In this document: positions 1 to 64,000 of the stretch, in pieces
Layout of the letters: every line of letters begins with the position of its first letter
How positions within the stretch are numbered: position 1 is the first letter of the stretch
Source: an uncultured archaeon
Lineage (GTDB): Archaea > Thermoplasmatota > Penumbrarchaeia > JASLWR01
Assembly: GCA_964430885.1 (NCBI GenBank)
Contig: CAYSHM010000006.1
Coordinates: 1-64,000 of the forward strand
Direction: 5' to 3'
Length of the DNA stretch: 64,000 nt
The notes under the pieces: model-generated
What the model was told of the DNA's origin: nothing
The model's database searches: none
What the model saw: the letters and a program-made list of their open reading frames with translations, nothing else
Position numbers and translations under genes: made by a program

Positions 1-62
1 TCGCTAAGAACATTGACGACACCTCACTGACCTATGAGAACGACTGGCATGTGGTCGTGTAA
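1..62 (+). CDS. 3' end of a gene truncated by the window edge (…AKNIDDTSLTYENDWHVVV*)
   Basis: Open frame from position 3 to TAA at 60-62, followed by a terminator-like hairpin; product not identifiable. Confidence 0.45.
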   Translation, partial: AKNIDDTSLTYENDWHVVV

Positions 63-96
63 GATTAGACATTCAGGTATCGGAACAAAACAGCAT

Positions 97-128
97 GGGA
101 GGGCTTACCCTCCCTTTTTTATATTTTT
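97..128 (+). terminator. Hairpin plus T-tract terminator
   Basis: GGGAGGG-ctta-CCCTCCC perfect 7-bp stem immediately followed by TTTTTT. Confidence 0.7.
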
Positions 129-371
129 TTCCCGACCTTCTCCAATTTATATCTAAGGAATATCAATATCTTTTCAAATCGGTTTTTTAATGCTTTTTCC
201 TGGGCATTAAGGTCGAAATTCTTTTATTCTGGAGCAGTAATCTGCCTTCTAATATTCCTAATTTTAATGGATAAGCTGTATTTTTGAGTAGTGAATTATA
301 ACTATTGATATAACAGGCAGGAAATTGGTATAACCTATCAGTTATATTTGGTCCCCCGGAAACGTGCTAAC

Positions 372-1034
372 ATGATGAGAACCATTGAGATAGAACAGAA
401 TCCGTATATTGGAGTTCTTTCTGCTACAAACGATAAATGGACCTTGATCCCAGATCATGTATCAAAAAAGGAAGGAAAGGTTTTCCATGAGGTTTTAGGT
501 ACGGAAGTCATATCCTGCAACATTTCCAGTCTGTCCCTTTTGGGAACATTGGTTGCCATGAACAGCGATAGCATTATTGTGCCATATGACATTGATTTCA
601 TGCATGAAACCGATAAGCTTGATATTAACATTACCAATACCTTCAAGACCCGTTTTAATGCCTTTGGAAATAATATCCTTATAAATGACCATTTTGCCCT
701 TGTGCATAAAGGATACTCCAAATCAGACATATCTAAACTGGCCGACATTTTTGATGTGGAAATAGAGAAAGGTTCCATTGCGGGTCTTTCCACTGTCGGA
801 ACTGCTGCTGTGGTTACAAATAAGGGGATGCTTGTTCATCCTTTGACCCAGGAGGAAGAGTTGGATTTTCTGCAAAATGCTTTCAAGGTCGAATGTGAGA
901 TTGGAACGGCCAACTTCGGAGTTGGTAATGTAGGAGCATGTTTGGTGGCTAATTCCAAGGGTGCGGTCATAGGCAGCCCGACCACGGGTATCGAGCTGGG
1001 AAAGATAGAGGATGCATTGAAATTATACACATGA
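372..1034 (+). CDS. eif6: Translation initiation factor 6 (aIF6), ribosome anti-association factor
   Basis: NPYIGV start, five-fold pentein repeats, GTANFG…VGACLVANSKG…TTGIEL C-terminal signature; ATG at 372 preferred over TTG at 348. Confidence 0.95.
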   Translation: MMRTIEIEQNPYIGVLSATNDKWTLIPDHVSKKEGKVFHEVLGTEVISCNISSLSLLGTLVAMNSDSIIVPYDIDFMHETDKLDINITNTFKTRFNAFGNNILINDHFALVHKGYSKSDISKLADIFDVEIEKGSIAGLSTVGTAAVVTNKGMLVHPLTQEEELDFLQNAFKVECEIGTANFGVGNVGACLVANSKGAVIGSPTTGIELGKIEDALKLYT

Positions 1035-1106
1035 TCTTAATATTTTCATTGATTAAAAAAATGGTTAGGAATGTAACCTTGTTTTTTTATTTCACAAACG
1101 TTCCTA

Positions 1107-3224
1107 TCAGGCGATCAGCGGAAATACAAGATACAATGCAACAATTGTACCCATAAGAGCTTCCCCGACAATCAATCCTGTGGCCATCATGTAGCTTTGG
1201 AGCAATGCCATGGTTTGGTCCCTATCACCCCAATTGAGTTTTTTCGCCTTAGGCTCCAGATAATATTTTTCCCAAAGGTCCCTTGCACTGCCTCCGACAA
1301 GCAGTATTAGTCCCAATCCCAGTGGGAAATACATTCCCAAACCAAAGGCAGTTCCCATTCCGATCAGAAGTTCAACGAACACTCCAATCATGAAACCGAA
1401 TAACAGCAGTTTAAAGGAAACATTTCCTGTGATCAAAACCTGAACAAATTTGGCAAAGGCATTGGCCTGGGGGGCCAACAGGTTCAGATGTGACGGGTGA
1501 TCCGGGGGCAAGGCCAATCCTTCAGAGAAAAGAACTGCAAAAAATGCTGCGATAGCCGCTCCTGGCAATATTCCAAGGGTGACTGCCTTGACCAAGTGAT
1601 ATGGTCTGTTTCCGACATAGCCTCCTACCTTGAACATCAATATTATATTTCCACTCATGGAAATAGCACCGCCGAAAACCGTGGTACCAATTATGGACAG
1701 GAGTACTATCTGGGCATCGCTTGTATTGGTCAGATGTGTGAAGTTCAGGATCTTGAATACGAAAACAAGAAGCATGAGAACTATGAATGATGTTGCAGAA
1801 ACAGGTTCAGTTCCGCATTCTCCCATCACCTTGACAGCGATAGCACCTATGAAGAAAGTAGTGCTGACCAAAAGCAGTGAAAGGAAGAAAGCATTGAGCC
1901 AATATCCGCTTGTGATCCCGAATACGACAAATACGAAAAGGAAGGTCAATACCACCATGATCTTGATGTGGGAAACCGGCCACTCGAACCATCCCTTGTC
2001 AGCAACAAAATCGTACTGGGCTGTGTCGTCGCCTTTTGTCTTGAACAGATCGGCAGTAGCAGTTTTGAATACGGGGGCCATCTTTATCAGACCAGTAAAC
2101 CCTCCCCCCAGTATTGCACCTATGGCAATTATCTTTGTCACGTTCACACTTGCTGCTGCTGGAGCGATCATGTTGGCCCCCACTACATCCAAAGGGAATT
2201 TGGATAGATTGACCATCTCATCCATGGCTGGAATATATACCGGAAGGTCGAAAGCAACAGCAATGGGTATTATTATTAACCAGGAAACCAAGGTTCCAAG
2301 GCTTATGATGAGTGCGGTCCGGAATTTCATGAACCAGCCTATACCCGCTTGAATGGGCATCAGTGAGAAGTTTAGAATGGTATATTTTCCGAACAAGGGA
2401 GTTGAAGGCGGCAGCATTATGTCCCCTTTGTGATAGAAATTACCTCCGAAGATCTTGTCAAGGAAGGATTCCTTTATTGGTCCGTGGGTCTTGAACATGG
2501 GGAAATCCCTGAAAAAGGTGAACACCATTGTTCCGCTTATCCAAATGGTTACGGTCTTAATGGATTTCTGCGCCTGCTCTTTAGCTCCTGAAGTGATGTT
2601 CTTGGCGATATCCATTAGCTGGACGAAACCTTCAAAAGAAGGAGTTGGGAGGGGGTCTTCCACCAGCCATATCCTCCGGAATATTATGAAATAAAATATT
2701 CCTAGTATGCCAGACATAACTGTGGCAAGAAAGGCCGCGAACAGCAATTCCACCGATGGAACATGGGTCAGGAATTCGCCGCCAGGAGTGGAATAAGAGG
2801 GGGAAAGGGCTAAAAGGTAAAGAGCTGGAAATGAGAACACAAAACCCGTGCATATCATTGCCGCTCCATTGCCGGCGGTTGCAGCTATGTTCAGTGAAGG
2901 AGGGTCCCATTTCAGAGCCAGACCCAGGAGATATATAACATACCATGATCCGCTGACCACCATACCCACCTTCAAACCGACATACTGGTTGATCATGGCG
3001 AATAGGGATCCTATTAAAATGGAAATGATGATCATTTTCCAGTTCCATTTGGATATGACGAAACTGGCCTTCCTGTTCTTTTCCTCGAGGTACTGTTCAC
3101 ATATTCCGGTGTTAAAGTTGGCAAACATCTCAGGGTCCAGCCAATCCATTTCATCATTCTCGATCTTCCTGAGACCTCCCGGCGTAACAGGTTTTCGATA
3201 TGCGGATTTTCTTACTGTTCCCAT
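1107..3224 (-). CDS. OPT/YSL-family oligopeptide transporter
   Basis: Many TM segments; NQYVGLKVG, FSFPAL, GTEPVS and APQANAF motifs typical of the OPT family. Confidence 0.85.
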   Translation of the reverse strand: MGTVRKSAYRKPVTPGGLRKIENDEMDWLDPEMFANFNTGICEQYLEEKNRKASFVISKWNWKMIIISILIGSLFAMINQYVGLKVGMVVSGSWYVIYLLGLALKWDPPSLNIAATAGNGAAMICTGFVFSFPALYLLALSPSYSTPGGEFLTHVPSVELLFAAFLATVMSGILGIFYFIIFRRIWLVEDPLPTPSFEGFVQLMDIAKNITSGAKEQAQKSIKTVTIWISGTMVFTFFRDFPMFKTHGPIKESFLDKIFGGNFYHKGDIMLPPSTPLFGKYTILNFSLMPIQAGIGWFMKFRTALIISLGTLVSWLIIIPIAVAFDLPVYIPAMDEMVNLSKFPLDVVGANMIAPAAASVNVTKIIAIGAILGGGFTGLIKMAPVFKTATADLFKTKGDDTAQYDFVADKGWFEWPVSHIKIMVVLTFLFVFVVFGITSGYWLNAFFLSLLLVSTTFFIGAIAVKVMGECGTEPVSATSFIVLMLLVFVFKILNFTHLTNTSDAQIVLLSIIGTTVFGGAISMSGNIILMFKVGGYVGNRPYHLVKAVTLGILPGAAIAAFFAVLFSEGLALPPDHPSHLNLLAPQANAFAKFVQVLITGNVSFKLLLFGFMIGVFVELLIGMGTAFGLGMYFPLGLGLILLVGGSARDLWEKYYLEPKAKKLNWGDRDQTMALLQSYMMATGLIVGEALMGTIVALYLVFPLIA

Positions 3225-3269
3225 AATTTGAGCCCCTCTTCAATAATCCTTATTACTATGATTGAATAG

Positions 3270-3281
3270 TACTCTAGAGTA
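3270..3281. promoter_or_regulatory. Perfect 12-bp palindrome, candidate operator of the OPT gene
   Basis: TACTCTAGAGTA, between a minus-strand TATA-like element (~3312-3319) and the OPT start at 3224. Confidence 0.3.
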
Positions 3282-3443
3282 TCTGGTTCTTTTAGGTTCT
3301 ATCATTGGTAATTTATATAATACTTTTTTATTTATTCTTTTGACCCATTAATATCAAGAGCTGATCATTTTTTATTAATATATAATGGAAATCCTGTTGT
3401 AGGCATCTGGTTATGGGAGTTTATTAATTGATCGGAAATTCTA

Positions 3444-4334
3444 TCATTTATTGTTCTTTCTCTTCAGCTGGTTCCAATTTTTTTTCTGATTATTGGTGAC
3501 AATTAATATCCCTGATTTGGTAACAAGGGAGTTAGGAGGAATGTCCAGACCAGGCGGAACGGTCACGCCGGGAAGTACCAGACAGTCACGGCCCAAAATA
3601 GTGTTCTTGCCTATCACCGTGTCTCCTCTTTCAATAATATAGCCCGCTTCATCTATGAGTGAGTGTGTAAGGACAAGACTTCGTTCCATGAGCATAGCTC
3701 CATCCTCAATATGGACATTTGTGGGAAACATTGAATCCAGAGTGACCGAATAATGGATGAATGCAGTTGGAGCAATATCACAGTAGATGGACGAAAGTAC
3801 TCTTTTTGATTTTGAGTTCCTACAGCTTGCCGCAATTGAATTGGTGTAGAACTGCTGGAAAAGCATCCTCATCATGCCCCAGGGTTTATAATAACTCAGG
3901 GTTTGAAACCAATCCCACTGGGGGCAATTAGTAAAACGGATCCGCTCAACATTTCTTGTTGATTCCTTCGGGGTGAAGTTCCTCTTTCTCATCTTATTGG
4001 TACCGGTTACGAACATACCGTCAGGCACCTTTCCTGTAACCCTTGCATTTGCTGCTATGAAACAGTCCCTTCCGATCTTTGCATTTTTGACAACAGCTTT
4101 GGCGGCCACAACTGAGCCGTCGCCTATAGAGGAGTTCTCGATTAGACAGCACATTCCGATACCGCAGTACCGGCCTATCTTGGAATTGTAGATCCGCGCA
4201 CCTGGCCAGGGAATGCTTCCAAGCCCGAATTTTGACCTTGAGAATATCTTCAGGAAGAGCCATCTAAAGCGGGGTTCAGGTATGGTCTCCGATGCTAATA
4301 TATTGATAAATCTCTGCAGGTCTCTTGTGGTCAA
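3444..4334 (-). CDS. Hexapeptide-repeat (left-handed beta-helix) acyltransferase-like protein
   Basis: Repeated IG/[IV]G hexads (KIGRYC, SIGDGS, KIGRDC, VIGKNT) and a VLPGVTV motif; two LbH segments. Confidence 0.7.
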   Translation of the reverse strand: MTTRDLQRFINILASETIPEPRFRWLFLKIFSRSKFGLGSIPWPGARIYNSKIGRYCGIGMCCLIENSSIGDGSVVAAKAVVKNAKIGRDCFIAANARVTGKVPDGMFVTGTNKMRKRNFTPKESTRNVERIRFTNCPQWDWFQTLSYYKPWGMMRMLFQQFYTNSIAASCRNSKSKRVLSSIYCDIAPTAFIHYSVTLDSMFPTNVHIEDGAMLMERSLVLTHSLIDEAGYIIERGDTVIGKNTILGRDCLVLPGVTVPPGLDIPPNSLVTKSGILIVTNNQKKNWNQLKRKNNK

Positions 4335-4666
4335 GAATATACATCCTCTGTTTTCGGTGGCCTGAAAATTTCTGTTAAGGCAAGATTTTATTTCATATAA
4401 AAGTTGGTATTTGATTTGCCAAGGGATTAATTAAATTTTCATTTATTATATTATGTATTTTTTAAATTCCTATTTGAAAAAAGGGGAAAATCGGCATACC
4501 TACCATAAATGTAAAATATAAGGTTGGCCTAAACATATTTCATTAATAAGCAGATTTGTATCTGTGGCGAGGTGTTTGGCATATTCTGGCCATTGCCTTC
4601 TATTTGTTAAAAAAACTCTTCGGATTCAATTCTTATTTTCATCTAATTTGGATTTGGTGTTCAGTT

Positions 4667-6082
4667 ATGGATAATGGAATATATGCCAAAGTTTTCAGAA
4701 AAATTCTGCAACCCGTTCTGGTTGTAAACAAAAATGGAAAAATCATTGATGCCAATCCTTCCATGGAAAGGATGCTGGATGTGGATGAAGGTGCCTTATC
4801 AGGCAAAAATATTCGTGAAATCCTCACCCTTGGAAGCATAACCTTATTCAATGAACACTGTATAAACTCGAAGACAACTGATGACAAGACTTCTAATTTG
4901 GAGATGAGAACACTTTCCGGCCGGCCTATCCTAAGGGTCGTGAACCTTTTCACTTTAGACAGAGGAGATCAGGGAGATCTTGTCTGTTTACAGGTCATTG
5001 TACCTGAAGCTTATAAGATTTGGAATCTGAATGAAGACGAATATGAAAACGAGTTACATTCTGCTGATGAAATTCCAGGGACTGAATCCGATAGCGGAAA
5101 AGGCAGTGGTGATCCTTTAATGGTTCAGACCTCCCCTGAATCATTCGATAGACCATTATCCAGGAATGAAAAGGCTTTGGTCATTGAGAGATCAGGCGGA
5201 AGTATTAGCCAAATAGAAACCAAACAAGGACCATCAAGGAAAGAAGCTGAAGTAGTAAGTAAATGTGAAGGAGCAAGTCTGATGAAAATTGATCTTATAA
5301 GGGGAAATATCAGCAGACTTCAGGGTATGGAAGGTTCCGCTCTTATATTGAAGGGAATTATGGATAAACCCATTAAGGTAGAAAAAGGAGAACTTAGTGC
5401 CCTAAAACCGGAATTATTAGACGATCCCTCGGCGTCGGAAACCCCTGAGGGATTCACCTACTTTATTGATACCCGCGGATTTATTCTAGGTGAAATAGAT
5501 AATCATTTCGAAATCGATGAAGGGGTTATTAAAGAAATGTTAGAAACCCGGAAAGATGATGCTGGGGAAGGCGGTATTCAGTTCATTTGGGGTGATTTCC
5601 TAAAGGACATTCAGCAAAGAGGATTCCATCTTGCCACTGCCTCAATACAGTGCAGATCAATTCTCTACGGCCCAGAAAAGATACAGTTGTTCCTGATAAC
5701 TGTAAATCAATTGGAGAAAAAACACACACCCAAGGTCGAGGATGAGGGCTTGATAAAGATTCAGAGACATGGTAACGACAAGTTTTCCATTGTGACTGCG
5801 GATAGGAAGGTTAGATTACTTACTGCTTCTGAGGGGGACGTACTTCTGGGAAGAGATTTTCTGACATTATTTTCTTCATCTGACAGAAATGAGGTCCGTT
5901 CTCTTTTGGCAGGTTTGGATCCTCAAAAGACCGACGAACACAAAGGTGAACTGAATGTTGAAATCAGAAGATTGGACGGTACTAAACTTATGGTCCGCTT
6001 GGAGATTGATCCGAAAGATGACCGCAAGGACGATTGTTTCAGCATAATTGAAATCAAAATCAATGATATAGCTGTTCTGTGA
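4667..6082 (+). CDS. PAS-domain-containing protein
   Basis: N-terminal PVLVVNKNGKIIDANPSMERML…LSGKNI PAS fold; C-terminal PAS-like LLGRDFLTLF…RRLDGT; start chosen at ATG 4667. Confidence 0.65.
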   Translation: MDNGIYAKVFRKILQPVLVVNKNGKIIDANPSMERMLDVDEGALSGKNIREILTLGSITLFNEHCINSKTTDDKTSNLEMRTLSGRPILRVVNLFTLDRGDQGDLVCLQVIVPEAYKIWNLNEDEYENELHSADEIPGTESDSGKGSGDPLMVQTSPESFDRPLSRNEKALVIERSGGSISQIETKQGPSRKEAEVVSKCEGASLMKIDLIRGNISRLQGMEGSALILKGIMDKPIKVEKGELSALKPELLDDPSASETPEGFTYFIDTRGFILGEIDNHFEIDEGVIKEMLETRKDDAGEGGIQFIWGDFLKDIQQRGFHLATASIQCRSILYGPEKIQLFLITVNQLEKKHTPKVEDEGLIKIQRHGNDKFSIVTADRKVRLLTASEGDVLLGRDFLTLFSSSDRNEVRSLLAGLDPQKTDEHKGELNVEIRRLDGTKLMVRLEIDPKDDRKDDCFSIIEIKINDIAVL

Positions 6083-6163
6083 TTTCTTGGTTGGATGACT
6101 GAACCACTGCATTAGGTCCAATGAACGCCATGAAGAGAATTGGTATAGGAATATTTTATCATT

Positions 6164-7969
6164 TCAGATTATTTCATATCCTTGACTTTCAGCCAATTCT
6201 TCCAGTGAACCACCATTTTCCACAAGCATCTCAAAAATCCCTTCTATATCGCTTTCTAAGGTGATCCTGATCTGTGATCGTGAGTCTCTCTCTCTAAGGG
6301 TGAATGTCCCATCCTCCAAGGTTCTGTAATCTATAGTGAAACAGAGCGGGGTTCCCACTTCGTCCATTCTTGAGTAGCGGCGTCCTATGGAACCCGATAC
6401 GTCGTAAAACGGAATGTAGCCTCTGCCGATGGTCCTTCTCTTTATCTCTTCAAGTATTCCTTTTGATTCTTTAGTCAAACCTTCCTTCTTCATAAGGGGA
6501 AAAACCGCATACTGGTAGGGTGCTATGAGAGGTGGGAAATGCATTATCCTGAACTCTTCCGGCCCATCATCAATGCGCTTCTCCATGGAATGCTCCATGA
6601 TGCAGTATAATATACGGTCAACACCATAGGAAGGTTCCACGACCCTTGGAATGAACTTTTCCACACTGACCTCGACCTCTCTCTCAATAAAATTGAACAT
6701 CTTCGGTTCAATATTGAACGTGCTACCATCCACTTCCAGTTCGAATCCTCTATCGATATCTAGGTTTTCAATTTCATGAGGTTCCAATTGGGATAGCTCA
6801 TTGGATATCTTTCCGGCTTCCCCTTTGAACAACGGTCCCAATACAGACATATTCGGTTCCATATATTTTTCCCTTTTTTTCACAGTTTGTTCAAGTTTAC
6901 GCTGTGCCCGCAGGTCCTCTTTGGAGAATTCCATATGTCTTTCCAGGTCATAGCATGATCTATCGGCGATGCCAACTATCTCTATCCATCCGAATGAGGT
7001 CAAAGACTCCGCATCCCAGCAATCCTCGGCATAGTGGGCCATTTCATGTTCCTCATGCTGCCTGAATCGCAGGAATTCCGGCCTGATCCCTCCCCGTACC
7101 AGGATTGATTGGGTCTTGGCTATGAAATATGCAAGTATCTGGTTGGTGATGATATTGTTCTCCATGGCTTCTCCAAGAGTTATCTGTATCGTTCTTTTTT
7201 CAGGTGTATCCTGAAGCAGGGTCACAACAGTGTCCTTTACCTCGGAAAACCTATCATGTGATGTATTCTCAGGGTCTATAAAATATTCAACTTCCGCCAT
7301 GTTGAACTCCCTAACCCTAATCACACCCTGCCGAGGGGATATCTCGTTCCTGAATCCTTTCCCTATCTGCACTGCGCCGAAGGGTAGGTCAGTCCTGTGA
7401 TGGAAAAGGAGGTTTTTGAAGTTAAGGAACATACCTTGAGCGGTCTCGGGTCTCAGGTAGCCTATACGGTCCGAAGTTGGTCCTATATTGGTCCGGAACA
7501 TCAGATTGAACGGATATAGATCCCCCAATTCACCCTTGCAGAGTGGGCATCGAATATTATTGTCATCGAGCACACTTTTCAATTCCGCCGCATCCAGTGC
7601 ATCCGGATTTTTGTGGTGTTCCTCTGCAAGATGATCTGCTCTGAAGAACTGCCCGCATTTGGAGCATTTGGTCATGAAATCTGTAAACTCATCAAGGTGC
7701 CCAGACGCTTGAAAGACCGATTCAGGGGAAATATTCGGGCAGTCAATCTCGTAGAACTCCTCTCCTTCGATGTAAACCTCCCGCCAGAGTTTGATAAAAT
7801 TTTCCTTTAGGCGGGTGCCTAAAGGCCCCCAATCGAAAAACCCTGCTACACCTCCGTAAATCTCATAGGAGGGATACAATATTCCTCTCCTACGGCACAA
7901 GGACATAATTTCCTTTTGATCTGCATCCAGCTTAGTATTCTTGCATTCTTCCACTGCACTTTGGTTCAT
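6164..7969 (-). CDS. glyS: Glycine--tRNA ligase (archaeal/eukaryotic alpha2 type)
   Basis: YLRPETAQG, FRNEISPRQG…REF, EMAHYA, EPSYGVDR, SGSIGRRY motifs. Confidence 0.97.
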   Translation of the reverse strand: MNQSAVEECKNTKLDADQKEIMSLCRRRGILYPSYEIYGGVAGFFDWGPLGTRLKENFIKLWREVYIEGEEFYEIDCPNISPESVFQASGHLDEFTDFMTKCSKCGQFFRADHLAEEHHKNPDALDAAELKSVLDDNNIRCPLCKGELGDLYPFNLMFRTNIGPTSDRIGYLRPETAQGMFLNFKNLLFHHRTDLPFGAVQIGKGFRNEISPRQGVIRVREFNMAEVEYFIDPENTSHDRFSEVKDTVVTLLQDTPEKRTIQITLGEAMENNIITNQILAYFIAKTQSILVRGGIRPEFLRFRQHEEHEMAHYAEDCWDAESLTSFGWIEIVGIADRSCYDLERHMEFSKEDLRAQRKLEQTVKKREKYMEPNMSVLGPLFKGEAGKISNELSQLEPHEIENLDIDRGFELEVDGSTFNIEPKMFNFIEREVEVSVEKFIPRVVEPSYGVDRILYCIMEHSMEKRIDDGPEEFRIMHFPPLIAPYQYAVFPLMKKEGLTKESKGILEEIKRRTIGRGYIPFYDVSGSIGRRYSRMDEVGTPLCFTIDYRTLEDGTFTLRERDSRSQIRITLESDIEGIFEMLVENGGSLEELAESQGYEII

Positions 7970-8392
7970 CCGAAAACACCTTCATACTATACAATTTAAA
8001 AGAATATGACGGAATTATTGAAAACGGTCAGATATTCTTATTAGACGGTAGTAAAGAATTCCATTAATATAAATATGTTATAAAAACCAATCCATGGATG
8101 ATAAAATATTAAAAAAGCACCTTTGAACACGCCCTTATACATAGTTACATAAACATAATAAAAATACAAGAGAAAAATTCTGAACGTTCGGTTCCATATG
8201 TCACCAATATCTTTTGGTATTATCCTTTTTGAATTCGGTTGTTTAGTCAAGACGTCATATATGCGGAGTTTTAATCCTTGGGCCAAGGACCTATTTTATT
8301 CATTCAATGTTCCTTTAAATCCTTTTAATAACAATACAAATCTATTTATCTCAATTGTTCATTAGGATTATAAAATGGATGGAGGCAAAATA

Positions 8393-8812
8393 ATGATTAA
8401 ACGTATTGTTGGAGCCTTGTTTGCAGTAATAATAATATCCACCCTATTGATGGGATGTGCTGAGAAAGCAAAGAATATTGCAAAAGGTGAAACCGAGGTT
8501 ATTGGGAAAATCGAGTCCTTCAGTGAACCGCCGGTATATACATATAATTATATAATCGGAACGGTGGTCAACGGACCTGCTAATGTAGGTAGTTTTAATT
8601 TCAAATTGACCGACGACCAGGGGTCAACTGTTCTGAGCGGTAAGGTAGATCATTACAGCGTAGAGGGTACCATACAGTTCGTTAACTACGGTGGATCGGC
8701 TGATGAAGCGGATACTGGAGACGTGTTCACACTCGTAACCTATCAGAACTGTACCGGTGGGAATTTGAGGGTATCTTACGGCGGAAACGTAGTGGATAAT
8801 GATACATTATGA
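8393..8812 (+). CDS. Putative lipoprotein
   Basis: MIKR, a hydrophobic stretch and an LLMGC lipobox; beta-rich remainder. Confidence 0.65.
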   Translation: MIKRIVGALFAVIIISTLLMGCAEKAKNIAKGETEVIGKIESFSEPPVYTYNYIIGTVVNGPANVGSFNFKLTDDQGSTVLSGKVDHYSVEGTIQFVNYGGSADEADTGDVFTLVTYQNCTGGNLRVSYGGNVVDNDTL

Positions 8813-8900
8813 AGAATTCCATTCGACCATTACATTGATGAACTTTCAACATACCATTCTAACATACATTAATTCGAATTTCTTTTTTATATACGGTATG

Positions 8901-9704
8901 TCATTCCAGGGGATCGTAATCATATTGTTTATTTCTGAACTTCTTCATTATTGGAATGCCCATGGAATAGAATAATGCCACCCCGAGAGCCACAATTGCA
9001 GAGATATTGTATCCGAACAATTCTGCTTTGGTCAGTGTAGTTCCGATATTCAGTATCATCAATACAATAGATATGACGAACAGAAGAACAAGTATACCGA
9101 ATATGATACGCGCTTTTCCCATGATCTTAGGATAATGGATCTCGGATATCATGAGGAATGCTAGAATTATGGATATTGGTACGGTAATATACCAGTATCC
9201 GGGAAATAGAAAACAAAGTATGCAGATGATGAATGCATTGGGCGGAGTGGGTAGTCCGAGGAAAATATCCTTTTTATATGCTGAGGATACAAATCTTGCC
9301 AGTCTTAAAATCCCGAAAGAGGCCACGATCAGGGATGCAAGTACGATGATGACATTTGTGAACAGCTGAGATCCACTTGCCTCAAGCCATGGGTATCTAT
9401 AGACCGTATAAAGCATGAAGGCTGGTGCAAAACAGAAGGTTACCATATCTGATATGGAATCTAAATAGTGTCCAATATTGTTCTTCTGCCCGAACTTCCT
9501 CGCTTCCCATCGGGCTATAGCACCGTCTAGTCCGTCTAGAATCATGCCAAGGATTATCAAGGAAATTGCAGGAAGGAAAAAAGGATTGTCTCCACCTAGT
9601 TTTTCGCCCCATCTTTCCCTCAACGAGAGCATAGCAAGGAAACCGCAAATCCCATTTCCTAGAGTGAAGAAGTCCGCGATTTTTATTTTCTTCAATATCC
9701 ACAT
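8901..9704 (-). CDS. pssA: CDP-alcohol phosphatidyltransferase (archaetidylserine/phosphatidylserine synthase type)
   Basis: DGLDGAIAR…G..LDSISDMVTF signature, LRLARF and FLGLPTP motifs. Confidence 0.85.
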   Translation of the reverse strand: MWILKKIKIADFFTLGNGICGFLAMLSLRERWGEKLGGDNPFFLPAISLIILGMILDGLDGAIARWEARKFGQKNNIGHYLDSISDMVTFCFAPAFMLYTVYRYPWLEASGSQLFTNVIIVLASLIVASFGILRLARFVSSAYKKDIFLGLPTPPNAFIICILCFLFPGYWYITVPISIILAFLMISEIHYPKIMGKARIIFGILVLLFVISIVLMILNIGTTLTKAELFGYNISAIVALGVALFYSMGIPIMKKFRNKQYDYDPLE

Positions 9705-9863
9705 AGAGTTTACCCAGATTTTTATTAGTCCAATATATCAAATTCAAGCAAGGACCAAGATAATACTAAGCCACAAATCAGATAAAAAAGATCATGGATT
9801 ATTTTAAATATTTCATAATTATTCACATTTTAGGGTGACCAAGGAATAATTCTATCGAAACCT

Positions 9864-10274
9864 TCAGTCGGAGGTGTCTCTTTTCCAAACCTTCTTATTG
9901 ATCTCCTCGTAGATTCGGTATTCTTCCTCCTTGTTTTCTTTGGTTACTGGTTTCTTCCCCAGCTCTTTTATCCTTTCCTTGTTCAATTTCCAGTAATGTA
10001 TGCGCCAAACCTGACCCTTTCGAATTGCTACCTCCTCGCTCTTTGTTCTCAGTATTCCTTCCTCTTCAAGCATATAAAAAACATCCCTGTCCTGAGAACT
10101 GAGTTTGTTATCTATAGCATAATCCTCGTATCCGAAATAATTTAGAATAAATTCAGCCACGGTCTTGATGTTATCATCATCCATTCCCTTTTGACCAAAT
10201 GTGTTCCTGAGGGCTTTAACTATATCGTTCAGCGTGATTAATTCCAGATCATCACCTTTATGCTGTGATTGCAA
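9864..10274 (-). CDS. DUF6015-like protein (probable winged-helix protein of Thermoplasmatota)
   Basis: FGYEDYAIDNKL…DRDVFYMLEEEGIL…WRIHYW pattern recognised from this family. Confidence 0.7.
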   Translation of the reverse strand: MQSQHKGDDLELITLNDIVKALRNTFGQKGMDDDNIKTVAEFILNYFGYEDYAIDNKLSSQDRDVFYMLEEEGILRTKSEEVAIRKGQVWRIHYWKLNKERIKELGKKPVTKENKEEEYRIYEEINKKVWKRDTSD

Positions 10275-10679
10275 TACTAATTATGTCTATTTCTTTCCTT
10301 CTAGATATTAATTCAGGATGCTAACAACACTTATCAATTTTTTATGGAAGTGGCTAGCATCCAAGGGACTACTATCAAATCAATTCTTCGTATTTATAGA
10401 TATTCCTTGAAATGCTTTTCGTTCCTCTTCCTATTATGATAATCGTATATGTTTATTAGTAATTATTATCCTGAAAGAATATATTCTATTCAACCAAACC
10501 AAAACCTAAATAGCATATAGGGGTATTTTTCATTTTGAAGGATACAGCCATCCATTATGATTATTATTTGCTTCCGAGTTTTGGATCTGCGATCCTGACA
10601 AATATCCGCAAGTCAAAGAAAGTACGGGGAGAAATAAATCCAAGGGGGTTCGAAGATAATCAAATTAACAAAAATAACC

Positions 10680-11456
10680 ATGCCTATCCTTATGTTGCTG
10701 GTTTTGCAATTAATATTGATTGCATCTACTTCTGTTACCTCATCGGATACGGATATCCCGGATTCTGATTTTTATCTTATAGGGAGGGCCGGTGAACCAA
10801 AAGGGCTTGGAAATTATGTTCCTGATTATAATCAGACACATTGGGCTTCATTGAAGCAGAGTGAAAAACTGGAGTTCACTATAAACCTGCTTTCAAAAAA
10901 ATATATCAAAGAGGATGAGTTTCGGCTTCGTCTGAGCATCAATTCCCTTAAAAACGCAGGCAAGGAAGTAAACACCATGATTCTGATGGATTTCAACAAC
11001 GATGGAAGAACTGATGTAAATATCACATTTCCCCAATATGTTACAAAGATGAAATTCGCCGAAGAGAATTTCACTTTTGCTCCTATAGATATTTCCGGTA
11101 CCTTAAAGGATGTTTCCGGTTTGAACAAGGATAACGGCAATAACCCGCCGGGAGCCAATTTGACCGTGCGTATCTGGAGAACGGACAGCATTGAGGATGT
11201 GATGTATATCTACTGCGGAGCCTACAACCGTACATCAAAGGTGGTCATCCCTTACAAACCAGCCACTGAAGGGAACGGCGGATCGGAGGATGACGGGAGC
11301 ATCAATCCGGTGATCCAGGCATTGGTTATTGCCGTAGTGGTTCTTTTTGTGATATATTTACTTCTTCGGGGTTCCCGAAAGAGTTCTACCGTAAAATATG
11401 GTAAGGGTAAAACTAACAAGGATCTGAAGGGAAGGAGGTCAAAAAAAAGACCATAA
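10680..11456 (+). CDS. Secreted protein with C-terminal membrane anchor
   Basis: Hydrophobic N-terminus, beta-rich body, C-terminal TM followed by a Lys/Arg-rich tail. Confidence 0.65.
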   Translation: MPILMLLVLQLILIASTSVTSSDTDIPDSDFYLIGRAGEPKGLGNYVPDYNQTHWASLKQSEKLEFTINLLSKKYIKEDEFRLRLSINSLKNAGKEVNTMILMDFNNDGRTDVNITFPQYVTKMKFAEENFTFAPIDISGTLKDVSGLNKDNGNNPPGANLTVRIWRTDSIEDVMYIYCGAYNRTSKVVIPYKPATEGNGGSEDDGSINPVIQALVIAVVVLFVIYLLLRGSRKSSTVKYGKGKTNKDLKGRRSKKRP

Positions 11457-11779
11457 TAGAATTATTATCGTTCAATTCTGTAATTATCTTAATATAATAA
11501 AATTTATTCAGATTTCTCCGCCATTTTCTCTGCATTATTATTCTTGTAAAGGGGACACAGTCATATAGATTTATTTTCATTTTGATATGATGTGCTAATC
11601 AGAAGGTCCTTCAGGGGTTTTGGATGGTCTAAAAGGCGGACAACTTACTTCTAATATTCAATAGGAAAAATGGATTAATATTAAATATAAAATGCGGTAT
11701 AGTGTTGGGCTCAAATACAGGTATTTAAATTAGAATTTAGGGCACAATGAATACTCTTCATTAGGTGGGAGAGATACTA

Positions 11780-14700
11780 ATGGTAAAGGAAAATATTAAA
11801 AGTAAAGGTCTATCTATATCAGGTAGAGGCGGCGAAGACAAAGACAACATTAGCGTGTCCACCCGGTTCAAAAAATATTTTGGCTTTGGAGATTATGAAG
11901 GAGCGAATACTTGGTTGGCGAGGAATTGGTGGATCCTTCTAACGCTGGGGGGCATATTTCTACTAGGTTTGCTCATGAGGGCTTATTTCTATTATCCTTT
12001 GGCCAATGAGCTTGGCTTCTCAGGGAACGATCCCTATTATCACCAGCGAGTGATTGAACATATCCAGCAGCACCATACCCACCTTATAGAAGATGATCTT
12101 CTAAACTATCCTCTTTTCGCTACAAATCCGCGCCCTCCTTTCTTTGACTGGAGCGTAGCAATAATGGGAATATTCCTTGCCCCCTTTTTCGGATTCAATG
12201 TGGCTACTAGCACTGAGAGCCTGATGTATATTTCACCATCCCTCTGGGGTGCTCTCACGGTTATACCGGTTTACATGATCGGAAAAGAGATGTTTGGAAA
12301 GAAGGCCGGCCTTTTGGGTGCTTTCATCATGGCCACAATGCCCTCTCACATAGAGAGGTCGCCAGCAGGTTTCTCAGATCACGATTCTATCGTGGTTTTC
12401 TTTGTGGTATTATCCATTTTCTTCCTGTTCAGGGCTTTTAAAACCCTTGATCACCGAACTTGGGTAAAGGATTGGATGAATACCAACTCCATTTATGAAG
12501 GGATCACCGATTTCTTTTCAGCCAACCAGGTGGCAGTGTTTTATTCACTGCTTGCAGGAGTGAGTCTTTCCACAATAGCACTGACCTGGAAAGGTTTTCC
12601 CTATGCATTGGCAATAGTTTTCATCTATTTCCTGTTCCAGGTGACTTTTGACCGGTTCAGGAATGTTGATTCCACAGGAATATTTATCTGCATATTTCTG
12701 GCATTCTTCACAACACTTGTGGTATCCTATCCTTATTATATGAATCTGAGCTTCTCCACATGGATCACACCGCTTTATCTGTTATTATCCATAGTGATCA
12801 TAGGTTCCTTCCTGATATTCACTCAGAAATATCCATGGATCCTAGTGATCCCCCTGGGTGTGGTGGTGGCCATTGTTGGCTATCTCATTCTCAGTCTGAT
12901 AGCCCCCAATGTTGCCCAGGCCTTGGCAACTGGCCAGGGTTATTTCATTAAGTCAAAATTGTATTCAACGATCGCAGAGGCTCAGCCTCCCCAGTTCTCA
13001 AGACTGGCCGTGGCCTATTCGATATTCGTTTTCTTCTTTGCTCTTATTGGTATTGTGAGAGCAGCCATTCAGGTTCCGAAACACTGGAAGAAGGAGAATG
13101 TTTTCATTGTTGTTTGGGCAATTGTTGCCGTATACATGGCCATGTCTGCGGTCCGTTTCATGTTCAATGCAACACCGGTCATAGCTATCACTGCCGGATG
13201 GATATTGTATGAACTGGTGAAGAAGCTCAACGTCAAGAGCAAAATATTGATATTCTACATAATGGTCACTTTGGGATCATTGATAATCCTGGCATGGTGG
13301 GGAGTTGAGAACGACTTCTCATTGGGTTATCCCTGGATGATCTTCATAGGATTCTTAGCCCTTGTGGTGGTTCCGATTCTGATCGCAGTATACGATAATT
13401 ATGATAAATCAAAGACCAGTACCTATATTGTGGTGATACTGGGCGTATGGACATTGGCCAGCCTGGTAATGTTCATGATGGATGATAAGCTCAGCTGGAG
13501 CAATATCGGAGATGTCCTGGTGGACAATCTCAGTATTTGGTATTTCGGTCTGGCAGCCCTTTTGATTACTTTGGTCCCCATCATAATTCTGTTCTCAAAG
13601 AAGAGTTATGCCATCACTCATTTTCTCTCCATTGGATCAATAACCTTAATCCTCATGGGGCTGCGTAATTACGGTTTCTTTCAGGATTTCGTAGCGTCCA
13701 AGACATCTGAGATGCTGTTCGGTTTCTGCATACTTCCTTTGCTTGTTCTCGTTTTCAATCTCTATTTCCTTTATATGGATGAGAACTATATGAAGGACAG
13801 TGCCAGGAAGGTATTGATCATAGCTATGGAACTGTGGTTCCTGTCATTCTTCTTCAATCCGAATATCTATTTCGGAATAGTTTGCGCCATATTGATACTG
13901 GTCAACATCTATCTGTTGACCCCTTACAGAAAATCCTTCAAGCACAAGACAACACCCATGCATGTGCTGATAACTCTGTTTGCCACATTCTTCATACTTC
14001 TACCTCAGATGTGGTTTGCTATTGATGCTTCCCTGCCCTATGAGGATAAATGGGATATGAACCAGAACATGTATGATGCCATACCGGATATCATTGAGAG
14101 CGATAAAGCAGATGCAAATAAATATTTTGGAGCCTTCGGTCACGGTTTCACATCGGAATATTGGAGGGCGGCCTTCGATTGGCTAAGCGAGCAGGATAAT
14201 GACAAGATACCTTCGGAACGTCCGGCTTTTGTCAGCTGGTGGGATTACGGTTTCTGGTGTGCCTATATGGGTCAGCATCCCACTGCTGCGGATAACTTCC
14301 AGTACGGTTATCAGTTTGCGGGAAGTTTTATTTCATCCCAGAATGAGACTGAGGCAGTCAGTTTGATGATAGCCCGTCTCATCGAAGGTAATTACCTGAA
14401 TAATAAGCTTAAAAATGACATTAAGGACCTTTTTACTGATGATAAATATCTGGGCAGTGAGGAAAAGTACATCAGCATCATCTCCGGAAAGAAGCTGAAC
14501 GCAGCCGAAAAGGTCTGGGAGATAATGAACCACGGTGAGGATTATGTTGATATTATCAAGGATAATCCTGACCGATACGGAAAATATCTGGAACTTCTGC
14601 CGACCAATGCAAAATATGCAGCGGTCCGTGGAGTTCTCATGAATGTGGACCTTGAGACTCAGGTATCTCTTCTGAAGGACCTTGAGGATATGGTAAATAA

Positions 14701-17700
14701 AAATATCAGATATTTTGCTGTGGATTCAAGATTGTTCCCCTTTACAGCTCAGAATACCGGTATCTTCTATGCACCCATCAAATTGGCTGACAAGGATATA
14801 GATGAATTTCTTGAATATGTCGTGGAAACAACAGAAGGTGAGATGTCCATGGAAGAAGTTGAGGATAGGGTGGAGGAAGACCCGGATTTCCGTGAACAGA
14901 TCATAGATTACAAGCTAAAATATACGGACAACTTCTACAATTCGCTGTTTTACAGATGTTATATCGGTTACAGCGGAAAGGATCTAGGGAAGGGTGATCT
15001 GGGCGTACCTGCAATAGCACCTGAAGGGGAATTTGCTTCAGGTGGAAGCAGTTTCTATCCCATGCAGGGTTGGAACATGACCCATTTCAGATTGGTTTAC
15101 AAGACTATGTACTATACACCCAAATCGAGCAACAATGCTTCCTTCCCCGAGGATTATACTGCAATGAACTTTGATGAAGCTCAGGAACTTTATGAGGACC
15201 AGGGTGGTTATAGGATTTCCGGTTTGAAGAGCGGAGCATTTTTCCTGGAATACTATCCAGGGGCTGAAATGAGGGGTAGGGTATTGACAGAAGGTGATGA
15301 GCGGCAGCCTATGCCCGGAGTTAGAGTGGTGGTCTATGATGAGTATGGGATCCCCCATGACATGTCAATTACAGATGATGATGGTAATTATGAACTGATA
15401 TTACCTCCCGGAGAGAATACCATTGTGACCTCTACAGGAGGTTTTGGTGAGGAGGATACCGAACTTCAGGCCAGACTGATGATGCAGGAGACAACTGTTC
15501 TGAATCAGACCATCCTGACCGTTACCAAGGACCAATCTAACAGGATAACCGACCATATTATCAATAGGGACCTTATCATCAAGAAGGGTACCGTTGACGG
15601 AAAATTGTTCATCGATAACAATAACAACGGGGAGTACGACCGTCTTCAGGATGAAATCCTTAACGAAGGGATGGTTAAGATAGTCCAGGGCAAGAACAAA
15701 GATATTTTCTACGAGGAAGAGGTGGAGGATGAACTATACAATTTTACCACTGTCCTTCCAGGTGAATATGCTTTTACCGTGGGACTATACGGCCATGATG
15801 TTGAGATAGATGATAAACTCGCGGTGACCCCCAAGGCCAATGAAGAATTAAATATCTACACCAAGGACATAGGTATTGCACCAGCGAACCTATCGGGGCA
15901 GCTTACATTCAACAATGGCAGTAATGCCACTGAAATAATGGTGGTTCTTAAAGACACCCAGAACGGAACTGTTTATCAGTATGTGACCAATTCAACAGGT
16001 CATTATTATTTCGATGAGCTGCTGCCGGGTGATTTCGAACTGACAATCGAACAGTCACCATATGAAAAGGTGGACCGCACCGTGAAAATTGCCATGGGCG
16101 AGAAGAATTACCAGAACATCACACTTGTCCAGGTGGCCCCTGTTTCAGGCAGGGTATTTTTTGACAGTCTGGGCAACGGTTATGATATTGATGATTCAAT
16201 CGGCAACGCCCGGATTCGGTTCATACCTGATGACAGTGAAAAGAACATAACAATTGCTGTTAGCGGTTCGGATGGAAGATATGTCACCAACCTTTCATTG
16301 GGCCACTATACTATATATGTGGATTATGTGAATGGCGGACAGCATTATACATATCTCGGTGATATTGAGTGTATTGAGGGTGTGGAGAAGTTATGGGATA
16401 TTGAACTCTCACTTTCTTTCAGGGTTGAAGGTGAAGTTTCCTTTGGAAGTGATATTTGGCCCAAGGATAACTTCGACATCAACAACACAGAGGTTTCCAT
16501 CAGAAAAGAGTTTCTAACCATGAAACTTCCAGTTAATCTCTCAGGATATTATTCGACCTATTTACCTGTGGATGATTACTATATAACAGCATATCTGATT
16601 GAAGACGAATATACTGCAGGAATTGCAGGATCCTATATTGTTGGAGATGTAGATCAGGAAAGAACCCTTGATCTGGAGTGCGAAAAGGCCTTCAGTACCT
16701 CCGGTTGTATTTACTGGGATCGGGACGGCGACGGGAAGCTTACAATGGGCAACTCGTCCTTGGACGTTCAGGGTATCGTATTGGATATGGAGAACAACTA
16801 TCCTTACTTCGAGGATCCTTTAGCAGGCAGTGTGACAACTGATCCAAGCGGGACAACCACCACGGAAACTGTTCCAACCCAAACAACAGGAACCAGAGCC
16901 GACACCCGTCAGGAAGAGGATGGATCTCCTGAAGTGGACATATTTGAAAATCCCATAAATGGAACTGAGAATGAAACCCATGATTACGACCTCTATGAAA
17001 ATGTGACCGATGTCGTACTTGAATTTACCAAGGGAAACATGGTGTATCGAATAGTGACCAACGATACGGGTTTCTTCACAACATATCTGCCTAAGGGCGT
17101 ATATACCGTTGAAGTAAATTCTGTAGAATTGGATAATCTAAAAGCCACAATCAAGATAGGCGAGGATGAAGTGAACACTTTCACTCCTGAGATTTCCCCG
17201 AAAGAGACCGAATGCAGGATTAATATGGGAGTGGATAGGAACAATGATGATATTATTTCCCCTAATGAGCTTGTAGGCCGATATACCCTTTGGTTTAACG
17301 CGACCACTCCAGGAGCCCACAGCAAGCGTGTGGATTATATTGGTGGGGACACTACTATAGCATTATTGCCTGGGGTTTATGATATATCATACTCAAAGGA
17401 TTTCACGGACAATGGCATCGATGTAAGACACAGATTGGAAACAAATCTCTCTTTAAAAGTGGGGGAACTGGAAAAGATAGTGGACCTTTTTGTTCAGGAA
17501 ACTGTAAGGTTCAGGGGTAAGTCAGTGACTGAATTCGGCGAACCGGCGGATAATTCCACATTGAGTCTGGAATCCATTCTGGAAGGTAATGTACTTGAAG
17601 TTGTGTGCAACGAATTCGGTTATTTTGATATGTTTGTCCCCATTGGTAATTATTTCATCAATTCTAAATATACCACCGATTCTGGAGTTTACATACTGCG

Positions 17701-20023
17701 TAGATCTTTAGCTATCACATCCCTTGAAAAGGCCCCTACACTGATTTTCACAAAGGCCTATCCTTTGAACGTAACACTGTATTTTGATAAGAACGATGAT
17801 GGGAAATATCAGAGCACTGAGAAGCTCATGGACATACCCTTGACAATAACCGGAGATATAACCACTACCCATCATACAAATTACCAGGGTTTGGTATCAA
17901 CATCCCTGCTGCCTGATAAGGAATACTATATAAGCGTTCATCATACTTCGGCGGACTCAACTTACCGCCATATTGCCGAAACTACCATCATCAAAGAAAA
18001 ACAGGCCCAGGATATAAGAATTTCAGTGAGCAAGTATATCCAAGCTTCAGGCAAGGTTTATTGGGACCGGGACCTGAACAAGGTTTTCTCAACTGATGAA
18101 AAGATCATCGATGGAACCATTGAATTCATCAAGTCGGATTCCACCACGGCTGGGGAATATACCTTCCTTACTGGAAATGATGGCAAATGGTCGGGATATC
18201 TGCCGATCTTTCATAATAATACCCAGGAATTTGATGTGGTAATATCGGCACCGGGTTTTAAAGATGAACACGTGGAAAAAATGATCAAACCTTCTTCCAA
18301 AACCCTTGATGTGAGGATGGATCCCTTACCTGTTCTTTATACTGGCATGATTTTTGAGGACCTCAATAACAGCAACACTAAGGAAATCACTGAAGATATT
18401 CTTGCAGAGGTCGAACTTTCATTCATATCGATCTCAAAGACCGCCCTGAACGTTTCGGTCACCACCGATTCAAAGGGCCGATACAGCGTGCTAGTGTTCC
18501 CTGGCGAATATATGGTCAAATCCCTTGTAAAGGGCAGTCAGGTGTTCATCAGCGAGTTTAATGAAGAGGTAGTTCTTCTAGAGGATAAAAAGTTGGACAT
18601 CCCCCTGAAATTGGGCAAATATGTATTTGGAAGTGTTTCGTACATAGACACGAATGGCAATGAGCACAAAGATATTGATTCCCGGGAAAACGGTATTATT
18701 ATCAAGGGTCAGGATAACAATGTTGAGCGGGATCTGGAATTCAGCGATGGATTCTATGATACTTATCTTCCATATGGTTCATACTCTATTGAGATGAAAG
18801 GATATGATGCCGAGGAATATGAAAAGACCATGACCTATGAATTACCTAGGGATACCATCGTAATCAATGATTTCTATGATTTCTACAATCTGGATCTCGT
18901 CAAGGACGAGAAGAAGACCCTGGAATTGACCATCGTGGATCAAGTTGAAGAAATTACCTTCAATAGAACAATTAACCAAGGTGCCTCTGTTGAACTTGAA
19001 GTTATTGTAAAGAACAAGGGAAACATTCCCATGAACATAACTCTATCCGGAAATGAACTTCCGGAAGGATGGTCATTGGATATTGTGGACCGAAAGGCCG
19101 ATCTATGGTTGGATGAAGAGATGAGAACAAAGGTCACGGTCACTACATCTTTCGACGCCCTCAATACCAATGAGATAGAGATAGGAGCCGAATCAACTGC
19201 TGGATCAAAGGATGATGTTACACTGAAGATCAATACTCATCCTAAATACGAGGCCGAAGTATATACCGAAGATAAACTCGATAGGGGTTTCCTACAGAAC
19301 GGATCAAAGAATTTCAATATGACAATTAAGAATCTCGGAAATGCGGGGGATGATTTACTCTTTTATCTGGAAAAGAAAACCTCCGACCTCTGGAACATCT
19401 CTATCCAGAATGAAGAGCTGAATTCAACAGGTTATGCCTTTCACTATTCTCAAAAGGACATTTACAAGAATGTTACCATCAAGGTTGAAGCACCCAATTC
19501 TACATCAGACAACTGCAGATTTGTTATTGGTGTAAAGGGCAGGGGAGTTAACCAGAGATTATCTATCAACGGTACAATAACCAAACCTGACATTTCTATA
19601 AAGAATGTTGAGTTCAAGAATTTGGATCTTTTAGACAAGGATAGGAATGTCACTATGTATGTGACCCTTCATGCTTCTCAGGCAGATGTCGGAAAATTCA
19701 ACTTCACAGTTAAACTTGATGGTGAGAAGATCACTGAACTGTCTGAAACCATAGATAGCATTGAACAGGATGCTGATTACACAATGGTATTCGATTGGAA
19801 TCTTTCGGATGAAGTGGGAAAACACAAACTTGAGCTTGAAGTTGATCCAGAGGATCAGATAATGGAATCTGATGATACTGTGAACAATATCTGGGTGGAT
19901 GACGGATTCAAGGTTGGCACTGATGACGATGATTTCAATTGGAGAATAGTTATCGCTGTTGTGGTGGTATTGATCATAGTAATAGTGTCCTATGTGATTT
20001 GGAGGAAGAAACAGGTAGTATAA
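11780..20023 (+). CDS. aglB: Giant oligosaccharyltransferase AglB (STT3 family) fused to carboxypeptidase-regulatory/SdrD-B-like, Ig-like and CARDB domains, with a C-terminal TM
   Basis: GNDPYYH, FSDHD, STIAEAQ, SWWDYG and ADNFQ STT3 motifs; ~1600 aa of repeated G.VY.D.D.DG beta-sandwich modules; LEVDPEDQIMESD…NN CARDB motif. Confidence 0.9.
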   Translation: MVKENIKSKGLSISGRGGEDKDNISVSTRFKKYFGFGDYEGANTWLARNWWILLTLGGIFLLGLLMRAYFYYPLANELGFSGNDPYYHQRVIEHIQQHHTHLIEDDLLNYPLFATNPRPPFFDWSVAIMGIFLAPFFGFNVATSTESLMYISPSLWGALTVIPVYMIGKEMFGKKAGLLGAFIMATMPSHIERSPAGFSDHDSIVVFFVVLSIFFLFRAFKTLDHRTWVKDWMNTNSIYEGITDFFSANQVAVFYSLLAGVSLSTIALTWKGFPYALAIVFIYFLFQVTFDRFRNVDSTGIFICIFLAFFTTLVVSYPYYMNLSFSTWITPLYLLLSIVIIGSFLIFTQKYPWILVIPLGVVVAIVGYLILSLIAPNVAQALATGQGYFIKSKLYSTIAEAQPPQFSRLAVAYSIFVFFFALIGIVRAAIQVPKHWKKENVFIVVWAIVAVYMAMSAVRFMFNATPVIAITAGWILYELVKKLNVKSKILIFYIMVTLGSLIILAWWGVENDFSLGYPWMIFIGFLALVVVPILIAVYDNYDKSKTSTYIVVILGVWTLASLVMFMMDDKLSWSNIGDVLVDNLSIWYFGLAALLITLVPIIILFSKKSYAITHFLSIGSITLILMGLRNYGFFQDFVASKTSEMLFGFCILPLLVLVFNLYFLYMDENYMKDSARKVLIIAMELWFLSFFFNPNIYFGIVCAILILVNIYLLTPYRKSFKHKTTPMHVLITLFATFFILLPQMWFAIDASLPYEDKWDMNQNMYDAIPDIIESDKADANKYFGAFGHGFTSEYWRAAFDWLSEQDNDKIPSERPAFVSWWDYGFWCAYMGQHPTAADNFQYGYQFAGSFISSQNETEAVSLMIARLIEGNYLNNKLKNDIKDLFTDDKYLGSEEKYISIISGKKLNAAEKVWEIMNHGEDYVDIIKDNPDRYGKYLELLPTNAKYAAVRGVLMNVDLETQVSLLKDLEDMVNKNIRYFAVDSRLFPFTAQNTGIFYAPIKLADKDIDEFLEYVVETTEGEMSMEEVEDRVEEDPDFREQIIDYKLKYTDNFYNSLFYRCYIGYSGKDLGKGDLGVPAIAPEGEFASGGSSFYPMQGWNMTHFRLVYKTMYYTPKSSNNASFPEDYTAMNFDEAQELYEDQGGYRISGLKSGAFFLEYYPGAEMRGRVLTEGDERQPMPGVRVVVYDEYGIPHDMSITDDDGNYELILPPGENTIVTSTGGFGEEDTELQARLMMQETTVLNQTILTVTKDQSNRITDHIINRDLIIKKGTVDGKLFIDNNNNGEYDRLQDEILNEGMVKIVQGKNKDIFYEEEVEDELYNFTTVLPGEYAFTVGLYGHDVEIDDKLAVTPKANEELNIYTKDIGIAPANLSGQLTFNNGSNATEIMVVLKDTQNGTVYQYVTNSTGHYYFDELLPGDFELTIEQSPYEKVDRTVKIAMGEKNYQNITLVQVAPVSGRVFFDSLGNGYDIDDSIGNARIRFIPDDSEKNITIAVSGSDGRYVTNLSLGHYTIYVDYVNGGQHYTYLGDIECIEGVEKLWDIELSLSFRVEGEVSFGSDIWPKDNFDINNTEVSIRKEFLTMKLPVNLSGYYSTYLPVDDYYITAYLIEDEYTAGIAGSYIVGDVDQERTLDLECEKAFSTSGCIYWDRDGDGKLTMGNSSLDVQGIVLDMENNYPYFEDPLAGSVTTDPSGTTTTETVPTQTTGTRADTRQEEDGSPEVDIFENPINGTENETHDYDLYENVTDVVLEFTKGNMVYRIVTNDTGFFTTYLPKGVYTVEVNSVELDNLKATIKIGEDEVNTFTPEISPKETECRINMGVDRNNDDIISPNELVGRYTLWFNATTPGAHSKRVDYIGGDTTIALLPGVYDISYSKDFTDNGIDVRHRLETNLSLKVGELEKIVDLFVQETVRFRGKSVTEFGEPADNSTLSLESILEGNVLEVVCNEFGYFDMFVPIGNYFINSKYTTDSGVYILRRSLAITSLEKAPTLIFTKAYPLNVTLYFDKNDDGKYQSTEKLMDIPLTITGDITTTHHTNYQGLVSTSLLPDKEYYISVHHTSADSTYRHIAETTIIKEKQAQDIRISVSKYIQASGKVYWDRDLNKVFSTDEKIIDGTIEFIKSDSTTAGEYTFLTGNDGKWSGYLPIFHNNTQEFDVVISAPGFKDEHVEKMIKPSSKTLDVRMDPLPVLYTGMIFEDLNNSNTKEITEDILAEVELSFISISKTALNVSVTTDSKGRYSVLVFPGEYMVKSLVKGSQVFISEFNEEVVLLEDKKLDIPLKLGKYVFGSVSYIDTNGNEHKDIDSRENGIIIKGQDNNVERDLEFSDGFYDTYLPYGSYSIEMKGYDAEEYEKTMTYELPRDTIVINDFYDFYNLDLVKDEKKTLELTIVDQVEEITFNRTINQGASVELEVIVKNKGNIPMNITLSGNELPEGWSLDIVDRKADLWLDEEMRTKVTVTTSFDALNTNEIEIGAESTAGSKDDVTLKINTHPKYEAEVYTEDKLDRGFLQNGSKNFNMTIKNLGNAGDDLLFYLEKKTSDLWNISIQNEELNSTGYAFHYSQKDIYKNVTIKVEAPNSTSDNCRFVIGVKGRGVNQRLSINGTITKPDISIKNVEFKNLDLLDKDRNVTMYVTLHASQADVGKFNFTVKLDGEKITELSETIDSIEQDADYTMVFDWNLSDEVGKHKLELEVDPEDQIMESDDTVNNIWVDDGFKVGTDDDDFNWRIVIAVVVVLIIVIVSYVIWRKKQVV

Positions 20024-20089
20024 TGAATTCATCAGCCGATGGTGAAAGATAAATACCATTAGTCCATTATCTAATAATGAGGTAATCCA

Positions 20090-20338
20090 ATGAGATATTA
20101 TTTACCAAAATACCAAATACCCTCGAATTTGATCATAATCGGAGGACTCATGTGCATCGCTGCCAGTTTGGAATTCGCTGAAAACTATGTGAAGAACCTT
20201 TTCTGGTTCGGTGCATTATGTATTTTCATAGGGATTTTGGGTTGGATATGGGTTCAGGTGAAGGCTACATTGGCCCGGAACAGGAACCGAGGTTCAGGCG
20301 GAAAATCCTCATCCGGCTACAAGGGCCGTTTCAGGTAG
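20090..20338 (+). CDS. Small membrane protein (2 TM, basic C-tail)
   Basis: GAGGT SD-like element upstream, two hydrophobic helices. Confidence 0.6.
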   Translation: MRYYLPKYQIPSNLIIIGGLMCIAASLEFAENYVKNLFWFGALCIFIGILGWIWVQVKATLARNRNRGSGGKSSSGYKGRFR

Positions 20339-20553
20339 TAGACTACAGTTCGAGTGGTATGATATCATTTATTGTTTTCATTTGTAGTCTATACCTTGTA
20401 TTTTCGGGAATAATTCAGGAATAGAATGGAAATTCAGTCAAAGAGAGGATAAATCAAATATAGGAAGAAGCTATTTTCCAGATTCACTCTAATCAGGTTT
20501 GAAAATTAGAGCGGAGTCAAATCCGAATTCCAAAAAAATGAAAGGTGAAAAAT

Positions 20554-20700
20554 ATGGTACAAGGAAGATGTATGAAATGTAAGGAAATGGTAGACATTGC
20601 CGACGGAAAGGAAGTAGTAGCAAAGAACAATACAAAGATGCACAGAGGCAAGTGCCCCTCTTGCGGAACAACAGTCGTCAGGATCTTGGGAAGAGCCTAA
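20554..20700 (+). CDS. DUF5679-like zinc-ribbon protein, 48 aa (not in the ORF track)
   Basis: MVQGRCMKCKEMVDIADGKEVVAKNNTKMHRGKCPSCGTTVVRILGRA*: two CxxC pairs; GGTGA SD-like motif at 20544-20548. Confidence 0.8.
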   Translation: MVQGRCMKCKEMVDIADGKEVVAKNNTKMHRGKCPSCGTTVVRILGRA

Positions 20701-21000
20701 AAGCAGTTCTTTATTATTCTATTTCCAAAAAATTATATCCCGCATGACCTACTAGTATCTACATTGAATATCTAAATATATTCTTGGAAGGTACCGGACT
20801 ACTATTGTTCAGTACCTACTCTTTTTTTTAATTATGAAATTTTCATTTTTCAATGTGTTATCACTCTTTTTCTTCCATCACTCCAATGGGATTTCATTTA
20901 TAGGATTTAATACTTGGAAACCAAAAAATATATTAGTAAGTTTTGTATTCTAATCTCTGACTTTATCAGCCGATAAAAAATTTTTTATGGAGGATTTTTT

Positions 21001-22428
21001 ATGACATTGATACTACCTGGAGTAGAGATAGAAGTAGTAAAGGAAATAGTTGTCGGACAACTGAATCCCGCTGGAATTTTCGGCCTTGTGGGAATTACCG
21101 AGGAAAATGAGGACGGAACTCCAAAAGCTGTGGATAGAGAAGGGTCTTACAAAGGATTAAAGGGACTTTTCGGAAAGAGTATCGAATTCACCATTCCTGA
21201 AGCTAAACAGGCTTATCAGAACGGTGTTTCAGAGATTGTTGTATCACCGATACATAGTGCCTCAGCCAAGGCGGCGATCCTTGCATTAAACGATGCAAAG
21301 GGAAACAAGGTAGCTACCCTGACCGCCAGGGCCAGGGGAGTCTGGGGGAACGGTATCAACGTGAAGATCAGTTCCAAGATGGACGGAGAGGGAAAAAAGA
21401 CCCTTTTCACCATGACCCTTGCATATAAAGGAGCAGTGGAATTTTATGACAATCTATCCATGGTCGAGACCAATGATAGATATTTCGTAAATATAGTAAA
21501 TCAGCTCTCCGATCTTATCCGTATGGAAGCAGGAAAAGCCGCAGGCGGTAAAAAGGGAAAGGACGCCGCAGCAGCTCTAGAACTTCCGGCAGATTTTGAA
21601 GGCAGTCTTTCTGGAGCTACAGATCCCACCGCAAAGGACTACGAAGATGCCCTTTCCAAGCTGGAGAGCGAGGAGGATGTGGACCTTGTAGCAGCATCCG
21701 TCCATACATGGAAGGACCGAGGGTTGGCCAAAAGTGTTTATGCCGCTATTGAGGCACACTGCAATGTTATGAGCCAGAACTGTTTCAACAGGATTGGTTT
21801 CGGTGAAGCTCCGCCTCCTGAAGAATTTGCAGACCAGAAGGACGAGGTCGATTTTATCACCAAGCAGACCAATGTCCTCAACAGCGACAGGTTTGTTTAT
21901 GTAGCCCCCCACGGCGCACTAGGTGCTGTTGTCGGTCTAATAGGCAATCTGAACTACTACCAATCACCCACCTTCAAGACCCTGAGCGGGCTGACTGGTT
22001 TGGAGAGCAAATATTCTCCTACCAACCTCAAGAAACTCCTGGTGGCCAAGATACTTGCGCTTGAGATAAAGAAGGGCAGAGGGATCATTATTGAGAAAGG
22101 CATCGCTACTTCAGGCGAACAGATCTCAGTTCAGAGAGTAGCCGACAGATCAGTAAGAGGTACAAAGATGATCGGCGACCTCTTCATAGGGACTCTCAAC
22201 AACATGTCCGGCAGGGCAGCTTTAAAGGAGAAGATCACCGAGTTCTTCCTGCAGATGGAGAAGGACGGCGGTATTGTTCCAAATGCTGACGGATCCGACC
22301 CGGCCTACAAGGTCGATGTATATGCCACCGACGATGATATCTCAAAAGGTATCGTCAGAGTGGATGTGGCTGTCAGACCGGTAAGAGCCATTGACTATAT
22401 CTACGGAACAATCCTTGTCAGGGCATAG
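21001..22428 (+). CDS. Contractile tail sheath protein (phage sheath/eCIS type)
   Basis: N-terminal LPGVEIEV, TARARGVWGNGINVKI, E.YDNLSM…RYF..IVN, and C-terminal ISVQRVAD…FIGTLN…VDVAVRPVRAIDYIY; GGAGG SD at 20989-20993. Confidence 0.88.
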   Translation: MTLILPGVEIEVVKEIVVGQLNPAGIFGLVGITEENEDGTPKAVDREGSYKGLKGLFGKSIEFTIPEAKQAYQNGVSEIVVSPIHSASAKAAILALNDAKGNKVATLTARARGVWGNGINVKISSKMDGEGKKTLFTMTLAYKGAVEFYDNLSMVETNDRYFVNIVNQLSDLIRMEAGKAAGGKKGKDAAAALELPADFEGSLSGATDPTAKDYEDALSKLESEEDVDLVAASVHTWKDRGLAKSVYAAIEAHCNVMSQNCFNRIGFGEAPPPEEFADQKDEVDFITKQTNVLNSDRFVYVAPHGALGAVVGLIGNLNYYQSPTFKTLSGLTGLESKYSPTNLKKLLVAKILALEIKKGRGIIIEKGIATSGEQISVQRVADRSVRGTKMIGDLFIGTLNNMSGRAALKEKITEFFLQMEKDGGIVPNADGSDPAYKVDVYATDDDISKGIVRVDVAVRPVRAIDYIYGTILVRA

Positions 22429-22441
22429 ATAGAATAATTAG

Positions 22442-22513
22442 ACATCGCGGTTCGAAAATAGCCCCGATGTAAAACATTGAGCATGGAGGTTTTTTATCCA
22501 TGCTCATATTTTT
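22442..22513 (+). terminator. Double hairpin plus T-tract downstream of the sheath gene
   Basis: ACATCG…CGATGT imperfect stem, then TGAGCATGGA-9nt-TCCATGCTCA perfect 10-bp stem followed by a T-rich run. Confidence 0.65.
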
Positions 22514-22569
22514 AATCTTTTAATCATTTAATAATGGCCAGTTTTTTCAATCTTTTTCAAATGGGATTC

Positions 22570-24273
22570 TTATTTCATAATCAGATATTTTGATATGGAT
22601 CGGGCACTCTCTTCATTTCCGATTATTTCTATTAATTCCTTTATGGATCCGGGTCTTTTCCTAAAAATAGTAGCCGCTCTTTTTTTTCCGATTCCAGGTA
22701 TTGCCATCAATTCCTTGTAATTTGTGTCTTCGATATGGATCGGATACCTAATACCTGTTACACTCCTGTAGCCATGGCTGGTAATGATGATATCATAGGA
22801 TCTATTCAATTCCAAAGGATATTCAGCACCGCATAACAGAGGATAGGAACCTATTTGCCGTCCGAAGGTTCGATTTCCCTCCTTTTTCTCCATAAACACA
22901 TCACGAAGAATTGATCCGGTAGGCAATAGCCTTTCAAGCATTGGCTGGTCAATATTCTCCCTGACCTTGGATTTGAACCTCTTAAAGACCGATGGGTACT
23001 TCAAATGGAACTTATCCCTGTGGGATAATACCTGCCTAATGTTTATCCTTCTTAATAGCAGCCCTTTATTCAGTATGCAACTGAGGAACTCATAATTCAT
23101 ATCATAGGTTCCTTCACTCTCCCCCTTTAACCCGCACAATATATTAATTCCTGGCAGCAGTTTCGGAAGGCCGTTGCTCCCCCGTTCACTGCCAGCTTTA
23201 TTGATCAGTTCAACGGCAAACATGACATCATGGGGTTTTGCGTTCAGATTGTTCATTTCTATAACCTTTGGGTCAGCCGATTCCATACCTAATGCCAATA
23301 CGTTACCAGGGGTACAGTATTCGGATAAGCAATCTAGAATCCTTCGAGATTCTTCAGGGTAGCGGGCAATTACAGCGGGATTGGCATTATCCACATGGAG
23401 AACCTCGATATCCGGGCATTGTTCTCTTATATTTCTGAATAACCAAAGTATCGCATCAGGGTTCGGATTAGGAGTTTCACACTCTCCCAGATTTTCAGCC
23501 ATGTATGATATGATGCAGGACTGACCTCCGACTCTGAAATTTCTAATTCCCAATCCGTACAAAGCAGAGATCTCCCGAAGGATATCCTCGGGTTTCCTGA
23601 ATACTGGTTTTCCATATTCCGGTTCCGAGCAGAAACTGCATCCCCCGGTGAAGTATCTTACGCAGCCCCTGTAGCTGAGGATCTCGATTATCAGGCTTTT
23701 GGGAAAGAGGGGATGTTCTTTCACTACCGAAGCGCCTTTAATAAGCCAAGTCTCCAGATCCTCGCTGCTGAGAGTTCCAATTTCGGCCGTTCCTTTCAAA
23801 TACAAATCCAAGATCACACTGAGATCCGATCGGGATATGAAATCGAATCCATGGTCATTGTTTCTTGATGAAAAGATCTTATTCTTTGCCAGTGGCCCCC
23901 CTAAAAAGGATATGCTAGGGTGGTGGGAGATCTCAAGAGCTTCCCTTAAACTAACAGGGGTTCCTGCAAGATACCTTCCTGGAACGGTCACTCCACCGTG
24001 AAGTATGACGATTTTGGCTCTTGGAAATATATCATTTCTATATTGATCGATTGTGACATATTTCCAATCCAGACCATGCTCTTCCAATACTCCTGCAATC
24101 AGTCTTGGTTCAGGGGATATATAGGGTGGGACTCCCAGAAGACTAGGTTCATCTACATAACCGTCGATTATGAGGGCGTCCAGCGGTCTAACCTTTTTAT
24201 TTATGTTTGTTTTACTTCTTTTCCTGCTTATGTCTATCACCACGAAGATATGAAATACCCTTATGTTGGACAA
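22570..24273 (-). CDS. Radical SAM protein with C-terminal helix-hairpin-helix (COG1031-like)
   Basis: IIDGYVDEPS.LGVPPYISP, RGC…GGCSFC, LHVDNANP, LLRRINIRQV, IPGIGKKRA; true start probably ~80 nt inside this ORF. Confidence 0.85.
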   Translation of the reverse strand: MSNIRVFHIFVVIDISRKRSKTNINKKVRPLDALIIDGYVDEPSLLGVPPYISPEPRLIAGVLEEHGLDWKYVTIDQYRNDIFPRAKIVILHGGVTVPGRYLAGTPVSLREALEISHHPSISFLGGPLAKNKIFSSRNNDHGFDFISRSDLSVILDLYLKGTAEIGTLSSEDLETWLIKGASVVKEHPLFPKSLIIEILSYRGCVRYFTGGCSFCSEPEYGKPVFRKPEDILREISALYGLGIRNFRVGGQSCIISYMAENLGECETPNPNPDAILWLFRNIREQCPDIEVLHVDNANPAVIARYPEESRRILDCLSEYCTPGNVLALGMESADPKVIEMNNLNAKPHDVMFAVELINKAGSERGSNGLPKLLPGINILCGLKGESEGTYDMNYEFLSCILNKGLLLRRINIRQVLSHRDKFHLKYPSVFKRFKSKVRENIDQPMLERLLPTGSILRDVFMEKKEGNRTFGRQIGSYPLLCGAEYPLELNRSYDIIITSHGYRSVTGIRYPIHIEDTNYKELMAIPGIGKKRAATIFRKRPGSIKELIEIIGNEESARSISKYLIMK

Positions 24274-24470
24274 TATTGCAGTAAGGATTAATGATAATTA
24301 ATAACATCCTTCATAACTAAAGCGAAGATGAAAAACCCTTAAGGTAAATCCATTGAAATAAAATAATATTGGCTAAATGGAGGCTCTTCCTTTTTATCCC
24401 ATTACATTTTTATATTATCAAAAGGATTGTAGAGAAGGATTTTTGAAATAGATTTCTACTGGGTGGTATC

Positions 24471-25694
24471 ATGAAGCCTGAAGAAAATGATGATGATTTC
24501 TTTGATAGTGACGATGAGCTCATGGAGCTTGTCGGTGATATGCTTTCCGAGGGTGATGAAGAGGAATCCGAGGAGAAAAAGACCATTGCAAAAAGTAAAA
24601 AGGAACGTGAAAAGGACCTTGGATCTGAAGAGGGGCCAGGGGAAAAGAAAGAAACCTCATCGCAAGTCCAAAATGCAGATGGTAAGTCTGCTGATAATGA
24701 TTTTGAATTCGACATTGAAGGATTGGACCTTATGGACGATGAAGAAAAGGTCCAGAAGACAGAAAAAATCAAAGCGGCGCCGGAATCTGAAGCTTCCCCT
24801 GTGGAAAAACCATCAATTATTGCCGCCCCTGAAGAAAAAGAAATCCCTGTCTTTGACGAAGAGGAGGTTGTGGCACTTATAAAGACCATACCACGAGTAG
24901 GAGAGGTTTTGGCAAGAAGGATAGTTGCAGGGCATATTGACAGTTATGAAAAGGCAGGGACCATTCAAATTGAGGAAATAATCAGTACAGTTGACCTAGG
25001 ACCTGTGACTGCAGGGAAAATTGTAGAAAAACTCTATGAGAGGTATACTGAGGTTCCCGGAACAGAATCAGAAGAAGAAGTAGTTGCGGATAAAGGCTCC
25101 GGTGAGGAGCTTGGACAGCCTGAAGTTGATGAAGAGAGAAAAGCAACTGAGGAAATTATTGATGACAGCGGGAAGAAGGAAGAAAAAGCAGAGAGCGATT
25201 CAAAGATTATTGATAAGGAATCTGAAGAATCTCCTGAAGCTGATAAGGCAGCTCAAGAAGGTGATGGAAAGGAAGGGAAGGCGGAGGAAGGAAAGGATGA
25301 AAAGGAAAAAGGAGCATTTTCGAAGTTCATAGGAAAGTTCAAAACTATATTTTCTAGTAAAGAGAAGAAAAAGGGCGATGACCTGGAAAATAAGGAATTG
25401 GGGGAGGAATCTGAAGAAAGTACGGATGAGAGGCCGGAAAAGCCAGAGGATGAAACCGATCGTGTAATTCAGGAATTGGAAAATGAATCCGAACCTGAAA
25501 AACCCCTGGACAAAGACGCCCAAATTGATCTGTATGTGGAGATGCTTTCAATAGATCGTAAGGTTGCGGATTCCCTATATAATATTGGGTATAAGAAAGT
25601 AGCGGACCTCAAGGAAGCCATTCCGGAGGATCTGGTGTTCGTAGAGGGTATAAATCCGACACTGGCCAGGGCGATCTGTGACAAATTGAAATGA
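24471..25694 (+). CDS. Acidic low-complexity protein with helix-hairpin-helix domains
   Basis: IPRVGEVLARRI, LGPVTAGKI and VEGINPTLARAI HhH motifs separated by E/K-rich disorder. Confidence 0.7.
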   Translation: MKPEENDDDFFDSDDELMELVGDMLSEGDEEESEEKKTIAKSKKEREKDLGSEEGPGEKKETSSQVQNADGKSADNDFEFDIEGLDLMDDEEKVQKTEKIKAAPESEASPVEKPSIIAAPEEKEIPVFDEEEVVALIKTIPRVGEVLARRIVAGHIDSYEKAGTIQIEEIISTVDLGPVTAGKIVEKLYERYTEVPGTESEEEVVADKGSGEELGQPEVDEERKATEEIIDDSGKKEEKAESDSKIIDKESEESPEADKAAQEGDGKEGKAEEGKDEKEKGAFSKFIGKFKTIFSSKEKKKGDDLENKELGEESEESTDERPEKPEDETDRVIQELENESEPEKPLDKDAQIDLYVEMLSIDRKVADSLYNIGYKKVADLKEAIPEDLVFVEGINPTLARAICDKLK

Positions 25695-25715
25695 TTCAGT
25701 ATCGAGGGATAATAT

Positions 25716-26294
25716 TTGGGACTGAAAGAAATAATTCTATTATCAGTACAATCGATGTGGCTGATGCTTCCCCTATTCATATCAAATCCCTCAGCGGTTT
25801 TTTTTGGTAATAATAAACCCATTGACGGCGGTAGGAAATGGGGAGACGGGAAGAGGATACTTGGAGACGGGAAATCGTGGGGGGGTCTAGTAGGTGGCAC
25901 CTTGGCAGGTGTTCTTGGCGGAATCATAATGGCCCTAATAGTCAGAAATATGAACGCTGGGGAGTATTGGCTATTTGGTGAAAGCCAGGGAGAGGTTCTC
26001 AAGAATGTATTTCTTGTCTCTGTGGGGGCCCTTGTGGGTGATATGTCTGCTTCATTTGTAAAGCGTAGAATGAACTTTGAAAGAGGGAAGGCAGTTCCGG
26101 GACTGGATCAGTACGATATGATACTGGGTGTTTGGATCCTCCTTATGATTTTTTCATGGGGATGGTTCTCGGTCAGGTTTATAGAATCAGGCAGATGGGT
26201 CGGTCTTATTGCAGTGCTTGTTCTAACACCAGCTTTGCACAGGGCGGCAAATATTGTCGGATATAAGATAGGTCTGAAACAGGTGCCTTGGTGA
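25716..26294 (+). CDS. carS: CDP-archaeol synthase
   Basis: PIDGGR…LGDGKSWGG, GDMSASFVKRR…RG, LDQYD, LHRAANIVGYKIGLKQVPW. Confidence 0.93.
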   Translation: MGLKEIILLSVQSMWLMLPLFISNPSAVFFGNNKPIDGGRKWGDGKRILGDGKSWGGLVGGTLAGVLGGIIMALIVRNMNAGEYWLFGESQGEVLKNVFLVSVGALVGDMSASFVKRRMNFERGKAVPGLDQYDMILGVWILLMIFSWGWFSVRFIESGRWVGLIAVLVLTPALHRAANIVGYKIGLKQVPW

Positions 26295-26483
26295 TTTTAA
26301 TAAAACTCTTATATTGCAGATATTGGTTTCTTACATGAGATTTTAATGTATAAAATTATGCTAAAAAGGCTATTTACATAATAATGAAAGTCAGTCCTCC
26401 TATCTTTGAACCAATACCTCGAAAAATAATAAATATCATGTATCGAATATCTTTCCAACCGACATTATATATTCAATTGGAGG

Positions 26484-28313
26484 ATGAATATGGTAGAACT
26501 GCTCGACTTGATTTTCAGGGATGCACACCAATCATTGTTATCGACAAGGATGAGAACGGAAGATATGCTTCCAATAACCGAGAAGATGGATCAGGTAGGA
26601 TTCTGGGGTTTGGAGGTTTGGGGGGGGGCTACATTCGACGTGCCCATCCGATATCTCAATCAGGACCCTTGGGATAGGATCAACAAGCTTAAGGCTTCAA
26701 TGCCCAATACAAGAATGGTCATGTTGGAAAGAGCTATGAACATTGTTGCATACAGCAACTTTCCCGACGATATAGTAAGAAAGTTCATCAATCTGGCCCA
26801 TAAGAACGGGGTGGATGTGTTCAGAATATTCGATGCTCTTAACGATATGAGGAACATGAAGGTTCCCATCGAAGCAGCCATTGAAGCTGGAGCTCATGCC
26901 CAGGGCTGCATATCCTATACCATAAGTCCGGTCCATACGGTCCAGAGTTATATTGATAAGTTACTTGAATTCCAAAGAATGGGATGTCAGTCAGTTTGTA
27001 TAAAGGATATGGCTGGTATGATATTTCCCCAGGATGCCTATGATATAATATCGGGATATAAAGCCGCTGGCGGGAAGATACCATTGGATCTCCACTCTCA
27101 TTCAACATCCGGTATGGAAGGTTTCGCTTACCAGCGGGCAATTGAGGCTGGTGCGGATATAGTTGACTCAGCGATCTCACCCATATCCGGAGGCACTGCA
27201 GCACCTCCTGCAGAATCTATTGTTCAGGCATTGAGAGGGACTGAATGGGATACTGGATATGACATAGGTCTTCTCATGGAGATAAGGGAGTATTTCCAGG
27301 AAGTGTGGAAGAAATACCGGCATCTCCACAGGATAAATAATCTGAAGGCAGACCCTTCGGTTACTGTCCATCAGATACCTGGAGGAATGCTTTCAAATCT
27401 TGTTTCCCAGCTTGAACAGCAGGGAGCTGCCGACAGGTACGATGATGTTCTGAAGGAAACCCCCAAGGTCAGAGCTGAAATGGGTTATCCGCCTCTGGTG
27501 ACGCCTACTTCCCAGGTCGTGGGAGTTCAGGCGGTAATGAACGTTCTTTTCGGAAGATACAAGGTTATTCCAGAGGAAACAAAGCAGTATGTGAGAGGTT
27601 TCTACGGCAGACCTCCAGCCGAGATATCCCCGAAGATCAAGGAATTGGTTCTCGGAAAAGACTGGGAAGACCAGATGGTTGACTGCCGACCTGCAGATCT
27701 TCTGGAACCCAAGTTCGATTATTATCGTGACCTCCTTGATGAGAAGGACCTCTGGAACGGCAGGGAGGAGGATGTCCTGACCTTTGCCATCTATCCTGAA
27801 GTTGGTCTGAAATTCCTCAAGGGAGAAGCCGTTGCTGAATTCACCTCGGATCAGCTGCCGCTTCCGAAGGATCATGAGATGATGAGGAACATGGTCAAAT
27901 CCATTTTCCCAGAGCACGAGGAGATCTATATTGAAACTCTGCCGCCCGAGGAGAGGACAGGTGGAGTGGCTTCCATTCCAACAGAGTTCGAGGTGGATGT
28001 TAACGGCGAACCCTTCGAGGTCAAGGTTGTTCCAACTGGCGGTTTTGTAGTTTCCCAAGGCGGAGCAGGTGGGGCTGGAGCGGGAAAACCCAAGGAAGTT
28101 GAAGGGGCAATTCACGCTCATATGCAGGGAAATCTATGGAAGATAACCGTTGCTGAGGGAGATGAGATCGGGAAGGGGGATGTGGTGGCCATCCTTGAGG
28201 TTATGAAAATGGAACAGAACATAGAGGCCACCCACAGCGGAACAGTAAAGAAGATATTTGCTAAGGAAGGCGACGCTGTGAAGAAGAACGAGCTTATTAT
28301 GCAGGTACTATAA
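26484..28313 (+). CDS. pycB: Pyruvate/2-oxoacid carboxylase subunit B (carboxyltransferase plus biotin carrier)
   Basis: RDAHQSL, EVWGGATFD, IKDMAG, HQIPGGM, PPLVTPTSQ; C-terminal biotinyl domain EVMKM. Confidence 0.92.
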   Translation: MNMVELLDLIFRDAHQSLLSTRMRTEDMLPITEKMDQVGFWGLEVWGGATFDVPIRYLNQDPWDRINKLKASMPNTRMVMLERAMNIVAYSNFPDDIVRKFINLAHKNGVDVFRIFDALNDMRNMKVPIEAAIEAGAHAQGCISYTISPVHTVQSYIDKLLEFQRMGCQSVCIKDMAGMIFPQDAYDIISGYKAAGGKIPLDLHSHSTSGMEGFAYQRAIEAGADIVDSAISPISGGTAAPPAESIVQALRGTEWDTGYDIGLLMEIREYFQEVWKKYRHLHRINNLKADPSVTVHQIPGGMLSNLVSQLEQQGAADRYDDVLKETPKVRAEMGYPPLVTPTSQVVGVQAVMNVLFGRYKVIPEETKQYVRGFYGRPPAEISPKIKELVLGKDWEDQMVDCRPADLLEPKFDYYRDLLDEKDLWNGREEDVLTFAIYPEVGLKFLKGEAVAEFTSDQLPLPKDHEMMRNMVKSIFPEHEEIYIETLPPEERTGGVASIPTEFEVDVNGEPFEVKVVPTGGFVVSQGGAGGAGAGKPKEVEGAIHAHMQGNLWKITVAEGDEIGKGDVVAILEVMKMEQNIEATHSGTVKKIFAKEGDAVKKNELIMQVL

Positions 28314-28359
28314 ATGAGGGCCTGAACAGAGGAGATTCATCTCAGGGAGGCTGATAGCT

Positions 28360-29811
28360 GTGTTAAAGAAGATCATGGTTGCCAACAGAGGCGAGATAGC
28401 AGTAAGGGTTTTCAGAGCCTGCAAGGAGCTGGGTATTACAAGTGTTGCGGTTTTTTCAGATGCGGATAGATTGGCACTTTTCACCAGATATGCTGATGAG
28501 AAATATCACATCGGACCTGCTCCGGCTTCAGAGAGCTATTTGAACATAGATAAATTAATAACAGTGGCTGTTGAGAACGGGGTTGACGGGATCCATCCAG
28601 GATATGGTTTTCTGGCGGAAAGTGTAGAATTCGCCAAGGCAGTTAAAGCTGTGGGTATCGAGTTCATAGGCCCGCCGGTGGATGCAATGACCTTGATGGG
28701 GTCCAAGATAGATTCAAAAAAGGCAATGATCGAGGTAGGAGTAAGTGTTGTTCCGGGGGTGACCGAGGCCATAAGCGATCATGAAAGGGCTAAGGAAATA
28801 GCTCTGGAGATAGGGTACCCCGTCATGCTCAAGGCCTCTGCAGGCGGTGGCGGAATAGGTATTCAGATGGTCAAGGACGAGGAGCAGATGGAGGAGACAT
28901 TGAGTTCGGTTCGGAGGCTGGCCAAAAGCTCTTTCGGTGACGATGCGGTGTTTATCGAGAAATATATCCACGAGCCAAGGCATATCGAGTATCAGATTAT
29001 CGGGGATAAGCACGGCAATATAATACATCTGTATGAAAGGGAATGCTCGGTCCAGAGAAGACATCAGAAGATAATCGAGGAAACTCCCAGCTGCGCTCTC
29101 ACCCCTGAATTAAGAGAGGAGATAGGTGCACAGGCCGTTCTAGCAGCAAAGACCGCTGGATACTACAATGCCGGCACCTGTGAGTTCATGTTCAAGGGCG
29201 GTAAGTATTATTTCCTTGAGATGAATACCCGGCTTCAGGTGGAGCACCCAATAACAGAGGTGACCACAGGTGTCGATCTTGTCAGAGAGCAGATTCGTGT
29301 GGCTTCCGGTCTGGAGTTGGAATACAGGCAGGAGGATATAAAACCAAAGGGCCACGCCTTTGAATGCAGGATAAATGCCGAGGATCCCCTTAACAATTTT
29401 CTTCCCTCACCGGATAAGATTATAAATTATGCAGAACCTTCCGGTCCGGGAATACGGGTTGATTCCGGCGTATACAGGGGTTTCACAATTCCGCCCAATT
29501 ACGATTCCATGATATCCAAGTTGATAATTTGGGCAGAGGACCGGCCCCGAGCGGTAACCCGGGCGTTGAGGGCATTATGGGAGTACCAGATCTCGGGAGT
29601 GGTGAACAATATTCCCCTTCACGAACTGATATTGAAGAGCGACATGTTCCTGAAAGGGGACTACGATACCGCTTTCCTTGACAAGACCGACATTCTGGAG
29701 AAGATAGGAGAATATGTTGCCTCCAAGAAGGACGATAGTCATGAAAAGAAGGTGGCAGCGGCTATGGCTGCCGTTTCAGCTATACTTCACGCATCCGGTC
29801 AGAAACATTAG
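28360..29811 (+). CDS. pycA: Biotin carboxylase (pyruvate carboxylase subunit A)
   Basis: ANRGEIA, HPGYGFLAE, GGGGIG, RECSVQRRHQK, EMNTRLQVEH, YDSMISKL. Confidence 0.93.
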   Translation: MLKKIMVANRGEIAVRVFRACKELGITSVAVFSDADRLALFTRYADEKYHIGPAPASESYLNIDKLITVAVENGVDGIHPGYGFLAESVEFAKAVKAVGIEFIGPPVDAMTLMGSKIDSKKAMIEVGVSVVPGVTEAISDHERAKEIALEIGYPVMLKASAGGGGIGIQMVKDEEQMEETLSSVRRLAKSSFGDDAVFIEKYIHEPRHIEYQIIGDKHGNIIHLYERECSVQRRHQKIIEETPSCALTPELREEIGAQAVLAAKTAGYYNAGTCEFMFKGGKYYFLEMNTRLQVEHPITEVTTGVDLVREQIRVASGLELEYRQEDIKPKGHAFECRINAEDPLNNFLPSPDKIINYAEPSGPGIRVDSGVYRGFTIPPNYDSMISKLIIWAEDRPRAVTRALRALWEYQISGVVNNIPLHELILKSDMFLKGDYDTAFLDKTDILEKIGEYVASKKDDSHEKKVAAAMAAVSAILHASGQKH

Positions 29812-29816
29812 ATACC

Positions 29817-30644
29817 ATGACAACAGACCTACCAATTACTATATCCCGGGACCATTTAAAGGAGTTCCTCAAGCCGAAACCTTTTTTTTTCTTTCAGGAG
29901 CATCCTTCCACAAACCAATTCTTCAAGGATTCTGATTTGGATTCGATTCCGTTCGGTGCTGTTGTTATAACAAGGAAACAAACCCGGGGAAGAGGCCGCA
30001 TGAGAAGGGAATGGTTTGGACCGGAAGGCGGACTTTGGTTCTCAGTATTATTAAAACCCCAAGTCAGCATTTCCAAGCTGCCCTTATATTCTATTATAGC
30101 TGGATTATCGACATCCCATGCTTTGAAAGATATACTGGGTGACGTTTGGTTGAAATGGCCAAATGATGTGATGGTTGGAAATAGGAAAATTTCCGGGATT
30201 CTCCTCGAGCTTGCGCGTGGAAAACACCAAGGGAATTCTCTCGGGGATGATGCGTTAGGGGGGTCTCCGAGGAATTTGATAATGGGGATCGGAGTGAATG
30301 TCAATTTCTCCTTATCGTCACTGCCTCCGTTTTTGCAGGATGCTGCCACAACCCTGCAGCATGAAACCGGGCGGAAATACAGCGAGAATGCAATATTGAT
30401 TGATATCCTCAATGAACTTTTCAATAACTGCGAACTTATTGAAAAGAATGATGGAATCGCTTCCTTATTGAATAGGTATAGGGAGCTATGCAGGACAATT
30501 GGGTCTAAAGTGACTATCGAGATGCCGGGTGGGGAGATAAAGAAAGGCCTTGCCATGGATATATCCGATAACGGCTCTCTGATAATGCTCTCGGATGATA
30601 CAGGGGAGAAGGAATTGATTCTCAGCGGTGATGTGATCTTGTGA
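29817..30644 (+). CDS. birA: Biotin--protein ligase
   Basis: STN, QTRGRGRMRREW, LKWPNDV…KISGIL, GIGVNV, SGDV. Confidence 0.93.
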   Translation: MTTDLPITISRDHLKEFLKPKPFFFFQEHPSTNQFFKDSDLDSIPFGAVVITRKQTRGRGRMRREWFGPEGGLWFSVLLKPQVSISKLPLYSIIAGLSTSHALKDILGDVWLKWPNDVMVGNRKISGILLELARGKHQGNSLGDDALGGSPRNLIMGIGVNVNFSLSSLPPFLQDAATTLQHETGRKYSENAILIDILNELFNNCELIEKNDGIASLLNRYRELCRTIGSKVTIEMPGGEIKKGLAMDISDNGSLIMLSDDTGEKELILSGDVIL

Positions 30645-30808
30645 TGCATTAATCCGATTTCCTGAATATCAAAACCCCTCAACTCTTAGAAGATGATTAT
30701 TGAAGATCCTCATTTTTATTAACCATGGCGACAATTAATTGAATGATATTAAATAAAACAAATAATTGTCAAAATAGGAATATAGTTAATCTCTAGATCG
30801 GTGTTGAA

Positions 30809-32260
30809 TTGGATAATTTCAAATTGTTTTTGGCCATTTTCCTTTGTGTTTACGTTTCAGGGATATTAGTTCTAGGCTTCTACCTAAGAAAAAGAGCCCA
30901 GGGGCTCAGCGGTTTTCTGGTTGCCAGAAGAAAGCTGTCGCTTACCCTTACCACCTTATCCCTTACAGCTTCCATAATCGGAGCTTCAATGACCATAACT
31001 GCGGTCTCTAACTTTCATGAAATGGGATTGTCGGCTATTTGGTTCATCTTGGGGCCAAGCTTTTTTTTACTTCTCATGGGTTTACTGCTGGCTGAAAGGA
31101 TCAGGAGAACCCGTGCCCTAACACTGCCGGACCTTGTGGAGAAGATCTTCAGCACCAAAGCCAAGATAGTTACATCCATACTAGTAATAATTGCCGAGAT
31201 TTTATGGATCGCGGTTCTCGTAACAGCTTCAAGGGATATATTGAATGCCTTTTTGGGTATATCTCCCAAGGCGGCTTTGATCGGTTCCATGGCGGTCTTT
31301 TCCCTGTATACTCTACTTGCAGGGAAGGTGGCTGATGCATACTCCGATGCCATCCAGGCGGTGATGATGGCTTTAATGGCCTTTACTTTGGTAATAGCCA
31401 TATCCATGAGTGATGGTTTCAATCCCGGTGCTATAGAAAGTACCCGCTTGAATATTTTTTACAATCATACCCCCATTTCCCTATTCAGCATGTTATTGCT
31501 TTTGGGTCTGTCATATTTGGTAGGTCCGGATGTTTATTCTGCAATTCTCTCCGCCCGATCGGAGAGAATAGCTAAGAGGTCAGCGGTAATCGGTGCAGGT
31601 ATTATTGCTTTCTGGGGTCTGATAATGGCCTTCATAGGTGTAATGGCAAGTGAGATGGGATTGGCCCCTTCCGAGGGCTCGGTGATCAATCAGGTAATAA
31701 TAGGGACAGTTAGTTCCTCACCTCTCAGAGCATTCCTTGTAGCCGGTTTGATAGCTGTGATGATGTCATCGGTGGATACGACACTGCTAACCTCCTCCTC
31801 AGTATTATCCAATGATATTGTCGGCACCATACTGAAACGCAGGAAAAGTATAAATGATAAAAAAAGGAACAGAATTATTTTTCTGACCGCCAAGATCTCT
31901 ATACTACCCTTGGCGCTGATATCTATTTTGGTAGGTATATGGTTGGAGGATATGATAGAAATTTTATATCTGGCCTATTTGTTGTTCATATCTAGCGCAG
32001 TTCTGCCGGTAGCAGGTGGACTTCTGAAAAGGTATACCAAGGTGAATGACCTGGGAGCTATTACCGGAATGCTCTCCGGAGGCATCTCTGCTTTGGTCTG
32101 GTATCTCAGTTATAGAAATGAATGGCTGAGCTTGAGTTGGAGCGGTTGGTTATATGATCAGGGTTTGGTCAATTCAACTCAGTTGGTTGGGTTACTGTTC
32201 TGCCTTTTGGGGATGTTGTTGGGAAGTGTTGCTCATGTTAAACTTTCTAGTACAAACTGA
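30809..32260 (+). CDS. Sodium:solute symporter family protein
   Basis: ~13 TM; FLVARRKL, TLPDL…F, YTLLAG…AYSDAIQ, MMSSVDTTL motifs of the SSS family. Confidence 0.88.
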   Translation: MDNFKLFLAIFLCVYVSGILVLGFYLRKRAQGLSGFLVARRKLSLTLTTLSLTASIIGASMTITAVSNFHEMGLSAIWFILGPSFFLLLMGLLLAERIRRTRALTLPDLVEKIFSTKAKIVTSILVIIAEILWIAVLVTASRDILNAFLGISPKAALIGSMAVFSLYTLLAGKVADAYSDAIQAVMMALMAFTLVIAISMSDGFNPGAIESTRLNIFYNHTPISLFSMLLLLGLSYLVGPDVYSAILSARSERIAKRSAVIGAGIIAFWGLIMAFIGVMASEMGLAPSEGSVINQVIIGTVSSSPLRAFLVAGLIAVMMSSVDTTLLTSSSVLSNDIVGTILKRRKSINDKKRNRIIFLTAKISILPLALISILVGIWLEDMIEILYLAYLLFISSAVLPVAGGLLKRYTKVNDLGAITGMLSGGISALVWYLSYRNEWLSLSWSGWLYDQGLVNSTQLVGLLFCLLGMLLGSVAHVKLSSTN

Positions 32261-32554
32261 GGCTTATTCATAACCAATTCAATTAATGCCATAAACCATT
32301 TTGTGAATTTTCTGGTAACCTTGGAAATACTTTTTTGGTGAATGACCAGAAAAAATATGAAAATATAATCCAAAAGGTTATTTGTTAGCTGTGTAATCAT
32401 TACATGTAAACCGCTTGCTTTCTGGCAGAGGTTTACGGGCAACAACACTCAATATGGGGGTTGTTTGCATGTTATCCACGTCCATTCTGGCCGTGGTACA
32501 TTGCAGACAAAGGCCATTGGGCCTTATGTTAACCTGAGTACAAAGAGGAATAAC

Positions 32555-33403
32555 ATGGTTCAGCCAAAGGAAAGAAGCTGCGCTTATAAAAAGAACAAGG
32601 TTATCCAGTTTCAACACAGGGAAAAGGGTAATAAATGGGGTCACCTAGGCAGGCGTCTCGTACATATTTCATCCTCGCTTCTTGTTATTTATTTTTTGTT
32701 TCCAAAGGTTGTTTTTGAGATTGGGTCATTCAAGATGTATAAAGCCCTTCTTTTATTCCTCCTTTTCGTTCTGATACCTTTACCCATTGAGATATGGCGA
32801 TTGCGCAACCAGCGTGTTTTCACAATGATACGCGATACCGAGAGGAACCGTGTCGCGGCCTATATGTGGACCCTGATGGGGGCAATGGGTCTCTGCTTTC
32901 TAACAGAGATTGGATTGCCCGAATTCATAGCTGCACCAATAATCATATGCGCAGCTCTTGGAGATCCTTTTTTAGGTGAGATAAGGATCATAACCGGACT
33001 TAGAAGAAGACATTACTATTCTCTATCTGTCCTGATGTGCTTTGCCATATATTTCATATGGTTAGGCAATCCATTCCTCGCTTTTCTGGCTGGCTTCTTC
33101 ACCGTTATCGGGGAGTCATTGAACCTGGAACTGACCTGGTCACTCCGGGATGAGATGCTGTACGACCTTGAACATCGGAATTTCATTCTTCGAACTACTT
33201 ACCGGGTCATCAATAAATTCAAGATATCCGGCTGTGTTTTCAGGGCCGACGACAATCTCGTTATGCAGTTGGTCCCGCTTGTGATCCTCCTGCTTCTTTT
33301 CCTGATATTTCCGGGGATATATCCTCCCAACTCCTTCATACTGGATAGCTGGCCCTCAGATTTGATCTCATCATACGGATTCGACACCCTTTTCAGAGTA
33401 TGA
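32555..33403 (+). CDS. Dolichol/phytol kinase-like membrane protein (CTP-transferase-like)
   Basis: RRLVH, IRDTERNR, ALGDP..G and DDNL motifs in a multi-TM protein. Confidence 0.6.
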   Translation: MVQPKERSCAYKKNKVIQFQHREKGNKWGHLGRRLVHISSSLLVIYFLFPKVVFEIGSFKMYKALLLFLLFVLIPLPIEIWRLRNQRVFTMIRDTERNRVAAYMWTLMGAMGLCFLTEIGLPEFIAAPIIICAALGDPFLGEIRIITGLRRRHYYSLSVLMCFAIYFIWLGNPFLAFLAGFFTVIGESLNLELTWSLRDEMLYDLEHRNFILRTTYRVINKFKISGCVFRADDNLVMQLVPLVILLLLFLIFPGIYPPNSFILDSWPSDLISSYGFDTLFRV

Positions 33404-33503
33404 AGTTTTTTTAGAAATAAATATCGTTGAACCTCAGCTGTTTGATTTGCAGATAATGTTTTATAAATTGTTTTCATTAACCATTGCCCAAAGGGGTGCT
33501 ATC

Positions 33504-35075
33504 ATGCATTGGGCAGATGTTGAAGCAGGGAAATTAATTGAAAAATACGAACCAGTAATAATTGCCACTGGAATCACGCCTTCTGGGCATATACATGTAG
33601 GAAATATGAGAGAGATACTAACCGGAGATGCGGTTTTCAGAGCGGTGAAGGACCATACTGGTGAGCCTACATTGCTGTATATTGCAGATACCTTCGATCC
33701 CCTTCGGAAGGTTTATCCTTTCCTGCCAGATAGTTATTCGGAATACGTAGGGCAGCCTATCAGCGATATACCATGCCCCTGCGGTGAGCATGAGAATTAT
33801 GCTGAACATTTCCTTGAACCTTTCATGAAGGCTGTGGAACAACTAGGTATATATCCTGTGGTCAAGAGAGTTCATGAGATGTATGATGAAGGATTGTATG
33901 CCGAGAATATAATGAAACTGATAGATAAAAAAGAAGGTGTCCGAGAGATACTGGAAAAGGTTTCAGGAAGACAGCTTCCGAAAAAATGGTTTCCCTACAC
34001 ACCCAAATGTTCGGGGTGCAATACATTCTCAAATTCGGAGGTTATCGATTTTACTGCGCCATTTGTTCACTATCGGTGTAAATGCGGTGCAGAGGACCGA
34101 TCGGATATAAGGAAGGCCCAAGGGAAATTGCCCTGGAGACTAGAATGGCCGGCCAGATGGTCATTCCTGGGGGTAACCTGCGAACCTTTCGGAAAGGACC
34201 ATGCAGCATCAGGCGGTTCATATGAATCCGGAAAGGAGATAATTGAGATGATACTCCGAGGTTCTTCCCCACATCCGGTGGTCTATGAATGGATACAGTT
34301 AAAGGGAAAAGGGGCAATGTCCTCATCGTCAGGTGTGGTAATCTCTGCAACTGACATGCTGAAAATGACCCCGCCTCAGGTCCTTAGATTTTTAGTTATG
34401 AGGGTCGACCCGCCTAAACATATAGATTTTGATTCCGGTTTCGGCCTTCTGAACCTGGTGGATGAATACGATCGCTATGAACAGAAATATTTCACCGGTG
34501 ATGACACTGAAAAGGATATCGAGGACAGGAATCGTGCTTTCGAGTTTTCTCAGGTGGAAACCGAGGGTCTTAAACAAAGGGGTTTGGAAAGGACTGTTTC
34601 CTACCGGCATCTGGTATCACTAGTGCAGATTGATCCCTCCGAAAAAGAGGTCTTTGAGAGGGTTAAAAGGACCGAAGGGATTACTGAACTGAATGAGGAC
34701 GAGGAGTCTAGGTTACTGGAGCGGATGAGGTGTGTGAAATATTGGGTGGATAACTATTCACCTGCATCGGTAAGATTTTCATTGAAGAGGGAATTTCAAG
34801 AGCTCATGGTCAAGGATTTCGGGGATTATGAAGCGGATATTATCCGCACCCTTCTGGCTGAACTGTCAACCGTTAAATGGGATGCTGAAGAAATACATCA
34901 GGCATGCTACAGGGTAAAGGAAAAGTTGAACGTTAAGCCTACGGATGTTTTTTCTCTCTTGTACGGTATCCTGCTGAATCAGAAAAGAGGTCCCCGTTTG
35001 GGTTATTTCCTCAGTTCGCTGGAAAGGGATTTCATTACAGGCAGATTATCTGAAGCCTTGGATAATATAAACTGA
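33504..35075 (+). CDS. lysS: Lysine--tRNA ligase, class I
   Basis: HWAD, GITPSGHIHVGN, KLPWRLEWP, EPFGKDH, AMSSSSG, GPRLG. Confidence 0.97.
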   Translation: MHWADVEAGKLIEKYEPVIIATGITPSGHIHVGNMREILTGDAVFRAVKDHTGEPTLLYIADTFDPLRKVYPFLPDSYSEYVGQPISDIPCPCGEHENYAEHFLEPFMKAVEQLGIYPVVKRVHEMYDEGLYAENIMKLIDKKEGVREILEKVSGRQLPKKWFPYTPKCSGCNTFSNSEVIDFTAPFVHYRCKCGAEDRSDIRKAQGKLPWRLEWPARWSFLGVTCEPFGKDHAASGGSYESGKEIIEMILRGSSPHPVVYEWIQLKGKGAMSSSSGVVISATDMLKMTPPQVLRFLVMRVDPPKHIDFDSGFGLLNLVDEYDRYEQKYFTGDDTEKDIEDRNRAFEFSQVETEGLKQRGLERTVSYRHLVSLVQIDPSEKEVFERVKRTEGITELNEDEESRLLERMRCVKYWVDNYSPASVRFSLKREFQELMVKDFGDYEADIIRTLLAELSTVKWDAEEIHQACYRVKEKLNVKPTDVFSLLYGILLNQKRGPRLGYFLSSLERDFITGRLSEALDNIN

Positions 35076-35186
35076 CCAGAAGAAGTATATTCCAATGAAG
35101 GATAGTATTCATCAATCAATTTATTTTAATCTTTAAGGGATTTGTATATCCCAAACATGTTCATCAAATATCACGGGGTCAACCTG

Positions 35187-36392
35187 ATGCTAAAGGTTCT
35201 TGTTATTGCACCTACAATGTATTTTTCAGACCGAGGATGTCATATCAGGATCTACGAGGAATCCAAGGCGCTGAGGGATATGGGGCACGAATTAACTCTT
35301 TTAACCTATCACAGCGGTAGGGATATTGGAGAAATTGATACCCTGCGTATCTGGAAAACACCATGGTATGGGAAGCTGGTGGCAGGCCCTTCTTTTCACT
35401 TCCTGTATATGGATACTATGCTTTTTCTGCGAAGTTTGATGGTACTGAAAAGGCACAGATTCGATATGATCCACGCACATCTTCATGAAGGAGCTTTCAT
35501 CGCCAGTAAACTTCAGGATATGTGCGGTGGAAACATACCTTATGTTTTTGATGCTCAGGGTTCTCTGTCAGGTGAGATGCAGGCCCATGGTTTTGTTCAG
35601 AAGGGGTCATTGTCCCATAGATTTTGGGAATCCTTGGAGCACAGAATAAACAGGAGAGCCCCCTATATAATAACTTCCTCGGGAGATCTCATGCAGAAAA
35701 TGGCAGGTACCGCTAGAAGGAAAAGGATCCGCTGTATAGCTGATGGCGTTGATATCAATCGCTTCATTCCCCGGGAAGATCACCCTGAAAACGGAAATAA
35801 ATTGATCCGCCTTAGAGGCAAATTGGGTATTCCCAAAGGAAGAAAAGTGGTGATATATCTTGGAGGTATGGATCGTTATAAGGGAGTATACAAACTTTTA
35901 GAGAGTGCCAAGCATGTTCTGAAGGGAAGTGAGGATAGGAAGGTTCATTTCCTTCTAATGGGTTATCCCGGCCAAGAGGCGGCCAGGGAAAAGGCAGAGA
36001 GGATGGGAATTGGAGATCATGTAACGGTTCTCGGGCGGATAGGCTATTTCCAGGCCCATAAATATTTGGCTCTGGGTGATGTGGCGGCAGCCCCTAAACT
36101 ATTGGGTTGGGGTGAAGCCAACGGGAAGGTCCTGAACTACATGGGATGCGGACTTCCGGTGGTAGCGTTCGATCATTCCATCAACAGAGAGATGCTGGGA
36201 GATCACGGTATCTATGCACGTATTGGTGATGCGGATGATCTTGGTGATAAAATACTCGGTATCCTCACCGATAGTGATAAGGGTAAAAGGATAGGGTCAG
36301 CACTAAGGAACAAAGCGATTGCCGATCATACCTGGTCAAAGGCTGCAAGAAGTATATCGGAAGTATATGACCTTTTATTGAATAAGAAATAG
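35187..36392 (+). CDS. Glycosyltransferase family 4 (GT-B)
   Basis: HAHLHE, DGVDINRF, E…KVLNYMGCGLPVV motif. Confidence 0.88.
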   Translation: MLKVLVIAPTMYFSDRGCHIRIYEESKALRDMGHELTLLTYHSGRDIGEIDTLRIWKTPWYGKLVAGPSFHFLYMDTMLFLRSLMVLKRHRFDMIHAHLHEGAFIASKLQDMCGGNIPYVFDAQGSLSGEMQAHGFVQKGSLSHRFWESLEHRINRRAPYIITSSGDLMQKMAGTARRKRIRCIADGVDINRFIPREDHPENGNKLIRLRGKLGIPKGRKVVIYLGGMDRYKGVYKLLESAKHVLKGSEDRKVHFLLMGYPGQEAAREKAERMGIGDHVTVLGRIGYFQAHKYLALGDVAAAPKLLGWGEANGKVLNYMGCGLPVVAFDHSINREMLGDHGIYARIGDADDLGDKILGILTDSDKGKRIGSALRNKAIADHTWSKAARSISEVYDLLLNKK

Positions 36393-36445
36393 AATGAAGA
36401 TTTAAATAAGGGACTAATAATCCATTTAATGTCCGAATAAGCTGT

Positions 36446-37033
36446 TCATCCTGTCACAATGGGTTCCAGGTAATCATATTCGATATCCACGGAAAAATCG
36501 TTGCCTGTGTCCCAGTATGATATGAAGGGCCCTACAAAAGGGAACTGATCATAAGTACCGCACTCAATACATGCGACGGTTACTGAGAAGGCGTCCCCTA
36601 TACCCTGGGGCACATCCTGATCCGCGGTTTCATTCTCATCGGTGGAGTTACCTGCCGTATCTACACCCAACTTAAGCTCAATTCTTCCCGTACCATCTTG
36701 TTTAGATACACTGTTGGAGCCTGCAGAAATAGTCAATGAAAAAACATCGTAAATATCCTGGGAGTCGGAACCGTGATGGTCATCGGTCCAGGTTAAAATG
36801 GCCTTGACACCCACTAGGATAGAACCATTCATATCATAGTCGAATTGACTGTTGATGTTCCCGCTGGGATCCCATTCCGGATTATCAAGATGCCCGAATT
36901 TTTGGTCCTTCTCAGTGATAGATTCGTATTCAGGTCCGCTGTCAATAACTTTCTTATCAGTACAGCCCATAAAGGTCACGGATGCCAAACTGCAAATTGT
37001 GAGAAATAATACGATATAGGATACTTTATTCAT
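36446..37033 (-). CDS. Putative lipoprotein
   Basis: Signal peptide ending FMGC; acidic beta-rich body. Confidence 0.65.
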   Translation of the reverse strand: MNKVSYIVLFLTICSLASVTFMGCTDKKVIDSGPEYESITEKDQKFGHLDNPEWDPSGNINSQFDYDMNGSILVGVKAILTWTDDHHGSDSQDIYDVFSLTISAGSNSVSKQDGTGRIELKLGVDTAGNSTDENETADQDVPQGIGDAFSVTVACIECGTYDQFPFVGPFISYWDTGNDFSVDIEYDYLEPIVTG

Positions 37034-37333
37034 TCTAATTCACTCCAATTCATTAGATAATAAATATCGATAATACCTGCTATTGATTTAAACGTATCTG
37101 TTTCTTCTGTTATGAAATTTATGTTCATATGGGAATGTAAATAGAATGAGCTCATAGAGGGAATATTAATAATAATAGGTAAAGCCAGCCATTTTTCATG
37201 AAAATAAATGGGAAAATGTTTGGGAGTAAGTTCTGCCTTGATGCTTTTATACTATTATGGTAATTAATATGTCTTTGAAAGAAGCTGATAATTTAGTGTA
37301 AGATCAATGTGATGAAATAGATAATGATGGGTT

Positions 37334-38056
37334 TTGACCATGATAAATGTCGATAGTAGTGTTTATAAGAGAGGTGCAGAAGCAGAGATACGTTTTGTTG
37401 ATTTCCTCGGTGAAAAGGCCATTGCCAAATTCAGAATTCCAAAGGGTTACAGGATCCCGCAGATTGATGGAAAACTGAGAAGGGAAAGGACCCGAAGGGA
37501 AGCTAGATTAATAAATGCGGTAAAATATCTCGGTATTCCCTGCCCGTTCATCTATCATATCGATACAGATAAAGGACTCTTGATAATGGAATATATTGAA
37601 GGTCCCAGGCTGCGGGACCTGCTTTTGGAGATATCCCAGGGGAATTTCAGAGATGAGCTGAAAGCAGGGTTATTTCAACATATATTGGTAGTCATCGGAG
37701 GCCATATTGGTCGGCTTCATTCAAATGCAATAACTCACGGCGATCTTACCACGTCCAATATGCTGCTTAAAAAGGAATCACATCATCTGATCATTGAAAA
37801 AATGGGGAAGGGAATCATACCAGGGCCGGATGATTTTGAAATATATTTCATCGATATGTCCCTGGGTGAAAAGGATGCCATCCTCGAGGATATCGGTGAG
37901 GATCTGGATGTTTTTCAAAAGGCTTTCGAGAGCACGCATCCTGAACTTCTCTTCCACCTTAATTCTTTCTGGTCGGCTTATTCCATTGAAAATGATGATC
38001 ACAACTTGGTGAAGAAGAAATTGGCAGAAATCAAGAAAAGGGCTCGATACAGATAG
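37334..38056 (+). CDS. bud32: KEOPS complex kinase Bud32
   Basis: RGAEAEI, KFRIPKGYRIPQID, LIMEYIEG, HGDLTTSN, FESTH, RARY. Confidence 0.93.
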   Translation: MTMINVDSSVYKRGAEAEIRFVDFLGEKAIAKFRIPKGYRIPQIDGKLRRERTRREARLINAVKYLGIPCPFIYHIDTDKGLLIMEYIEGPRLRDLLLEISQGNFRDELKAGLFQHILVVIGGHIGRLHSNAITHGDLTTSNMLLKKESHHLIIEKMGKGIIPGPDDFEIYFIDMSLGEKDAILEDIGEDLDVFQKAFESTHPELLFHLNSFWSAYSIENDDHNLVKKKLAEIKKRARYR

Positions 38057-38124
38057 AAATTAAAGGAAAATTGATTGATGCGAGAAATTTATAGAGGCGG
38101 GGGATTTTTAAAAAAACCTCAAGG

Positions 38125-38694
38125 TTGATGAAAATGAAACTGGCAGTGATGACCGGTAATCCCGGGAAAATGATAGAGATAAAAGGTCTATTGGAACCCT
38201 TGGGTATTGTCACGGTCCAAAGGGATATGGACTACCCGGAGATCCAGAGCTCTGAGCTCAGAGAAGTTGTAAAGGCAGGTGCTGATTGGTTGATGGAAAG
38301 GCAGAAATGCCCTTTTATCCTAGACGATTCAGGGCTGTTCATCAATGCTCACGGCGGTTTTCCCGGAGTATATTCCTCATATGTCCACAAATCCATCGGC
38401 AACAAGGGAATATTGAGATTAATGGAAAGAGTAAGGGATAGAACCGCGGTATTCAGAACCGTAATTGGTCTAATGAAAGATAAGGATCGCTTGGAATTTT
38501 TCATTGGAGAATGCCGAGGCTCCATTACCACAGAGGAAGAAGGCGATCAGGGTTTCGGATATGATCCTATTTTTAAGCCTGAGGGTATGGAAGTCACCTT
38601 TGCCAATATGTCCACCGCTCAGAAGAACTCCTGCTCCCACAGAGGCAAAGCCTTGAAGCGGCTCAGGGAACATCTCAAGGCGTATTCATTTTGA
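38125..38694 (+). CDS. rdgB: XTP/dITP diphosphatase (Ham1/RdgB family)
   Basis: TGNPGK, DDSGL, GFPGVYS, GFGYDPIF, SHRGKA. Confidence 0.93.
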   Translation: MMKMKLAVMTGNPGKMIEIKGLLEPLGIVTVQRDMDYPEIQSSELREVVKAGADWLMERQKCPFILDDSGLFINAHGGFPGVYSSYVHKSIGNKGILRLMERVRDRTAVFRTVIGLMKDKDRLEFFIGECRGSITTEEEGDQGFGYDPIFKPEGMEVTFANMSTAQKNSCSHRGKALKRLREHLKAYSF

Positions 38695-38863
38695 TGTTCA
38701 AGAATTATCAATACCTCAGGTCATAGGCTTTTCTCTTAAAGGATGATAATTATTTAGAGAAAGAACCATTATTTTTATTGTTATGAAAAACTCCGATGGT
38801 CAGGTCAAATTTATTTTATACCAGTTCATATATGTTCAATCAGAATAATAGCTATGATATTTC

Positions 38864-39226
38864 ATGGAGGAACCTTACATGGAGATAGTAAGACATCAGA
38901 GCGATGTAGTGAAGGAAGAGGTCACCCTTGAGGGTGTCAAGAACTGCAATATCCAATGGCTTCTAAAGACCGCTGACGGGATGCCCAACTTCCAGATGAG
39001 GCGTTTTACAATGGGACCCGGTGGAATAATACCCCTTCATTCACATGAATGGGAACATGAGGTCTTTGTACTTTCAGGAAAAGGTGAACTTCTGAACAAG
39101 GATGGAGGAGTGCCCGTGGAAGCTGGAAGCGTTGCTTATGTTGACGGTGTGGAACCCCACGGTTTCAAGAATACCGGCTCCGAGGACTTCATTTTTCTCT
39201 GTATGATACCAAATGAAGAATATTGA
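38864..39226 (+). CDS. Cupin domain protein
   Basis: PLHSHEWEHEVFVLSGKG…PHGFKN cupin motifs. Confidence 0.9.
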   Translation: MEEPYMEIVRHQSDVVKEEVTLEGVKNCNIQWLLKTADGMPNFQMRRFTMGPGGIIPLHSHEWEHEVFVLSGKGELLNKDGGVPVEAGSVAYVDGVEPHGFKNTGSEDFIFLCMIPNEEY

Positions 39227-39326
39227 AACGCTGTTTTGAACTGCCAATTCGATCATTGCTTCAGCCAAATTGGTTTTTGCATATATGTCAAATCGATCCC
39301 AGGCGTAAAATAAGGAGATGTAGGTT

Positions 39327-40040
39327 TTGTTTATCAGTTCCATAGTTTTGGCAGCGGGTCTATCCAGAAGGATGGGAAGCGGGAAAAACAAGGTTCTGTC
39401 CTATCTTGATGGAGAAGAAGGTGCAGAGTACACCACTGTTCTAGGCTGTTTACTCAGATCCATTCATAGAAGCTTGGTGAACGAGATCATAGTTGTCACG
39501 GGTTACTGCGGTCAGGAGGTTGAAGGAGCGATTGCAAAAGAAATGGAACAGGTCATTGAAAAACCCCTGACCTTCATACATAATCCTAATTATAAGGATG
39601 GTATGGCAGTATCCTTTGCCAAGGGTGCAGGGGCCATATCCCCCAATGCAGATGCATTTCTCATGTTTCTAGGTGATCAGCCTCTTGTGAAATGGAAAAC
39701 CATAGATAGTATAATCCATCGATTTATTGAATTAAGGAATAATGAACCTGGAACAGGTGTGTGGGATGGATTGGATGACGGAGATGATGATACGGAAAAC
39801 AATGATGAAGGAAAAGTAGTTATTCATCCCCGCTATAACGGAAAAAAAGGACATCCAGTATTATTCTCAAACCGTTTAAGAAGCGAGGTGATGGCTCTGG
39901 GACCCGAGGATCAGCCCCGATATATTACTTGGAAATACCGCAAAAAGGCAGATATCCTTGATGTTGATGATAGAGGTATATGTATGGATATAGATGAGGT
40001 GGGTGATCTTAGAGAGGTTAGAAAACTCTATTTAAATTAA
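39327..40040 (+). CDS. MobA/MocA-like nucleotidyltransferase
   Basis: LAAGLSRRMG..NK, NPNYKDGM..S, LGDQP, GHPVLF, DIDE..D. Confidence 0.85.
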   Translation: MFISSIVLAAGLSRRMGSGKNKVLSYLDGEEGAEYTTVLGCLLRSIHRSLVNEIIVVTGYCGQEVEGAIAKEMEQVIEKPLTFIHNPNYKDGMAVSFAKGAGAISPNADAFLMFLGDQPLVKWKTIDSIIHRFIELRNNEPGTGVWDGLDDGDDDTENNDEGKVVIHPRYNGKKGHPVLFSNRLRSEVMALGPEDQPRYITWKYRKKADILDVDDRGICMDIDEVGDLREVRKLYLN

Positions 40041-40227
40041 ACTCCTGCAAATAAGTGTATAAATTAGCAGTTAGCTAATACAGATGATGACTGAATAGAG
40101 GACAAATACCCAATTATTAAAAAAGCATTAACCTGGAGTAAACATTTTTATATAGCATTTATATTATGTGGTGGGTTCAAATCGGAATTGTGCGCATGGG
40201 AAAAATAGACTAAAAGGTGTGAAGTGT

Positions 40228-40659
40228 ATGGTTAGAAAGACAGATAGATTCAGGGGACGAAGTCGGACGCACGGAAGGGGTAAGAAAGCGGGTCGAGGAG
40301 CTGGTAAAAGAGGCGGAAGAGGAAACGCAGGAATGAAAAAGCATCATTTTCTTCTAGTTACTAAATATAACAAGAAATATTTCGGTCGCCATGGATTCAA
40401 GAGACATAATTACATTGTTAAAAATCCAAAGACAATCAATTTAATGACTCTTCAGAATGTGATCCCAACACTAATAAAAGAGGGGAAGGCCAAGACCAAA
40501 GGCGATTCGATCTATATTGACCTGGATAAAAGCGGTTATGAGAAACTTCTTTCCAAAGGTACAATAGATAAGAAAATTCATGTCAAGATCAAATCCGCAA
40601 GTCCCGGTGCTATCAAGAAGATCGAGAATGCCAATGGCCAAGTTAAACTGCTTTCATGA
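40228..40659 (+). CDS. rpl15: 50S ribosomal protein uL15
   Basis: RGRSRTHGRGKKAGRGAGKRGGRGNAG, FGRHGF, KLLSKG, AIKKIENANG. Confidence 0.95.
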   Translation: MVRKTDRFRGRSRTHGRGKKAGRGAGKRGGRGNAGMKKHHFLLVTKYNKKYFGRHGFKRHNYIVKNPKTINLMTLQNVIPTLIKEGKAKTKGDSIYIDLDKSGYEKLLSKGTIDKKIHVKIKSASPGAIKKIENANGQVKLLS

Positions 40660-40718
40660 GCAGTTATGTTGACTTACAGGATTGGAGAACGTTCCTTTAT
40701 CGAAAATGGTGAAACTGG

Positions 40719-42266
40719 ATGGTCAAAGTAGAGAAAGGCAAGAGCAGACTGTATTATTTAGAACCCATAATCAAGCGCTATCCTGCTATAAAGAAGCCAG
40801 TGGGTCATGTTCACTTCAGAAAAAAAATGCTCTGGACAGTAGGTATACTACTGTTCTACTTTATGATGACCAATGTCATGATATACGGACTTGGAGAGAG
40901 CATGGATATGTTCTCCGAGTTCAGAGCCATAATGGCTGGAGCATCCGGAAGTTTGATGCATCTTGGTATTGGTCCCATAGTGACAGCTTCCATTATAATG
41001 CAGCTTTTCTCGGGTGCCAAGATATTGAAACTGGATATGACCGACCCCGAGGACAAGGCCATTTACCAGGGAACCCAGAAGATCCTCGTAGTGGTGATGA
41101 TATTCATCGAGGCAATTCCGCAGGTTTACGGTTATCTTGATCCGTCAGGATCTTTCACAAATGCAGTAGGACCCGGATGGGCGAAGTTCTTAATAGTCAT
41201 TCAGCTTGCCATAGGTTCCTATATAGTGTTCCTGATGGATGAGATAGTGTCCAAATGGGGTATCGGAAGCGGAATTTCAATGTTCATCTGTGCAGGTGTA
41301 GCCCAGGCAATATTCACAGGTACTTTGAACTGGATGCCTACAAACGCCGGGGAGCCTCTCAGTTTGACCAATCCTCCCTCAGGAGTTATTCCCAAGACAG
41401 TATATTTCCTCAACAACATGAGTTTGAGCAATCTTTCAGGAGGTGGTTTTGAAAGGCTGTTCCTTCAACCTCCCAACGCGTTCTTCTATCTGATCGCTAC
41501 AGTGGTAATATTCCTGATAGTTGCCTATGCGGAATCTACTAGGATCGAGATTCCATTATCTCACGGAAGGGTCCGAGGCGCTAGAGGCCGTTATCCTATA
41601 AGATTGATTTATGCTTCAAATATACCTGTGATATTGATGTCAGCTTTATTGGCCAATATCAATATGTTCTCACTCCTTTTCTGGAATCATCCCACTATGA
41701 GCAAGATACCGCTGCTTGGCCACAAGTGGTGGATAGGCGGTTTCCATCCCGGCGAGACCCAGCCTTATAGCGGAGGGGCGTGGTATGTGTCAAGAGTTAA
41801 TGGTGTGCATCAGTGGCTGCTGCCGATTTTGAACTGGGATACGTACAGCGTGTATGTACCCGATCACGAATACTGGCAGGTCTGGGTCCATGTTCTGGTC
41901 TATGCGGGTATAATGATCTTCGGAAGCATACTATTCGCCAAGTTCTGGATAGAGACCACCAACATGGGTCCCGAGGATGTAGCTAAACAGATACAGAACA
42001 GCGGAATGCAGATACCGGGTTTCAGACGGGATCCGCGTGTTCTCAAGAAAGTGCTGAAAAGATACATTCCAATGGTGACAATAATATCCGGTGCTTTCGT
42101 GGGTGCCATAGCAGCTTTTGCCGATATGATCGGCACTGTTGGAAATACTTCGGGTACTGGAGTGCTTCTAGCCGTAGGTATCATCATACGTCTTTACGAG
42201 GAAATCGGTAAGGAGCAGATGATGGAAATGCATCCAGTCCTTAGAGGATTCTTCGGTAATGAGTAA
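40719..42266 (+). CDS. secY: Protein translocase subunit SecY (Sec61alpha)
   Basis: GSLMHLGIGPIVTASII, SKWGIGSGISMFI, YASNIPVIL, IPGFR, SGTGVLL. Confidence 0.97.
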   Translation: MVKVEKGKSRLYYLEPIIKRYPAIKKPVGHVHFRKKMLWTVGILLFYFMMTNVMIYGLGESMDMFSEFRAIMAGASGSLMHLGIGPIVTASIIMQLFSGAKILKLDMTDPEDKAIYQGTQKILVVVMIFIEAIPQVYGYLDPSGSFTNAVGPGWAKFLIVIQLAIGSYIVFLMDEIVSKWGIGSGISMFICAGVAQAIFTGTLNWMPTNAGEPLSLTNPPSGVIPKTVYFLNNMSLSNLSGGGFERLFLQPPNAFFYLIATVVIFLIVAYAESTRIEIPLSHGRVRGARGRYPIRLIYASNIPVILMSALLANINMFSLLFWNHPTMSKIPLLGHKWWIGGFHPGETQPYSGGAWYVSRVNGVHQWLLPILNWDTYSVYVPDHEYWQVWVHVLVYAGIMIFGSILFAKFWIETTNMGPEDVAKQIQNSGMQIPGFRRDPRVLKKVLKRYIPMVTIISGAFVGAIAAFADMIGTVGNTSGTGVLLAVGIIIRLYEEIGKEQMMEMHPVLRGFFGNE

Positions 42267-42424
42267 TTGGAGCAAAGCGGTCTCCCATTACTCCTTTTCT
42301 TTTTCTTGGCCATTACTAGAAGCGGTGTTGATTTGATATAAAATGATAAACAATCATGAATATGCTCATTTAAGTTTGAATTAATTCTTCTATTTTATAA
42401 GAATCCAACTACACTACCAAGGAT

Positions 42425-42838
42425 GTGGAATATATGTTTATCAAGATAATCTGCGGTAATGAAGATTGTAGAAGCGAATTCTCCGCTGACACTTTGGACC
42501 CATTCTGGGAATGCCTGGAATGTGAAAGAAATATCGAGAACAAATACTTTCCCTTTCTGACTGCTCGGTTGATGGAAGCGAAATCGCATACTGATACAGA
42601 TTGGCACTCACCATTCAAGGAGCATTTTGATATGATCAAAGGGTTCATAGAGGAAAAGGTATCCTTATTGAGGAGCAGGGATGACAGTTTTGTTTTACCC
42701 GAGAAATATTCCCTGGATGAATTGGAGGAAATACGGTCCGGGGGAAACATCAATAAGGATGATTTTGATCTCTTGATAGACAAGGGTCATGCCGTTGCCA
42801 TTTATCTTATAGAACAGATGAAAACGGGGTCAAAATAA
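42425..42838 (+). CDS. Hypothetical protein with N-terminal zinc ribbon
   Basis: CGNEDC…WECLEC; coding-like composition. Confidence 0.6.
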   Translation: MEYMFIKIICGNEDCRSEFSADTLDPFWECLECERNIENKYFPFLTARLMEAKSHTDTDWHSPFKEHFDMIKGFIEEKVSLLRSRDDSFVLPEKYSLDELEEIRSGGNINKDDFDLLIDKGHAVAIYLIEQMKTGSK

Positions 42839-42884
42839 TTTTCCGTCACGATGATATATGATATTTTTCCCGCTTTTGACGCAA

Positions 42885-43700
42885 TCAGACCTGGACCTTA
42901 TCATTTGGGTGTACGACCAACACCGGAACCCTGGAGTTCATCACAATATTGTCCAGTGTTTTTGAGAACATATCCTCCATCTTTCTCATGTGATGGGAGC
43001 ATATCAGCATATCATGGGTTTGTGAATGCTCTACGGCTGCATTATCCACCGTTGTAAGATTGGTCAGTGTGGATACCCGTACACCTTTCATTTTCAGGGT
43101 TAATCCCATGTCTAAGATCTCCTTTGTCAGCTTAGTTTTCACTCCGATTTTGTCAGCTCTGGGAACGAGGAAGGTGAAGCGGCAGTTATACGTTGAATGG
43201 AAATGTTTCAGGATCCTGGACGTGTTTGCCACTCTCCTCTCTTCCATGTTGATGACCAGAACTCTTTTAGGCGTTTCAAGGAAATCAGGTTTATTAAGGA
43301 CCAGCATGGGCAGCCCAACTCTTTTATTCAGGGACTGAAGCAATGGGTCCATCTTTTTGGTCTGCAGTCCGAATTTATCATATGTCTCTGCAATGACAAG
43401 GTCAATTTTATTATCCACCGCATATGATGCCACCTTTTCAGCGGGATTACCATCCACCACAGTTACTTTAGCGAAGATATCCAACTCCTCAAGTTTCTTT
43501 TTTGTTATCATTGCGGTCCTCTGAGCCCCTTTCTCCGAAAGTTCTTTGAAAATATTATCCAGATGACTGGTAGTTGTCTGAGTTTGATCGAAAATCGAGA
43601 TCACATGGAGATTACTATCAGGAAACAGATCATTGATATACAGGAGGGCATTGTCCATGATCTCCACGTTATCAGTTACCATCATTACCCTTTTGAACAT
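42885..43700 (-). CDS. Universal stress protein (tandem USP)
   Basis: MFKRVMM, GNPAEKVASYA…IDLVI, IVMNSRVPVLVV. Confidence 0.8.
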   Translation of the reverse strand: MFKRVMMVTDNVEIMDNALLYINDLFPDSNLHVISIFDQTQTTTSHLDNIFKELSEKGAQRTAMITKKKLEELDIFAKVTVVDGNPAEKVASYAVDNKIDLVIAETYDKFGLQTKKMDPLLQSLNKRVGLPMLVLNKPDFLETPKRVLVINMEERRVANTSRILKHFHSTYNCRFTFLVPRADKIGVKTKLTKEILDMGLTLKMKGVRVSTLTNLTTVDNAAVEHSQTHDMLICSHHMRKMEDMFSKTLDNIVMNSRVPVLVVHPNDKVQV

Positions 43701-44093
43701 TGGATATTCACCTAGTATTGCTGTATCTTATTTAGCTTAAAATGGGGAACAAGGATTTAAAAATATGGGCCATACAAATTTATATCCTAACCCTGAGCCC
43801 TGATTGAAGGTTCCGGTAGGCCTATTAATATTAGTTTATTCAATCACTACTGGACATGGGAATTGTTTTTTTCATAATCATTGTTCTAATCGATTTATAT
43901 TATTTAAGGACGATTTTCTTTTTTATGATTACCAAACACTTAAAAGAAGGTGTCAAAGGTTCTGTCTTTGATGATAATGCAGAAAAACCTTTTATAGAAA
44001 AAAAATGATTTCCAGCAAGTGTGTCTATCTGGTTCTGGTAAGGAGTGATGAATATTGCTTCTTATTTCAGAATCGAGATTGACCAAAGAAATT

Positions 44094-44171
44094 GCCCCGA
44101 TGGTGTAGCTGGGCCCATCATATCGGCCTGTCGAGCCGATGACACGGATTCAAATTCCGTTCGGGGCGCCA
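44094..44171 (+). tRNA. tRNA-Asp(GTC), CCA encoded
   Basis: GCCCCGA/TCGGGGC acceptor stem, TCGGC-CTGTCGA-GCCGA anticodon arm, ACGGA-TTCAAAT-TCCGT T arm, G-CCA end. Confidence 0.97.
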
Positions 44172-44271
44172 TTTTTCTTTTTCTAAAAATAATAAGACAC
44201 AATAATATTGTTTAAGGGTTTTTGTTGTTCATTCATCGATAAGGAATCCAATTTGATTAGCAGGTTTTACC

Positions 44272-46044
44272 ATGAGGATAGCTGTAGTTCTGGAAGATAA
44301 ATGTCACCCGAAGAAATGTCACCATGAATGTAAAAATTTTTGCCCGAGGGTAAGAATGGGTGATGAGACAATAACCCTTTCAAAGGCCAAGAGACCTATA
44401 ATCAACGAAATGCTCTGTGTGGGTTGTGGCATATGCGTTAATAAGTGCCCCTTCAAAGCCTTGAAGATCATAAATTTAAAAGAGGCTCTGGACGAGGACC
44501 TGATACATCAGTTCTCCAAGAACGGTTTCAGGTTATTCCGTCTGCCTGAACCTAAAGCAGGACAGGTAGTTGGTATCCTTGGTAGAAATGGGATTGGGAA
44601 AACAACAGTGATAAATATCTTATCCGGCCAGTATTTAGCAAATCTAGGAAAATATGAGGATGATCCAAAATGGCATGGGGTCCTTGACAAGTACTCCAAT
44701 ACTCTTTTAGCTGAACATTTCGAGAAACTATCCAAGGGTGAATTGCGGGTCTCTCTCAAACCCCAGTATGTTGATAAGATCCCCAAAGTGATTACCGGAA
44801 AGGTAAGGACAATTTTGAAGGGTATTCCCACTGAAAGGGACCTGGATGAAATTATCACATCACTTGATCTGGAACCGGTACTTGATAGGGAGATGGACCA
44901 GCTATCTGGCGGGGAACTCCAGAGGGTAGCTATCGCAGCCAGTGTTCTTAAGGAAGCGGATATTTATTTCTTTGACGAACCGTCTTCTTACCTTGATATT
45001 GCCCAGAGATTGAACATCTGTAAACTGATCCACAAGCTGACCAAAGATAGGAATGTAATGGTGATAGAGCACGATCTGGCGGTCATGGATTTCCTTTCTG
45101 ATTCAATATATTTGATGTATGGTTCAGAGGGCGCCTATGGTGTGGTTGCCCATCCTAGAAGCGCCCGAAATGCCATCAATACTTACCTGCGGGGCTTCTT
45201 GGAAAAGGAAAATATCCGAATAAGGAACTATGCAATCAATTTTGAGAATAGGGGACCGAAAAAGGAATGGAAATCCAGTCCCATGGTTCAATTTCCTGAG
45301 TTGAAAAAGGAATTTGACGGCTTCACCATCTCATCTGGTAGCAGCATGATACATTATGGTGAGGTTGTCGGAATGGTAGGTCCCAACGCCATAGGAAAGA
45401 CCACCCTTGTTCAAATGCTTGCTGGAAAATTGGAACCAACCGAAGGCGAGGTGGATGCAGACCTGGAAATATCCTACAAGCCCCAGTATATCAAGACCGA
45501 CCTTGACTGTACTGTGAAGGATTATTTCTATATGGAGCTGGGGGCGGATCTTGAAGACGGCTTCTTCAAAGCCCATATCGAAGGGCCCTTTTCTTTGGAA
45601 ATACTATATGACCGTCAGATCGATACCCTGTCCGGCGGTGAGCTTCAGAGAGTGGCGATAGGTGCCTGTCTGGGTAAGAAGGCGGATATATATCTCCTTG
45701 ATGAACCTTCCGCATATCTTGACTCTGACCAGAGAATGGCCGTGGCCAAGTCTATCAGAAGGGTCATTGAGAAATCCTCAAGCGCAGCCATGGTAGTTGA
45801 TCATGATGTATATTTTATAGATCTAATATCGGATACATTGATGGTTTTTACAGGGGAACCTTCTGTTAGGGGTTTGGCCCTTGGACCCTTTGATCTAAGA
45901 ACCGGAATGAACCGTTTCCTAAAGAGTGTTGATGTTACTTTTCGAAGGGATAAAGAAACCCAAAGACCCCGAATAAACAAGTTCGAATCAAGGCTTGATA
46001 GGAAACAGAAATCCGAAGGAGAATATTATTATTCCTATGGATAA
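44272..46044 (+). CDS. rli: Ribosome recycling ATPase ABCE1/RLI
   Basis: N-terminal two-FeS domain (C…C…C…CP, CVGCGICVNKCPF), two ABC domains with LSGGELQRVAI and DEPS. Confidence 0.96.
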   Translation: MRIAVVLEDKCHPKKCHHECKNFCPRVRMGDETITLSKAKRPIINEMLCVGCGICVNKCPFKALKIINLKEALDEDLIHQFSKNGFRLFRLPEPKAGQVVGILGRNGIGKTTVINILSGQYLANLGKYEDDPKWHGVLDKYSNTLLAEHFEKLSKGELRVSLKPQYVDKIPKVITGKVRTILKGIPTERDLDEIITSLDLEPVLDREMDQLSGGELQRVAIAASVLKEADIYFFDEPSSYLDIAQRLNICKLIHKLTKDRNVMVIEHDLAVMDFLSDSIYLMYGSEGAYGVVAHPRSARNAINTYLRGFLEKENIRIRNYAINFENRGPKKEWKSSPMVQFPELKKEFDGFTISSGSSMIHYGEVVGMVGPNAIGKTTLVQMLAGKLEPTEGEVDADLEISYKPQYIKTDLDCTVKDYFYMELGADLEDGFFKAHIEGPFSLEILYDRQIDTLSGGELQRVAIGACLGKKADIYLLDEPSAYLDSDQRMAVAKSIRRVIEKSSSAAMVVDHDVYFIDLISDTLMVFTGEPSVRGLALGPFDLRTGMNRFLKSVDVTFRRDKETQRPRINKFESRLDRKQKSEGEYYYSYG

Positions 46045-46159
46045 TAAGCCAATAAATGTGTTCTGGACATCTCCCTAATTCTTACCAACCGTTAAGGATA
46101 AATACCATTATACCGATACGATTGTAGATTATTCCTATATTATTTATTCAGGTGATATT

Positions 46160-48016
46160 ATGGTAACCTGTCCCTTATGCGGAAATGAAACTACCTATTT
46201 CGAAGAATATCAGCAATGGTACTGTTCCAACTGCAAAGCCTATCAGAAGCAGATAGAAGAAGCTTTAAGGATTCATTTTGAACGGAAGAGCCAGGATGAA
46301 GAACTAATTGACTCAGAAATGGATGCCCCAGCCGAATCAGAGGAAACTCCAACTGAAGAAATCCATTCCGATGGCGGGGATGCTGAAGAGATATCGCCTG
46401 AGGATGAGGTGGATTCAGATCTTGATTTCGAAGATGCTCTAGGGTCATTGGAGGATATCATGGGTGAGGACGAACCTTCGTCTGACACGGAAGCCGAAAG
46501 TGGAATTGAAGAGCAATCCGAGGAGGAAGATGAGGTAGCCGCCGATGTGTATGAGGAATCAGCCGAAGTAGCGGAAGAGGATTTGGTGGAAGTGAGCACT
46601 GGGGAAGAAATGGTGGACATTATTTCTGAAATTACGACTGATAACGTCCAGGAACAGGATTCAGACCAAGTTCAAGTGGAAATCAAGGCAGAAGAGGATA
46701 CCCCCGGCAGTAAGGACACGTTAGAAATAACCGATGGTAAGAACTGTCAGAATTGCGGATATCTAATGGAGTCGGATTGGATAATATGTCCTGAATGCAT
46801 GAGTTTATATGAGGAGCCGGAAGAAGTGCCTTCAGTGACGGATGAGGTATCCCTGGAAGAAGATCATGAAGTGATGAAAAGGGACCAGGAAATAGTGGAC
46901 GATGAACAAGAGGGTGCTGAAGCTGTAGAGATCACCCCTGAACCGGAACCCGAACCTGAAATGGTAACCGAAGCTCGGCAGCCAACATACGATAATAAAA
47001 AGAAGAATCCCAATTATTGGCTGGTCCTTGCTATGATCAACATCAGAAAGAATAATTTGAATAAATCGATACAGGCGATTCAAAGAGCATTGAAATTAGA
47101 TGAATCAAACCATCTCGCGTGGTATTTAAGAAGCTCAATCTATAAAATGATGGGTGAATATGAGAAGGAAGGAAAATGCATGGATAAGATCTTCCAGAAT
47201 AATTCCACTCTTGTATCCTACTCACAGATAATAACACCTGCACCGGAATCTCAGATTGACGATGTTGTGCCAGTTATTCAAGAGGAGGAAATAGTTCCTC
47301 AAGCCATGGAAGAGATGAGTTTTGAACCGACACCTGAGCTGGATTCTCCGGAATTGAATATATCAACTGAAATTCCCATGGAGATGCCTTTGGATGATCA
47401 AGTTGAATCAATGCCAGAAGATATTCCTTCAGAGGCTATAGAAGAAGCACCGGTTGGTGATCAACCAGAACCAGAATATGGAGAGATTCCTGCAGAGGTC
47501 ACGATGGAAGTCGCAGTTCCCTACGAAGAACCCTTAGAGGATCTTTCATTGGATGAAAAGCGGCCTACGCCAGAGGAGATTCCTGTAGAAGATGTAGAGG
47601 AATCAGCGTTTAACTACGAAGAACCCTTGGAGGATATTTCATTGGATGAAGAGCAGCCAACGCATGAGGAAATTCCCATTCCAGAGGAAATCCTAGCAGT
47701 AGAAGATGCAGTGGATATTCCTATCGATGAAGTTCCTGCGGATTTTGATGAACCTCCTGAAGATGTTCAGGAAAGCGAATCATTAGAGGTTCCCGAACCA
47801 TTGCTCGATGAACCAATACCGCCAGAAGCAGTGGAACCGGTTTTGGAAGAGGTTGCAGCCCAGGTACCTGAGGTTCCTTCATTGGATGAGGTTCCTATTC
47901 CAGAGCTAGTTCCCCAGGATATGGAAGAAAAAGATAAAACTGAGGAAACCGATGAATATATGGAAGAAGAGGAAGAGATTGATGATATGCTTGGAGATCT
48001 TCTGGATGATCTCTGA
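46160..48016 (+). CDS. Highly acidic protein with two zinc ribbons and TPR repeats
   Basis: CPLC…WYCSNC, CQNC…CPEC, TPR-like YW…A…ALKLD…AWY; E/P-rich disorder. Confidence 0.7.
   Translation: MVTCPLCGNETTYFEEYQQWYCSNCKAYQKQIEEALRIHFERKSQDEELIDSEMDAPAESEETPTEEIHSDGGDAEEISPEDEVDSDLDFEDALGSLEDIMGEDEPSSDTEAESGIEEQSEEEDEVAADVYEESAEVAEEDLVEVSTGEEMVDIISEITTDNVQEQDSDQVQVEIKAEEDTPGSKDTLEITDGKNCQNCGYLMESDWIICPECMSLYEEPEEVPSVTDEVSLEEDHEVMKRDQEIVDDEQEGAEAVEITPEPEPEPEMVTEARQPTYDNKKKNPNYWLVLAMINIRKNNLNKSIQAIQRALKLDESNHLAWYLRSSIYKMMGEYEKEGKCMDKIFQNNSTLVSYSQIITPAPESQIDDVVPVIQEEEIVPQAMEEMSFEPTPELDSPELNISTEIPMEMPLDDQVESMPEDIPSEAIEEAPVGDQPEPEYGEIPAEVTMEVAVPYEEPLEDLSLDEKRPTPEEIPVEDVEESAFNYEEPLEDISLDEEQPTHEEIPIPEEILAVEDAVDIPIDEVPADFDEPPEDVQESESLEVPEPLLDEPIPPEAVEPVLEEVAAQVPEVPSLDEVPIPELVPQDMEEKDKTEETDEYMEEEEEIDDMLGDLLDDL
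47521..47677 (+). repeat. Imperfect ~64-bp intragenic direct repeat (93-bp period)
   Basis: CTACGAAGAACCCTT.GAGGAT.TTTCATTGGATGAA at 47521 and 47614, encoding YEEPLED(L/I)SLDE..PT.EEIP twice. Confidence 0.8.
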
Positions 48017-48050
48017 ATTTCAAAATCGGTATGATATTGAATGAAAAAAT

Positions 48051-48227
48051 CTACATTGGAATTACGGCGTTCAGTATTTCCAATCCAACTATTAAAACTC
48101 CCATTACCACAAGAACCGCTCGGGGATCGATTTTTATTGAGGTTTCTTCCTCGGCATCAAAATATCTTATCAGACCTGCAGCCGAGTGAAATCCCTCTCC
48201 CTTTTTACCTTTTTTCGGAGGTGCCAT
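48051..48227 (-). CDS. secG: Preprotein translocase subunit Sec61beta (archaeal SecG), 58 aa (not in the ORF track)
   Basis: MAPPKKGKKGEGFHSAAGLIRYFDAEEETSIKIDPRAVLVVMGVLIVGLEILNAVIPM*: SAAGLIRYFD…KIDP plus TM signature. Confidence 0.92.
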   Translation of the reverse strand: MAPPKKGKKGEGFHSAAGLIRYFDAEEETSIKIDPRAVLVVMGVLIVGLEILNAVIPM

Positions 48228-48350
48228 AATTCTACTTCCAATAATATTTCATTCCTATAAAATCAACAATGTCTAACATCAACTTTTTATAAATTATTTT
48301 TCCCCTTGTTACATGGAACGATCAAACCATTATCTTTCCCAAAACCACAA

Positions 48351-49196
48351 TTAAAATGAATTACAAAAATCCTTCATTAATCTATATGGAATATTCATAT
48401 TGCCTCTGCCGGTTCCCAATGTAACACCTGGTTTGTTCTCACCATGATAGTCGGTTCCGCCTGTCATAAGCAGATTGTTCTTCCTGGCCACCGTCTCCAG
48501 GAATTTGGTTTGTTCTAGGCTATTTTCAATATAATATACCTCAATGGCATCCAAACCCTGTTCTATTAAACCCCTGATTATTTCGGTTAATGATTTTTTC
48601 TGGTCTGGAATTAGAAAAGGATGTGCCATCGATACCTTGCCGTTGTAATCTTTAATGAGATCCATAGCTATTTCAGAAGTAAAGGTTTTTCTTGGGACGT
48701 AGCATAATCCTCCAGCATTCAGATATTTATTAAAAGCTTCATTTAAAGATGTCACTAGTCCGTTATTGAAAAGAGCCTTTCCTATATGCAGCCTGCCTAC
48801 AACATTTCCTTCCGCCTCTGATCTTACCATGTCCATAGTAAGGTGTATATCATGTTCATCTAGTTTCTCGAGTATTCTGTCGTTCCTCTCCACTCTTGCC
48901 TTCTTGATCCAATCCATTTCTTTTTCAAATGCTATGGATTCCGGAGAATTGAAGTAACCCAAAATATGAAGATTTCCGTAATGATCTTCGGTTCCGATCT
49001 CAATACCATGAAGAAATTCTATATCATTTTCAATTGCACATCCATATGCCTCTGGGCATCCCGACATAGTGTCATGATCGGTTAGAGCTAATCCCTTCAA
49101 ACCTTTTCCAGCGGCAATTTTTATTAAATCATTAGGTTTTATTGTCCCGTCGGACATAGTTGAATGTACATGCAGATCTACTAACCCCTCGCTCAT
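48351..49196 (-). CDS. PHP-domain phosphoesterase (TrpH/YciV-like)
   Basis: DLHVHSTMSDG, ALTDHD, GIEI, HILGY, AHP, GGTDYHG. Confidence 0.9.
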   Translation of the reverse strand: MSEGLVDLHVHSTMSDGTIKPNDLIKIAAGKGLKGLALTDHDTMSGCPEAYGCAIENDIEFLHGIEIGTEDHYGNLHILGYFNSPESIAFEKEMDWIKKARVERNDRILEKLDEHDIHLTMDMVRSEAEGNVVGRLHIGKALFNNGLVTSLNEAFNKYLNAGGLCYVPRKTFTSEIAMDLIKDYNGKVSMAHPFLIPDQKKSLTEIIRGLIEQGLDAIEVYYIENSLEQTKFLETVARKNNLLMTGGTDYHGENKPGVTLGTGRGNMNIPYRLMKDFCNSF

Positions 49197-49338
49197 GTTC
49201 CGGTAAACATAAAATAGTGTATTTATAAAATGTGCCAGTATAATGCTAATGTGGTAAAAAGCCCCATGATGGGTTGATATGAAGTAAATGAAGAAAAAAT
49301 GCCGATCCCTGCTCGCTCGGTATTAATTGAGAAAAAAA

Positions 49339-49412
49339 TGGGCCAAGCCGGATTCGAACCGGCGATCACCGCCATGTCAAGGCGGCGTCATAACCAACTA
49401 GACCATTGGCCC
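49339..49412 (-). tRNA. tRNA-Val(GAC), CCA not encoded
   Basis: Reverse complement: GGGCCAA/TTGGCCC acceptor stem, CCGCC-TTGACAT-GGCGG anticodon arm, GCCGG-TTCGAAT-CCGGC T arm. Confidence 0.96.
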
Positions 49413-49705
49413 TAATATTTTCATTCATAATAATACCACATTTATTAAAAAATTTTTGTCTTAAATGTTGGATTATCCATAACTGAATCCATATTTGATT
49501 ATTAGTTGAAAGATTGCCATAGAAAAAAGGGTAGAATTGATAAGGATAAATCATATAATAATAATAATAATAATATTGTTTTGTATGTACTCAAGGGAAT
49601 CCGTATCAATAATGGTTCTTCGACTATCGGAGTAAACAATAATTGGATTAATTATAAATCGATTATAGTGATTATTACTGTATCAATCTCGGAGTGTAAA
49701 ATAAT

Positions 49706-51052
49706 TTGAAAAGCGAGATAAAGAGAGCCCTGTTTTGGGACATTGGAATTCCAGGCCCTCCGTTGGAGATAGAGATTCATCCGACTGAGAAGAGTAATTT
49801 AGAGATAAATCCCTGTAAATGTTTAAAGGAAACTCTGGTAAATCCGAAGACCTTAGGTCAGAGCCAGCTTGAGAAGATAGTACATCAAGGCTGTGAACTA
49901 GGTGTAAAAAAATGGATTTTCAAGGGTGATGGTGAACCATTGCTTATCAAGGACCGGCTGATTAGTTTAATGCAGTATATCAAGGACCATATGGCCCATG
50001 GAACACTCCAGACAAACGGAACAATGTTCACCCCGTCCAATGTGACTGATATCGTCACAATGGCCTGGGACCGGATAGAGATATGTATGCCAAGCTCAGC
50101 GGAGGATAATTATTTTCAAATCGTCCAAACAGAGAAGGCTTATGAACATATCATCAATGGCATAGATATGATAACTGACATCAAGGATGAATTGGGAACT
50201 GACAAACCGGTCATTGATATATTTCTTCCAATAACTCCGAAGACCTATGATAACATTGGAGATATGCTGAAATGGGCTAAGACCAAGGATATCAATAGGG
50301 TAAGGGCCGAGCCCCCATCAGCACTATCCAGCGCGGAACTGGAACTGATCAAACTTGATACCAATGAACTAAATCTATTGAAGAACCACATACCCAGCTA
50401 TCATTCTCTGGCAAGATCACTGAATATAAAGTTCGATATAATACCCATCAATGAGGAGTTCACGCCCAAATTAGGGAAAAAAAGAAAGAAGGACGAACGG
50501 AATAAATCCAAAGATTCCGACCTCTCATTTCCATCCAATGAACTTGATTCAGAAACCCTATTTTGTTTAGAACCATATCTAAAAATGGTTTTCAGACCGA
50601 GATTGGGAATAGGCCCTTGTCCAATTTCCAGATATGAACAGGATAACAAGAACTACCTGTCAGCGAATGAGTTGGCCGAGAATGATCTTGATGATTTATG
50701 GAAAGCCCCTCTTTTCACGTATTTAAGAGAGAATGCTAAGACCGGTTTTGTTGATTTCTATTGTAATAATTGCCCCAAGCGTTTAAGAACCAGGCAGATG
50801 AAATCTATTAAATCTTTGAAGCTCAGCCGAGATCGTTTCCTGAGAAATACAATAGATGTGATGATCAGGAACAAATCTGAGAATGACCCTCGGATCAAGG
50901 AGAGATTGGACCGTATACGTAAATTGACAAAGGATATTAACCTAAGACAGGGTGAATTGGTCGAAATGAGAAGATATCATTTGGAACTAGAAAAAATACG
51001 CTCTCGCTTCCCCTATAGGGTTTTGAGAAAATTACGTGTGATAAAGGAATGA
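49706..51052 (+). CDS. Radical SAM/SPASM-like protein with a degenerate CxxxCxxC motif and C-terminal coiled coil
   Basis: GDGEPLL, QTNGT, and FCLEP…GPCP…LW…CNNC SPASM-like cysteines; the cluster motif position reads TEKSNLEINPCKC. Confidence 0.7.
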   Translation: MKSEIKRALFWDIGIPGPPLEIEIHPTEKSNLEINPCKCLKETLVNPKTLGQSQLEKIVHQGCELGVKKWIFKGDGEPLLIKDRLISLMQYIKDHMAHGTLQTNGTMFTPSNVTDIVTMAWDRIEICMPSSAEDNYFQIVQTEKAYEHIINGIDMITDIKDELGTDKPVIDIFLPITPKTYDNIGDMLKWAKTKDINRVRAEPPSALSSAELELIKLDTNELNLLKNHIPSYHSLARSLNIKFDIIPINEEFTPKLGKKRKKDERNKSKDSDLSFPSNELDSETLFCLEPYLKMVFRPRLGIGPCPISRYEQDNKNYLSANELAENDLDDLWKAPLFTYLRENAKTGFVDFYCNNCPKRLRTRQMKSIKSLKLSRDRFLRNTIDVMIRNKSENDPRIKERLDRIRKLTKDINLRQGELVEMRRYHLELEKIRSRFPYRVLRKLRVIKE

Positions 51053-51066
51053 TATCGAATTACCCT

Positions 51067-54000
51067 TCAGCTTTCTAACTGAGCGAGCAGATTCTCGATC
51101 TTCTTAGATGTTGATTGTTTTGGTCCTGGGGCCGGTGGAGTGTTTACAGCCGATGTAGATGGCTGAACCGGGGCGGTTTTGGGGGGTTGAGTTGTAGGGA
51201 TGGTAGTCGTGGGTTGTGTAACAGGTAATGTTCTAGCCGGTGTTGTTACCGGGACCGTCTTTGGTGGTTGGGTTACAGGTGCAGTAGTCGCAGGCCGTGT
51301 CACAGGTACTGTTTTAGCCGGTGTTGTTACCGGGACCGTCTTTGGTGGCTGAGTTGCAGCAACCGGTTGGGTTACAGGTGCAGTAGTCGCAGGCCGTGTC
51401 ACAGGCACAGTTTTGGCCGGTATTGTTGTTACCGGGATAGTATTTGGCGGTTCTGTAGTTGTAACCGGTATTGTCTTTGGAGCATCCATTCCTTCCTGCT
51501 GGCTGGTTTCGGTCTGCTCAGGCAGAAGCTTCATTTCCGTACCTGGCTGTTGATCAGTTGATAATGGCAGTGATACTGTGGGTGTATCCTGAACTCCGTA
51601 GGCAGTCTCTCCTTGGTATTGAGCATCCTGTTCGTAATCCTGACCATAATACTCCTGAGACTGATCATAATACTCCTGAGACTGATCATATTGCTCATAT
51701 TGACCGTATTGGTCGTATTGCATCTGCTGCTGGCCTGCAGGAGCCATCGCTCCGGGATATCCGTACTGATCCTGCTGACCGTACTGCATATAGGACTGTC
51801 CCATTGGCTGCTGCTGAGGATATTGCTGCAGTGCTGCCCCTGCCTCCTGTTCAGGCATATCTTCATCAAGGAGATCGTCAAAATCAAGGTCGTCTATCAG
51901 GGTTGTACCTTCCTTAAGATCGTAATCGTCCGTTGCATCATACTTGAGTTCCCTAACACTGTATTTGCTTCTAATGATCGCCAATGCAAGAAGGATTATT
52001 ATAAAGCCGGCCATCACAATAAGCGATGCGTAAAGCCAGTCTTCAGGAGTGACGCTATCGTGATCATCGTGATCATCGTCATCATCTCCATTATCGTCAT
52101 CAATTTCAAGGACGCGTATCTTAGCGGTTCCTATATTATTTCTGGTATTGTTATCATCGATTCCAGTCAGCTCAACTGTAAGATTGAAAAGGCCTTTCTC
52201 GTTGAAGGTATATTCAAAGTTCTTGATCTCATAGACATTCCGCTCCAGATAGGTAATGTTCGTTTTGAATACCGGATTGTTCCTTCCCTCGACGTAAACT
52301 GCAATATCCAGTACATTGCCGAACTTGTTTGAATCAAAATATTGGTTGCCTTGATTGACCACTCCGAACTTGAAATTGATCCTCTCTTTTTCCTTCACCT
52401 TGTATCCGTCTGTCTTGGTGATCTCGTTTATGTAAATATCAGTACAACCGAACTCGAATTCAACTACCCGGATTATTACCTTGGTGGTTTTAACAGTGTC
52501 CGCTCCAAGTGTGATCCTTCCCAATATCTCAAAGGTGTATGCTTTAAGTTCCACATTCTTGGGCGGGCTGAAAGTAAGAGAGAAACTCTTTGTTTCCTTA
52601 TAGGACAGGTAAAGATTTTTCTGCGCTAATAACCCCCAGTCCTCACCATGTATCAGGAACGAAAGGGTCACATCCGAGTTCCCAGTGTTCTGGATCTCGA
52701 GATCTATTACGGTTGCCCCTCCCGGTATGGCATCATAGGTTACATTTGTAGTGAGGAATTGAAAATCCAGAGTTTCCAGAACTTCTACAATGAATAAATG
52801 CTGGAAAGTAATGTTCTCGTCCCCTTCTGAAGCCAGAACAAGCGTGAACTCATAATCCTTAGCTGAGGCGCCGTAGGGAATCTTGATATTGAACCCGAAT
52901 GTTCCGTTGAGTCCGAAGTCGACCTTGAATCTCTTCTCACCGATGTATATCCAATCCGGATACATTGATTCAATTGCAAAGATATAGGTATCCATTATAT
53001 TACCGATATTTGTAATTCGTGATTCGAATGATATATTGTCCCCTATATGCCCTTTCTTTTCAGTGATATTATAGAATATCTCAGCCTTGAAAACCGATAC
53101 AACATCAACTGTAAGCGCCACGCTGTCCTCATATACAAGAGGATCATCTGAAAGTACATTTACAATAAAGGTGTATTTCCCCACTGGCGTACTGGGAGGC
53201 ACCTTTATCCTCAACTCGATATCAGCGTCTAGGCCCTTTGGAAGACCCCCTTCTCTAATGTTTGTAGTATCGAACCACCATTCCCATCCCGCTGGATCTG
53301 AGGGATACTTGGCTACAACAAAGGTTCCTTCACTACCAATAATATCATCTAGACTGTTACCTACATTTTCAATGGTGAATACGAATGTTGTATAGTCCAG
53401 GGGTTGGCCTTCCTCGGGTTCGGGGGTCCCTTTGATTTCTATATCATAGATCTTTCTCACAGAAGTCTCCACCCAGGAATTCCATTTAGGTTCTTCCCTT
53501 TTAACAATAGGTTTTGCCCACAATGATGTGATCTGGGTCTGTCCGGCATCCGCCTCCATAGGTACAAACAATATTACGGATATGATTATTGTATCGCCCA
53601 TCTCAATGTTCAAGATCTCCTGGGTGTCATCTACCAGCTGAACAAGCCATTCATAGTCGGAGGATTCCGGCCATACATCATAGATGTCGTCACCGTTGCC
53701 GAGATTGGTTACCTGGAAATCGTAGATGAGCTGCTGGCCAGGGTCTACCTGCTGTTTTTCAGGCGTGGATATGTCGAGCATGTGGTCCAATCCAACCTCC
53801 ACTACAAATGGGATCATAGATATATTAGCCGGTGCCAATTTAGATTTCAAGGTGATGTCGATAGAATAATTGCCCACAGTGGCATTGTAGATGTCGCCTA
53901 CTATGATCTTTACTGTAAGACTTTTTACCCTTTCTGATTCAGGAGAGGGGCTGTTAAAGGGCGGTATTCTGTCGAATTTATCAGGATAAAGGATAATCTG

Positions 54001-54327
54001 CCAACCTGCAGGCGTATTGGTTTCCACAACGTAATCATCGACCATGTTTCCCATGTTTCTCACAGTGCAGTTCAGGACCACCAGGTCCCTTGGGAAAGCT
54101 TTCTTTGAGATGTTCTCATCAGTTTCAAGGAGAGGTGTGAACTTAGCAGCCCGCTTCTGGGATAAAGAATCCGTTTGGGGACTGTTCTCAGTTCCTAGAA
54201 TACCTACATTATTCCTATAGGAAAACATAGTTGCATCCAGACTGTTGAAAAGTATGATGAAGACAATTAGAATAGCCAATGATAATAGGTTTCGTTTATT
54301 TTGAGATCCCTTCTTCAAACATATCAC
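51067..54327 (-). CDS. Large single-pass surface protein: tandem Ig-like (COG1470/NPCBM-associated-like) and CARDB domains, TM, low-complexity tail
   Basis: Signal-like N-terminus; repeated (V/I).N.GN..D module starts; one TM near aa 765-787; acidic, Q/Y-rich and P/T-rich tail. Confidence 0.8.
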   Translation of the reverse strand: MICLKKGSQNKRNLLSLAILIVFIILFNSLDATMFSYRNNVGILGTENSPQTDSLSQKRAAKFTPLLETDENISKKAFPRDLVVLNCTVRNMGNMVDDYVVETNTPAGWQIILYPDKFDRIPPFNSPSPESERVKSLTVKIIVGDIYNATVGNYSIDITLKSKLAPANISMIPFVVEVGLDHMLDISTPEKQQVDPGQQLIYDFQVTNLGNGDDIYDVWPESSDYEWLVQLVDDTQEILNIEMGDTIIISVILFVPMEADAGQTQITSLWAKPIVKREEPKWNSWVETSVRKIYDIEIKGTPEPEEGQPLDYTTFVFTIENVGNSLDDIIGSEGTFVVAKYPSDPAGWEWWFDTTNIREGGLPKGLDADIELRIKVPPSTPVGKYTFIVNVLSDDPLVYEDSVALTVDVVSVFKAEIFYNITEKKGHIGDNISFESRITNIGNIMDTYIFAIESMYPDWIYIGEKRFKVDFGLNGTFGFNIKIPYGASAKDYEFTLVLASEGDENITFQHLFIVEVLETLDFQFLTTNVTYDAIPGGATVIDLEIQNTGNSDVTLSFLIHGEDWGLLAQKNLYLSYKETKSFSLTFSPPKNVELKAYTFEILGRITLGADTVKTTKVIIRVVEFEFGCTDIYINEITKTDGYKVKEKERINFKFGVVNQGNQYFDSNKFGNVLDIAVYVEGRNNPVFKTNITYLERNVYEIKNFEYTFNEKGLFNLTVELTGIDDNNTRNNIGTAKIRVLEIDDDNGDDDDDHDDHDSVTPEDWLYASLIVMAGFIIILLALAIIRSKYSVRELKYDATDDYDLKEGTTLIDDLDFDDLLDEDMPEQEAGAALQQYPQQQPMGQSYMQYGQQDQYGYPGAMAPAGQQQMQYDQYGQYEQYDQSQEYYDQSQEYYGQDYEQDAQYQGETAYGVQDTPTVSLPLSTDQQPGTEMKLLPEQTETSQQEGMDAPKTIPVTTTEPPNTIPVTTIPAKTVPVTRPATTAPVTQPVAATQPPKTVPVTTPAKTVPVTRPATTAPVTQPPKTVPVTTPARTLPVTQPTTTIPTTQPPKTAPVQPSTSAVNTPPAPGPKQSTSKKIENLLAQLES
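51235..51440 (-). repeat. Intragenic tandem repeats encoding P/T/V-rich units (KTVPVTTPA / RPATTAPVTQP)
   Basis: Near-identical DNA blocks such as GCCGGTGTTGTTACCGGGACCGTCTTTGGTGG and GGTTGGGTTACAGGTGCAGTAGTCGCAGGCCGTGTCACAGG each occur twice. Confidence 0.85.
51645..51690 (-). repeat. 21-bp perfect tandem duplication (YDQSQEY x2)
   Basis: CATAATACTCCTGAGACTGAT twice in tandem. Confidence 0.85.
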
Positions 54328-54513
54328 TTCCGAAAAATGGACTGTAAGCTGTGTTGAACTAAAGTGTAAAGAGCTATTTGATATTAAGACTTTTCTTTGT
54401 TGGTTGACACAGGTCTTTTTGACACAGTGCTAATTAAAAATAATGCGGGCAAATAATATATTATTAATTTGGCCTTTTTGAACAATCAATTCAAAATAGA
54501 GGATGTATTGGAA

Positions 54514-56742
54514 ATGGATTATGAAATGGATTCCTTCGGTATTGCCGGAATAGCTAATGAACTATCTGAGCTTCAAGGTGCATTTTTTGATAAAGCTTTC
54601 CAGCTGGAGAATGATGCTTTTATTATTCGTTTCAATCTGAGGAAGGACAAAATGACTGCAGGATTGAAACAATTACTATCGTTGGATCTGGAATATGCAG
54701 AAGGGAGGGATTTCAGTGAACTCGAGGAAATTGATCCCCATGAGACAGTTACAGGAGAAGAAAAGGTGCCTTTGGAGCATGAAGATCTCCAAGAAACCCA
54801 AAGGGATATTGATCTTGGTATCGGATCAGGCGGGCGATATGTTAAGGTCAGCCTCTGTATCCTGCCTGGAAGCTTGATGTTCTTAACCACTAAACGTTTC
54901 CAGCATCCCCGTCTGCCCCCTTCATTTGCCATGCTGCTCAGGAAATACCTCGGTAATAAAAGATTGTACAGGGTGGAGCAGCATAAGTTCGATAGGGTGC
55001 TCAAATTATATTTCGGTTCGGAAGAGAATATGGTAGTTATGGTACTGGAGATGTTCGGTAAAGGAAATGTTCTACTTGTAAAGGACTCTACGATCATCCA
55101 GCCCCTTTATTCAAGGTCATATAGTTCCCGAGAGCTTAGAGCCCGCAGGGAATATGTTCCTCCTCCAGACCGTTTTGATCCTATCCATGCCGGATACCCC
55201 GATTTGCTAGCTACGATATCCAAAAGCAAGGTAGATCTCATAAGGTGCCTGACCGTAGATCTGAATCTCGGGCCTATTGTCTCAAATGAAATAGTAATGA
55301 AATTGGAATTGGATAAGAACCTGAAAATATCTGAAATGGATTCTGAAGAGAAAAACGATCTAGCCAGATACGTGGAGAATTTCCTGTCTGATATGTTTGA
55401 ATCGGAGAGATTCATAATGTACCTTAGGAAAGAAAAAATCCAAACCGTCAGCTTGATCCCTTTATGTAAATACAATGACGAACCAGGTATTGAAGAGACC
55501 TCCTTTCAAACACTGAACTCGGCCATGGAGACTATTGGATTGAAGATGATCACGGATTCGGGTAGACAAGATCTTATTCTGGATGATGATGATGAAGTGG
55601 GAAGTCGGAAAAAGGCCGGTTCAAGTCTTGTTGATAAGATCGAAAGACGAATTTTTCAGCAGGAAAAGGCCATAGGCAGCTTCAAGGATACAATGGACAA
55701 GAACCGTGAACTAGCGGATATTTTTTATCAGAACTACAAAAGGCTGTCTGCCATTTTGACCGCCCTTAATGATGCCAAAGAGAATTTAGGCTGGGATGAA
55801 CTGGAGAAGAGGATAGCTGATATTCCGGATATTGAGGCTGTTGCCCCCTCCACTTCTATAGCCCGTATAGGTATGATGGACAAAGATGGAACGAAGATAT
55901 TTGCCGATCTTGATATAAGACTTGATGTTAACGAAAATGCTTCACTCTATTACAGTAAATCGAAAAAGGCGAAATTGAAAATAAAAGGTGCTGAAAAGGC
56001 TTTGGAAAAATCCCATAGGGATCTGAAAAGGGCCAAAAGAAAAGCAGATGAGGCAATAAAGCAGGAATCGGAGCTGCAGTCAGGAGATGACATGATACAC
56101 TCATCTCCATCAAAAAGATTCTGGTTCGAGAACTTCCGCTGGTTCGTTACCAGTCATGGGAATATTGCCGTAGGCGGGAAGGATGCTACATCCAATGAGA
56201 AGGTGGTAAAGAAATATCTGGATGCTGGATGCCGCTTCATCCATACGGATGACCGCGGTTCGCCCTGCGTTGTGGTCTTGCCAGGAAATGACGAAAAACC
56301 AATTACGGATAACAGCCTTTTGGAATGCGGGGTATTTGCAGTTTCTCATTCAAAGGCATGGAAGAATTCATTGGCTTCAGCAACTGCATACTGGGTCAAA
56401 CCTGAGCAGGTGAGTAAAACGCCTCAGTCAGGGGAATATCTGCCTAAGGGTTCCTTCATGATAAGGGGCAAAAGAAATTGGATGCCTAAACTGGAAATGC
56501 GGTTGGCCATTGGGGAGGTGGTTATTGAATCGTTGAGGAAAATAATGTGCGGTCCTGAAAGCTCCCTTTCAAAACATTCGGACCGGTTTGTTTTGATAGC
56601 TCCCGGTGAGATTGGCAAAAATGAGATGGCGAAAAAATTATCTCGGATATTCAGGTTTTCTAACAGTGAAATATTATCTTTACTTCCCACTGGAGGTATG
56701 AGAATAACAGGATCAAAAGGGATCAAAGAAGATAAATTATAA
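54514..56742 (+). CDS. rqcH: Ribosome rescue factor RqcH (Rqc2/NEMF, NFACT family)
   Basis: SFAMLLRKYL, QHKFDRV, LEMFGKGNV, WFENFRWF, GGKDA..NE..VKK, QVSKTPQSGEYL.KGSFMIRGKRN. Confidence 0.93.
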   Translation: MDYEMDSFGIAGIANELSELQGAFFDKAFQLENDAFIIRFNLRKDKMTAGLKQLLSLDLEYAEGRDFSELEEIDPHETVTGEEKVPLEHEDLQETQRDIDLGIGSGGRYVKVSLCILPGSLMFLTTKRFQHPRLPPSFAMLLRKYLGNKRLYRVEQHKFDRVLKLYFGSEENMVVMVLEMFGKGNVLLVKDSTIIQPLYSRSYSSRELRARREYVPPPDRFDPIHAGYPDLLATISKSKVDLIRCLTVDLNLGPIVSNEIVMKLELDKNLKISEMDSEEKNDLARYVENFLSDMFESERFIMYLRKEKIQTVSLIPLCKYNDEPGIEETSFQTLNSAMETIGLKMITDSGRQDLILDDDDEVGSRKKAGSSLVDKIERRIFQQEKAIGSFKDTMDKNRELADIFYQNYKRLSAILTALNDAKENLGWDELEKRIADIPDIEAVAPSTSIARIGMMDKDGTKIFADLDIRLDVNENASLYYSKSKKAKLKIKGAEKALEKSHRDLKRAKRKADEAIKQESELQSGDDMIHSSPSKRFWFENFRWFVTSHGNIAVGGKDATSNEKVVKKYLDAGCRFIHTDDRGSPCVVVLPGNDEKPITDNSLLECGVFAVSHSKAWKNSLASATAYWVKPEQVSKTPQSGEYLPKGSFMIRGKRNWMPKLEMRLAIGEVVIESLRKIMCGPESSLSKHSDRFVLIAPGEIGKNEMAKKLSRIFRFSNSEILSLLPTGGMRITGSKGIKEDKL

Positions 56743-56768
56743 TTAATAAGAGATTAAAAATGAAATGA

Positions 56769-56805
56769 TACCCCTCAGCTCATTTGCGATATCTGCTGAG
56801 GGGTA
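56769..56805. terminator. Inverted repeat between convergent genes (probable bidirectional terminator)
   Basis: TACCCCTCAGC…GCTGAGGGGTA perfect 11-bp stem, 15-nt loop. Confidence 0.6.
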
Positions 56806-56819
56806 AAATGTTTTAGATC

Positions 56820-57176
56820 TTATACTAAGGCACCATGGATTATTATGGCTATTGCTACCATTAGGCCTGCTGCAATGATTGCCATAGCAATTGGCTGATG
56901 GGCAAGCTCTTCGAGATTCAGCCAGTTATGCTTCATTTTATCTGTGACAATATCCACAAGCCCCACAGCCAGGAGGATCAGGACAAGTCCTATTGCCCAC
57001 CATGCAAGAGTGGAAACCACTTCACCGCCAAACCCATCTATTTTCTCTTCAAACCAGTCACCGCTGGAGGCTTCAACATCGACTTCCTGGGCACTGCAGA
57101 CTCCCGATACTGCCAAGATCAGGAAAAGTCCTACCATTCCTATTATGCTCAATTTTCTAGCGTTCATTATTTTCAC
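56820..57176 (-). CDS. DUF350-like membrane protein
   Basis: Hydrophobic helices; D..T…EEL…P.AMAI.AAG…IAIII pattern. Confidence 0.6.
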   Translation of the reverse strand: MKIMNARKLSIIGMVGLFLILAVSGVCSAQEVDVEASSGDWFEEKIDGFGGEVVSTLAWWAIGLVLILLAVGLVDIVTDKMKHNWLNLEELAHQPIAMAIIAAGLMVAIAIIIHGALV

Positions 57177-57448
57177 CTCGTAATTGGGATGATCCTAAAG
57201 ATCACAAATTATTAACCAGCAATGATAATCTTTTTATGAATAATCTTTGCTGAACACCATACTTATCGATTTCTTTTATAAATGTTTTTTCCCTTTATTG
57301 AATTGGGATTAGCATATCTCCTTTGATATTCACGGATCTGGTTTTTACTTTCCCATAATTTCAGGATAATTAGGTTATGGTTTTATTACGTGTATTAAAT
57401 ATTACCATGGTTTGGATTGTATTAATTCCTATCTCTGGAGAACTAAGA

Positions 57449-58174
57449 ATGAACTTTAAAAATAAAATAGGAACACCTTTGATAATCGGCCATAGGGGAT
57501 TAGGACCAAGTAAGGAGGAGAATACCCTTGGATCGATAATGAGGGCATTTGATGAAGGTGCAGATGAGGTTGAATGTGATCTCGCTATTTCCAGGGATGG
57601 ATTGGTATTTCTGCATCATAATAATTCAATTAAAATCATGGGTAAGGGTAGGATTCCCATCAACAGATTAGATCTATCAGAAATGAGAACTGTAAAACCC
57701 GATCTGGCAACGTTTGATATGCTGGCGAACCATATCTTCAGTGGAAAATTGGTATTGGAGCTAAAGGAACATTCAGATATGAACACCATTATCAAGAAAA
57801 TTCATTCAAAGTTTGGAACTTTTGTAAAGAAATGCAGGGTCATCTCTTTTTCTTTATCCGCATTGATCAATGTGAAGAAAATAGATCCTGAAATCCAATG
57901 CGGATACATTGCTACTCGGGTAAAGGGACGGTTCGAACCTCTGGTGAAGAAAAAGCATATACAGCTTTGTTTGGAACACGGATTAGAAGAGATATCCGGG
58001 CATTGGCTGGGATTTGGCGTAAAAAAGATTGAAATGGCCCGTAAAAGCGGATTAAAGGTAGGTTTGGGATTTATAGATAATAAACAGTCCCTAACATACT
58101 GTCTGCGCAACAATGTTGAGCATTTGTACACGAACAGGGTTGGATGGATAGCAAGGGAGATAGCCGGTCAGTGA
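57449..58174 (+). CDS. Glycerophosphodiester phosphodiesterase
   Basis: IIGHRG…ENTL, VECDL..SRDG…HH, LELK, ISFS. Confidence 0.88.
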   Translation: MNFKNKIGTPLIIGHRGLGPSKEENTLGSIMRAFDEGADEVECDLAISRDGLVFLHHNNSIKIMGKGRIPINRLDLSEMRTVKPDLATFDMLANHIFSGKLVLELKEHSDMNTIIKKIHSKFGTFVKKCRVISFSLSALINVKKIDPEIQCGYIATRVKGRFEPLVKKKHIQLCLEHGLEEISGHWLGFGVKKIEMARKSGLKVGLGFIDNKQSLTYCLRNNVEHLYTNRVGWIAREIAGQ

Positions 58175-58214
58175 AAATTCATGTTCTGAACTGATTTCAG
58201 CTTCACTTCTTTAT

Positions 58215-59414
58215 TTACATTTCGAGTATCATGACCACTGCATTACCGCCACCAAGACATAGAGTTGCCAGACCTCTTTTCGCACCCCTGTCTTTCATGG
58301 CGTATAACAGGGTTACAAGGACCCTACTACCGCTAGCTCCTATGGGATGACCTAGAGCTACGGCCCCACCGTGAACATTGAACTTATCATCAGGAATATT
58401 GAACTCCTTCTGAACTGCAACTGAAGCAGATGAGAAAGCCTCATTGTGCTCCCATAAATCGATGTCATCAACTGTCAGACCGTTATTCTCTAGTATCTCA
58501 TTTATGGCAGGAACGGGGGCTTCCATCACATCTTCTGGAGCGCAGCCGGATGTGTGATAATGGGCTATTGTAGCAAGGATAGGAATACCCAATTCCTCGG
58601 CCTTCTCTCTGCTCATTACAACAACTGCTGAAGCACCATCCGATATCTGTGATGCATTTCCTGCGGTTACTATGCCGTCTTTTTTGAACACCGCTCTCAG
58701 CCTGCCAAGACTCTCCATTGTGGTATTTGGCCTAACTCCTTCGTCCTTATCGAAAACAACGGGGTCTCCTCTTCTCTGGGGAACTTCCACAGGCATTATC
58801 TCGTCCTTGAATTTTCCTTCCTCAGTGGCCTTGACCGCTTTCAGGTGACTGTTCATAGCGAAGGTATCGACCTCTTCTCTTGTAAGATCGTAATGCTCTG
58901 ATATCCTCTCACCGGTAATACCCATGTGGAAATTGTTGTAAATGTCCCAGAGCCCGTCATGGACCATACCGTCCACGATCTCCCCGTTGCCCATGCGGTA
59001 TCCGTCCCTGGCCTTATACATATAATAGGGTGCCTTGGCCATGTTCTCCATACCGCCTGCCACTATGATGTCATGTTCGCCGCATTTGATGGAATTGGCA
59101 GCTATCATAATGGATTTCAAACCGGACCCGCATACCTTGTTTATGGTCATGCAGCCCTTGGTGTAGGGTATGCCTGCCCCGATGGCGGCCTGCCTTGCAG
59201 GGTTCTGCCCCTGTCCGCCCTGAAGGACCATTCCCATAATAACTTCGTCCACATCATCTACGGTGATGTTTGCTCTCTTGACCGCTTCCTTGATCACAAG
59301 GGCGCCCATTTCCGTAGCTTTCATATTCTTTAGCGTTCCGTTGAACTTTCCCAAGGCCGTTCTTACAGCCGATACTATGACTGGATGTTTCGATCCGCAT
59401 GACATATTTTTCAC
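58215..59414 (-). CDS. atoB: Acetyl-CoA C-acetyltransferase (thiolase, AtoB type)
   Basis: GQNPARQA, INKVCGSGL, TAGNASQISDGA, NEAF, GHPIGASG, LCLGGG. Confidence 0.93.
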   Translation of the reverse strand: MKNMSCGSKHPVIVSAVRTALGKFNGTLKNMKATEMGALVIKEAVKRANITVDDVDEVIMGMVLQGGQGQNPARQAAIGAGIPYTKGCMTINKVCGSGLKSIMIAANSIKCGEHDIIVAGGMENMAKAPYYMYKARDGYRMGNGEIVDGMVHDGLWDIYNNFHMGITGERISEHYDLTREEVDTFAMNSHLKAVKATEEGKFKDEIMPVEVPQRRGDPVVFDKDEGVRPNTTMESLGRLRAVFKKDGIVTAGNASQISDGASAVVVMSREKAEELGIPILATIAHYHTSGCAPEDVMEAPVPAINEILENNGLTVDDIDLWEHNEAFSSASVAVQKEFNIPDDKFNVHGGAVALGHPIGASGSRVLVTLLYAMKDRGAKRGLATLCLGGGNAVVMILEM

Positions 59415-59519
59415 CTTTTATTCTAACAGGATATGAATTAGATTTCCTGAAAACTTCATTCTGATTTAATTATATACCATTTTTCCAGAGATTTTCAGAT
59501 TTATGATTTTATTCCCGAT

Positions 59520-60620
59520 TCAACCAAGATATTGCACTAGGAATTTTTCCTTGAACTCCGGGAATTCGTCCTTTCTTATTGCATAACGAATGCGCTCCAT
59601 TAGACTCATCATAAAATACAGATTATGTAATGTGAGCAATCTCATTGCCAGCAGCTCCTTCACCTTGAACAGATGATATAGATATGCCCGGGTGTGCTCC
59701 CTGCAGGAGGGACATTGACAGCCTTCTTCAATTGGCCCGAGGTTTTCCTTGAATAATGTGGCATTGACATTGATAGTGCCGTAATTTGTAAGTGCCGACT
59801 GGTGTCTTGCGTTTCTTGTGGGAAAGACGCTGTCGAAGAGATCTACTCCCATATCCACAAGATTGATGATGTCCTCCGGAGTTCCTACACCCATGAGGTA
59901 CTTTGTCTTATCAAGGGGTAGGATGTCCAGCTGGAGCCTTGTCATATCATACATCTCCTGCTTGCTCTCTCCTATGCATAGCCCGCCTATACCGTATCCT
60001 CCGCACTGCAGATCTGCCAGTTCCTCAGCACTTTTTTTCCTAAGATCGGGGAATGTCCCTCCTTGGGCTATCAGGAACACCAGCTGATCATTTCTATTAT
60101 GTTTTCTAAGGAATATACCAGCCCAGTCAGTGGTTCTTCTCACCGCGTCAGCCACTCGTTCTCTGCCGCTGCCGTGAGGAGGACAATCATCCAGCATCAT
60201 TGCGATATCGGACCCAAGGGTTTCCTGAACCTCAACACACTTTTCGGGGGTGAAAAGCTCTGTCTTTCCATCGTACGGACTTTTCAGAAGTACGCCTCTG
60301 TCGGTGACCTTTGGTTCAAACCCTGATCTTATTATCTGAAATCCGCCTGAATCCGTGAAGATGGATCGATCCCAGTTCATTAAACCGTGAAGTCCTCCTG
60401 CCTTTTTGATAAGATCATGCCCCGGTCTTAGGTGAAGCAGATAGGCGTTGGCAATGAAATTATCAACACCAAGTTCTATAAGATCTCTGGAAGCTAATGT
60501 TTTTACCGAAGCCTTTGTGGCCACCGGCATGAAGCAGGGCATCTGCACTTCACCGTGGGCTGTGTGCAGTATTCCGGCCCGAGCCTTTGATCCTGTAGAA
60601 GTATGTGTGATTTCTAACAT
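59520..60620 (-). CDS. tgt: tRNA-guanine(34) transglycosylase, bacterial type
   Basis: FMPVAT, NAYLLHLRPG, TDSGGFQ, DDCPP, GGLCIGE, YLMGVG, FDSVFPTRNAR, CQCPSC…HNL Zn site; 366 aa with no PUA domain. Confidence 0.9.
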   Translation of the reverse strand: MLEITHTSTGSKARAGILHTAHGEVQMPCFMPVATKASVKTLASRDLIELGVDNFIANAYLLHLRPGHDLIKKAGGLHGLMNWDRSIFTDSGGFQIIRSGFEPKVTDRGVLLKSPYDGKTELFTPEKCVEVQETLGSDIAMMLDDCPPHGSGRERVADAVRRTTDWAGIFLRKHNRNDQLVFLIAQGGTFPDLRKKSAEELADLQCGGYGIGGLCIGESKQEMYDMTRLQLDILPLDKTKYLMGVGTPEDIINLVDMGVDLFDSVFPTRNARHQSALTNYGTINVNATLFKENLGPIEEGCQCPSCREHTRAYLYHLFKVKELLAMRLLTLHNLYFMMSLMERIRYAIRKDEFPEFKEKFLVQYLG

Positions 60621-60735
60621 ATGAATCAGATTGTTGATTGATAGGGAAGGATAAACTGCATTGCCCTTTATTTATTTTAATAAATGGGTATGGATTCTTT
60701 CAGATAGGACTGTGTAAAGATTCCGCTTAGGATTT

Positions 60736-63700
60736 TCATCGGGAATATGGTTTTTCCTGCCCACCTATCTTAATTGTTCTTCCATCTGAACTGCCATGAC
60801 CTGACATTTTGTCCGATCCGAAATCGTACCTGTTCGCATCAGGGTCGCCCTGTTTGTTGGATTTCAAAACCTCAACCCGTCTTCTAGCACTGTTTGGATT
60901 GGAACTGCTGACCTTGTTCCTGGCAGCAATATCCCTATGGACCACGCCTTCTTGATGAAGCGGGGGAACAGGGTCGAGTTCTGGTGCAGGCCCTGCTGAA
61001 GCAGTTGTATTGGACCTTGACGAATTATAATCCTGTGCTTTAGTGCCTCCTGAGCCTCCGGAACCACTTCCTCCTGGTTCCTGCATAAGCTGCGGAGAGC
61101 TCATATCAATTGGTTTAGATATTTTTGGTGGTTTTTCTGGGTCCATCCTGGCCGAGGTAGTGTTTGACCGTGACGAATTGTAGTCTTGGGCTCTTGATGC
61201 ACTACCTGCTGATGAGCCAGCTGCGGCTGCCTGCCCATATTTCACCCTGCCGGGTCTTTTTCTTAGTAGTGGATCTTCACCTGTATCCGCCTGTGGCTGA
61301 ATCCTATTTGTCCGTGTTGTGTTATGATTAGCAGGCGATGCGGTATCGATATCACTCCCTCCGTTCTTTTTTAGCGTTCCGCCAGGCCTTTTTCTTACAA
61401 CTTTATCATTACCATTGCGGAGTATATCATCGCCGCTTTCCACCCCGCTTGTTGTATTTGACCTTGAAGAGTTGTAATCCTGTGCTCTGCTTTGATATTG
61501 ATCATATCCCTTTTTCCCGGAAAATCCTCCTGAAGCCGGTCCCGCAGCAGAGGCAGGTTCATACATAGGATTCTCCCCCTGATTACCGTTCCCCTGATAC
61601 AGGGGGTTGTTGCTAGAACGTCCCGATCCTTTGGTTAGAATACAGCCCAAACCTCCTAATATAAGACCCGATACCAGACCGAGGAGTACCCATGGAAGGA
61701 TACTCTCCTTCTCATCAGTTTTGTTCTTAGATAATAGGGTGTTAGGGACTTCATTTACATCTGAAGGATCAGTTCGATTTTCGTATTCCTCCATGTTTGA
61801 GAATCCATCACCGTCATCATCTGCCTGCGAGTCGTCGACCTTGGGATCTGTGCCGTGTTCACTCTCCCATCCGTCGGGGAGACCATCTCCGTCTGTGTCC
61901 GAATCGTTCACATCCGTGCCCAACCGTATTTCCTCAACGTTTGTAAGGCCGTCCCCGTCTTTATCGTACATGGCATCGAATGGGTCCAATGGGTCCAACC
62001 CATAAGATAATTCGTCGGAATCCAGTATGCTGTCCCCGTCGTCATCATCATCCAGAGCATCGGAGATTCCATCCCGGTCGGTATCCATATAGGCATCAGG
62101 GTCCAGTGGGAATGCGTCAGTGCTATCATCTATCCCGTCCCCGTCATCATCATCATCCAAAGCATCAGCTATACCATCCTTATCGGTATCGGAAGGAAAT
62201 GAAGTGTTATCCTCTGGATCGGATCCCAACAGCTCTTCTATGGCATCTGGCCAACCATCCCGATCCTTGTCCAGGCGACCCTCCCCAGAACTGTTCATAT
62301 TGTATTCATTTTCAGTCAGGTTTCCCGCGGGTAATACGACCGTAATAACTGCTGAATCGGTCCCCGTTAATCCCTGTTGGTCCATGACTTTGAGTTTGAT
62401 CCGATAATTTCCCGGCTCTTCAGGGTGAAATGTGAACCATTTTTCATATATCTCAGCTGATGTACCGTTGAATTCAATGGTCCAGGTATAATTGTCTATC
62501 CCAATATTATCCATGCTGGAATTGCCGGAAATTGTATTTCGGTCCCCCAGAACTATCATTTCCTCGGTCTCAATTACTGCATTTGGAGCATGAATATCGA
62601 ATAATGGTCTGGTATAGATGGGAGAAAGATTGAAATTGCCGGAGATGTCGCTTGAATTGAATATATAACTCAGGTTGCTGGAAAGGTTGTTAATCATAAG
62701 AAAATTGTTCCAATGATCGAGCTGACCACCTTCCATTGTGAGGTTCATCTTTTGTCCCTGTCCATACCAGTATTGCATGGTTACCATTTCCACTTCAATA
62801 TTATCATAGGAGGATGCTGTGAAGAGAACGTTTTCTCCTGCAATAATCTTCGGTTCACCTGCTTCCATTACCTCAGGCGGTATCCTGTCCAGAACCGCCA
62901 TTTCTCTTGCGGGTGTATTCATTGTATTGCCCGCCATGTCCTCGGCGAGTATGGTATGCGTGATATTACCCATGATATCGTCAGGGATCGTTAGATTGTA
63001 GCTCCAGTACCCTCCACCCTGATGTTCCATTGTGTGTTTGTGCGTAATACTATCTTCATACATAGTTATCTCAAGGATGACTTCTTTCAGCCCGATATCA
63101 TCAAAGACCTGGGCGCTGAATTCCCAGTACTTCCCGGAAAATGCTGGGCCTTGCATTGTTTTGTCAACTATCACCGGTGATTTAATGTCTCTGGGAATAA
63201 CCCTGGGAAAACTATCCTGGACCGGTTTCATTCTATCAGGGATATCTATTTCATAAGGCGTGTTCCAGATGTATGAATCATAAGTAGCGTTGGGATATCT
63301 TTCTGACATATCTGACCAATAATTTCCTATTCCGCCGTTGTCCCATTTGTTATTGTACCCCGCGTCCTTAGCCTGAACGCCACCGTTGTTGTTATCGGCA
63401 AAATTGTTGCTGTAAATTGATATGGATGTCGTTTCGAACCTCAGATGTAGGCCGTAAATCTGATTCCCCAATAGAGAGTTGTTCCTGATCAGAATGTTGT
63501 AGGAGGCCAATATTGAAAAACCATACTTGCCGCCAGTAGCAGTGTTGTTGTCTATGATGACGTTCCCGGTATTGTTGAGAAACAGTCCCGCTCCTTGGCT
63601 GTCGATCATATAATTGTCCTTTATCATCACATTCTGAACATTGAACAGGGATATACCTCCGTTTTCAAAATACTTGTTTGTTCCTCCATTAACGCTTTTG

Positions 63701-64000
63701 ATGGAGTTGCCCTGTATTATGATATAATCAGTAGTATTTCCAATATAAATGCCGTGTCCGTAACCTACACCGTGAATATCCCAGCCGCTGATGATGTATG
63801 GATCATCCTTGGTTCCGTTCCCGCCGTTTGTTCCATTTTCGGGTGTTAGATCCTTTCCGCTGTTAATAATTATAGGTTCCCGGACATTGTCTCTGGGGTC
63901 GCCCTTATCCATGACTCTTTCATTTTCATCTATCTCGTCCGTACCTGATACCCATGTAAATATAAAAGGAACCATGAATATCGTGATTATCAAAGCAATT
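60736..64000 (-). CDS. Single-pass surface protein (5' end beyond the window): NosD/beta-helix, Ig-like, PKD and Ca-binding DxDxDG repeats, TM, ~300-aa motif-mosaic tail
   Basis: The frame stays open to the window edge; G.GTKDDPYII and parallel beta-helix repeats, GNYWSD, SMDNIGIDNYTW…PGNY PKD, TM ILPWVLLGLVSGLILGGLGCIL. Confidence 0.85.
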   Translation of the reverse strand, partial: IALIITIFMVPFIFTWVSGTDEIDENERVMDKGDPRDNVREPIIINSGKDLTPENGTNGGNGTKDDPYIISGWDIHGVGYGHGIYIGNTTDYIIIQGNSIKSVNGGTNKYFENGGISLFNVQNVMIKDNYMIDSQGAGLFLNNTGNVIIDNNTATGGKYGFSILASYNILIRNNSLLGNQIYGLHLRFETTSISIYSNNFADNNNGGVQAKDAGYNNKWDNGGIGNYWSDMSERYPNATYDSYIWNTPYEIDIPDRMKPVQDSFPRVIPRDIKSPVIVDKTMQGPAFSGKYWEFSAQVFDDIGLKEVILEITMYEDSITHKHTMEHQGGGYWSYNLTIPDDIMGNITHTILAEDMAGNTMNTPAREMAVLDRIPPEVMEAGEPKIIAGENVLFTASSYDNIEVEMVTMQYWYGQGQKMNLTMEGGQLDHWNNFLMINNLSSNLSYIFNSSDISGNFNLSPIYTRPLFDIHAPNAVIETEEMIVLGDRNTISGNSSMDNIGIDNYTWTIEFNGTSAEIYEKWFTFHPEEPGNYRIKLKVMDQQGLTGTDSAVITVVLPAGNLTENEYNMNSSGEGRLDKDRDGWPDAIEELLGSDPEDNTSFPSDTDKDGIADALDDDDDGDGIDDSTDAFPLDPDAYMDTDRDGISDALDDDDDGDSILDSDELSYGLDPLDPFDAMYDKDGDGLTNVEEIRLGTDVNDSDTDGDGLPDGWESEHGTDPKVDDSQADDDGDGFSNMEEYENRTDPSDVNEVPNTLLSKNKTDEKESILPWVLLGLVSGLILGGLGCILTKGSGRSSNNPLYQGNGNQGENPMYEPASAAGPASGGFSGKKGYDQYQSRAQDYNSSRSNTTSGVESGDDILRNGNDKVVRKRPGGTLKKNGGSDIDTASPANHNTTRTNRIQPQADTGEDPLLRKRPGRVKYGQAAAAGSSAGSASRAQDYNSSRSNTTSARMDPEKPPKISKPIDMSSPQLMQEPGGSGSGGSGGTKAQDYNSSRSNTTASAGPAPELDPVPPLHQEGVVHRDIAARNKVSSSNPNSARRRVEVLKSNKQGDPDANRYDFGSDKMSGHGSSDGRTIKIGGQEKPYSR
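61003..61485 (-). repeat. Three dispersed copies of the peptide AQDYNSSRSNTT
   Basis: Copies at 61450-61485, 61156-61191 and 61003-61038; identical amino acids, different codons. Confidence 0.95.
61750..62275 (-). repeat. Thrombospondin type-3-like Ca-binding repeats
   Basis: DKDRDG, DTDKDG, DDDGDG, DTDRDG, DKDGDG, DTDGDG, DDDGDG units with E…G.DP spacers. Confidence 0.85.

Follow-up and report, generated by a model that had tools for sequence, protein, structure and literature searches.

A receptor-like archaeal protein with a disordered tail of short peptide words that recur across bacteria and archaea

What purpose could be served by a surface protein that ends in a long string of short peptides, each conserved on its own and set in linkers that are not? 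The case arises near the end of the window (the whole 64,000-nucleotide stretch of DNA from an uncultured archaeon that was analysed), where a gene for a receptor-like surface protein occupies 60736–64000 of the minus strand, as do all of its features given below. Its first codons are past the window end; the full open reading frame, 1120 codons counted from ATG, extends to contig position 64098. The original prediction was of an adhesin-like extracellular part; the domains found are a right-handed β-helix/NosD-like region (63304–63795; Beta_helix E 9.8e-12, NosD E 1.6e-11), a PKD domain (62338–62592; PKD_4 E 3.4e-7) and acidic, MtsD-like TSP3-type calcium-binding repeats (61702–62202; TSP3_bac in 3 stretches). 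The whole protein has two hydrophobic segments, one an N-terminal signal or anchor and the other a helix of 23 residues at 61633–61701, which is the sole internal membrane helix, as had been claimed. After it comes the tail (60739–61635), whose translation yields 299 residues with every island that had been listed. Serine (14%), glycine (12.7%), alanine (8%) and proline (7.7%) are prominent in it and the linkers between islands are low-complexity. The tail is basic (42 Lys plus Arg against 30 Asp plus Glu) whereas the ectodomain is acidic, and so, by charge and hydrophobicity, it is likely to be on the cytoplasmic side. The gene is present in one copy in this archaeon's genome. The next three genes upstream share its strand, their products being a PD40-repeat protein, a caspase-family (C14) protein and an Rce1-like protease; elsewhere in the window, at 21001–22428, there is an orphan sheath-like gene. 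One 233-base contig of a metatranscriptomic library spans 61379–61610, which does not establish transcription.

The islands, here called words, can be followed outward from the membrane helix. Word A/a (61558–61617) is integrin-β-tail-like and has two NPxY motifs, 12 residues apart from start to start. Word B (KKGYDQYQS, 61489–61515) in relatives either adjoins a membrane helix or comes directly after a signal peptide. Word C, of 12 residues with the core AQDYNSSRSN, has three copies (61450–61485, 61156–61191 and 61003–61038), and word E (61303–61341, core NHNTTRTN) is a variant of it. The first copy of word D (61375–61401) has the core RKRPG and the second (61231–61281) reads RKRPGRVKYG; a longer form of the latter in relatives matches tail-tube profiles. 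Word F (61081–61125) is an Hcp-like segment and word G (60916–60960) resembles a kinase catalytic loop. Word H/h, of 22 residues (60820–60885), elsewhere terminates a CarboxypepD_reg-type domain or comes after a membrane helix. The last 23 residues of the tail (60739–60807) follow.

When the 7-mers of the tail, with one mismatch allowed, were mapped on 105 proteins from two similarity searches, matches were confined to the islands. Recurrent runs cover tail residues 7–26, 38–65, 79–87, 99–111, 119–135, 144–164, 177–185, 188–214, 226–241 and 249–276, with the single isolated residue 142 also at threshold. One run is common to up to 85 of the 105 proteins; the linkers do not recur and neither do the last 23 residues (0/105). 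As these proteins were chosen for their likeness to the tail, it is the contrast between island and linker that is informative and not the raw counts. AlphaFold2 predicts the tail to be disordered (pLDDT 51.8, pTM 0.15), with no secondary structure except one small hairpin at residues 287–296 and no packing of words against one another, in keeping with the claim that it is not one folded domain.

Support for the original idea was to come from the islands turning up again, in changed order, in unrelated proteins and taxa, and this is the case. The tail was matched by 42 of 8000 proteins scored and by 75 among 1.84 billion representatives. An exact 9-mer core is present in 128 stretches in 185,579 species genomes, where about 5 would be expected from composition. 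The word order is AaBCEDCFCGHh here, and elsewhere GAABHCC, CGC, CCED, HhC or BDDCDC. The words are discrete modules, free in order and copy number, and the spacers between them are unconserved. Carriers are of several types: small signal-peptide proteins, Bacteroidota surface proteins, giant proteins of 4000–5000 amino acids and the tails of other archaeal receptors. The small ones are a signal peptide and words alone, and their final residue is often the end of a word. An R or K stands before word C in nearly every case. Many carriers place these words after a Sec or Tat signal, or have them on proteins of the outer membrane, and in most carriers other than this one they are secreted or surface-exposed. 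One helical word-bearing family (alignment A3) has word C in coils between low-confidence helices, its AlphaFold2 model (pLDDT 41) being too low to read. There are 26 loci in named genomes, isolates included, among them Marinifilum, Woeseiaceae, Kangiellaceae, Maricaulis, Puniceicoccaceae, Chitinophagaceae, UBP7, a clostridial isolate and a haloarchaeon. Most of the carriers are free-living prokaryotes from the sea or from sediment, and the vocabulary is common, patchily, to many bacterial and archaeal phyla. Viral contigs gave 4 pattern matches to words, none of them confirmed, and an ESM Atlas search gave no usable match.

Is it the DNA or the peptide that is conserved? In 33 identical 10-residue cores from 21 sources all synonymous codons are in use. 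TCN to AGY ratios for the three core serines are 29:4, 14:19 and 24:9, and that of CGN to AGR for the core arginine is 24:9. Identity of the cores in the face of every synonymous codon, with both classes of serine and both of arginine codons, means that selection acts on the peptide. The words are kept with extreme fidelity at the peptide level. Because the codons are scrambled, a mobile in-frame DNA cassette or recent duplication was rejected.

Patchiness is also marked among relatives. The tail is present in 3 of 60 and in none of the 3 in the same family, and sister genomes have dozens of similar surface proteins without it. Retention of the islands in homologs is borne out in the one clear ortholog (genome G025), in which the words are kept and the ectodomain is only 31–37% identical. 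There is no synteny between the two loci, the upstream genes included. Among 99 neighbours of 21 word-bearing loci, no family recurs beyond S9 peptidases and ECF sigma factors, each in 3/21 loci. The S9 gene adjoins small word genes (at one locus, L015, it is 16 bp downstream on the same strand) and is limited to two lineages, both rich in such peptidases.

Four resemblances to unrelated families had been proposed, with the proviso that the islands are not domains. The proviso holds for all four, none reaching family membership. For the integrin-β tail, positions 25–44 of the 44 in Pfam Integrin_b_cyt (PF08725) align to tail residues 6–25 (E 3.4e-4), at 20.7 bits against a cut-off of 23.4 and with the membrane-proximal half of the profile unmatched. 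The NPxY-type motifs are at tail residues 10–13 and 22–25, the first about 9–11 residues past the helix, so that a pair of fixed spacing comes directly after the membrane helix, as in a type I receptor. Consecutive NPx[YFH] motifs are spaced by 12 residues in 57 of 66 close pairs from 41 proteins; integrin tails have the same 12-residue spacing, which the profile alignment supports only indirectly. For the tyrosine-kinase catalytic loop, 15 residues match PK_Tyr (PF07714) positions 118–132 of 258 (E 0.02, 14.6 bits), whereas a protein kinase (PF07714/PF00069) needs a complete catalytic domain, with its glycine loop, catalytic lysine, catalytic loop, DFG and activation segment. Word F is similar to real archaeal Hcp domains (BLASTP E 3e-5, local alignments of 15–29 residues); the full Hcp/TssD domain (PF05638) is of about 130 residues and the tail has no Pfam or NCBIfam match to it. 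The fourth, a tail tube, stood in part. Direct BLASTP of the tube-like word against real tubes (8/15 identical, E 1.4) is not significant and the tail does not match gp19 (PF06841, about 134 residues in full), but the longer form of word D in relatives matches tail-tube profile positions 24–77.

Relatives extend the list. They give matches to EF-Tu positions 47–75 (E 1.3e-11), to PK_Tyr (E 9e-8) and to an HU-type DNA-binding protein (E 2e-4), and the giant proteins give T6SS_HCP (about 1e-44), gp19 (about 1e-22 to 1e-24) and also Phage_base_V, as partial repeated fragments. Several words reproduce the best-conserved stretch of a folded family. Among these stretches are an Hcp segment, the double NPxY of integrin-β tails, the kinase catalytic loop and the hairpin region of the tail tube; relatives add EF-Tu switch I, the HU arm and the VgrG OB fold. 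The resemblances of the window's own words all fall short of family cut-offs. The tail as a whole belongs to no Pfam or NCBIfam family and had 0 matches among PDB sequences at E up to 10. Words C (the commonest), E, B and H matched no known family in profile searches, which leaves mimicry unproven for most of the tail; word C and the word-only small proteins are also without match in Pfam-A, NCBIfam 20.0, PHROGs and PDB sequences. An SH3-like or OmpA-like origin of words C and H was considered and dropped, there being no profile match in its support. No described protein family would appear to explain the recurring peptides.

The reading favoured here, at a probability of roughly 0.4, is that the tail is a disordered string of self-contained linear mimicry peptides acting as multivalent bait or docking sites. 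Each word would be a linear peptide bound by the protein that normally recognises the conserved segment in question, and the array could be a multivalent bait or decoy, or else a docking platform. In this archaeon it would hang into the cytoplasm from a surface protein of adhesin type. Spread and loss of the gene family would follow the pattern of a conflict or interaction gene, unlike that of a housekeeping gene. There is a hint of a link to tube proteins: full gp19 tube genes are present in 8 of the 24 genomes with words and in 0 of 14 control genomes, and Hcp domains in 2 of 3 word-bearing archaea against 4 of 58 others, kin not being independent. Searches for a binding partner or modifying enzyme for the words found none. 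Several observations count against the reading. This genome (91.6% complete) yielded neither Hcp nor gp19 tube, PID or FERM_C genes, so that an endogenous reader of those words is not evident. The tail is predicted to be cytoplasmic here and the words elsewhere are Sec- or Tat-exported or on the outer membrane; with words in differing compartments, one compartment-bound reader cannot serve all carriers. The lack of a conserved neighbour, of ortholog synteny and of presence on viral contigs also speaks against it. A wider proposal, possible though doubtful, is of a horizontally spread vocabulary, common to prokaryotes of many phyla, of at least 10, probably more than 20, ultra-conserved peptides that are modular bait, set in any order along disordered carriers and each mimicking the most conserved contact segment of a widespread protein. 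The mimicked set would include tubes and spikes of injection machines, EF-Tu, HU, kinases and integrin-type tails, and the vocabulary would work at the peptide level as a decoy or lure, either against or for proteins by which conserved epitopes are recognised. It would also follow that archaea and bacteria have, on receptor-shaped proteins, the double-NPxY signature of integrin-β outside eukaryotes.

Alternatively, the tail may be an endogenous signalling scaffold on which cytoplasmic proteins of the same archaeon dock and which passes on the binding of a ligand to the ectodomain, in the manner of integrin and other receptor tails in eukaryotes. This is unlikely, though the layout of ectodomain, single membrane helix and basic tail is that of a receptor, the double NPxY, 11 residues past the helix, is spaced as in integrins, and the ortholog has kept its words despite divergence of the ectodomain. 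Points against it are that the words in most other carriers are secreted or surface-exposed, that there is one gene per genome with neither conserved neighbour nor synteny, and that so many similar sister-genome surface proteins do without the tail. Searches of the genome for PID (PF00640) and FERM_C (PF09380) found none, which is weak evidence because control genomes gave no match either.

Rather less credit is due to the possibility that the words are a pro-peptide or substrate array, released or modified by peptidases or other enzymes, with the resulting peptides being active. In its favour are the R or K before word C, the small carriers that stop exactly at a word, the S9 neighbours, and the PD40-repeat, C14 and Rce1-like genes upstream in this archaeon. 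However, the S9 genes are neighbours in only two S9-rich lineages, the ortholog shows no synteny for the upstream genes, and cleavage alone leaves the hallmark-like sequences of the words unexplained. We know of no processed peptides from word carriers.

Could the tube-derived segments instead be stickers separated by spacers, self-associating or donating strands so as to cross-link copies or add onto Hcp- or tube-like assemblies? The segments would then be a structural or anchoring device. Words D and F, with further words in relatives, derive from Hcp or tail-tube segments, genomes that have words frequently have tube or Hcp genes as well, and the window has its orphan sheath-like gene. Complex prediction for the sheath-like protein with the tail scored 0.00, which is no verdict either for or against binding. 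The idea is nonetheless distinctly improbable: a search of this genome for Hcp and tube genes found none, the words that resemble kinases, EF-Tu, HU and integrins do not fit it, and AlphaFold2 shows no word packing. Scarcely credible is that the words have no function and are what is left of decayed domains, low-complexity noise or the product of chance. Linkers are indeed low-complexity and the window's own resemblances are under family cut-offs. Two domains of life nevertheless have 10-mers that are identical although their synonymous codons are scrambled; this, with 128 stretches for about 5 expected and discrete conserved islands amid unconserved linkers, argues against it, as the isolate genomes do against an assembly or annotation artefact. 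N-glycosylation sequons as the reason for word C were dropped because the tail is predicted to be cytoplasmic in this archaeon; ribosomal arrest peptides and universal chaperone tags were dropped as leaving the likeness to known families unexplained.

How does an array of bait or docking peptides compare with known systems? The integrin β tail, and that of Dictyostelium SibA, likewise has a large adhesive ectodomain, one membrane helix and a short-motif tail with two NPxY. NPXY motifs of integrin-β tails are PTB recognition sequences, and of the two in SibA the proximal one is required for talin binding (PMC9197732). The archaeal tail differs in its sub-cut-off score with half of the profile unmatched and in the failure to find a PTB or FERM gene, and the prokaryotic double motif is also in secreted and outer-membrane proteins. 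Ehrlichia TRP120, a case of mimicry by a disordered bacterial effector, is a parallel in another respect, being a repetitive protein whose short linear motifs resemble segments of other proteins and work through binding the partners of those; the tail is likewise a disordered carrier of short motifs that resemble other proteins. A TRP120 motif homologous to Wnt ligands binds Frizzled receptors, according to PMC8112483. However, TRP120 is a secreted effector by which an obligate intracellular pathogen mimics host ligands, while the present carriers are mostly free-living, the archaeal array is predicted to be cytoplasmic and the machines that many of the words copy (Hcp, tail tube, EF-Tu, HU) are prokaryotic. 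With Hcp (TssD) and the gp19 tubes of type VI and contractile injection systems, what is shared is the conserved segments that are words F and D, and relatives carry several different fragments of each fold; the difference is that just 13–17 residues of a fold of about 130–160 are present, in a tail predicted to be unfolded. The translocation domains of colicins are unfolded and have short receptor-binding epitopes, each docking on a different target by imitating its normal partner. Their epitopes belong to one toxin family and its targets, whereas the present words are common across phyla and come without a toxin domain.

One of the chief ways in which eukaryotic cells are wired is through short linear motifs in disordered regions. 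To our knowledge, a short-linear-motif system shared across phyla is hardly known in prokaryotes, and a full-text literature search found no account of these peptides or of a vocabulary of this kind. Peptides of 10–22 residues are the same, letter for letter, in archaea and distant bacteria although all synonymous sites have changed. Such strong conservation is normally confined to core machinery, and it implies a very conserved, as yet unnamed, reader or chemistry. If the words do mimic segments of Hcp, tube, EF-Tu, HU and kinases, they would make up an interaction or defence device of a new kind, and a double NPxY that proved functional would have a bearing on the origin of the integrin-tail signature. 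Two of the carriers, Marinifilum flexuosum DSM 21950 and Aliikangiella marina GYP-15, are culturable and allow testing.

The tail of the receptor-like protein is a disordered string of peptide modules whose vocabulary is shared across phyla; the modules are under strong selection at the peptide level, free in order and copy number, and in several cases copies of conserved segments of unrelated folds. The gene lies on the minus strand, from window position 60736 to beyond 64000 (its open reading frame reaches contig position 64098, 1120 codons from the ATG), with the finding in its 3′ part. By Pfam and NCBIfam, the ectodomain has a right-handed beta-helix/NosD region, a PKD domain and acidic TSP3-type repeats, and hydrophobicity marks an N-terminal signal or anchor and a single internal helix at window 61633–61701. 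Because the ectodomain is acidic and the 299 residues past the helix carry 42 K+R against 30 D+E, the tail is, judged by charge, most likely cytoplasmic. The host genome is archaeal (an archaeal model fits its SSU rRNA best, and a CDP-archaeol synthase gene is within the window) and has one word-bearing gene; marine metagenome runs from two studies contain its DNA.

All the islands named in the original prediction are present in the translation, each where it had been placed. The whole tail matches nothing in Pfam, NCBIfam, PHROG or PDB sequences, and AlphaFold2, given a 15-row alignment, returned a mean pLDDT of 51.8 and a pTM of 0.15, with a hairpin at residues 287–296 the sole secondary structure; together these argue that the tail is not folded into any single known domain. 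When tail 7-mers were compared, one mismatch allowed, with 105 retrieved proteins, the recurrent runs coincided exactly with the islands, a run being common to up to 85 of the 105, though since these proteins were picked for likeness to the tail it is the contrast of island and linker that is informative and not the raw count. The linkers and the last 23 residues show no recurrence among the 105, save a stray residue, 142, at threshold.

With the tail as query, a word-indexed search yielded 42 proteins at E ≤0.001 among 8000 scored, and a complete HMMER search of 1.84 billion representatives yielded 75. The islands recur in these in other orders, as expected of a modular array: at one letter per island the window protein reads AaBCEDCFCGHh, and others GAABHCC, CGC, GCE, CCED, HhC, CHh, BDDCDC and hDDDBDCCDAG. 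The carriers are further archaeal receptor-like proteins with words past the membrane helix, proteins of 94–260 residues consisting of a signal peptide and words, Bacteroidota proteins that combine word strings with CarboxypepD_reg domains and, at the N-terminus, a barrel-like domain, UBP7 bacterial giants of 4000–5000 residues, and a haloarchaeal protein with a Tat signal. [The giant frames at UBP7 loci L018, L026 and L027 are some 3900–4600 residues long as read from the loci and 4057–5264 by whole-genome search; they string words of the window tail together with fragments of Hcp, the gp19 tail tube, the VgrG OB fold, the kinase loop and EF-Tu, and end in a conserved helix-like segment. A family of about 640 residues (P0013, P0014, P0022, P0025, P0088) has an HU-like N-terminal domain, then about 10 copies of word C lying between helices predicted to be amphipathic; its AF2 model is of low confidence.]

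Word C occurs three times in the window, and the copies are unlike each other at most of their synonymous positions. Among 33 identical cores of 10 residues, drawn from 21 sources, all synonymous codons are in use, including both serine codon classes at each of three serines and both arginine classes. Such scatter shows that selection acts on the peptide, whose exact form has long been under purifying selection in archaea and bacteria alike; the same codon variety rules out that the words spread as a mobile DNA cassette or arose by recent duplication. The one clear ortholog, in the related genome G025, has an ectodomain just 31–37% identical, retains words B, C, D and E past its membrane helix, and is not syntenic with the window gene. 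The words are rare and patchily distributed: the tail was found in 3 of 60 relatives of the archaeon and in none of three same-family genomes, and similar ectodomains number dozens in each of those genomes. A search of viral contigs confirmed nothing.

Likeness to known families had been proposed for several islands, and it holds at the level of segments; the tail belongs to no family against which it was compared. The segment with the two NPxY motifs aligns to positions 25–44 of Integrin_b_cyt with E 3.4e-4, under the cut-off, and the first 26 tail residues resemble the integrin-beta or SibA tail as described in PMC9197732; consecutive NPx[YFH] motifs are spaced by 12 in 57 of 66 close pairs from 41 proteins. 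Word G aligns at the catalytic loop of the kinase profile (E 0.02) and word F with the matching stretch of real Hcp domains from a same-phylum archaeon (pairwise E 3e-5), neither with family membership. For the tail tube, word D itself is not significant (8 of 15 identical to real tubes, E 1.4), and the likeness stands only through relatives with a longer form of the word. The UBP7 giants match T6SS_HCP at about 1e-44 and gp19 at about 1e-22 to 1e-24, in several partial stretches each, plus Phage_base_V; other word-sharing relatives match EF-Tu (positions 47–75, E 1.3e-11), the kinase P+1 region (E 9e-8) and an HU-type DNA-binding protein (E 2e-4). In these relatives the likeness is strong, yet partial in every case. 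Words B, C, E and H matched no known family among those searched. The peptides are undescribed in curated models and in the full-text literature searched.

Potentially the modules work as linear peptides to which proteins recognising the copied segments bind, and serve as bait, decoy or docking sites (probability about 0.4). This would explain the likeness to known families, the extreme conservation (the mimicked targets being conserved themselves) and the patchy, conflict-gene-like distribution. Against it, no partner is known, carriers differ in the cell compartment of their words, and the commonest word is without an identified model. In working, the tail may be likened most to SLiM-mimicry proteins such as Ehrlichia TRP120, as described in PMC8112483. 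An endogenous signalling scaffold is an unlikely alternative for this putatively cytoplasmic tail. No Hcp, gp19, PID or FERM_C gene was found in this archaeon's 91.6%-complete genome, and for PID and FERM_C the control genomes gave no match either.

Less probable still is a pro-peptide or substrate array. Small word genes are flanked by S9 peptidases in 3 of 21 word loci, and no neighbour gene is conserved across the 21. [In L010, L015 (7833–10919) and L016 (Woeseiaceae, Aliikangiella) word-only small signal-peptide proteins directly adjoin S9-family peptidase genes, with a same-strand gap of 16 bp in L015.] Three genes lie upstream of the word-bearing gene on its own minus strand, just past the window end (L001 4282–10366, contig C6 64282–70366), and encode a PD40-repeat protein, a protein with PPC, Big_7 and caspase (C14) domains and a membrane protease like Rce1; genes divergent from these encode an FG-GAP and transglutaminase protein of 1505 residues and a PKD protein of 1023 residues.

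That the words are stickers, for self-assembly or tube docking, is improbable. Full gp19-type tube genes occur in 8 of 24 word-bearing genomes and 0 of 14 controls. Hcp domains turned up in 6 of the 61 genomes sampled from the archaeal phylum, two of the three word-bearing genomes among them, an excess that is just a hint of a link because kin are not independent. [Archaeal frames of 1261–1515 residues carry 7–9 complete Hcp domains in tandem (L046 = G060:C36; G039:C18; G050:C112), and single-domain ones occur in G012, G025 and G029.] An orphan phage-tail-sheath-like gene is present at window 21001–22428 on the plus strand (Phage_sheath_1, E 1e-12, plus a sheath C-terminal domain), with neither tube nor baseplate gene beside it.

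Noise is hardly credible: in one genome from each of 185,579 species the exact 9-mer core occurs in 128 stretches against about 5 predicted by composition, and tblastn confirmed 29 of them, representing 26 loci in at least nine phylum-level groups.

Elsewhere on this DNA, two large frames at window 49706–54327, of 448 (plus) and 1086 residues (minus), match no Pfam family at E 0.001. This archaeal genome also encodes a protein with a bacterial microcompartment shell (BMC) domain at L001 18594–19223 (contig C6 78594–79223; E 7.6e-8), and a giant 2752-residue frame at window 11765–20023 (plus) joins an STT3/AglB oligosaccharyltransferase to CarboxypepD_reg, NOMO-like and CARDB domains.

Follow-up and report, generated by a model that had tools for sequence, protein, structure and literature searches.

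The question raised by the 64,000-nucleotide stretch of DNA analysed here (hereafter, the window), which belongs to an uncultured archaeon, probably of the Thermoplasmatota, is why the tail of one surface protein should contain the same 12-residue peptide, AQDYNSSRSNTT, three times over. The three copies were located by a sequence pattern search on the minus strand, at positions 61450-61485 (copy 1), 61156-61191 (copy 2) and 61003-61038 (copy 3), and a variant word, NHNTTRTN, is situated on the same strand at 61306-61329, where the first-pass annotation had placed it, inside the string PANHNTTR that is common to 20 proteins.

The gene carrying these copies (60736..64000, minus strand) extends beyond the window: it starts at an ATG at contig position 64059, i.e., 59 nt past the window end and behind a GGAGGTG sequence, and continues as one open frame to the stop codon at 60736-60738. 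Its 1107-residue product is a type-I-like surface protein, identical to database protein P0001. On the minus strand, an N-terminal hydrophobic signal/anchor (residues 15-38; 63946..64000, crossing the window end; Kyte-Doolittle maximum of 2.83) is followed by a right-handed beta-helix / NosD-like domain (63304..63795; Pfam Beta_helix 9.7e-12, NosD 1.6e-11), a PKD domain (62338..62592; Pfam PKD_4 3.4e-7), Asp-rich TSP3-type calcium-binding repeats (61760..62226, with limits taken from the sequence; Pfam TSP3_bac 1.5e-7, in three stretches) and a second transmembrane helix (residues 787-808; 61636..61701; hydropathy 2.26) with K/R directly behind it. The remaining 299 residues (60739..61635, minus strand) form a tail rich in S, G, A, R, P and N. 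With the N-terminal hydrophobic segment followed by one transmembrane helix and K/R, this tail is predicted to be cytoplasmic, and behind its membrane anchor it is probably disordered, as judged from its composition and from a single-sequence AF2 model in which the pLDDT was below 50 in 229 of 324 residues and the transmembrane helix was the sole confident helix. The same anchor/transmembrane layout was found in six other full-length archaeal-type proteins, and the N-terminally truncated P0006 has only the transmembrane helix before its tail.

Downstream on the same strand lies a gene for a 366-residue tRNA-guanine transglycosylase (TGT; Pfam TGT 6.9e-139), beyond which an ORF was read as a thiolase; upstream lie ORFs of 522-1505 residues, some of which have a hydrophobic N-terminus. 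Since the carrier gene was present in only one of 40 related genomes, it is evidently dispensable. Its DNA was detected in marine and seawater metagenome runs (gene stretches without coverage in runs X3 to X5 are not informative), and a 233-nt contig from an RNA library covers positions 61379-61610, which is no proof of transcription since DNA can occur in such a library. A search for related loci with the whole protein returned solely a TSP3-repeat protein without the shared peptides described below.

The first-pass annotation had interpreted the three copies as an old motif under purifying selection on the peptide rather than as a recent DNA duplication, and our comparison bears this out. 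The codons are exactly those it had listed, and copy pairs differ at 9, 5 and 9 nucleotides and as many codons, every difference being synonymous. This corresponds to pS values of 1.04, 0.60 and 1.04 (about 8.5 synonymous sites) at a pN of 0 (about 27 non-synonymous sites), i.e., synonymous sites are saturated in the absence of any amino-acid change. The linkers beside the copies are indeed unrelated, with 8-15 of the 36 nt on each side identical, which is approximately random. These codon differences rule out a recent duplication of AQDYNSSRSNTT. Together with the unrelated flanks they leave next to no chance for a recent tandem duplication or an assembly artefact, in favour of which only the repetition itself can be cited; moreover, contigs from a further sample of the same study (X3) contain the sequence without any difference, and a short stretch of it recurs in a sequencing run from a second study (X5), both of which argue against an artefact. 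Chance could be excluded as a source of the copies as well, since the pattern [DN][YH]N[ST][ST]R[ST]N occurs four times in the real tail vs. not once in 20,000 tail shuffles, and a six-frame translation of the 3.13-Mb genome (6,269,186 codons) yielded those four matches alone, all in this single gene.

Beyond this genome, the word (usual form (R/K)AQD(Y/H)NSSRSN, with the core D-[YH]-N-x-[ST]-R-S-N) turned out to be present in hundreds of archaeal and bacterial proteins. Proteins with the form D[YH]NxSRSN come from Thermoplasmata and from no fewer than eight phyla of bacteria, and the carriers include cultured strains of Marinifilum (e.g., M. flexuosum DSM 21950), Aliikangiella (e.g., A. marina), Aeoliella, Agriterribacter and Terrimonas. 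The word was present in 82 of the 104 proteins found with the tail, a 42-column profile retrieved 245 proteins at E<=1, and a DNA scan of 185,579 species genomes revealed AQDYNSSRSNT at 23 loci in 18 assemblies and [AV]QDHNSSRSNK in 101 stretches. A virus-borne element was considered and rejected, the AQDYNSSRSNT pattern being absent from 2.9 million viral contigs. Among 316 unique instances, D is kept at –2 in 276, Y or H at –1 in 297 and S at +4 in 311, and R-S-N is as invariant as the sequon. Written as a peptide with its preceding Arg, the word reads (R)AQDYNSSRSNTTSA.

Loss or free mutation of the motif in orthologs, which would have spoken against the reading of the first-pass annotation, was not seen: the word is identical in P0002, P0004 and P0008, even though their ectodomains are only 32-34% identical to that of the window protein, and it is also unchanged in the orthologs L044 (from a related genome) and L136 (from a Thermoplasmata MAG). 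At the DNA level, all synonymous codons are used across the instances. The 57 DNA instances compared show 46 spellings, which again argues against recent duplication, and employ both Ser and both Arg codon families; their pairwise nucleotide identity (22.4 of 30) is what pooled codon use would predict (22.7), so that conservation of the DNA itself could be rejected. At the three Ser positions, each lineage adheres to its own Ser codon family and lineages differ in this choice, a pattern that suggests an old descent and not a recent transfer. The analysis therefore supports AQDYNSSRSNTT as an old peptide element kept by selection at the amino-acid level. It is not an already characterised repeat either, since neither Pfam nor NCBIfam contains a model covering the word, and literature searches with motif strings, words, the concept and Pfam-name combinations (supplements fall outside their coverage) returned no description of the motif. 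In this genome and in all four bacterial genomes tested the word is limited to one gene, and the neighbourhoods inspected, i.e., those of small genes with words and of the genes in Marinifilum, revealed no shared partner or conserved neighbour.

The first-pass annotation had overlooked that many further words are shared in the same way as the motif, and that in bacteria it resides on exported proteins. The tail is in fact a collage of nearly invariant words of 8-25 residues, and within this vocabulary AQDYNSSRSNTT is the unit encountered most often. From the transmembrane helix onwards, and all on the minus strand, the tail also contains NNPLYQGNGNQGENPMYE (61558..61611; NPxY, eight residues and again NPxY; common to 21 proteins), GKKGYD(xY) (61501..61518; common to 16 proteins), VRKRPG (61381..61398; a short form of the RKRPGR word, identified by 5-mer sharing), LRKRPGRVKYG (61234..61266; common to 20 proteins), KPIDMSSPQLM (61084..61116; a degenerate K-x-I-D-K-S-[ST]-P-x-L, linked to the full form by resemblance only), EGVVHRDIAARN (60916..60951; common to 9 proteins) and RRRVEVLKSNKQGDPDANRYDFGSD (60811..60885; common to 41 proteins). 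In the orthologs P0002, P0004 and P0008, GKKGYD(xY) adjoins the transmembrane helix and RRRVEVLKSNKQGDPDANRYDFGSD constitutes the C-terminus. As many as 148 of 321 tail residues fall in 5-mers common to at least three other proteins, the window protein has seven of 11 word classes, and at least three of these classes are found in 47 of the 104 proteins, although word sharing within this set is partly by construction since the set was gathered by tail likeness.

The proteins carrying the words are mostly exported ones. A crude test that is biased upward detected an N-terminal hydrophobic segment in 59 of 63 complete carrier ORFs; in 41 of these ORFs the words are confined to the C-terminal third, and they number from one to seven copies per ORF (5-7 in the Marinifilum protein), with a single word in a linker in 31 of the 63. 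In bacteria, they are situated behind signal peptides, behind outer-membrane barrels, before T9SS or PEP-CTERM sorting signals, or after an RHS core, i.e., at the normal place of a polymorphic toxin. Examples of the latter are P0123 (Rhs_assc_core at 1547-1615, words from 1621) and P0175 (Rhs_assc_core at 1540-1606, words from 1671), as well as P0194 and P0143. In the archaeal (Thermoplasmata-like) setting, the word-bearing tail follows the membrane anchor of beta-helix surface glycoproteins. The archaeal word is thus predicted to reside on the cytoplasmic side and the bacterial word on exported proteins, and if these predictions hold, no single resident partner could serve both.

Some of the companion words could be related to known families, albeit through longer forms in relatives, since the window tail itself matched no Pfam family at E<=10 and no NCBIfam family at E<=1. 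In the relatives, words match solely the most conserved segment of otherwise unrelated Pfam families, i.e., T6SS_HCP (1.1e-41), gp19 (4.9e-14), Integrin_b_cyt (7.5e-8), PK_Tyr (9.2e-8), HU (2e-5) and EF-Tu (1e-5). The NPxY word of P0053 covers only positions 25-44 of the 44-position Integrin_b_cyt model (32.4 bits vs. a cut-off of 23.4), a model that the window tail does not match. Longer RKRPGR forms in P0098 and L021 match positions 29-67 of Phage_T4_gp19, P0016 and P0009 match PK_Tyr_Ser-Thr through the form GIVHRDLAARNI, and the full K-x-I-D-K-S-[ST]-P-x-L form in L021 falls inside T6SS_HCP matches, to which KPIDMSSPQLM of the window is tied by resemblance only. Nothing relevant was retrieved for P0003 and P0046 from Pfam or NCBIfam; PADLOC matched none of seven proteins, PHROGs yielded nothing relevant, the ESM Atlas had no usable match, and a PDB sequence search with the tail returned no matches. 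The archaeon's own genome contains no gp19-type tube and a lone sheath-like gene 40 kb away, so that no link to a contractile injection system was drawn.

With the age of the word, the selection on its peptide, its distribution, its modularity and its position in the carriers established above, we infer that it serves as a linear epitope whose peptide form is recognised by a protein encoded elsewhere. The specific binding partner or modifying enzyme that the first-pass annotation expected would be such a reader. We give an about even chance to this reading as a whole, in which the word is an old recognition element of a modular display or payload region that probably acts between cells. The words, strung together by variable Gly/Ser/Asp-rich linkers, would form disordered collage modules that hang on exported proteins in bacteria and make up the tail behind the anchor of beta-helix surface glycoproteins in (Thermoplasmata-like) archaea. 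The putative reader would not be encoded beside the word gene, and the module as a whole, displayed or delivered as a payload, would probably function in cell-cell contacts and not in the housekeeping of the cell that makes it. Points that weigh against this reading are the location of the word on different sides of the membrane in archaea and bacteria, the patchy occurrence of the dispensable gene, and the fact that no candidate reader came to light.

Other explanations of the invariant peptide have to be weighed against recognition. The first-pass annotation had correctly pointed to two N-x-S/T sequons in each AQDYNSSRSNTT copy, and the word might be conserved as the enzyme context of an acceptor site, either for N-glycosylation (by an oligosaccharyltransferase or a cytoplasmic N-glycosyltransferase) or for Ser/Thr phosphorylation. 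The extended bacterial sequon is D/E-x-N-x-S/T, to which D-Y-N-S-S conforms; all instances contain N-x-[ST] (as the search pattern demands), D is at –2 in 276 of 316, and a second N-x-[ST] occurs in about 72% (T or S at +7 in 227 of 316). Moreover, this genome encodes an STT3/AglB domain (11765-20020), and the ectodomain has 23 sequons vs. 8.7 expected. Still, the second sequon is often missing, R, S and N behind the first are invariant without being a sequon requirement and lie outside any sequon, the tail is predicted on the cytoplasmic side, and STT3/PglB was found in none of five bacterial carrier genomes by a search that was positive in four archaeal controls. General N-glycosylation by an oligosaccharyltransferase is therefore an unlikely reason for the word, and we judge modification as a whole to be unlikely too. 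An intrinsic physical role that needs no partner (i.e., a turn or hairpin, a metal or mineral site, or a self-associating sticker assembling or condensing the region on either side of the membrane) would operate in both compartments, which a resident partner leaves unexplained, and it agrees with the Asn/Ser/Tyr/Arg-rich composition and with the location of the word between strand-like segments in the Chitinophagaceae proteins L010 and L012 and the beta-helix protein P0063. Nevertheless, nine near-invariant positions over two domains of life exceed what a turn or sticker needs, and the companion words that copy interface motifs of unrelated families would be left unexplained; AF2 models of the tail and of P0063 (mean pLDDT of 39.7) gave no information on this point. 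On balance, such a role has only a small likelihood.

It is quite improbable that the words are peptides released from a multi-core precursor, whether signalling or RiPP-like, by cuts before AQD and perhaps after SSR. Such processing could make use of the R or K at –5 in 204 of 316 instances and would suit the variable copy number (one to seven per ORF), and in L015 of Aliikangiella the word appears directly behind the signal peptide (cleavage site placed by eye), so that AQDYN... could be a mature N-terminus. However, the window carrier is a 1107-residue membrane protein rather than the short precursor of a RiPP, many carriers (31 of 63) have just one word, set in a linker, and none of the adjacent genes inspected here (the upstream ones as ORFs only), in Marinifilum, in Woeseiaceae or in Maricaulis was seen to encode a maturase, protease or transporter. 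We regard as very improbable, finally, that the words are functionless remnants or hitch-hikers, be it short cassettes dispersed through recombination or transfer, or what is left of domains that have decayed. The patchy distribution (one of 40 relatives), the GC3 of the tail (0.395 vs. 0.44-0.54 in neighbouring genes) and the partial tube-like domains adjoining words in L087, P0006 and P0076 would fit such an origin, and a candidate source is offered by the LacI-type hinge ...SSRSNTIGVIVP, which resembles the word plus downstream residues, the word profile having weakly matched a LacI-family chain in the PDB (E 0.76). This match is not significant, however, and neutral relics would not hold nine residues while synonymous sites are saturated; furthermore, the word is absent from the viral contigs, and no mobile-element genes were seen among the inspected neighbours (some Pfam-scanned, others as ORF starts only).

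The recognition reading has a more specific extension, which we consider decidedly unlikely, namely that the collage modules are polyvalent mimicry devices. Their words would then copy interaction or assembly segments of widespread machines or abundant proteins, with Hcp and gp19 tubes, VgrG-, needle- and pilin-like ends, EF-Tu switch I, the HU arm, kinase loops and the integrin tail as the families recognised so far, and QDYNSSRSN could, at that same low likelihood, be another such copy or a common handle. A string that is surface-displayed, shed or RHS-delivered might conceivably compete with the partners of these segments in other cells or falsely trigger them. If true, it could block the injection apparatus of a competitor or activate the competitor's sensors, and would amount to a peptide-level interference system common to archaea and bacteria.

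Recognition by short peptides has parallels in several known systems. Like eukaryotic SLiMs, the word is a short peptide in a region modelled (from a single sequence) as disordered, is kept while its flanks drift and is repeated for multivalency, and the neighbouring window word is itself of the NPxY-x8-NPxY type, as in receptor tails. Unlike SLiMs, which fix 2-4 positions, it has about nine, and these are the same in archaea and in many phyla of bacteria; it is also found on either side of the membrane, without a known reader domain. Comparable to RHS/polymorphic toxin cassettes, the words of relatives follow an RHS core, the modules are swapped among unrelated carriers and their occurrence is patchy. 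Known RHS cassettes, however, consist of a folded enzyme or a pore former and have an adjoining immunity gene, whereas the word strings have no fold, and the window protein lacks RHS repeats and is followed by the TGT gene instead of a small immunity gene. Bacterial effector mimicry (e.g., of the EPIYA type) likewise involves repeated short peptides in disordered regions that copy protein motifs of other organisms. There, one motif is used within one lineage of pathogens and its reader in the host is known, whereas here dozens of words resemble motifs from families of bacterial, phage and eukaryotic type, and the carriers are free-living microbes of the sea, fresh water and soil.

It is customary to view a prokaryotic protein as a series of folded domains, and to our knowledge almost no invariant linear motifs are common to different domains of life. 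The nine-residue core described here is shared letter-for-letter between Thermoplasmata and at least eight bacterial phyla, over saturated synonymous change, and the existence of cultured carriers makes direct tests feasible. If proteins read these words, they would constitute an unannotated layer of peptide-level recognition between microbes, which would account for hundreds of domain-less hypothetical proteins, for RHS payloads without a fold, and for odd partial Pfam matches such as the kinase, integrin and EF-Tu "domains" in bacteria.

The three AQDYNSSRSNTT copies in the tail of the window protein (i.e., the last 299 residues of this surface protein, P0001) are located at 61450–61485, 61156–61191 and 61003–61038, with the variant NHNTTRTN at 61306–61329, all on the minus strand, and their codons agreed exactly with those listed in the first-pass annotation. 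Pairwise comparison gave 9, 5 and 9 codon differences out of 12, every one of them synonymous (pS of 1.04, 0.60 and 1.04 on ~8.5 synonymous sites; pN of 0 on ~27 non-synonymous sites), while the 36 nt on either side are identical at 8–15 of 36 positions, which is the random level and bears out the earlier statement that the flanks are unrelated. The proposed pattern [DN][YH]N[ST][ST]R[ST]N matched four times in the tail versus never in 20,000 tail shuffles, and the suggested search of the own genome (six-frame, 3.13-Mb assembly, 6,269,186 codons) returned only these four matches. The sequence recurs without differences in contigs from another sample of the same study (marine/seawater metagenomes), and a short piece of it in one run of a second study (marine/seawater metagenome). 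That the copies reflect a recent duplication or an artefact is extremely improbable.

The window protein gene forms one long frame that ends with a stop at 60736 and likely begins just outside the window, with an ATG at contig position 64059 that follows GGAGGTG; its 1107-residue product equals P0001. Pfam revealed a right-handed beta-helix/NosD region, a PKD domain and TSP3-type repeats, and hydropathy indicated hydrophobic segments at residues 15–38 and 787–808 (topology, signal peptides and sorting signals were judged from hydropathy and by eye). Because 23 N-x-S/T sequons occur between these segments (vs. 8.7 expected), the intervening stretch most likely represents an extracellular glycoprotein domain. 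The tail follows the second helix, begins with K/R, abounds in S, G, A, R, P and N, and is predicted to lie on the cytoplasmic side. Its disorder is read from one single-sequence AlphaFold model, with pLDDT <50 in 229 of 324 residues and the TM helix as sole confident element. One RNA-library contig covers 61379–61610 of the gene, which is only a hint of expression. Judged from its SSU rRNA (full-length match to the archaeal model, 1503 bits), the host is an archaeon, and the nearest relatives of its glycyl-tRNA synthetase are Thermoplasmatota MAG enzymes (identity ≤50%).

Downstream of the gene lie a tRNA-guanine transglycosylase (59523–60620, minus strand; Pfam TGT, 6.9e-139, 366 residues), consisting of the catalytic domain with no C-terminal extension seen, and a putative thiolase (read by eye). 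Upstream, at contig positions 64282–78001, at least four of five large ORFs (522–1505 residues) carry a hydrophobic stretch close to their N-terminus, and the gene may therefore be part of a surface-protein neighbourhood. For a 1086-residue ORF (51070–54327, minus strand) whose N-terminus is hydrophobic, Pfam gave no match at E ≤ 1e-3. The window also encodes a 2752-residue STT3/AglB oligosaccharyltransferase (11765–20020, plus strand; N-terminal STT3, 4.1e-19, and AglB core), an unusually long fusion of the transferase to CarboxypepD_reg, NOMO-like and CARDB beta-sandwich domains. This ORF and a radical SAM/HHH protein neighbour a phage-tail-sheath-like protein (21001–22425, plus strand; Phage_sheath_1, 1e-12; Phage_sheath_1C, 1.1e-7), for which no accompanying gp19-type tube gene was found in the genome.

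Searching twice with the tail at E ≤ 1e-3 gave 42 proteins, out of 8000 scored candidates, and 73 proteins, nine of them at ≤1e-10; together these are 104 different proteins, collected by likeness to the tail, and 82 of them carry D[YH]NxSRSN. P0002, P0004 and P0008 share the architecture of the window protein, with ectodomains 32–34% identical to it, and each holds 3–7 copies of the word (i.e., the QDYNSSRSN peptide) or close variants, as do the orthologs L044 (from a related genome) and L136 (from a Thermoplasmata MAG). The tail was found in one of 40 related genomes (that of L044), and the gene is therefore patchy. A profile of the word and its flanks matched 245 proteins at E ≤ 1; among the 120 matches listed, 84 were beyond the earlier sets and all 84 held the word, such profile-found carriers being mostly domain-less hypothetical proteins of 110–250 residues.

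Back-translated patterns were scanned against one genome per species (185,579 species). AQDYNSSRSNT was found at 23 loci in 18 assemblies, from Marinifilum (six assemblies, some of isolates), Woeseiaceae, Maricaulis, Aliikangiella marina, Cellvibrionaceae, Puniceicoccaceae, Chitinophagaceae, Crocinitomicaceae, Planctomycetales and one unclassified bacterium. [AV]QDHNSSRSNK gave 101 stretches; the 80 matches listed comprised many Bacteroidota, Verrucomicrobiota, Planctomycetota, Myxococcota and Fibrobacterota, several Proteobacteria, two Bacillota-type MAGs and one Thermoplasmata archaeon, with Aeoliella sp. SH292, Agriterribacter humi and Terrimonas sp. R1 as isolates. No match to the word pattern occurred among 2.9 million viral contigs. 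In all four bacterial genomes scanned, as in the window genome, word-encoding matches were confined to one gene (two extra loose matches in one of the four encode other peptides); one Crocinitomicaceae MAG has three carriers. Neighbours vary case by case, with no shared partner seen at the loci inspected.

The 316 unique instances have the consensus GG[TS][RK]AQD[YH]NSSRSN[KTRN][TS][SA][SA][IV], with D in 276, Y/H in 297 and S (+4) in 311, the N, R and N of the logo being fixed by the search pattern. Among 57 AQDYNSSRSN instances examined, 46 different DNA spellings occurred and all synonymous codons were in use, with Ser and Arg each drawn from both of their codon families. Conservation at the DNA level was ruled out by the mean pairwise nucleotide identity of these loci (22.4 of 30, vs. 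22.7 expected from pooled codon frequencies). The word is an old element under peptide-level selection: the saturated synonymous change at pN 0, the 46 spellings and the retention of the word by orthologs with 32–34% identical ectodomains uphold the first-pass proposal of an old motif selected at the protein level. Moreover, each gene and lineage keeps to one choice of Ser codon family at the three Ser positions, and the choice differs across lineages, i.e., TCN/AGY/AGY in Marinifilum, TCN/AGY/TCN in Woeseiaceae and Maricaulis, and TCN/TCN/TCN in the window archaeon and several others, a pattern in better agreement with old descent and in-lineage duplication than with recent transfer. All 57 instances (L002–L024 and the window) have TCN at the first Ser, and the second and third alternate between TCN and AGY from lineage to lineage.

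The word is a modular unit that recurs, shuffled, in unrelated carriers, together with other short, near-invariant peptides. In the TM helix and tail, 148 of 321 residues fall within exact 5-mers that three or more other members of the 104-protein set also contain. The tail words are NNPLYQGN..GENPMYE, GKKGYD, the three AQDYNSSRSNTT copies, VRKRPG, PANHNTTR, LRKRPGRVKYG, SSPQL, EGVVHRDIAARN and RRRVEVLKSNKQGDPDANRYDFGSD, and within the own genome every one is confined to the window protein gene. At least three of 11 word classes occur in 47 of the 104 proteins, the window protein holding seven. Longer forms of several of the words in relatives match curated models, solely across the best-conserved segment of each. 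The giant Planctomycetales protein L021/P0056 matches T6SS_HCP (seven partial stretches, best 32–78 of 129; 1.1e-41), Phage_T4_gp19 (29–67 of 134; 4.9e-14) and GTP_EFTU (39–66 of 188; 0.0071). Other matches are NCBIfam EF-Tu in P0014 and P0006 (50–74; 1e-5), Bac_DNA_binding (HU) in P0098 (53–75 of 90; 2e-5), PK_Tyr_Ser-Thr partially in P0009 (9.2e-8) and more weakly in P0016 and P0082, and, in P0053, Integrin_b_cyt (25–44 of 44; 7.5e-8, 32.4 bits vs. a cut-off of 23.4) and eCIS_core (59–77 of 79; 0.0095). The window protein tail itself had no Pfam match even at E ≤ 10, and its words would therefore be linked to these families by resemblance to the longer forms.

In P0082 (residues 238–307), QDYNSSRSN stands between the kinase catalytic-loop word GVIHRDVAAR and the P+1-loop word PVRWMAPEAL, in the order of these loops in a kinase, and PK_Tyr_Ser-Thr spans all three (model 114–178). 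P0076 (residues 200–400) contains ~95-residue repeat modules of an Hcp-type N-terminal word, gp19-type RKRPGRVKYGDITLKRG and Hcp-type IDKSTPxLM, which might be real miniature tube-like domains instead of loose words. The RHS C-terminal region of P0175 (~1620–1914) carries at least a dozen copies of the word GHVTVLK, interleaved with DYNSSRSN; GHVTVLK also occurs in P0047, P0123, L021/P0056 and the Aeoliella protein L081.

The word is placed on exported, anchored or payload protein parts. An N-terminal hydrophobic segment was seen in 59 of 63 complete carrier ORFs (by a crude test biased upward by free start-codon choice), the words lay within the last third in 41 of the 63, and copies ranged from one (31 ORFs) to seven. 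Marinifilum carriers are outer-membrane-barrel-like, with 5–7 words and a very basic C-terminal end, and those of Woeseiaceae, Maricaulis and Aliikangiella are small proteins with signal peptides (by eye/hydropathy). Crocinitomicaceae carriers have one word directly before a putative T9SS sorting domain, and the Aeoliella carrier ends in a putative PEP-CTERM signal (both named by eye). Four RHS proteins carry the words behind the RHS-associated core domain, at the place of the variable toxin (e.g., core 1547–1615 and words from 1621 in P0123; core 1540–1606 and words from 1671 in P0175). In seven full-length archaeal-type proteins a single TM helix and basic residues precede the words, and the same helix does so in the truncated P0006; the words would therefore face the cell interior in archaea, and in bacteria lie outside the cytoplasm. 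This difference is the main obstacle to any model with a single resident reader.

A role as modification site would suit the sequon in the word, but it is unlikely: the tail is predicted to be cytoplasmic in the window protein, the R-S-N is invariant too, and an STT3/PglB gene was found in none of five bacterial carrier genomes, with archaeal controls positive in the same search. An intrinsic physical role of the word appears just as improbable, while that the words are released peptides is more doubtful still, and that they are functionless remnants or cassettes slightly more so.

The word has the behaviour of a eukaryotic SLiM, from which it differs in being much longer and, by a wide margin, more invariant and more widespread. 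The words partly occupy the place of RHS toxin cassettes, but lack a fold, and the window protein lacks an RHS core; they also resemble effector motif mimicry, but here dozens of motifs occur, in free-living microbes. A profile of the word against solved chains gave a single, non-significant match (LacI-family hinge, SSRSNTIGVIVP; E 0.76). No model in Pfam, NCBIfam, PADLOC or PHROGs covers the word, so the characterised repeat family that the first-pass annotation had considered was not encountered. Searching the literature for motif and word strings, for the concept and for combinations of Pfam names turned up no description, although other wordings or supplements could escape such searches. 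For these two reasons the word is rated as belonging to no described kind, with the caveat that a string-based search could miss a description. At roughly even chances, this old, modular, peptide-selected element would be recognized by some protein as a linear epitope, within a module of words that may serve cell-cell contacts.

Follow-up and report, generated by a model that had tools for sequence, protein, structure and literature searches.

What does the catalytic-loop signature of a protein kinase do in the low-complexity tail of an archaeal surface protein? The question is raised by 15 amino acids encoded near the end of the window (the whole stretch of 64,000 nucleotides analysed here), whose minus-strand translation is exactly LHQEGVVHRDIAARN, as an earlier sequence-only reading of this locus had given it. 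The gene and the elements that frame the word are as follows.

60736..64000, minus strand: gene for the 1107-aa membrane-anchored surface protein P0002 (open reading frame list, extension on contig C6, Pfam)
61633..61701, minus strand: predicted C-terminal membrane helix, ILPWVLL...CILT (window translation)
60739..61632, minus strand: 298-aa low-complexity tail bearing all the peptide words (composition)
60916..60960, minus strand: kinase-core word LHQEGVVHRDIAARN, the counterpart of the helix E end and catalytic loop in protein kinases (translation, PF07714, alignments)

The carrier protein and its kinase-core word

The reading frame (60736..63999, minus strand) continues past the end of the window, with the start codon about 60 bases beyond it in the extension of contig C6, and the database protein P0002 is identical to the gene product. 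From the N-terminus, P0002 consists of a hydrophobic anchor or signal, a Beta_helix/NosD region, an Ig/PKD-like region, TSP3 repeats, the membrane helix and the 298-aa tail; Pfam recognises Beta_helix/NosD, PKD and TSP3 repeats in the ectodomain. Since domains of extracellular type precede the helix and basic residues follow it, in P0002 and its orthologues alike, the tail is probably cytoplasmic. The orthologue P0003 is colinear with P0002 end to end (32% identity, E 3e-124), and an assembly chimera was rejected because the independent assemblies P0003, P0005, P0009 and G025 share the architecture of ectodomain, membrane helix and tail.

The tail is composed to 60% of G, S, P, N, Q, T and A and to 11% of V, I, L, M, F, W and C, a composition which suggests that it is disordered. 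No Pfam family was found in it at E<=10 by hmmscan, its comparison with the sequences of solved structures gave no match at E<=10, and a protein-atlas look-up returned no usable match. The host genome also holds scattered parts of contractile systems, with a sheath in the window and a Baseplate_J and a gp25-like protein on contig C12, and an AglB/STT3-type transferase is encoded within the window.

The word occupies residues 1014-1028 of the part of the reading frame inside the window. In a profile search of the whole genome with PF07714, the only match in P0002 was LHQEGVVHRDIAARN itself, at model positions 118-133 (10 bits, E 0.5, against a cut-off of 23.1 bits); that the fragment alone would be hit had been anticipated. 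The catalytic loop HRD....N is present as HRDIAARN. Pfam finds no kinase domain in P0002, and a Gly-rich loop, beta-3 lysine, DFG, APE and W[MT]APE are all absent from the protein, the flanks of the word being linkers rich in G, S, P and A. Therefore, judged from its surroundings, LHQEGVVHRDIAARN is not catalytic, as had been claimed, and P0002 is neither an enzyme nor a member of a kinase family.

The back-translated pattern HRD[LIV]AARN matched once in the window and in none of 100 shuffles, and HRD[LIVM]AA[RK]N occurs at this site only in the six-frame translation of the 3.13-Mb genome. Capture from the host's own kinases was rejected, given that its two real kinases (on contigs C3 and C4, about 120 bits) have HRDIKPEN and not AARN. 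PADLOC reported only fragments of kinase models (mad6, PD-T4-6) and nothing for P0002.

Conservation of the word

The kinase word lies at the aligned place in the full-length orthologue P0003, which has two copies; P0005 has one and P0009 none, and in G025 the tail is broken by a run of N, so that the word is unreadable there. A set of 119 proteins retrieved for their similarity to the tail (82,151 residues in total) contains 19 copies of the word, spread over 18 members, far more than chance would give. The form LH.EG[VI][VI]HRD[ILV]A[AS]R is found in P0003, P0005, P0057, P0067, P0075, P0100, P0107, P0114 and others, and in the archaeal protein G060. The co-occurrence with the YNSSRSN and RKRPGR motifs that the sequence-only reading had suggested testing is seen in the orthologues; that with AQDYNSSRSN in the fetched set is partly by construction, because the 119 proteins were fetched by tail likeness. 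The comparisons show, at the level of sequence, a word that is real and conserved and stands without catalytic context, and its conservation in relatives bears out the view that the match goes beyond chance.

The attribution to tyrosine and TKL kinases holds in part. The final N, which belongs to the tyrosine-kinase signature, is kept in 11 of the 19 listed copies and replaced by D, D and E in the archaeal orthologues. The LH..G[VI][VI]HRD part fits protein kinases generally, and P0049 also matches Pkinase (PF00069, 21 bits).

The other words of the tail

The tail carries further short peptides, listed here in the order in which they follow the membrane helix.

61561..61608, minus strand: NPxY pair (NPLY, 8 residues, NPMY) just beyond the membrane helix (motif read)
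61495..61527, minus strand: word GFSGKKGYDQY (translation)
61450..61485, minus strand: AQDYNSSRSNTT repeat, copy 1 (translation)
61378..61434, minus strand: degenerate tail-tube-like word, ..VVRKRPGG (aligns with a P0003 segment matching Phage_T4_gp19)
61234..61281, minus strand: tail-tube-like word GEDPLLRKRPGRVKYG (orthologous segments match Phage_T4_gp19)
61156..61191, minus strand: AQDYNSSRSNTT repeat, copy 2 (translation)
61078..61125, minus strand: Hcp-like word KISKPIDMSSPQLMQE (alignment to P0075)
61003..61038, minus strand: AQDYNSSRSNTT repeat, copy 3 (translation)
60817..60885, minus strand: word RRRVEVLKSNKQGDPDANRYDFG (translation)

By their sequences, the NPxY pair, the tail-tube and Hcp-like pieces, the CarboxypepD_reg end and the AQDYNSSRSN repeats are words of the same kind as the kinase word. 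Within this genome they are confined to the gene of P0002. Copies 1 and 2 of AQDYNSSRSNTT differ in 9 of 12 codons, every difference being synonymous; purifying selection acts on these AQDYNSSRSN repeats at the level of the peptide. A DNA-level repeat or mobile element was rejected as the source of the copies, which diverge synonymously.

The tail-tube assignment comes from the orthologues. Phage_T4_gp19 (PF06841) matches P0003 at 35.1 bits (cut-off 28.2) and P0005 at 23.6 bits, and the same segments also match TIGR02241. The match in P0003 spans only model positions 25-60 of 134, and the segment is therefore a gp19 fragment and not a tube protein. In the P0002 tail the model gave no match, GEDPLLRKRPGRVKYG being too short for it to report. 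The word KISKPIDMSSPQLMQE aligns with a segment of the bacterial protein P0075 that matches positions 50-70 of the T6SS_HCP model at 14.4 bits, and the alignment of the two proteins is a colinear block running from the Hcp word to the HRD word (44.3 bits, E 2e-10). The T6SS Hcp model itself (PF05638) gave no match at E<=10 in the host genome, and none at its cut-off. PHROGs returned nothing for P0002, P0075 or L118, a member of the PEP-CTERM family described below.

GFSGKKGYDQY directly follows the membrane helix in P0003, P0005, P0009 and G025, and it ends CarboxypepD_reg-type segments in Bacteroidota-type proteins. The LKSN..G[DY]P part of RRRVEVLKSNKQGDPDANRYDFG is nearly invariant in 45 of the 119 fetched proteins. 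In Sericytochromatia-type proteins, for which PF13620 is precomputed, a word of the RRRVEVLKSNKQGDPDANRYDFG type comes directly after a segment of the form ...G.Y.FNNAP.G....I..S..GY..., which we take by eye to be the end of a transthyretin-like fold; in P0002, RRRVEVLKSNKQGDPDANRYDFG stands alone. A further peptide, RRRVEVLKSNKQGDP, is also counted among the words.

The NPxY pair of P0002 aligns with positions 25-44 of the integrin beta cytoplasmic tail model (PF08725, Integrin_b_cyt) at 12.5 bits (E 0.48), below the cut-off of 23.4; the scores are 14.8 to 21.5 bits in P0007, P0010, P0025 and P0057. The pair also follows the membrane helix in other archaeal surface proteins, and in bacteria its unit repeats up to 6 times with a period of 12 residues.

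Carriers in other genomes

The related proteins also bear words from kinase subdomains III/IV, VII and VIII, and a fragment of EF-Tu (model positions 52-88). The PF07714 cut-off is passed by P0049 (39.0 bits), P0028 (31.3) and P0012 (30.1), the best-matching stretch being the HRD word in P0049 and a WMAPES word in the other two. Over 700 residues separate the kinase words in Bacteroidota-type proteins, and the order of the words is shuffled from protein to protein. The giant proteins P0074 and P0097 and the locus L060 occur among those examined.

A degenerate-DNA scan for the word across 185,579 species genomes, which is independent of tail likeness, yielded 114 stretches. By our rule 51 of them are word-like in context; the 63 set aside include spurious frames in high-GC DNA, the apparent true kinases L088 and L115 and the eukaryote-exon-like contigs L020, L048 and L076. 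In this way the word was recovered from Planctomycetota, Bacteroidota, Verrucomicrobiota and Acidobacteriota, and also from a second archaeal family. Partner words, counted over the 114 stretches within the part of the reading frame available at each locus (up to 609 aa), were NP[LMI][YH] in 25, the Hcp-loop word SG..[ST]G[KR]R in 11, W[MT]APE in 9 and N.[ST]RSN in 7.

The carriers are diverse. In L094, a real Hcp (77.4 bits), the HRD word forms an insertion within a loop; the RHS-repeat protein L018 combines it with an SRSN word; in L024 the HU domain is matched in three stretches, and the same reading frame also contains the HRD word, an NPLY pair and a WMAPE word; and one giant carrier contains a Phage_base_V piece. 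The archaeal protein G060 runs from CARDB through a membrane helix and a PLY/PIY pair to IHRENIVHRDLAARS, following the same grammar with a different ectodomain. Reuse of a kinase-derived peptide, as the sequence-only reading had proposed, finds support here, for the fragment is carried by other prokaryotic non-kinase proteins as well as by the orthologues P0003 and P0005, the opposite of what that reading had named as its refutation. Among 400 other genomes sampled from the phylum, the kinase word occurs in only one.

A kinase relic in PEP-CTERM proteins

Small PEP-CTERM proteins of Phycisphaerales and other Planctomycetota carry the word in a fuller context. PF07714 is matched in 12 of 12 (best E 7.8e-20; model positions 121-177 in the first member) and Pkinase in 7 of the 12, and G-..-HRD-.-AARN is invariant across all of them. 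Read off the alignment and the sequences, kinase subdomains III/IV, VIb and VIII follow one another in native order and at roughly native spacing. Since the word sits here in a colinear kinase relic, these proteins support its origin from a protein kinase. AlphaFold2, run on the 12-sequence alignment, gave a mean pLDDT of 43.5 and a pTM of 0.28, values which favour neither fold nor disorder. In the gene neighbourhoods of 13 loci from Phycisphaerales and other Planctomycetota there was no conserved neighbour; only the relic family itself recurs (10 loci), and one other gene family appears in 3 of the 13. For the relic protein L118, all the protein-atlas matches listed are clusters of eukaryotic kinase fragments (best score 0.84, a value that the tool grades as no more than a lead).

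Explanations

The explanation that we favour, with our confidence evenly balanced, is that the word is a non-catalytic kinase-core peptide, kept by selection as a module of a cassette and displayed as a putative linear binding epitope or bait. It would descend from the end of helix E and the HRD..AAR catalytic loop of a kinase core, and selection would retain the cassette of Hcp-like word, AQDYNSSRSN and LH.EG(V/I)(V/I)HRD(I/V/L)AAR in a tail that is disordered and probably cytoplasmic, on an adhesin-like surface protein. That the words change more slowly than their flanks is suggested by the sequences compared here. The cassette would draw on a shared vocabulary of short, near-invariant peptides, each matching a motif by which some unrelated family is recognised: from protein kinases subdomains III/IV, VIb, VII and VIII, and besides these Hcp, the gp19 tail tube, EF-Tu switch I, HU, the end of CarboxypepD_reg and the integrin-beta-like NPxY pair. 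In bacteria and archaea, proteins that are exported, anchored or part of injection systems would carry these words in their loops and low-complexity regions. Another protein, which could be the cell's own or foreign, would bind the displayed epitope as one site in a multivalent, floppy array; that all carriers share a single cellular partner is made less likely by their spread over different compartments (a cytoplasmic tail, exported PEP-CTERM proteins, Hcp). In favour of this explanation count the aligned word in P0003, the recurrence of the word with its partner words in the independent scan, the relic family, the fragments of other families among the words, the synonymous divergence of the AQDYNSSRSNTT copies, the like grammar of G060 and the block shared with P0075. 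Against it count the matches of P0002 taken alone, insignificant for PF07714 and Integrin_b_cyt and nil for the gp19 and Hcp models, the replaced final N in the archaeal orthologues, the lack of the word in P0009 and the broken tail of G025, the rarity of the word in the phylum and the absence of conserved neighbours at the 13 loci.

A wider proposal, put forward tentatively and with more doubt than belief, is that this cross-domain vocabulary may be copied from the most conserved motifs of abundant or widespread proteins and displayed as a multivalent array of baits or mimics. The words would be shown on disordered tails, on PEP-CTERM proteins and in the loops of carriers of the Hcp, Rhs and VgrG types, the P0002 tail being the membrane-anchored, cytoplasm-facing form. 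If this is true, it would constitute a previously unrecognised system of molecular mimicry or decoys across the domains of life.

Other explanations have to be weighed against the displayed epitope. The tail might be a decoy or pseudosubstrate, a sharper version of the role (decoy, pseudosubstrate or tag) suggested in the sequence-only reading: a set of baits copying the least mutable motifs of proteins that invaders or competitors attack or use; it would titrate or trap foreign enzymes or assemblies (tube proteins, EF-Tu, kinases) at the inner face of the membrane, and on bacterial Hcp, VgrG-like, Rhs and exported proteins such words would act on target cells. In favour, the words are hallmark motifs of proteins that are conserved and for the most part abundant, their carriers include the real Hcp, the RHS-repeat protein, the giant with a Phage_base_V piece and the exported PEP-CTERM proteins, and the host encodes contractile-system parts. 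However, no enzyme or invader to trap was found, PADLOC having matched kinase-model fragments only, it is hard to see what words of tyrosine-kinase type or integrin-like words would target within an archaeon, and catalytic-core motifs are not known to serve as docking sites, so that we judge this explanation unlikely. We give little credence to the idea that the words mark sites in the tail for glycosylation, phosphorylation or cutting into peptides. The repeat D-Y-N-S-S-R-S-N-T-T does hold two N-x-S/T sequons, both kept in the variants DHNASRSNKT and DYNGTRSNRS, several words are flanked by basic runs (RKR, RRR) and most contain Tyr, yet the HRD word has neither sequon nor Tyr, and the tail is probably cytoplasmic, whereas the AglB/STT3-type transferase of the window would act outside the cell.

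It is similarly improbable that the words are what is left of the cores of domains broken up by very large low-complexity insertions, and that they still assemble, within or between chains, into a folded unit. Such an arrangement would agree with the Hcp of L094, which matches its model across an insertion, with the three separated HU stretches of L024, and with the native order and near-native spacing of the subdomains in the PEP-CTERM proteins; it fits poorly with the P0002 tail, which has a single kinase word and no other kinase element, with the distances of over 700 residues in Bacteroidota-type proteins and with the failure of AlphaFold2 to give a confident fold for the relic family. A functionless passenger, a relic cassette that recombination between low-complexity regions has spread and that is simply tolerated, would account for the shuffled word order, the absence of conserved neighbours at the 13 loci and the rarity of the word in the phylum. 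It is very improbable in view of words that stay near-invariant across phyla while their flanks diverge, and of repeat copies that differ by synonymous changes only. Chance resemblance in a low-complexity tail could be argued from the match in P0002 alone (10 bits, E 0.5), and anyone familiar with thousands of motifs is bound to come across a few by accident. We regard chance as refuted by the alignment in the orthologue and by the relic family, in which the word is invariant, and its recurrence with the same partner words leaves that possibility next to no probability.

Relation to known systems

Several known systems bear comparison with the word and its tail. In sequence, the word is like the catalytic loop of protein kinases, subdomain VIb, in its tyrosine-kinase form HRDLAARN (PF07714); P0002 differs from these enzymes in having no kinase fold and in a final N that varies among its archaeal orthologues. 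Pseudokinases are catalytically dead kinase domains used as scaffolds, and the likeness is that both are non-catalytic reuses of kinase sequence. In pseudokinases, however, the fold is complete and catalytic residues have been lost, whereas here the residues of the catalytic loop are kept and the fold is gone. In the short-linear-motif mimicry of pathogen effectors and in the integrated decoys of plant immune receptors, peptides in disordered regions or grafted on carriers act by binding and not by catalysis; by analogy, the words would likewise be short conserved peptides that are displayed and act by being bound. Known short-linear-motif mimicry copies docking motifs and not buried catalytic-core motifs; here the motifs are those of buried catalytic cores, and the carriers are free-living bacteria and archaea. 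With the integrin beta cytoplasmic tail (PF08725), P0002 shares a membrane helix followed by two NPxY motifs 8 residues apart, but its score lies below the cut-off and the bacterial unit repeats; this is a resemblance only, and common descent is not claimed.

A literature search by peptide strings and keywords, over titles and the openings of abstracts, found no paper on reuse of the kinase word, and its reuse in non-kinase proteins has apparently not yet been described. A term search of the 2025 review of bacterial pseudokinases (PMC12599244) met neither PEP-CTERM nor Planctomycet-.

If the words are functional binding epitopes, catalytic-core motifs would also serve as linear peptides that can be moved from protein to protein, and annotation would have missed a whole layer of conserved islands within the disordered regions of prokaryotic proteins. 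The small PEP-CTERM relic family offers a tractable entry point for experiments. For annotation, profile matches to PF07714, GTP_EFTU, Phage_T4_gp19 and T6SS_HCP in these proteins are matches to fragments, and they can exceed curated cut-offs by summing pieces, as in P0049 at 39.0 bits, which would mislead automatic annotation.

A surface protein with a kinase-like tail word

The window DNA is archaeal, encoding eIF-6, CDP-archaeol synthase and an AglB/STT3 protein. A 15-residue stretch resembling the catalytic loop of kinases, the HRD word, is translated there from an ORF whose span starts at 60736 and runs beyond the window end. Completed in the contig, this ORF is identical to the database protein P0002 (1107 residues), in which Pfam recognizes a right-handed beta-helix (Beta_helix/NosD), PKD and bacterial TSP3 repeats, followed by a helix and a long tail.

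61633-61701, minus strand: hydrophobic helix, after the Pfam domains
60739-61632, minus strand: 298-residue tail, directly after the helix
60916-60960, minus strand: HRD word, LHQEGVVHRDIAARN

The residues G, S, P, N, Q, T and A account for 60% of the tail, and hydrophobic residues for 11%. Since extracellular-type domains precede the helix and basic residues follow it in P0002 and its orthologues, the tail would be located on the cytoplasmic side.

Chance resemblance and conservation

The tyrosine-kinase model PF07714 matched the HRD word, as the sole fragment, with 10 bits (E 0.5, model positions 118-133), and hmmscan gave no Pfam family at E<=10 in the tail. A back-translated pattern matched once in the window and in none of 100 shuffles, and the motif occurs a single time in the 3.13-Mb host genome, in the P0002 gene. 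Copying from the kinases of the host genome was rejected, because both real kinases carry HRDIKPEN. On the evidence of P0002 alone the likeness would hardly exceed chance; it is the comparison with its relatives that decides that it does, and in our view chance resemblance is excluded. The archaeal orthologue P0003 (1105 residues) aligns colinearly with P0002 from its N-terminus up to its final residues (E 3e-124 at 32% identity), with the HRD word aligned at ...LHKENVIHRDIAARD. The presence of a kinase-loop stretch in the tail, as the sequence-only reading had it, was confirmed by translation and by orthologue alignment. P0003 has two copies and the orthologue P0005 one; the word is absent from the orthologue P0009, and in that of genome G025 (L006/L012, G025:C5) the repeat-rich tail is broken by an N-run. 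Tails of this kind probably assemble incompletely in MAGs, so that absences of words call for caution. Among 119 proteins selected through likeness to the P0002 tail, 18 contain HRD[LIVM]A[AS]R, in 19 copies; the residue after HRD..AAR is N in 11 of these copies, and the archaeal orthologues have D, D and E there.

The argument that the HRD word is under conservation is its invariance against diverged flanks, rather than formal rates. For another word of the tail, AQDYNSSRSNTT, copies 1 and 2 differ in 9 of 12 codons and in no residue, so that conservation acts on the peptide and not on the DNA sequence.

Relation to kinase relics

Twelve Planctomycetota PEP-CTERM proteins, a kinase-relic family, align well. 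All of them share an invariant G, HRD, AARN and downstream W, and PF07714 matched all 12 (E down to 7.8e-20; the first member over model positions 121-177), Pkinase seven and PEP-CTERM five. The relics keep, in native order, the E..(H)PN..QF word (subdomains III/IV), the HRD..AARN loop and P[IV]RWMAPES, with DFGMSR retained in one of them and an NPxY pair between the kinase words, where the kinase core would be; AlphaFold2 gave the family no confident fold (mean pLDDT 43.5). More than 700 residues separate the HRD from the WMAPES word in the Bacteroidota-type proteins, three of which exceed the PF07714 cut-off (39.0, 31.3 and 30.1 bits versus 23.1). The HRD word in P0002 is thus the most strongly reduced form in a series starting with an unmistakable kinase relic. 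The word itself cannot be catalytic, because all other kinase elements are missing from P0002.

Other words in the tail

The P0002 tail reads as a string of comparable words, short near-invariant peptides resembling signatures of unrelated families. In order past the helix, listed by word type, they are:

NPxY pair (NPLY, 8 residues, NPMY), minus strand, just past the helix; Integrin_b_cyt positions 25-44, 12.5 bits
GFSGKKGYDQY, after the NPxY pair
AQDYNSSRSNTT, three copies
RKRPG words, two; orthologous segments match Phage_T4_gp19 positions 25-60
KISKPIDMSSPQLMQE, aligned with a segment of P0075 matching T6SS_HCP positions 50-70
HRD word
RRRVEVLKSNKQGDPDANRYDFG, after the HRD word

The NPxY pair reaches 14.8 to 21.5 bits against Integrin_b_cyt in P0007, P0010, P0025 and P0057, and the segments orthologous to the RKRPG words 35.1 bits against Phage_T4_gp19 (cut-off 28.2), with TIGR02241 also matched. 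The LKSN..G[DY]P core of RRRVEVLKSNKQGDPDANRYDFG is nearly invariant (45 of the 119 tail-fetched proteins), and in Sericytochromatia-type proteins the word comes straight after the apparent last strands of a CarboxypepD_reg-type domain. The archaeal tail shares with P0075, a secreted protein of bacteria, a colinear block of Hcp-like word, AQDYNSSRSN and HRD word (E 2e-10). In a genome-wide search of the host the tail words were confined to the P0002 gene. An EF-Tu switch-I piece is present in the tail-fetched P0008, P0016, P0020 and P0098, a MopE-type DNDCDG piece in P0100, and HU pieces also occur among word-carrying proteins. Two more near-invariant C-terminal words, ...ATSGLKDTLKTQV and ...SNVLK.RHD.A.N.I.N.., are common to otherwise unlike proteins (P0015-P0020; P0011, P0012, P0019, P0028, P0049).

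A scan independent of the tail, and the carriers

Because the 119 proteins had been chosen via the tail, degenerate DNA encoding G[VI][VI]HRD[LIV]AAR was used as a pattern and scanned against one genome per species (185,579 species). It gave 114 stretches; after translation many were spurious frames in high-GC DNA, two (L088, L115) were apparent true kinases, and 51 were word-like by our context rule. Within the ORF part retrieved per locus, NP[LMI][YH] co-occurred in 25 of the 114, SG..[ST]G[KR]R in 11, W[MT]APE in 9 and N.[ST]RSN in 7. Overall, the proteins that bear the HRD word comprise:

small PEP-CTERM proteins of Phycisphaerales and other Planctomycetota
large proteins of Chitinophagaceae and Sphingobacteriales, such as P0018 (MBI5372827.1), annotated solely as a carboxypeptidase regulatory-like domain protein
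small secreted proteins of Terriglobia
L018, Pedosphaera RHS-repeat protein (RHS_repeat 83.1 bits)
L094 115-804, minus strand, Dehalococcoidia MAG: genuine Hcp (T6SS_HCP 77.4 bits), two stretches
L060, giant UBP7 protein that includes a Phage_base_V piece
L024 282-1679, minus strand: exported protein with HU/IHF domain (Bac_DNA_binding 85.6 bits), three stretches

A loop of the L094 Hcp holds an inserted HRD word and duplicated SG..TG.R loop words. Besides the HRD word, the L024 ORF bears a WMAPE word and an NPLY pair, and L021 is similar by eye; the two come from Hydrogenedens and Nitrospirales MAGs. Short frames in L020, L048 and L076 (Dehalococcoidia and Ekhidna MAG contigs) resemble a eukaryotic tyrosine-kinase exon, ending after ...HRDLAARNCM, and may be eukaryotic contamination.

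Of 401 genomes from the phylum of the window, 2 contain the pattern, the host and G060. In G060 a CARDB ectodomain unlike that of P0002 precedes, in turn, a membrane helix, a PLY/PIY pair and IHRENIVHRDLAARS. A distinct archaeal surface protein with CARDB/PKD-like repeats (L008 1-1764, plus strand, G039:C1) has a post-helix tail containing ...SPMHEEGGTEGENPMYEE... and terminating in AQDYNSSRSNS, so word-bearing tails are exchanged between ectodomains.

Possible roles

This reuse of words is a strange phenomenon, and a widespread one. Its anatomy, with short invariant peptides set into floppy linkers or into the loops of folded carriers, shuffled in order and present in many copies, is that of displayed linear epitopes, and the HRD word would act as one of these, a putative binding site in a multivalent array whose partner could be own or foreign. 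That both the identity of the word and this generic mechanism are correct seems to us an evenly balanced proposition. The sharper claim of a bait or mimic in conflicts is attractive in view of the carriers, which include Hcp, Rhs, VgrG-like and exported PEP-CTERM proteins, and of the donors, which are signature motifs of conserved proteins; against it stand the cytoplasmic position in archaea and the absence of an identified target, and we regard it as rather unlikely. The words may also be sites of modification or processing, pieces of discontinuously folded domains, or relics that are tolerated.

The earlier description as a captured or mimetic peptide was right in kind, while its tyrosine-kinase specificity and the role suggested for it are not established; reuse of kinase words spans archaea, the PEP-CTERM relic family and a wider word vocabulary. 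In the literature covered, no paper on the exact word strings was found, keyword searches gave nothing relevant in titles or abstract beginnings, and a 2025 bacterial-pseudokinase review (PMC12599244), searched by term, mentions neither PEP-CTERM nor Planctomycet-.

Contractile-system parts and other genes

The host genome contains scattered contractile-system parts, a sheath gene in the window and, distant from it, a baseplate gene on contig C12; searches with PF06841 and PF05638 revealed no tube gene in this genome, which is 91.6% complete.

21001-22425, plus strand: lone tail-sheath homologue (Phage_sheath_1 48.6 bits, C-terminal sheath domain; PHROG tail sheath E 3e-29)
G000:C12:63673-66845: Baseplate_J (113.9 bits) with a gp25/sheath-initiator-like gene

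A link between these parts and the tube-like tail words is only a thought. Two ORFs, of 1086 residues (51070-54327, minus strand) and 448 residues (49706-51049, plus strand), match no Pfam family at E<=0.001. The sheath gene is flanked by a radical-SAM gene and a giant AglB fusion gene; a 2752-residue ORF (11765-20020, plus strand) joins an STT3/AglB oligosaccharyltransferase to CarboxypepD_reg, NOMO-like and CARDB domains.
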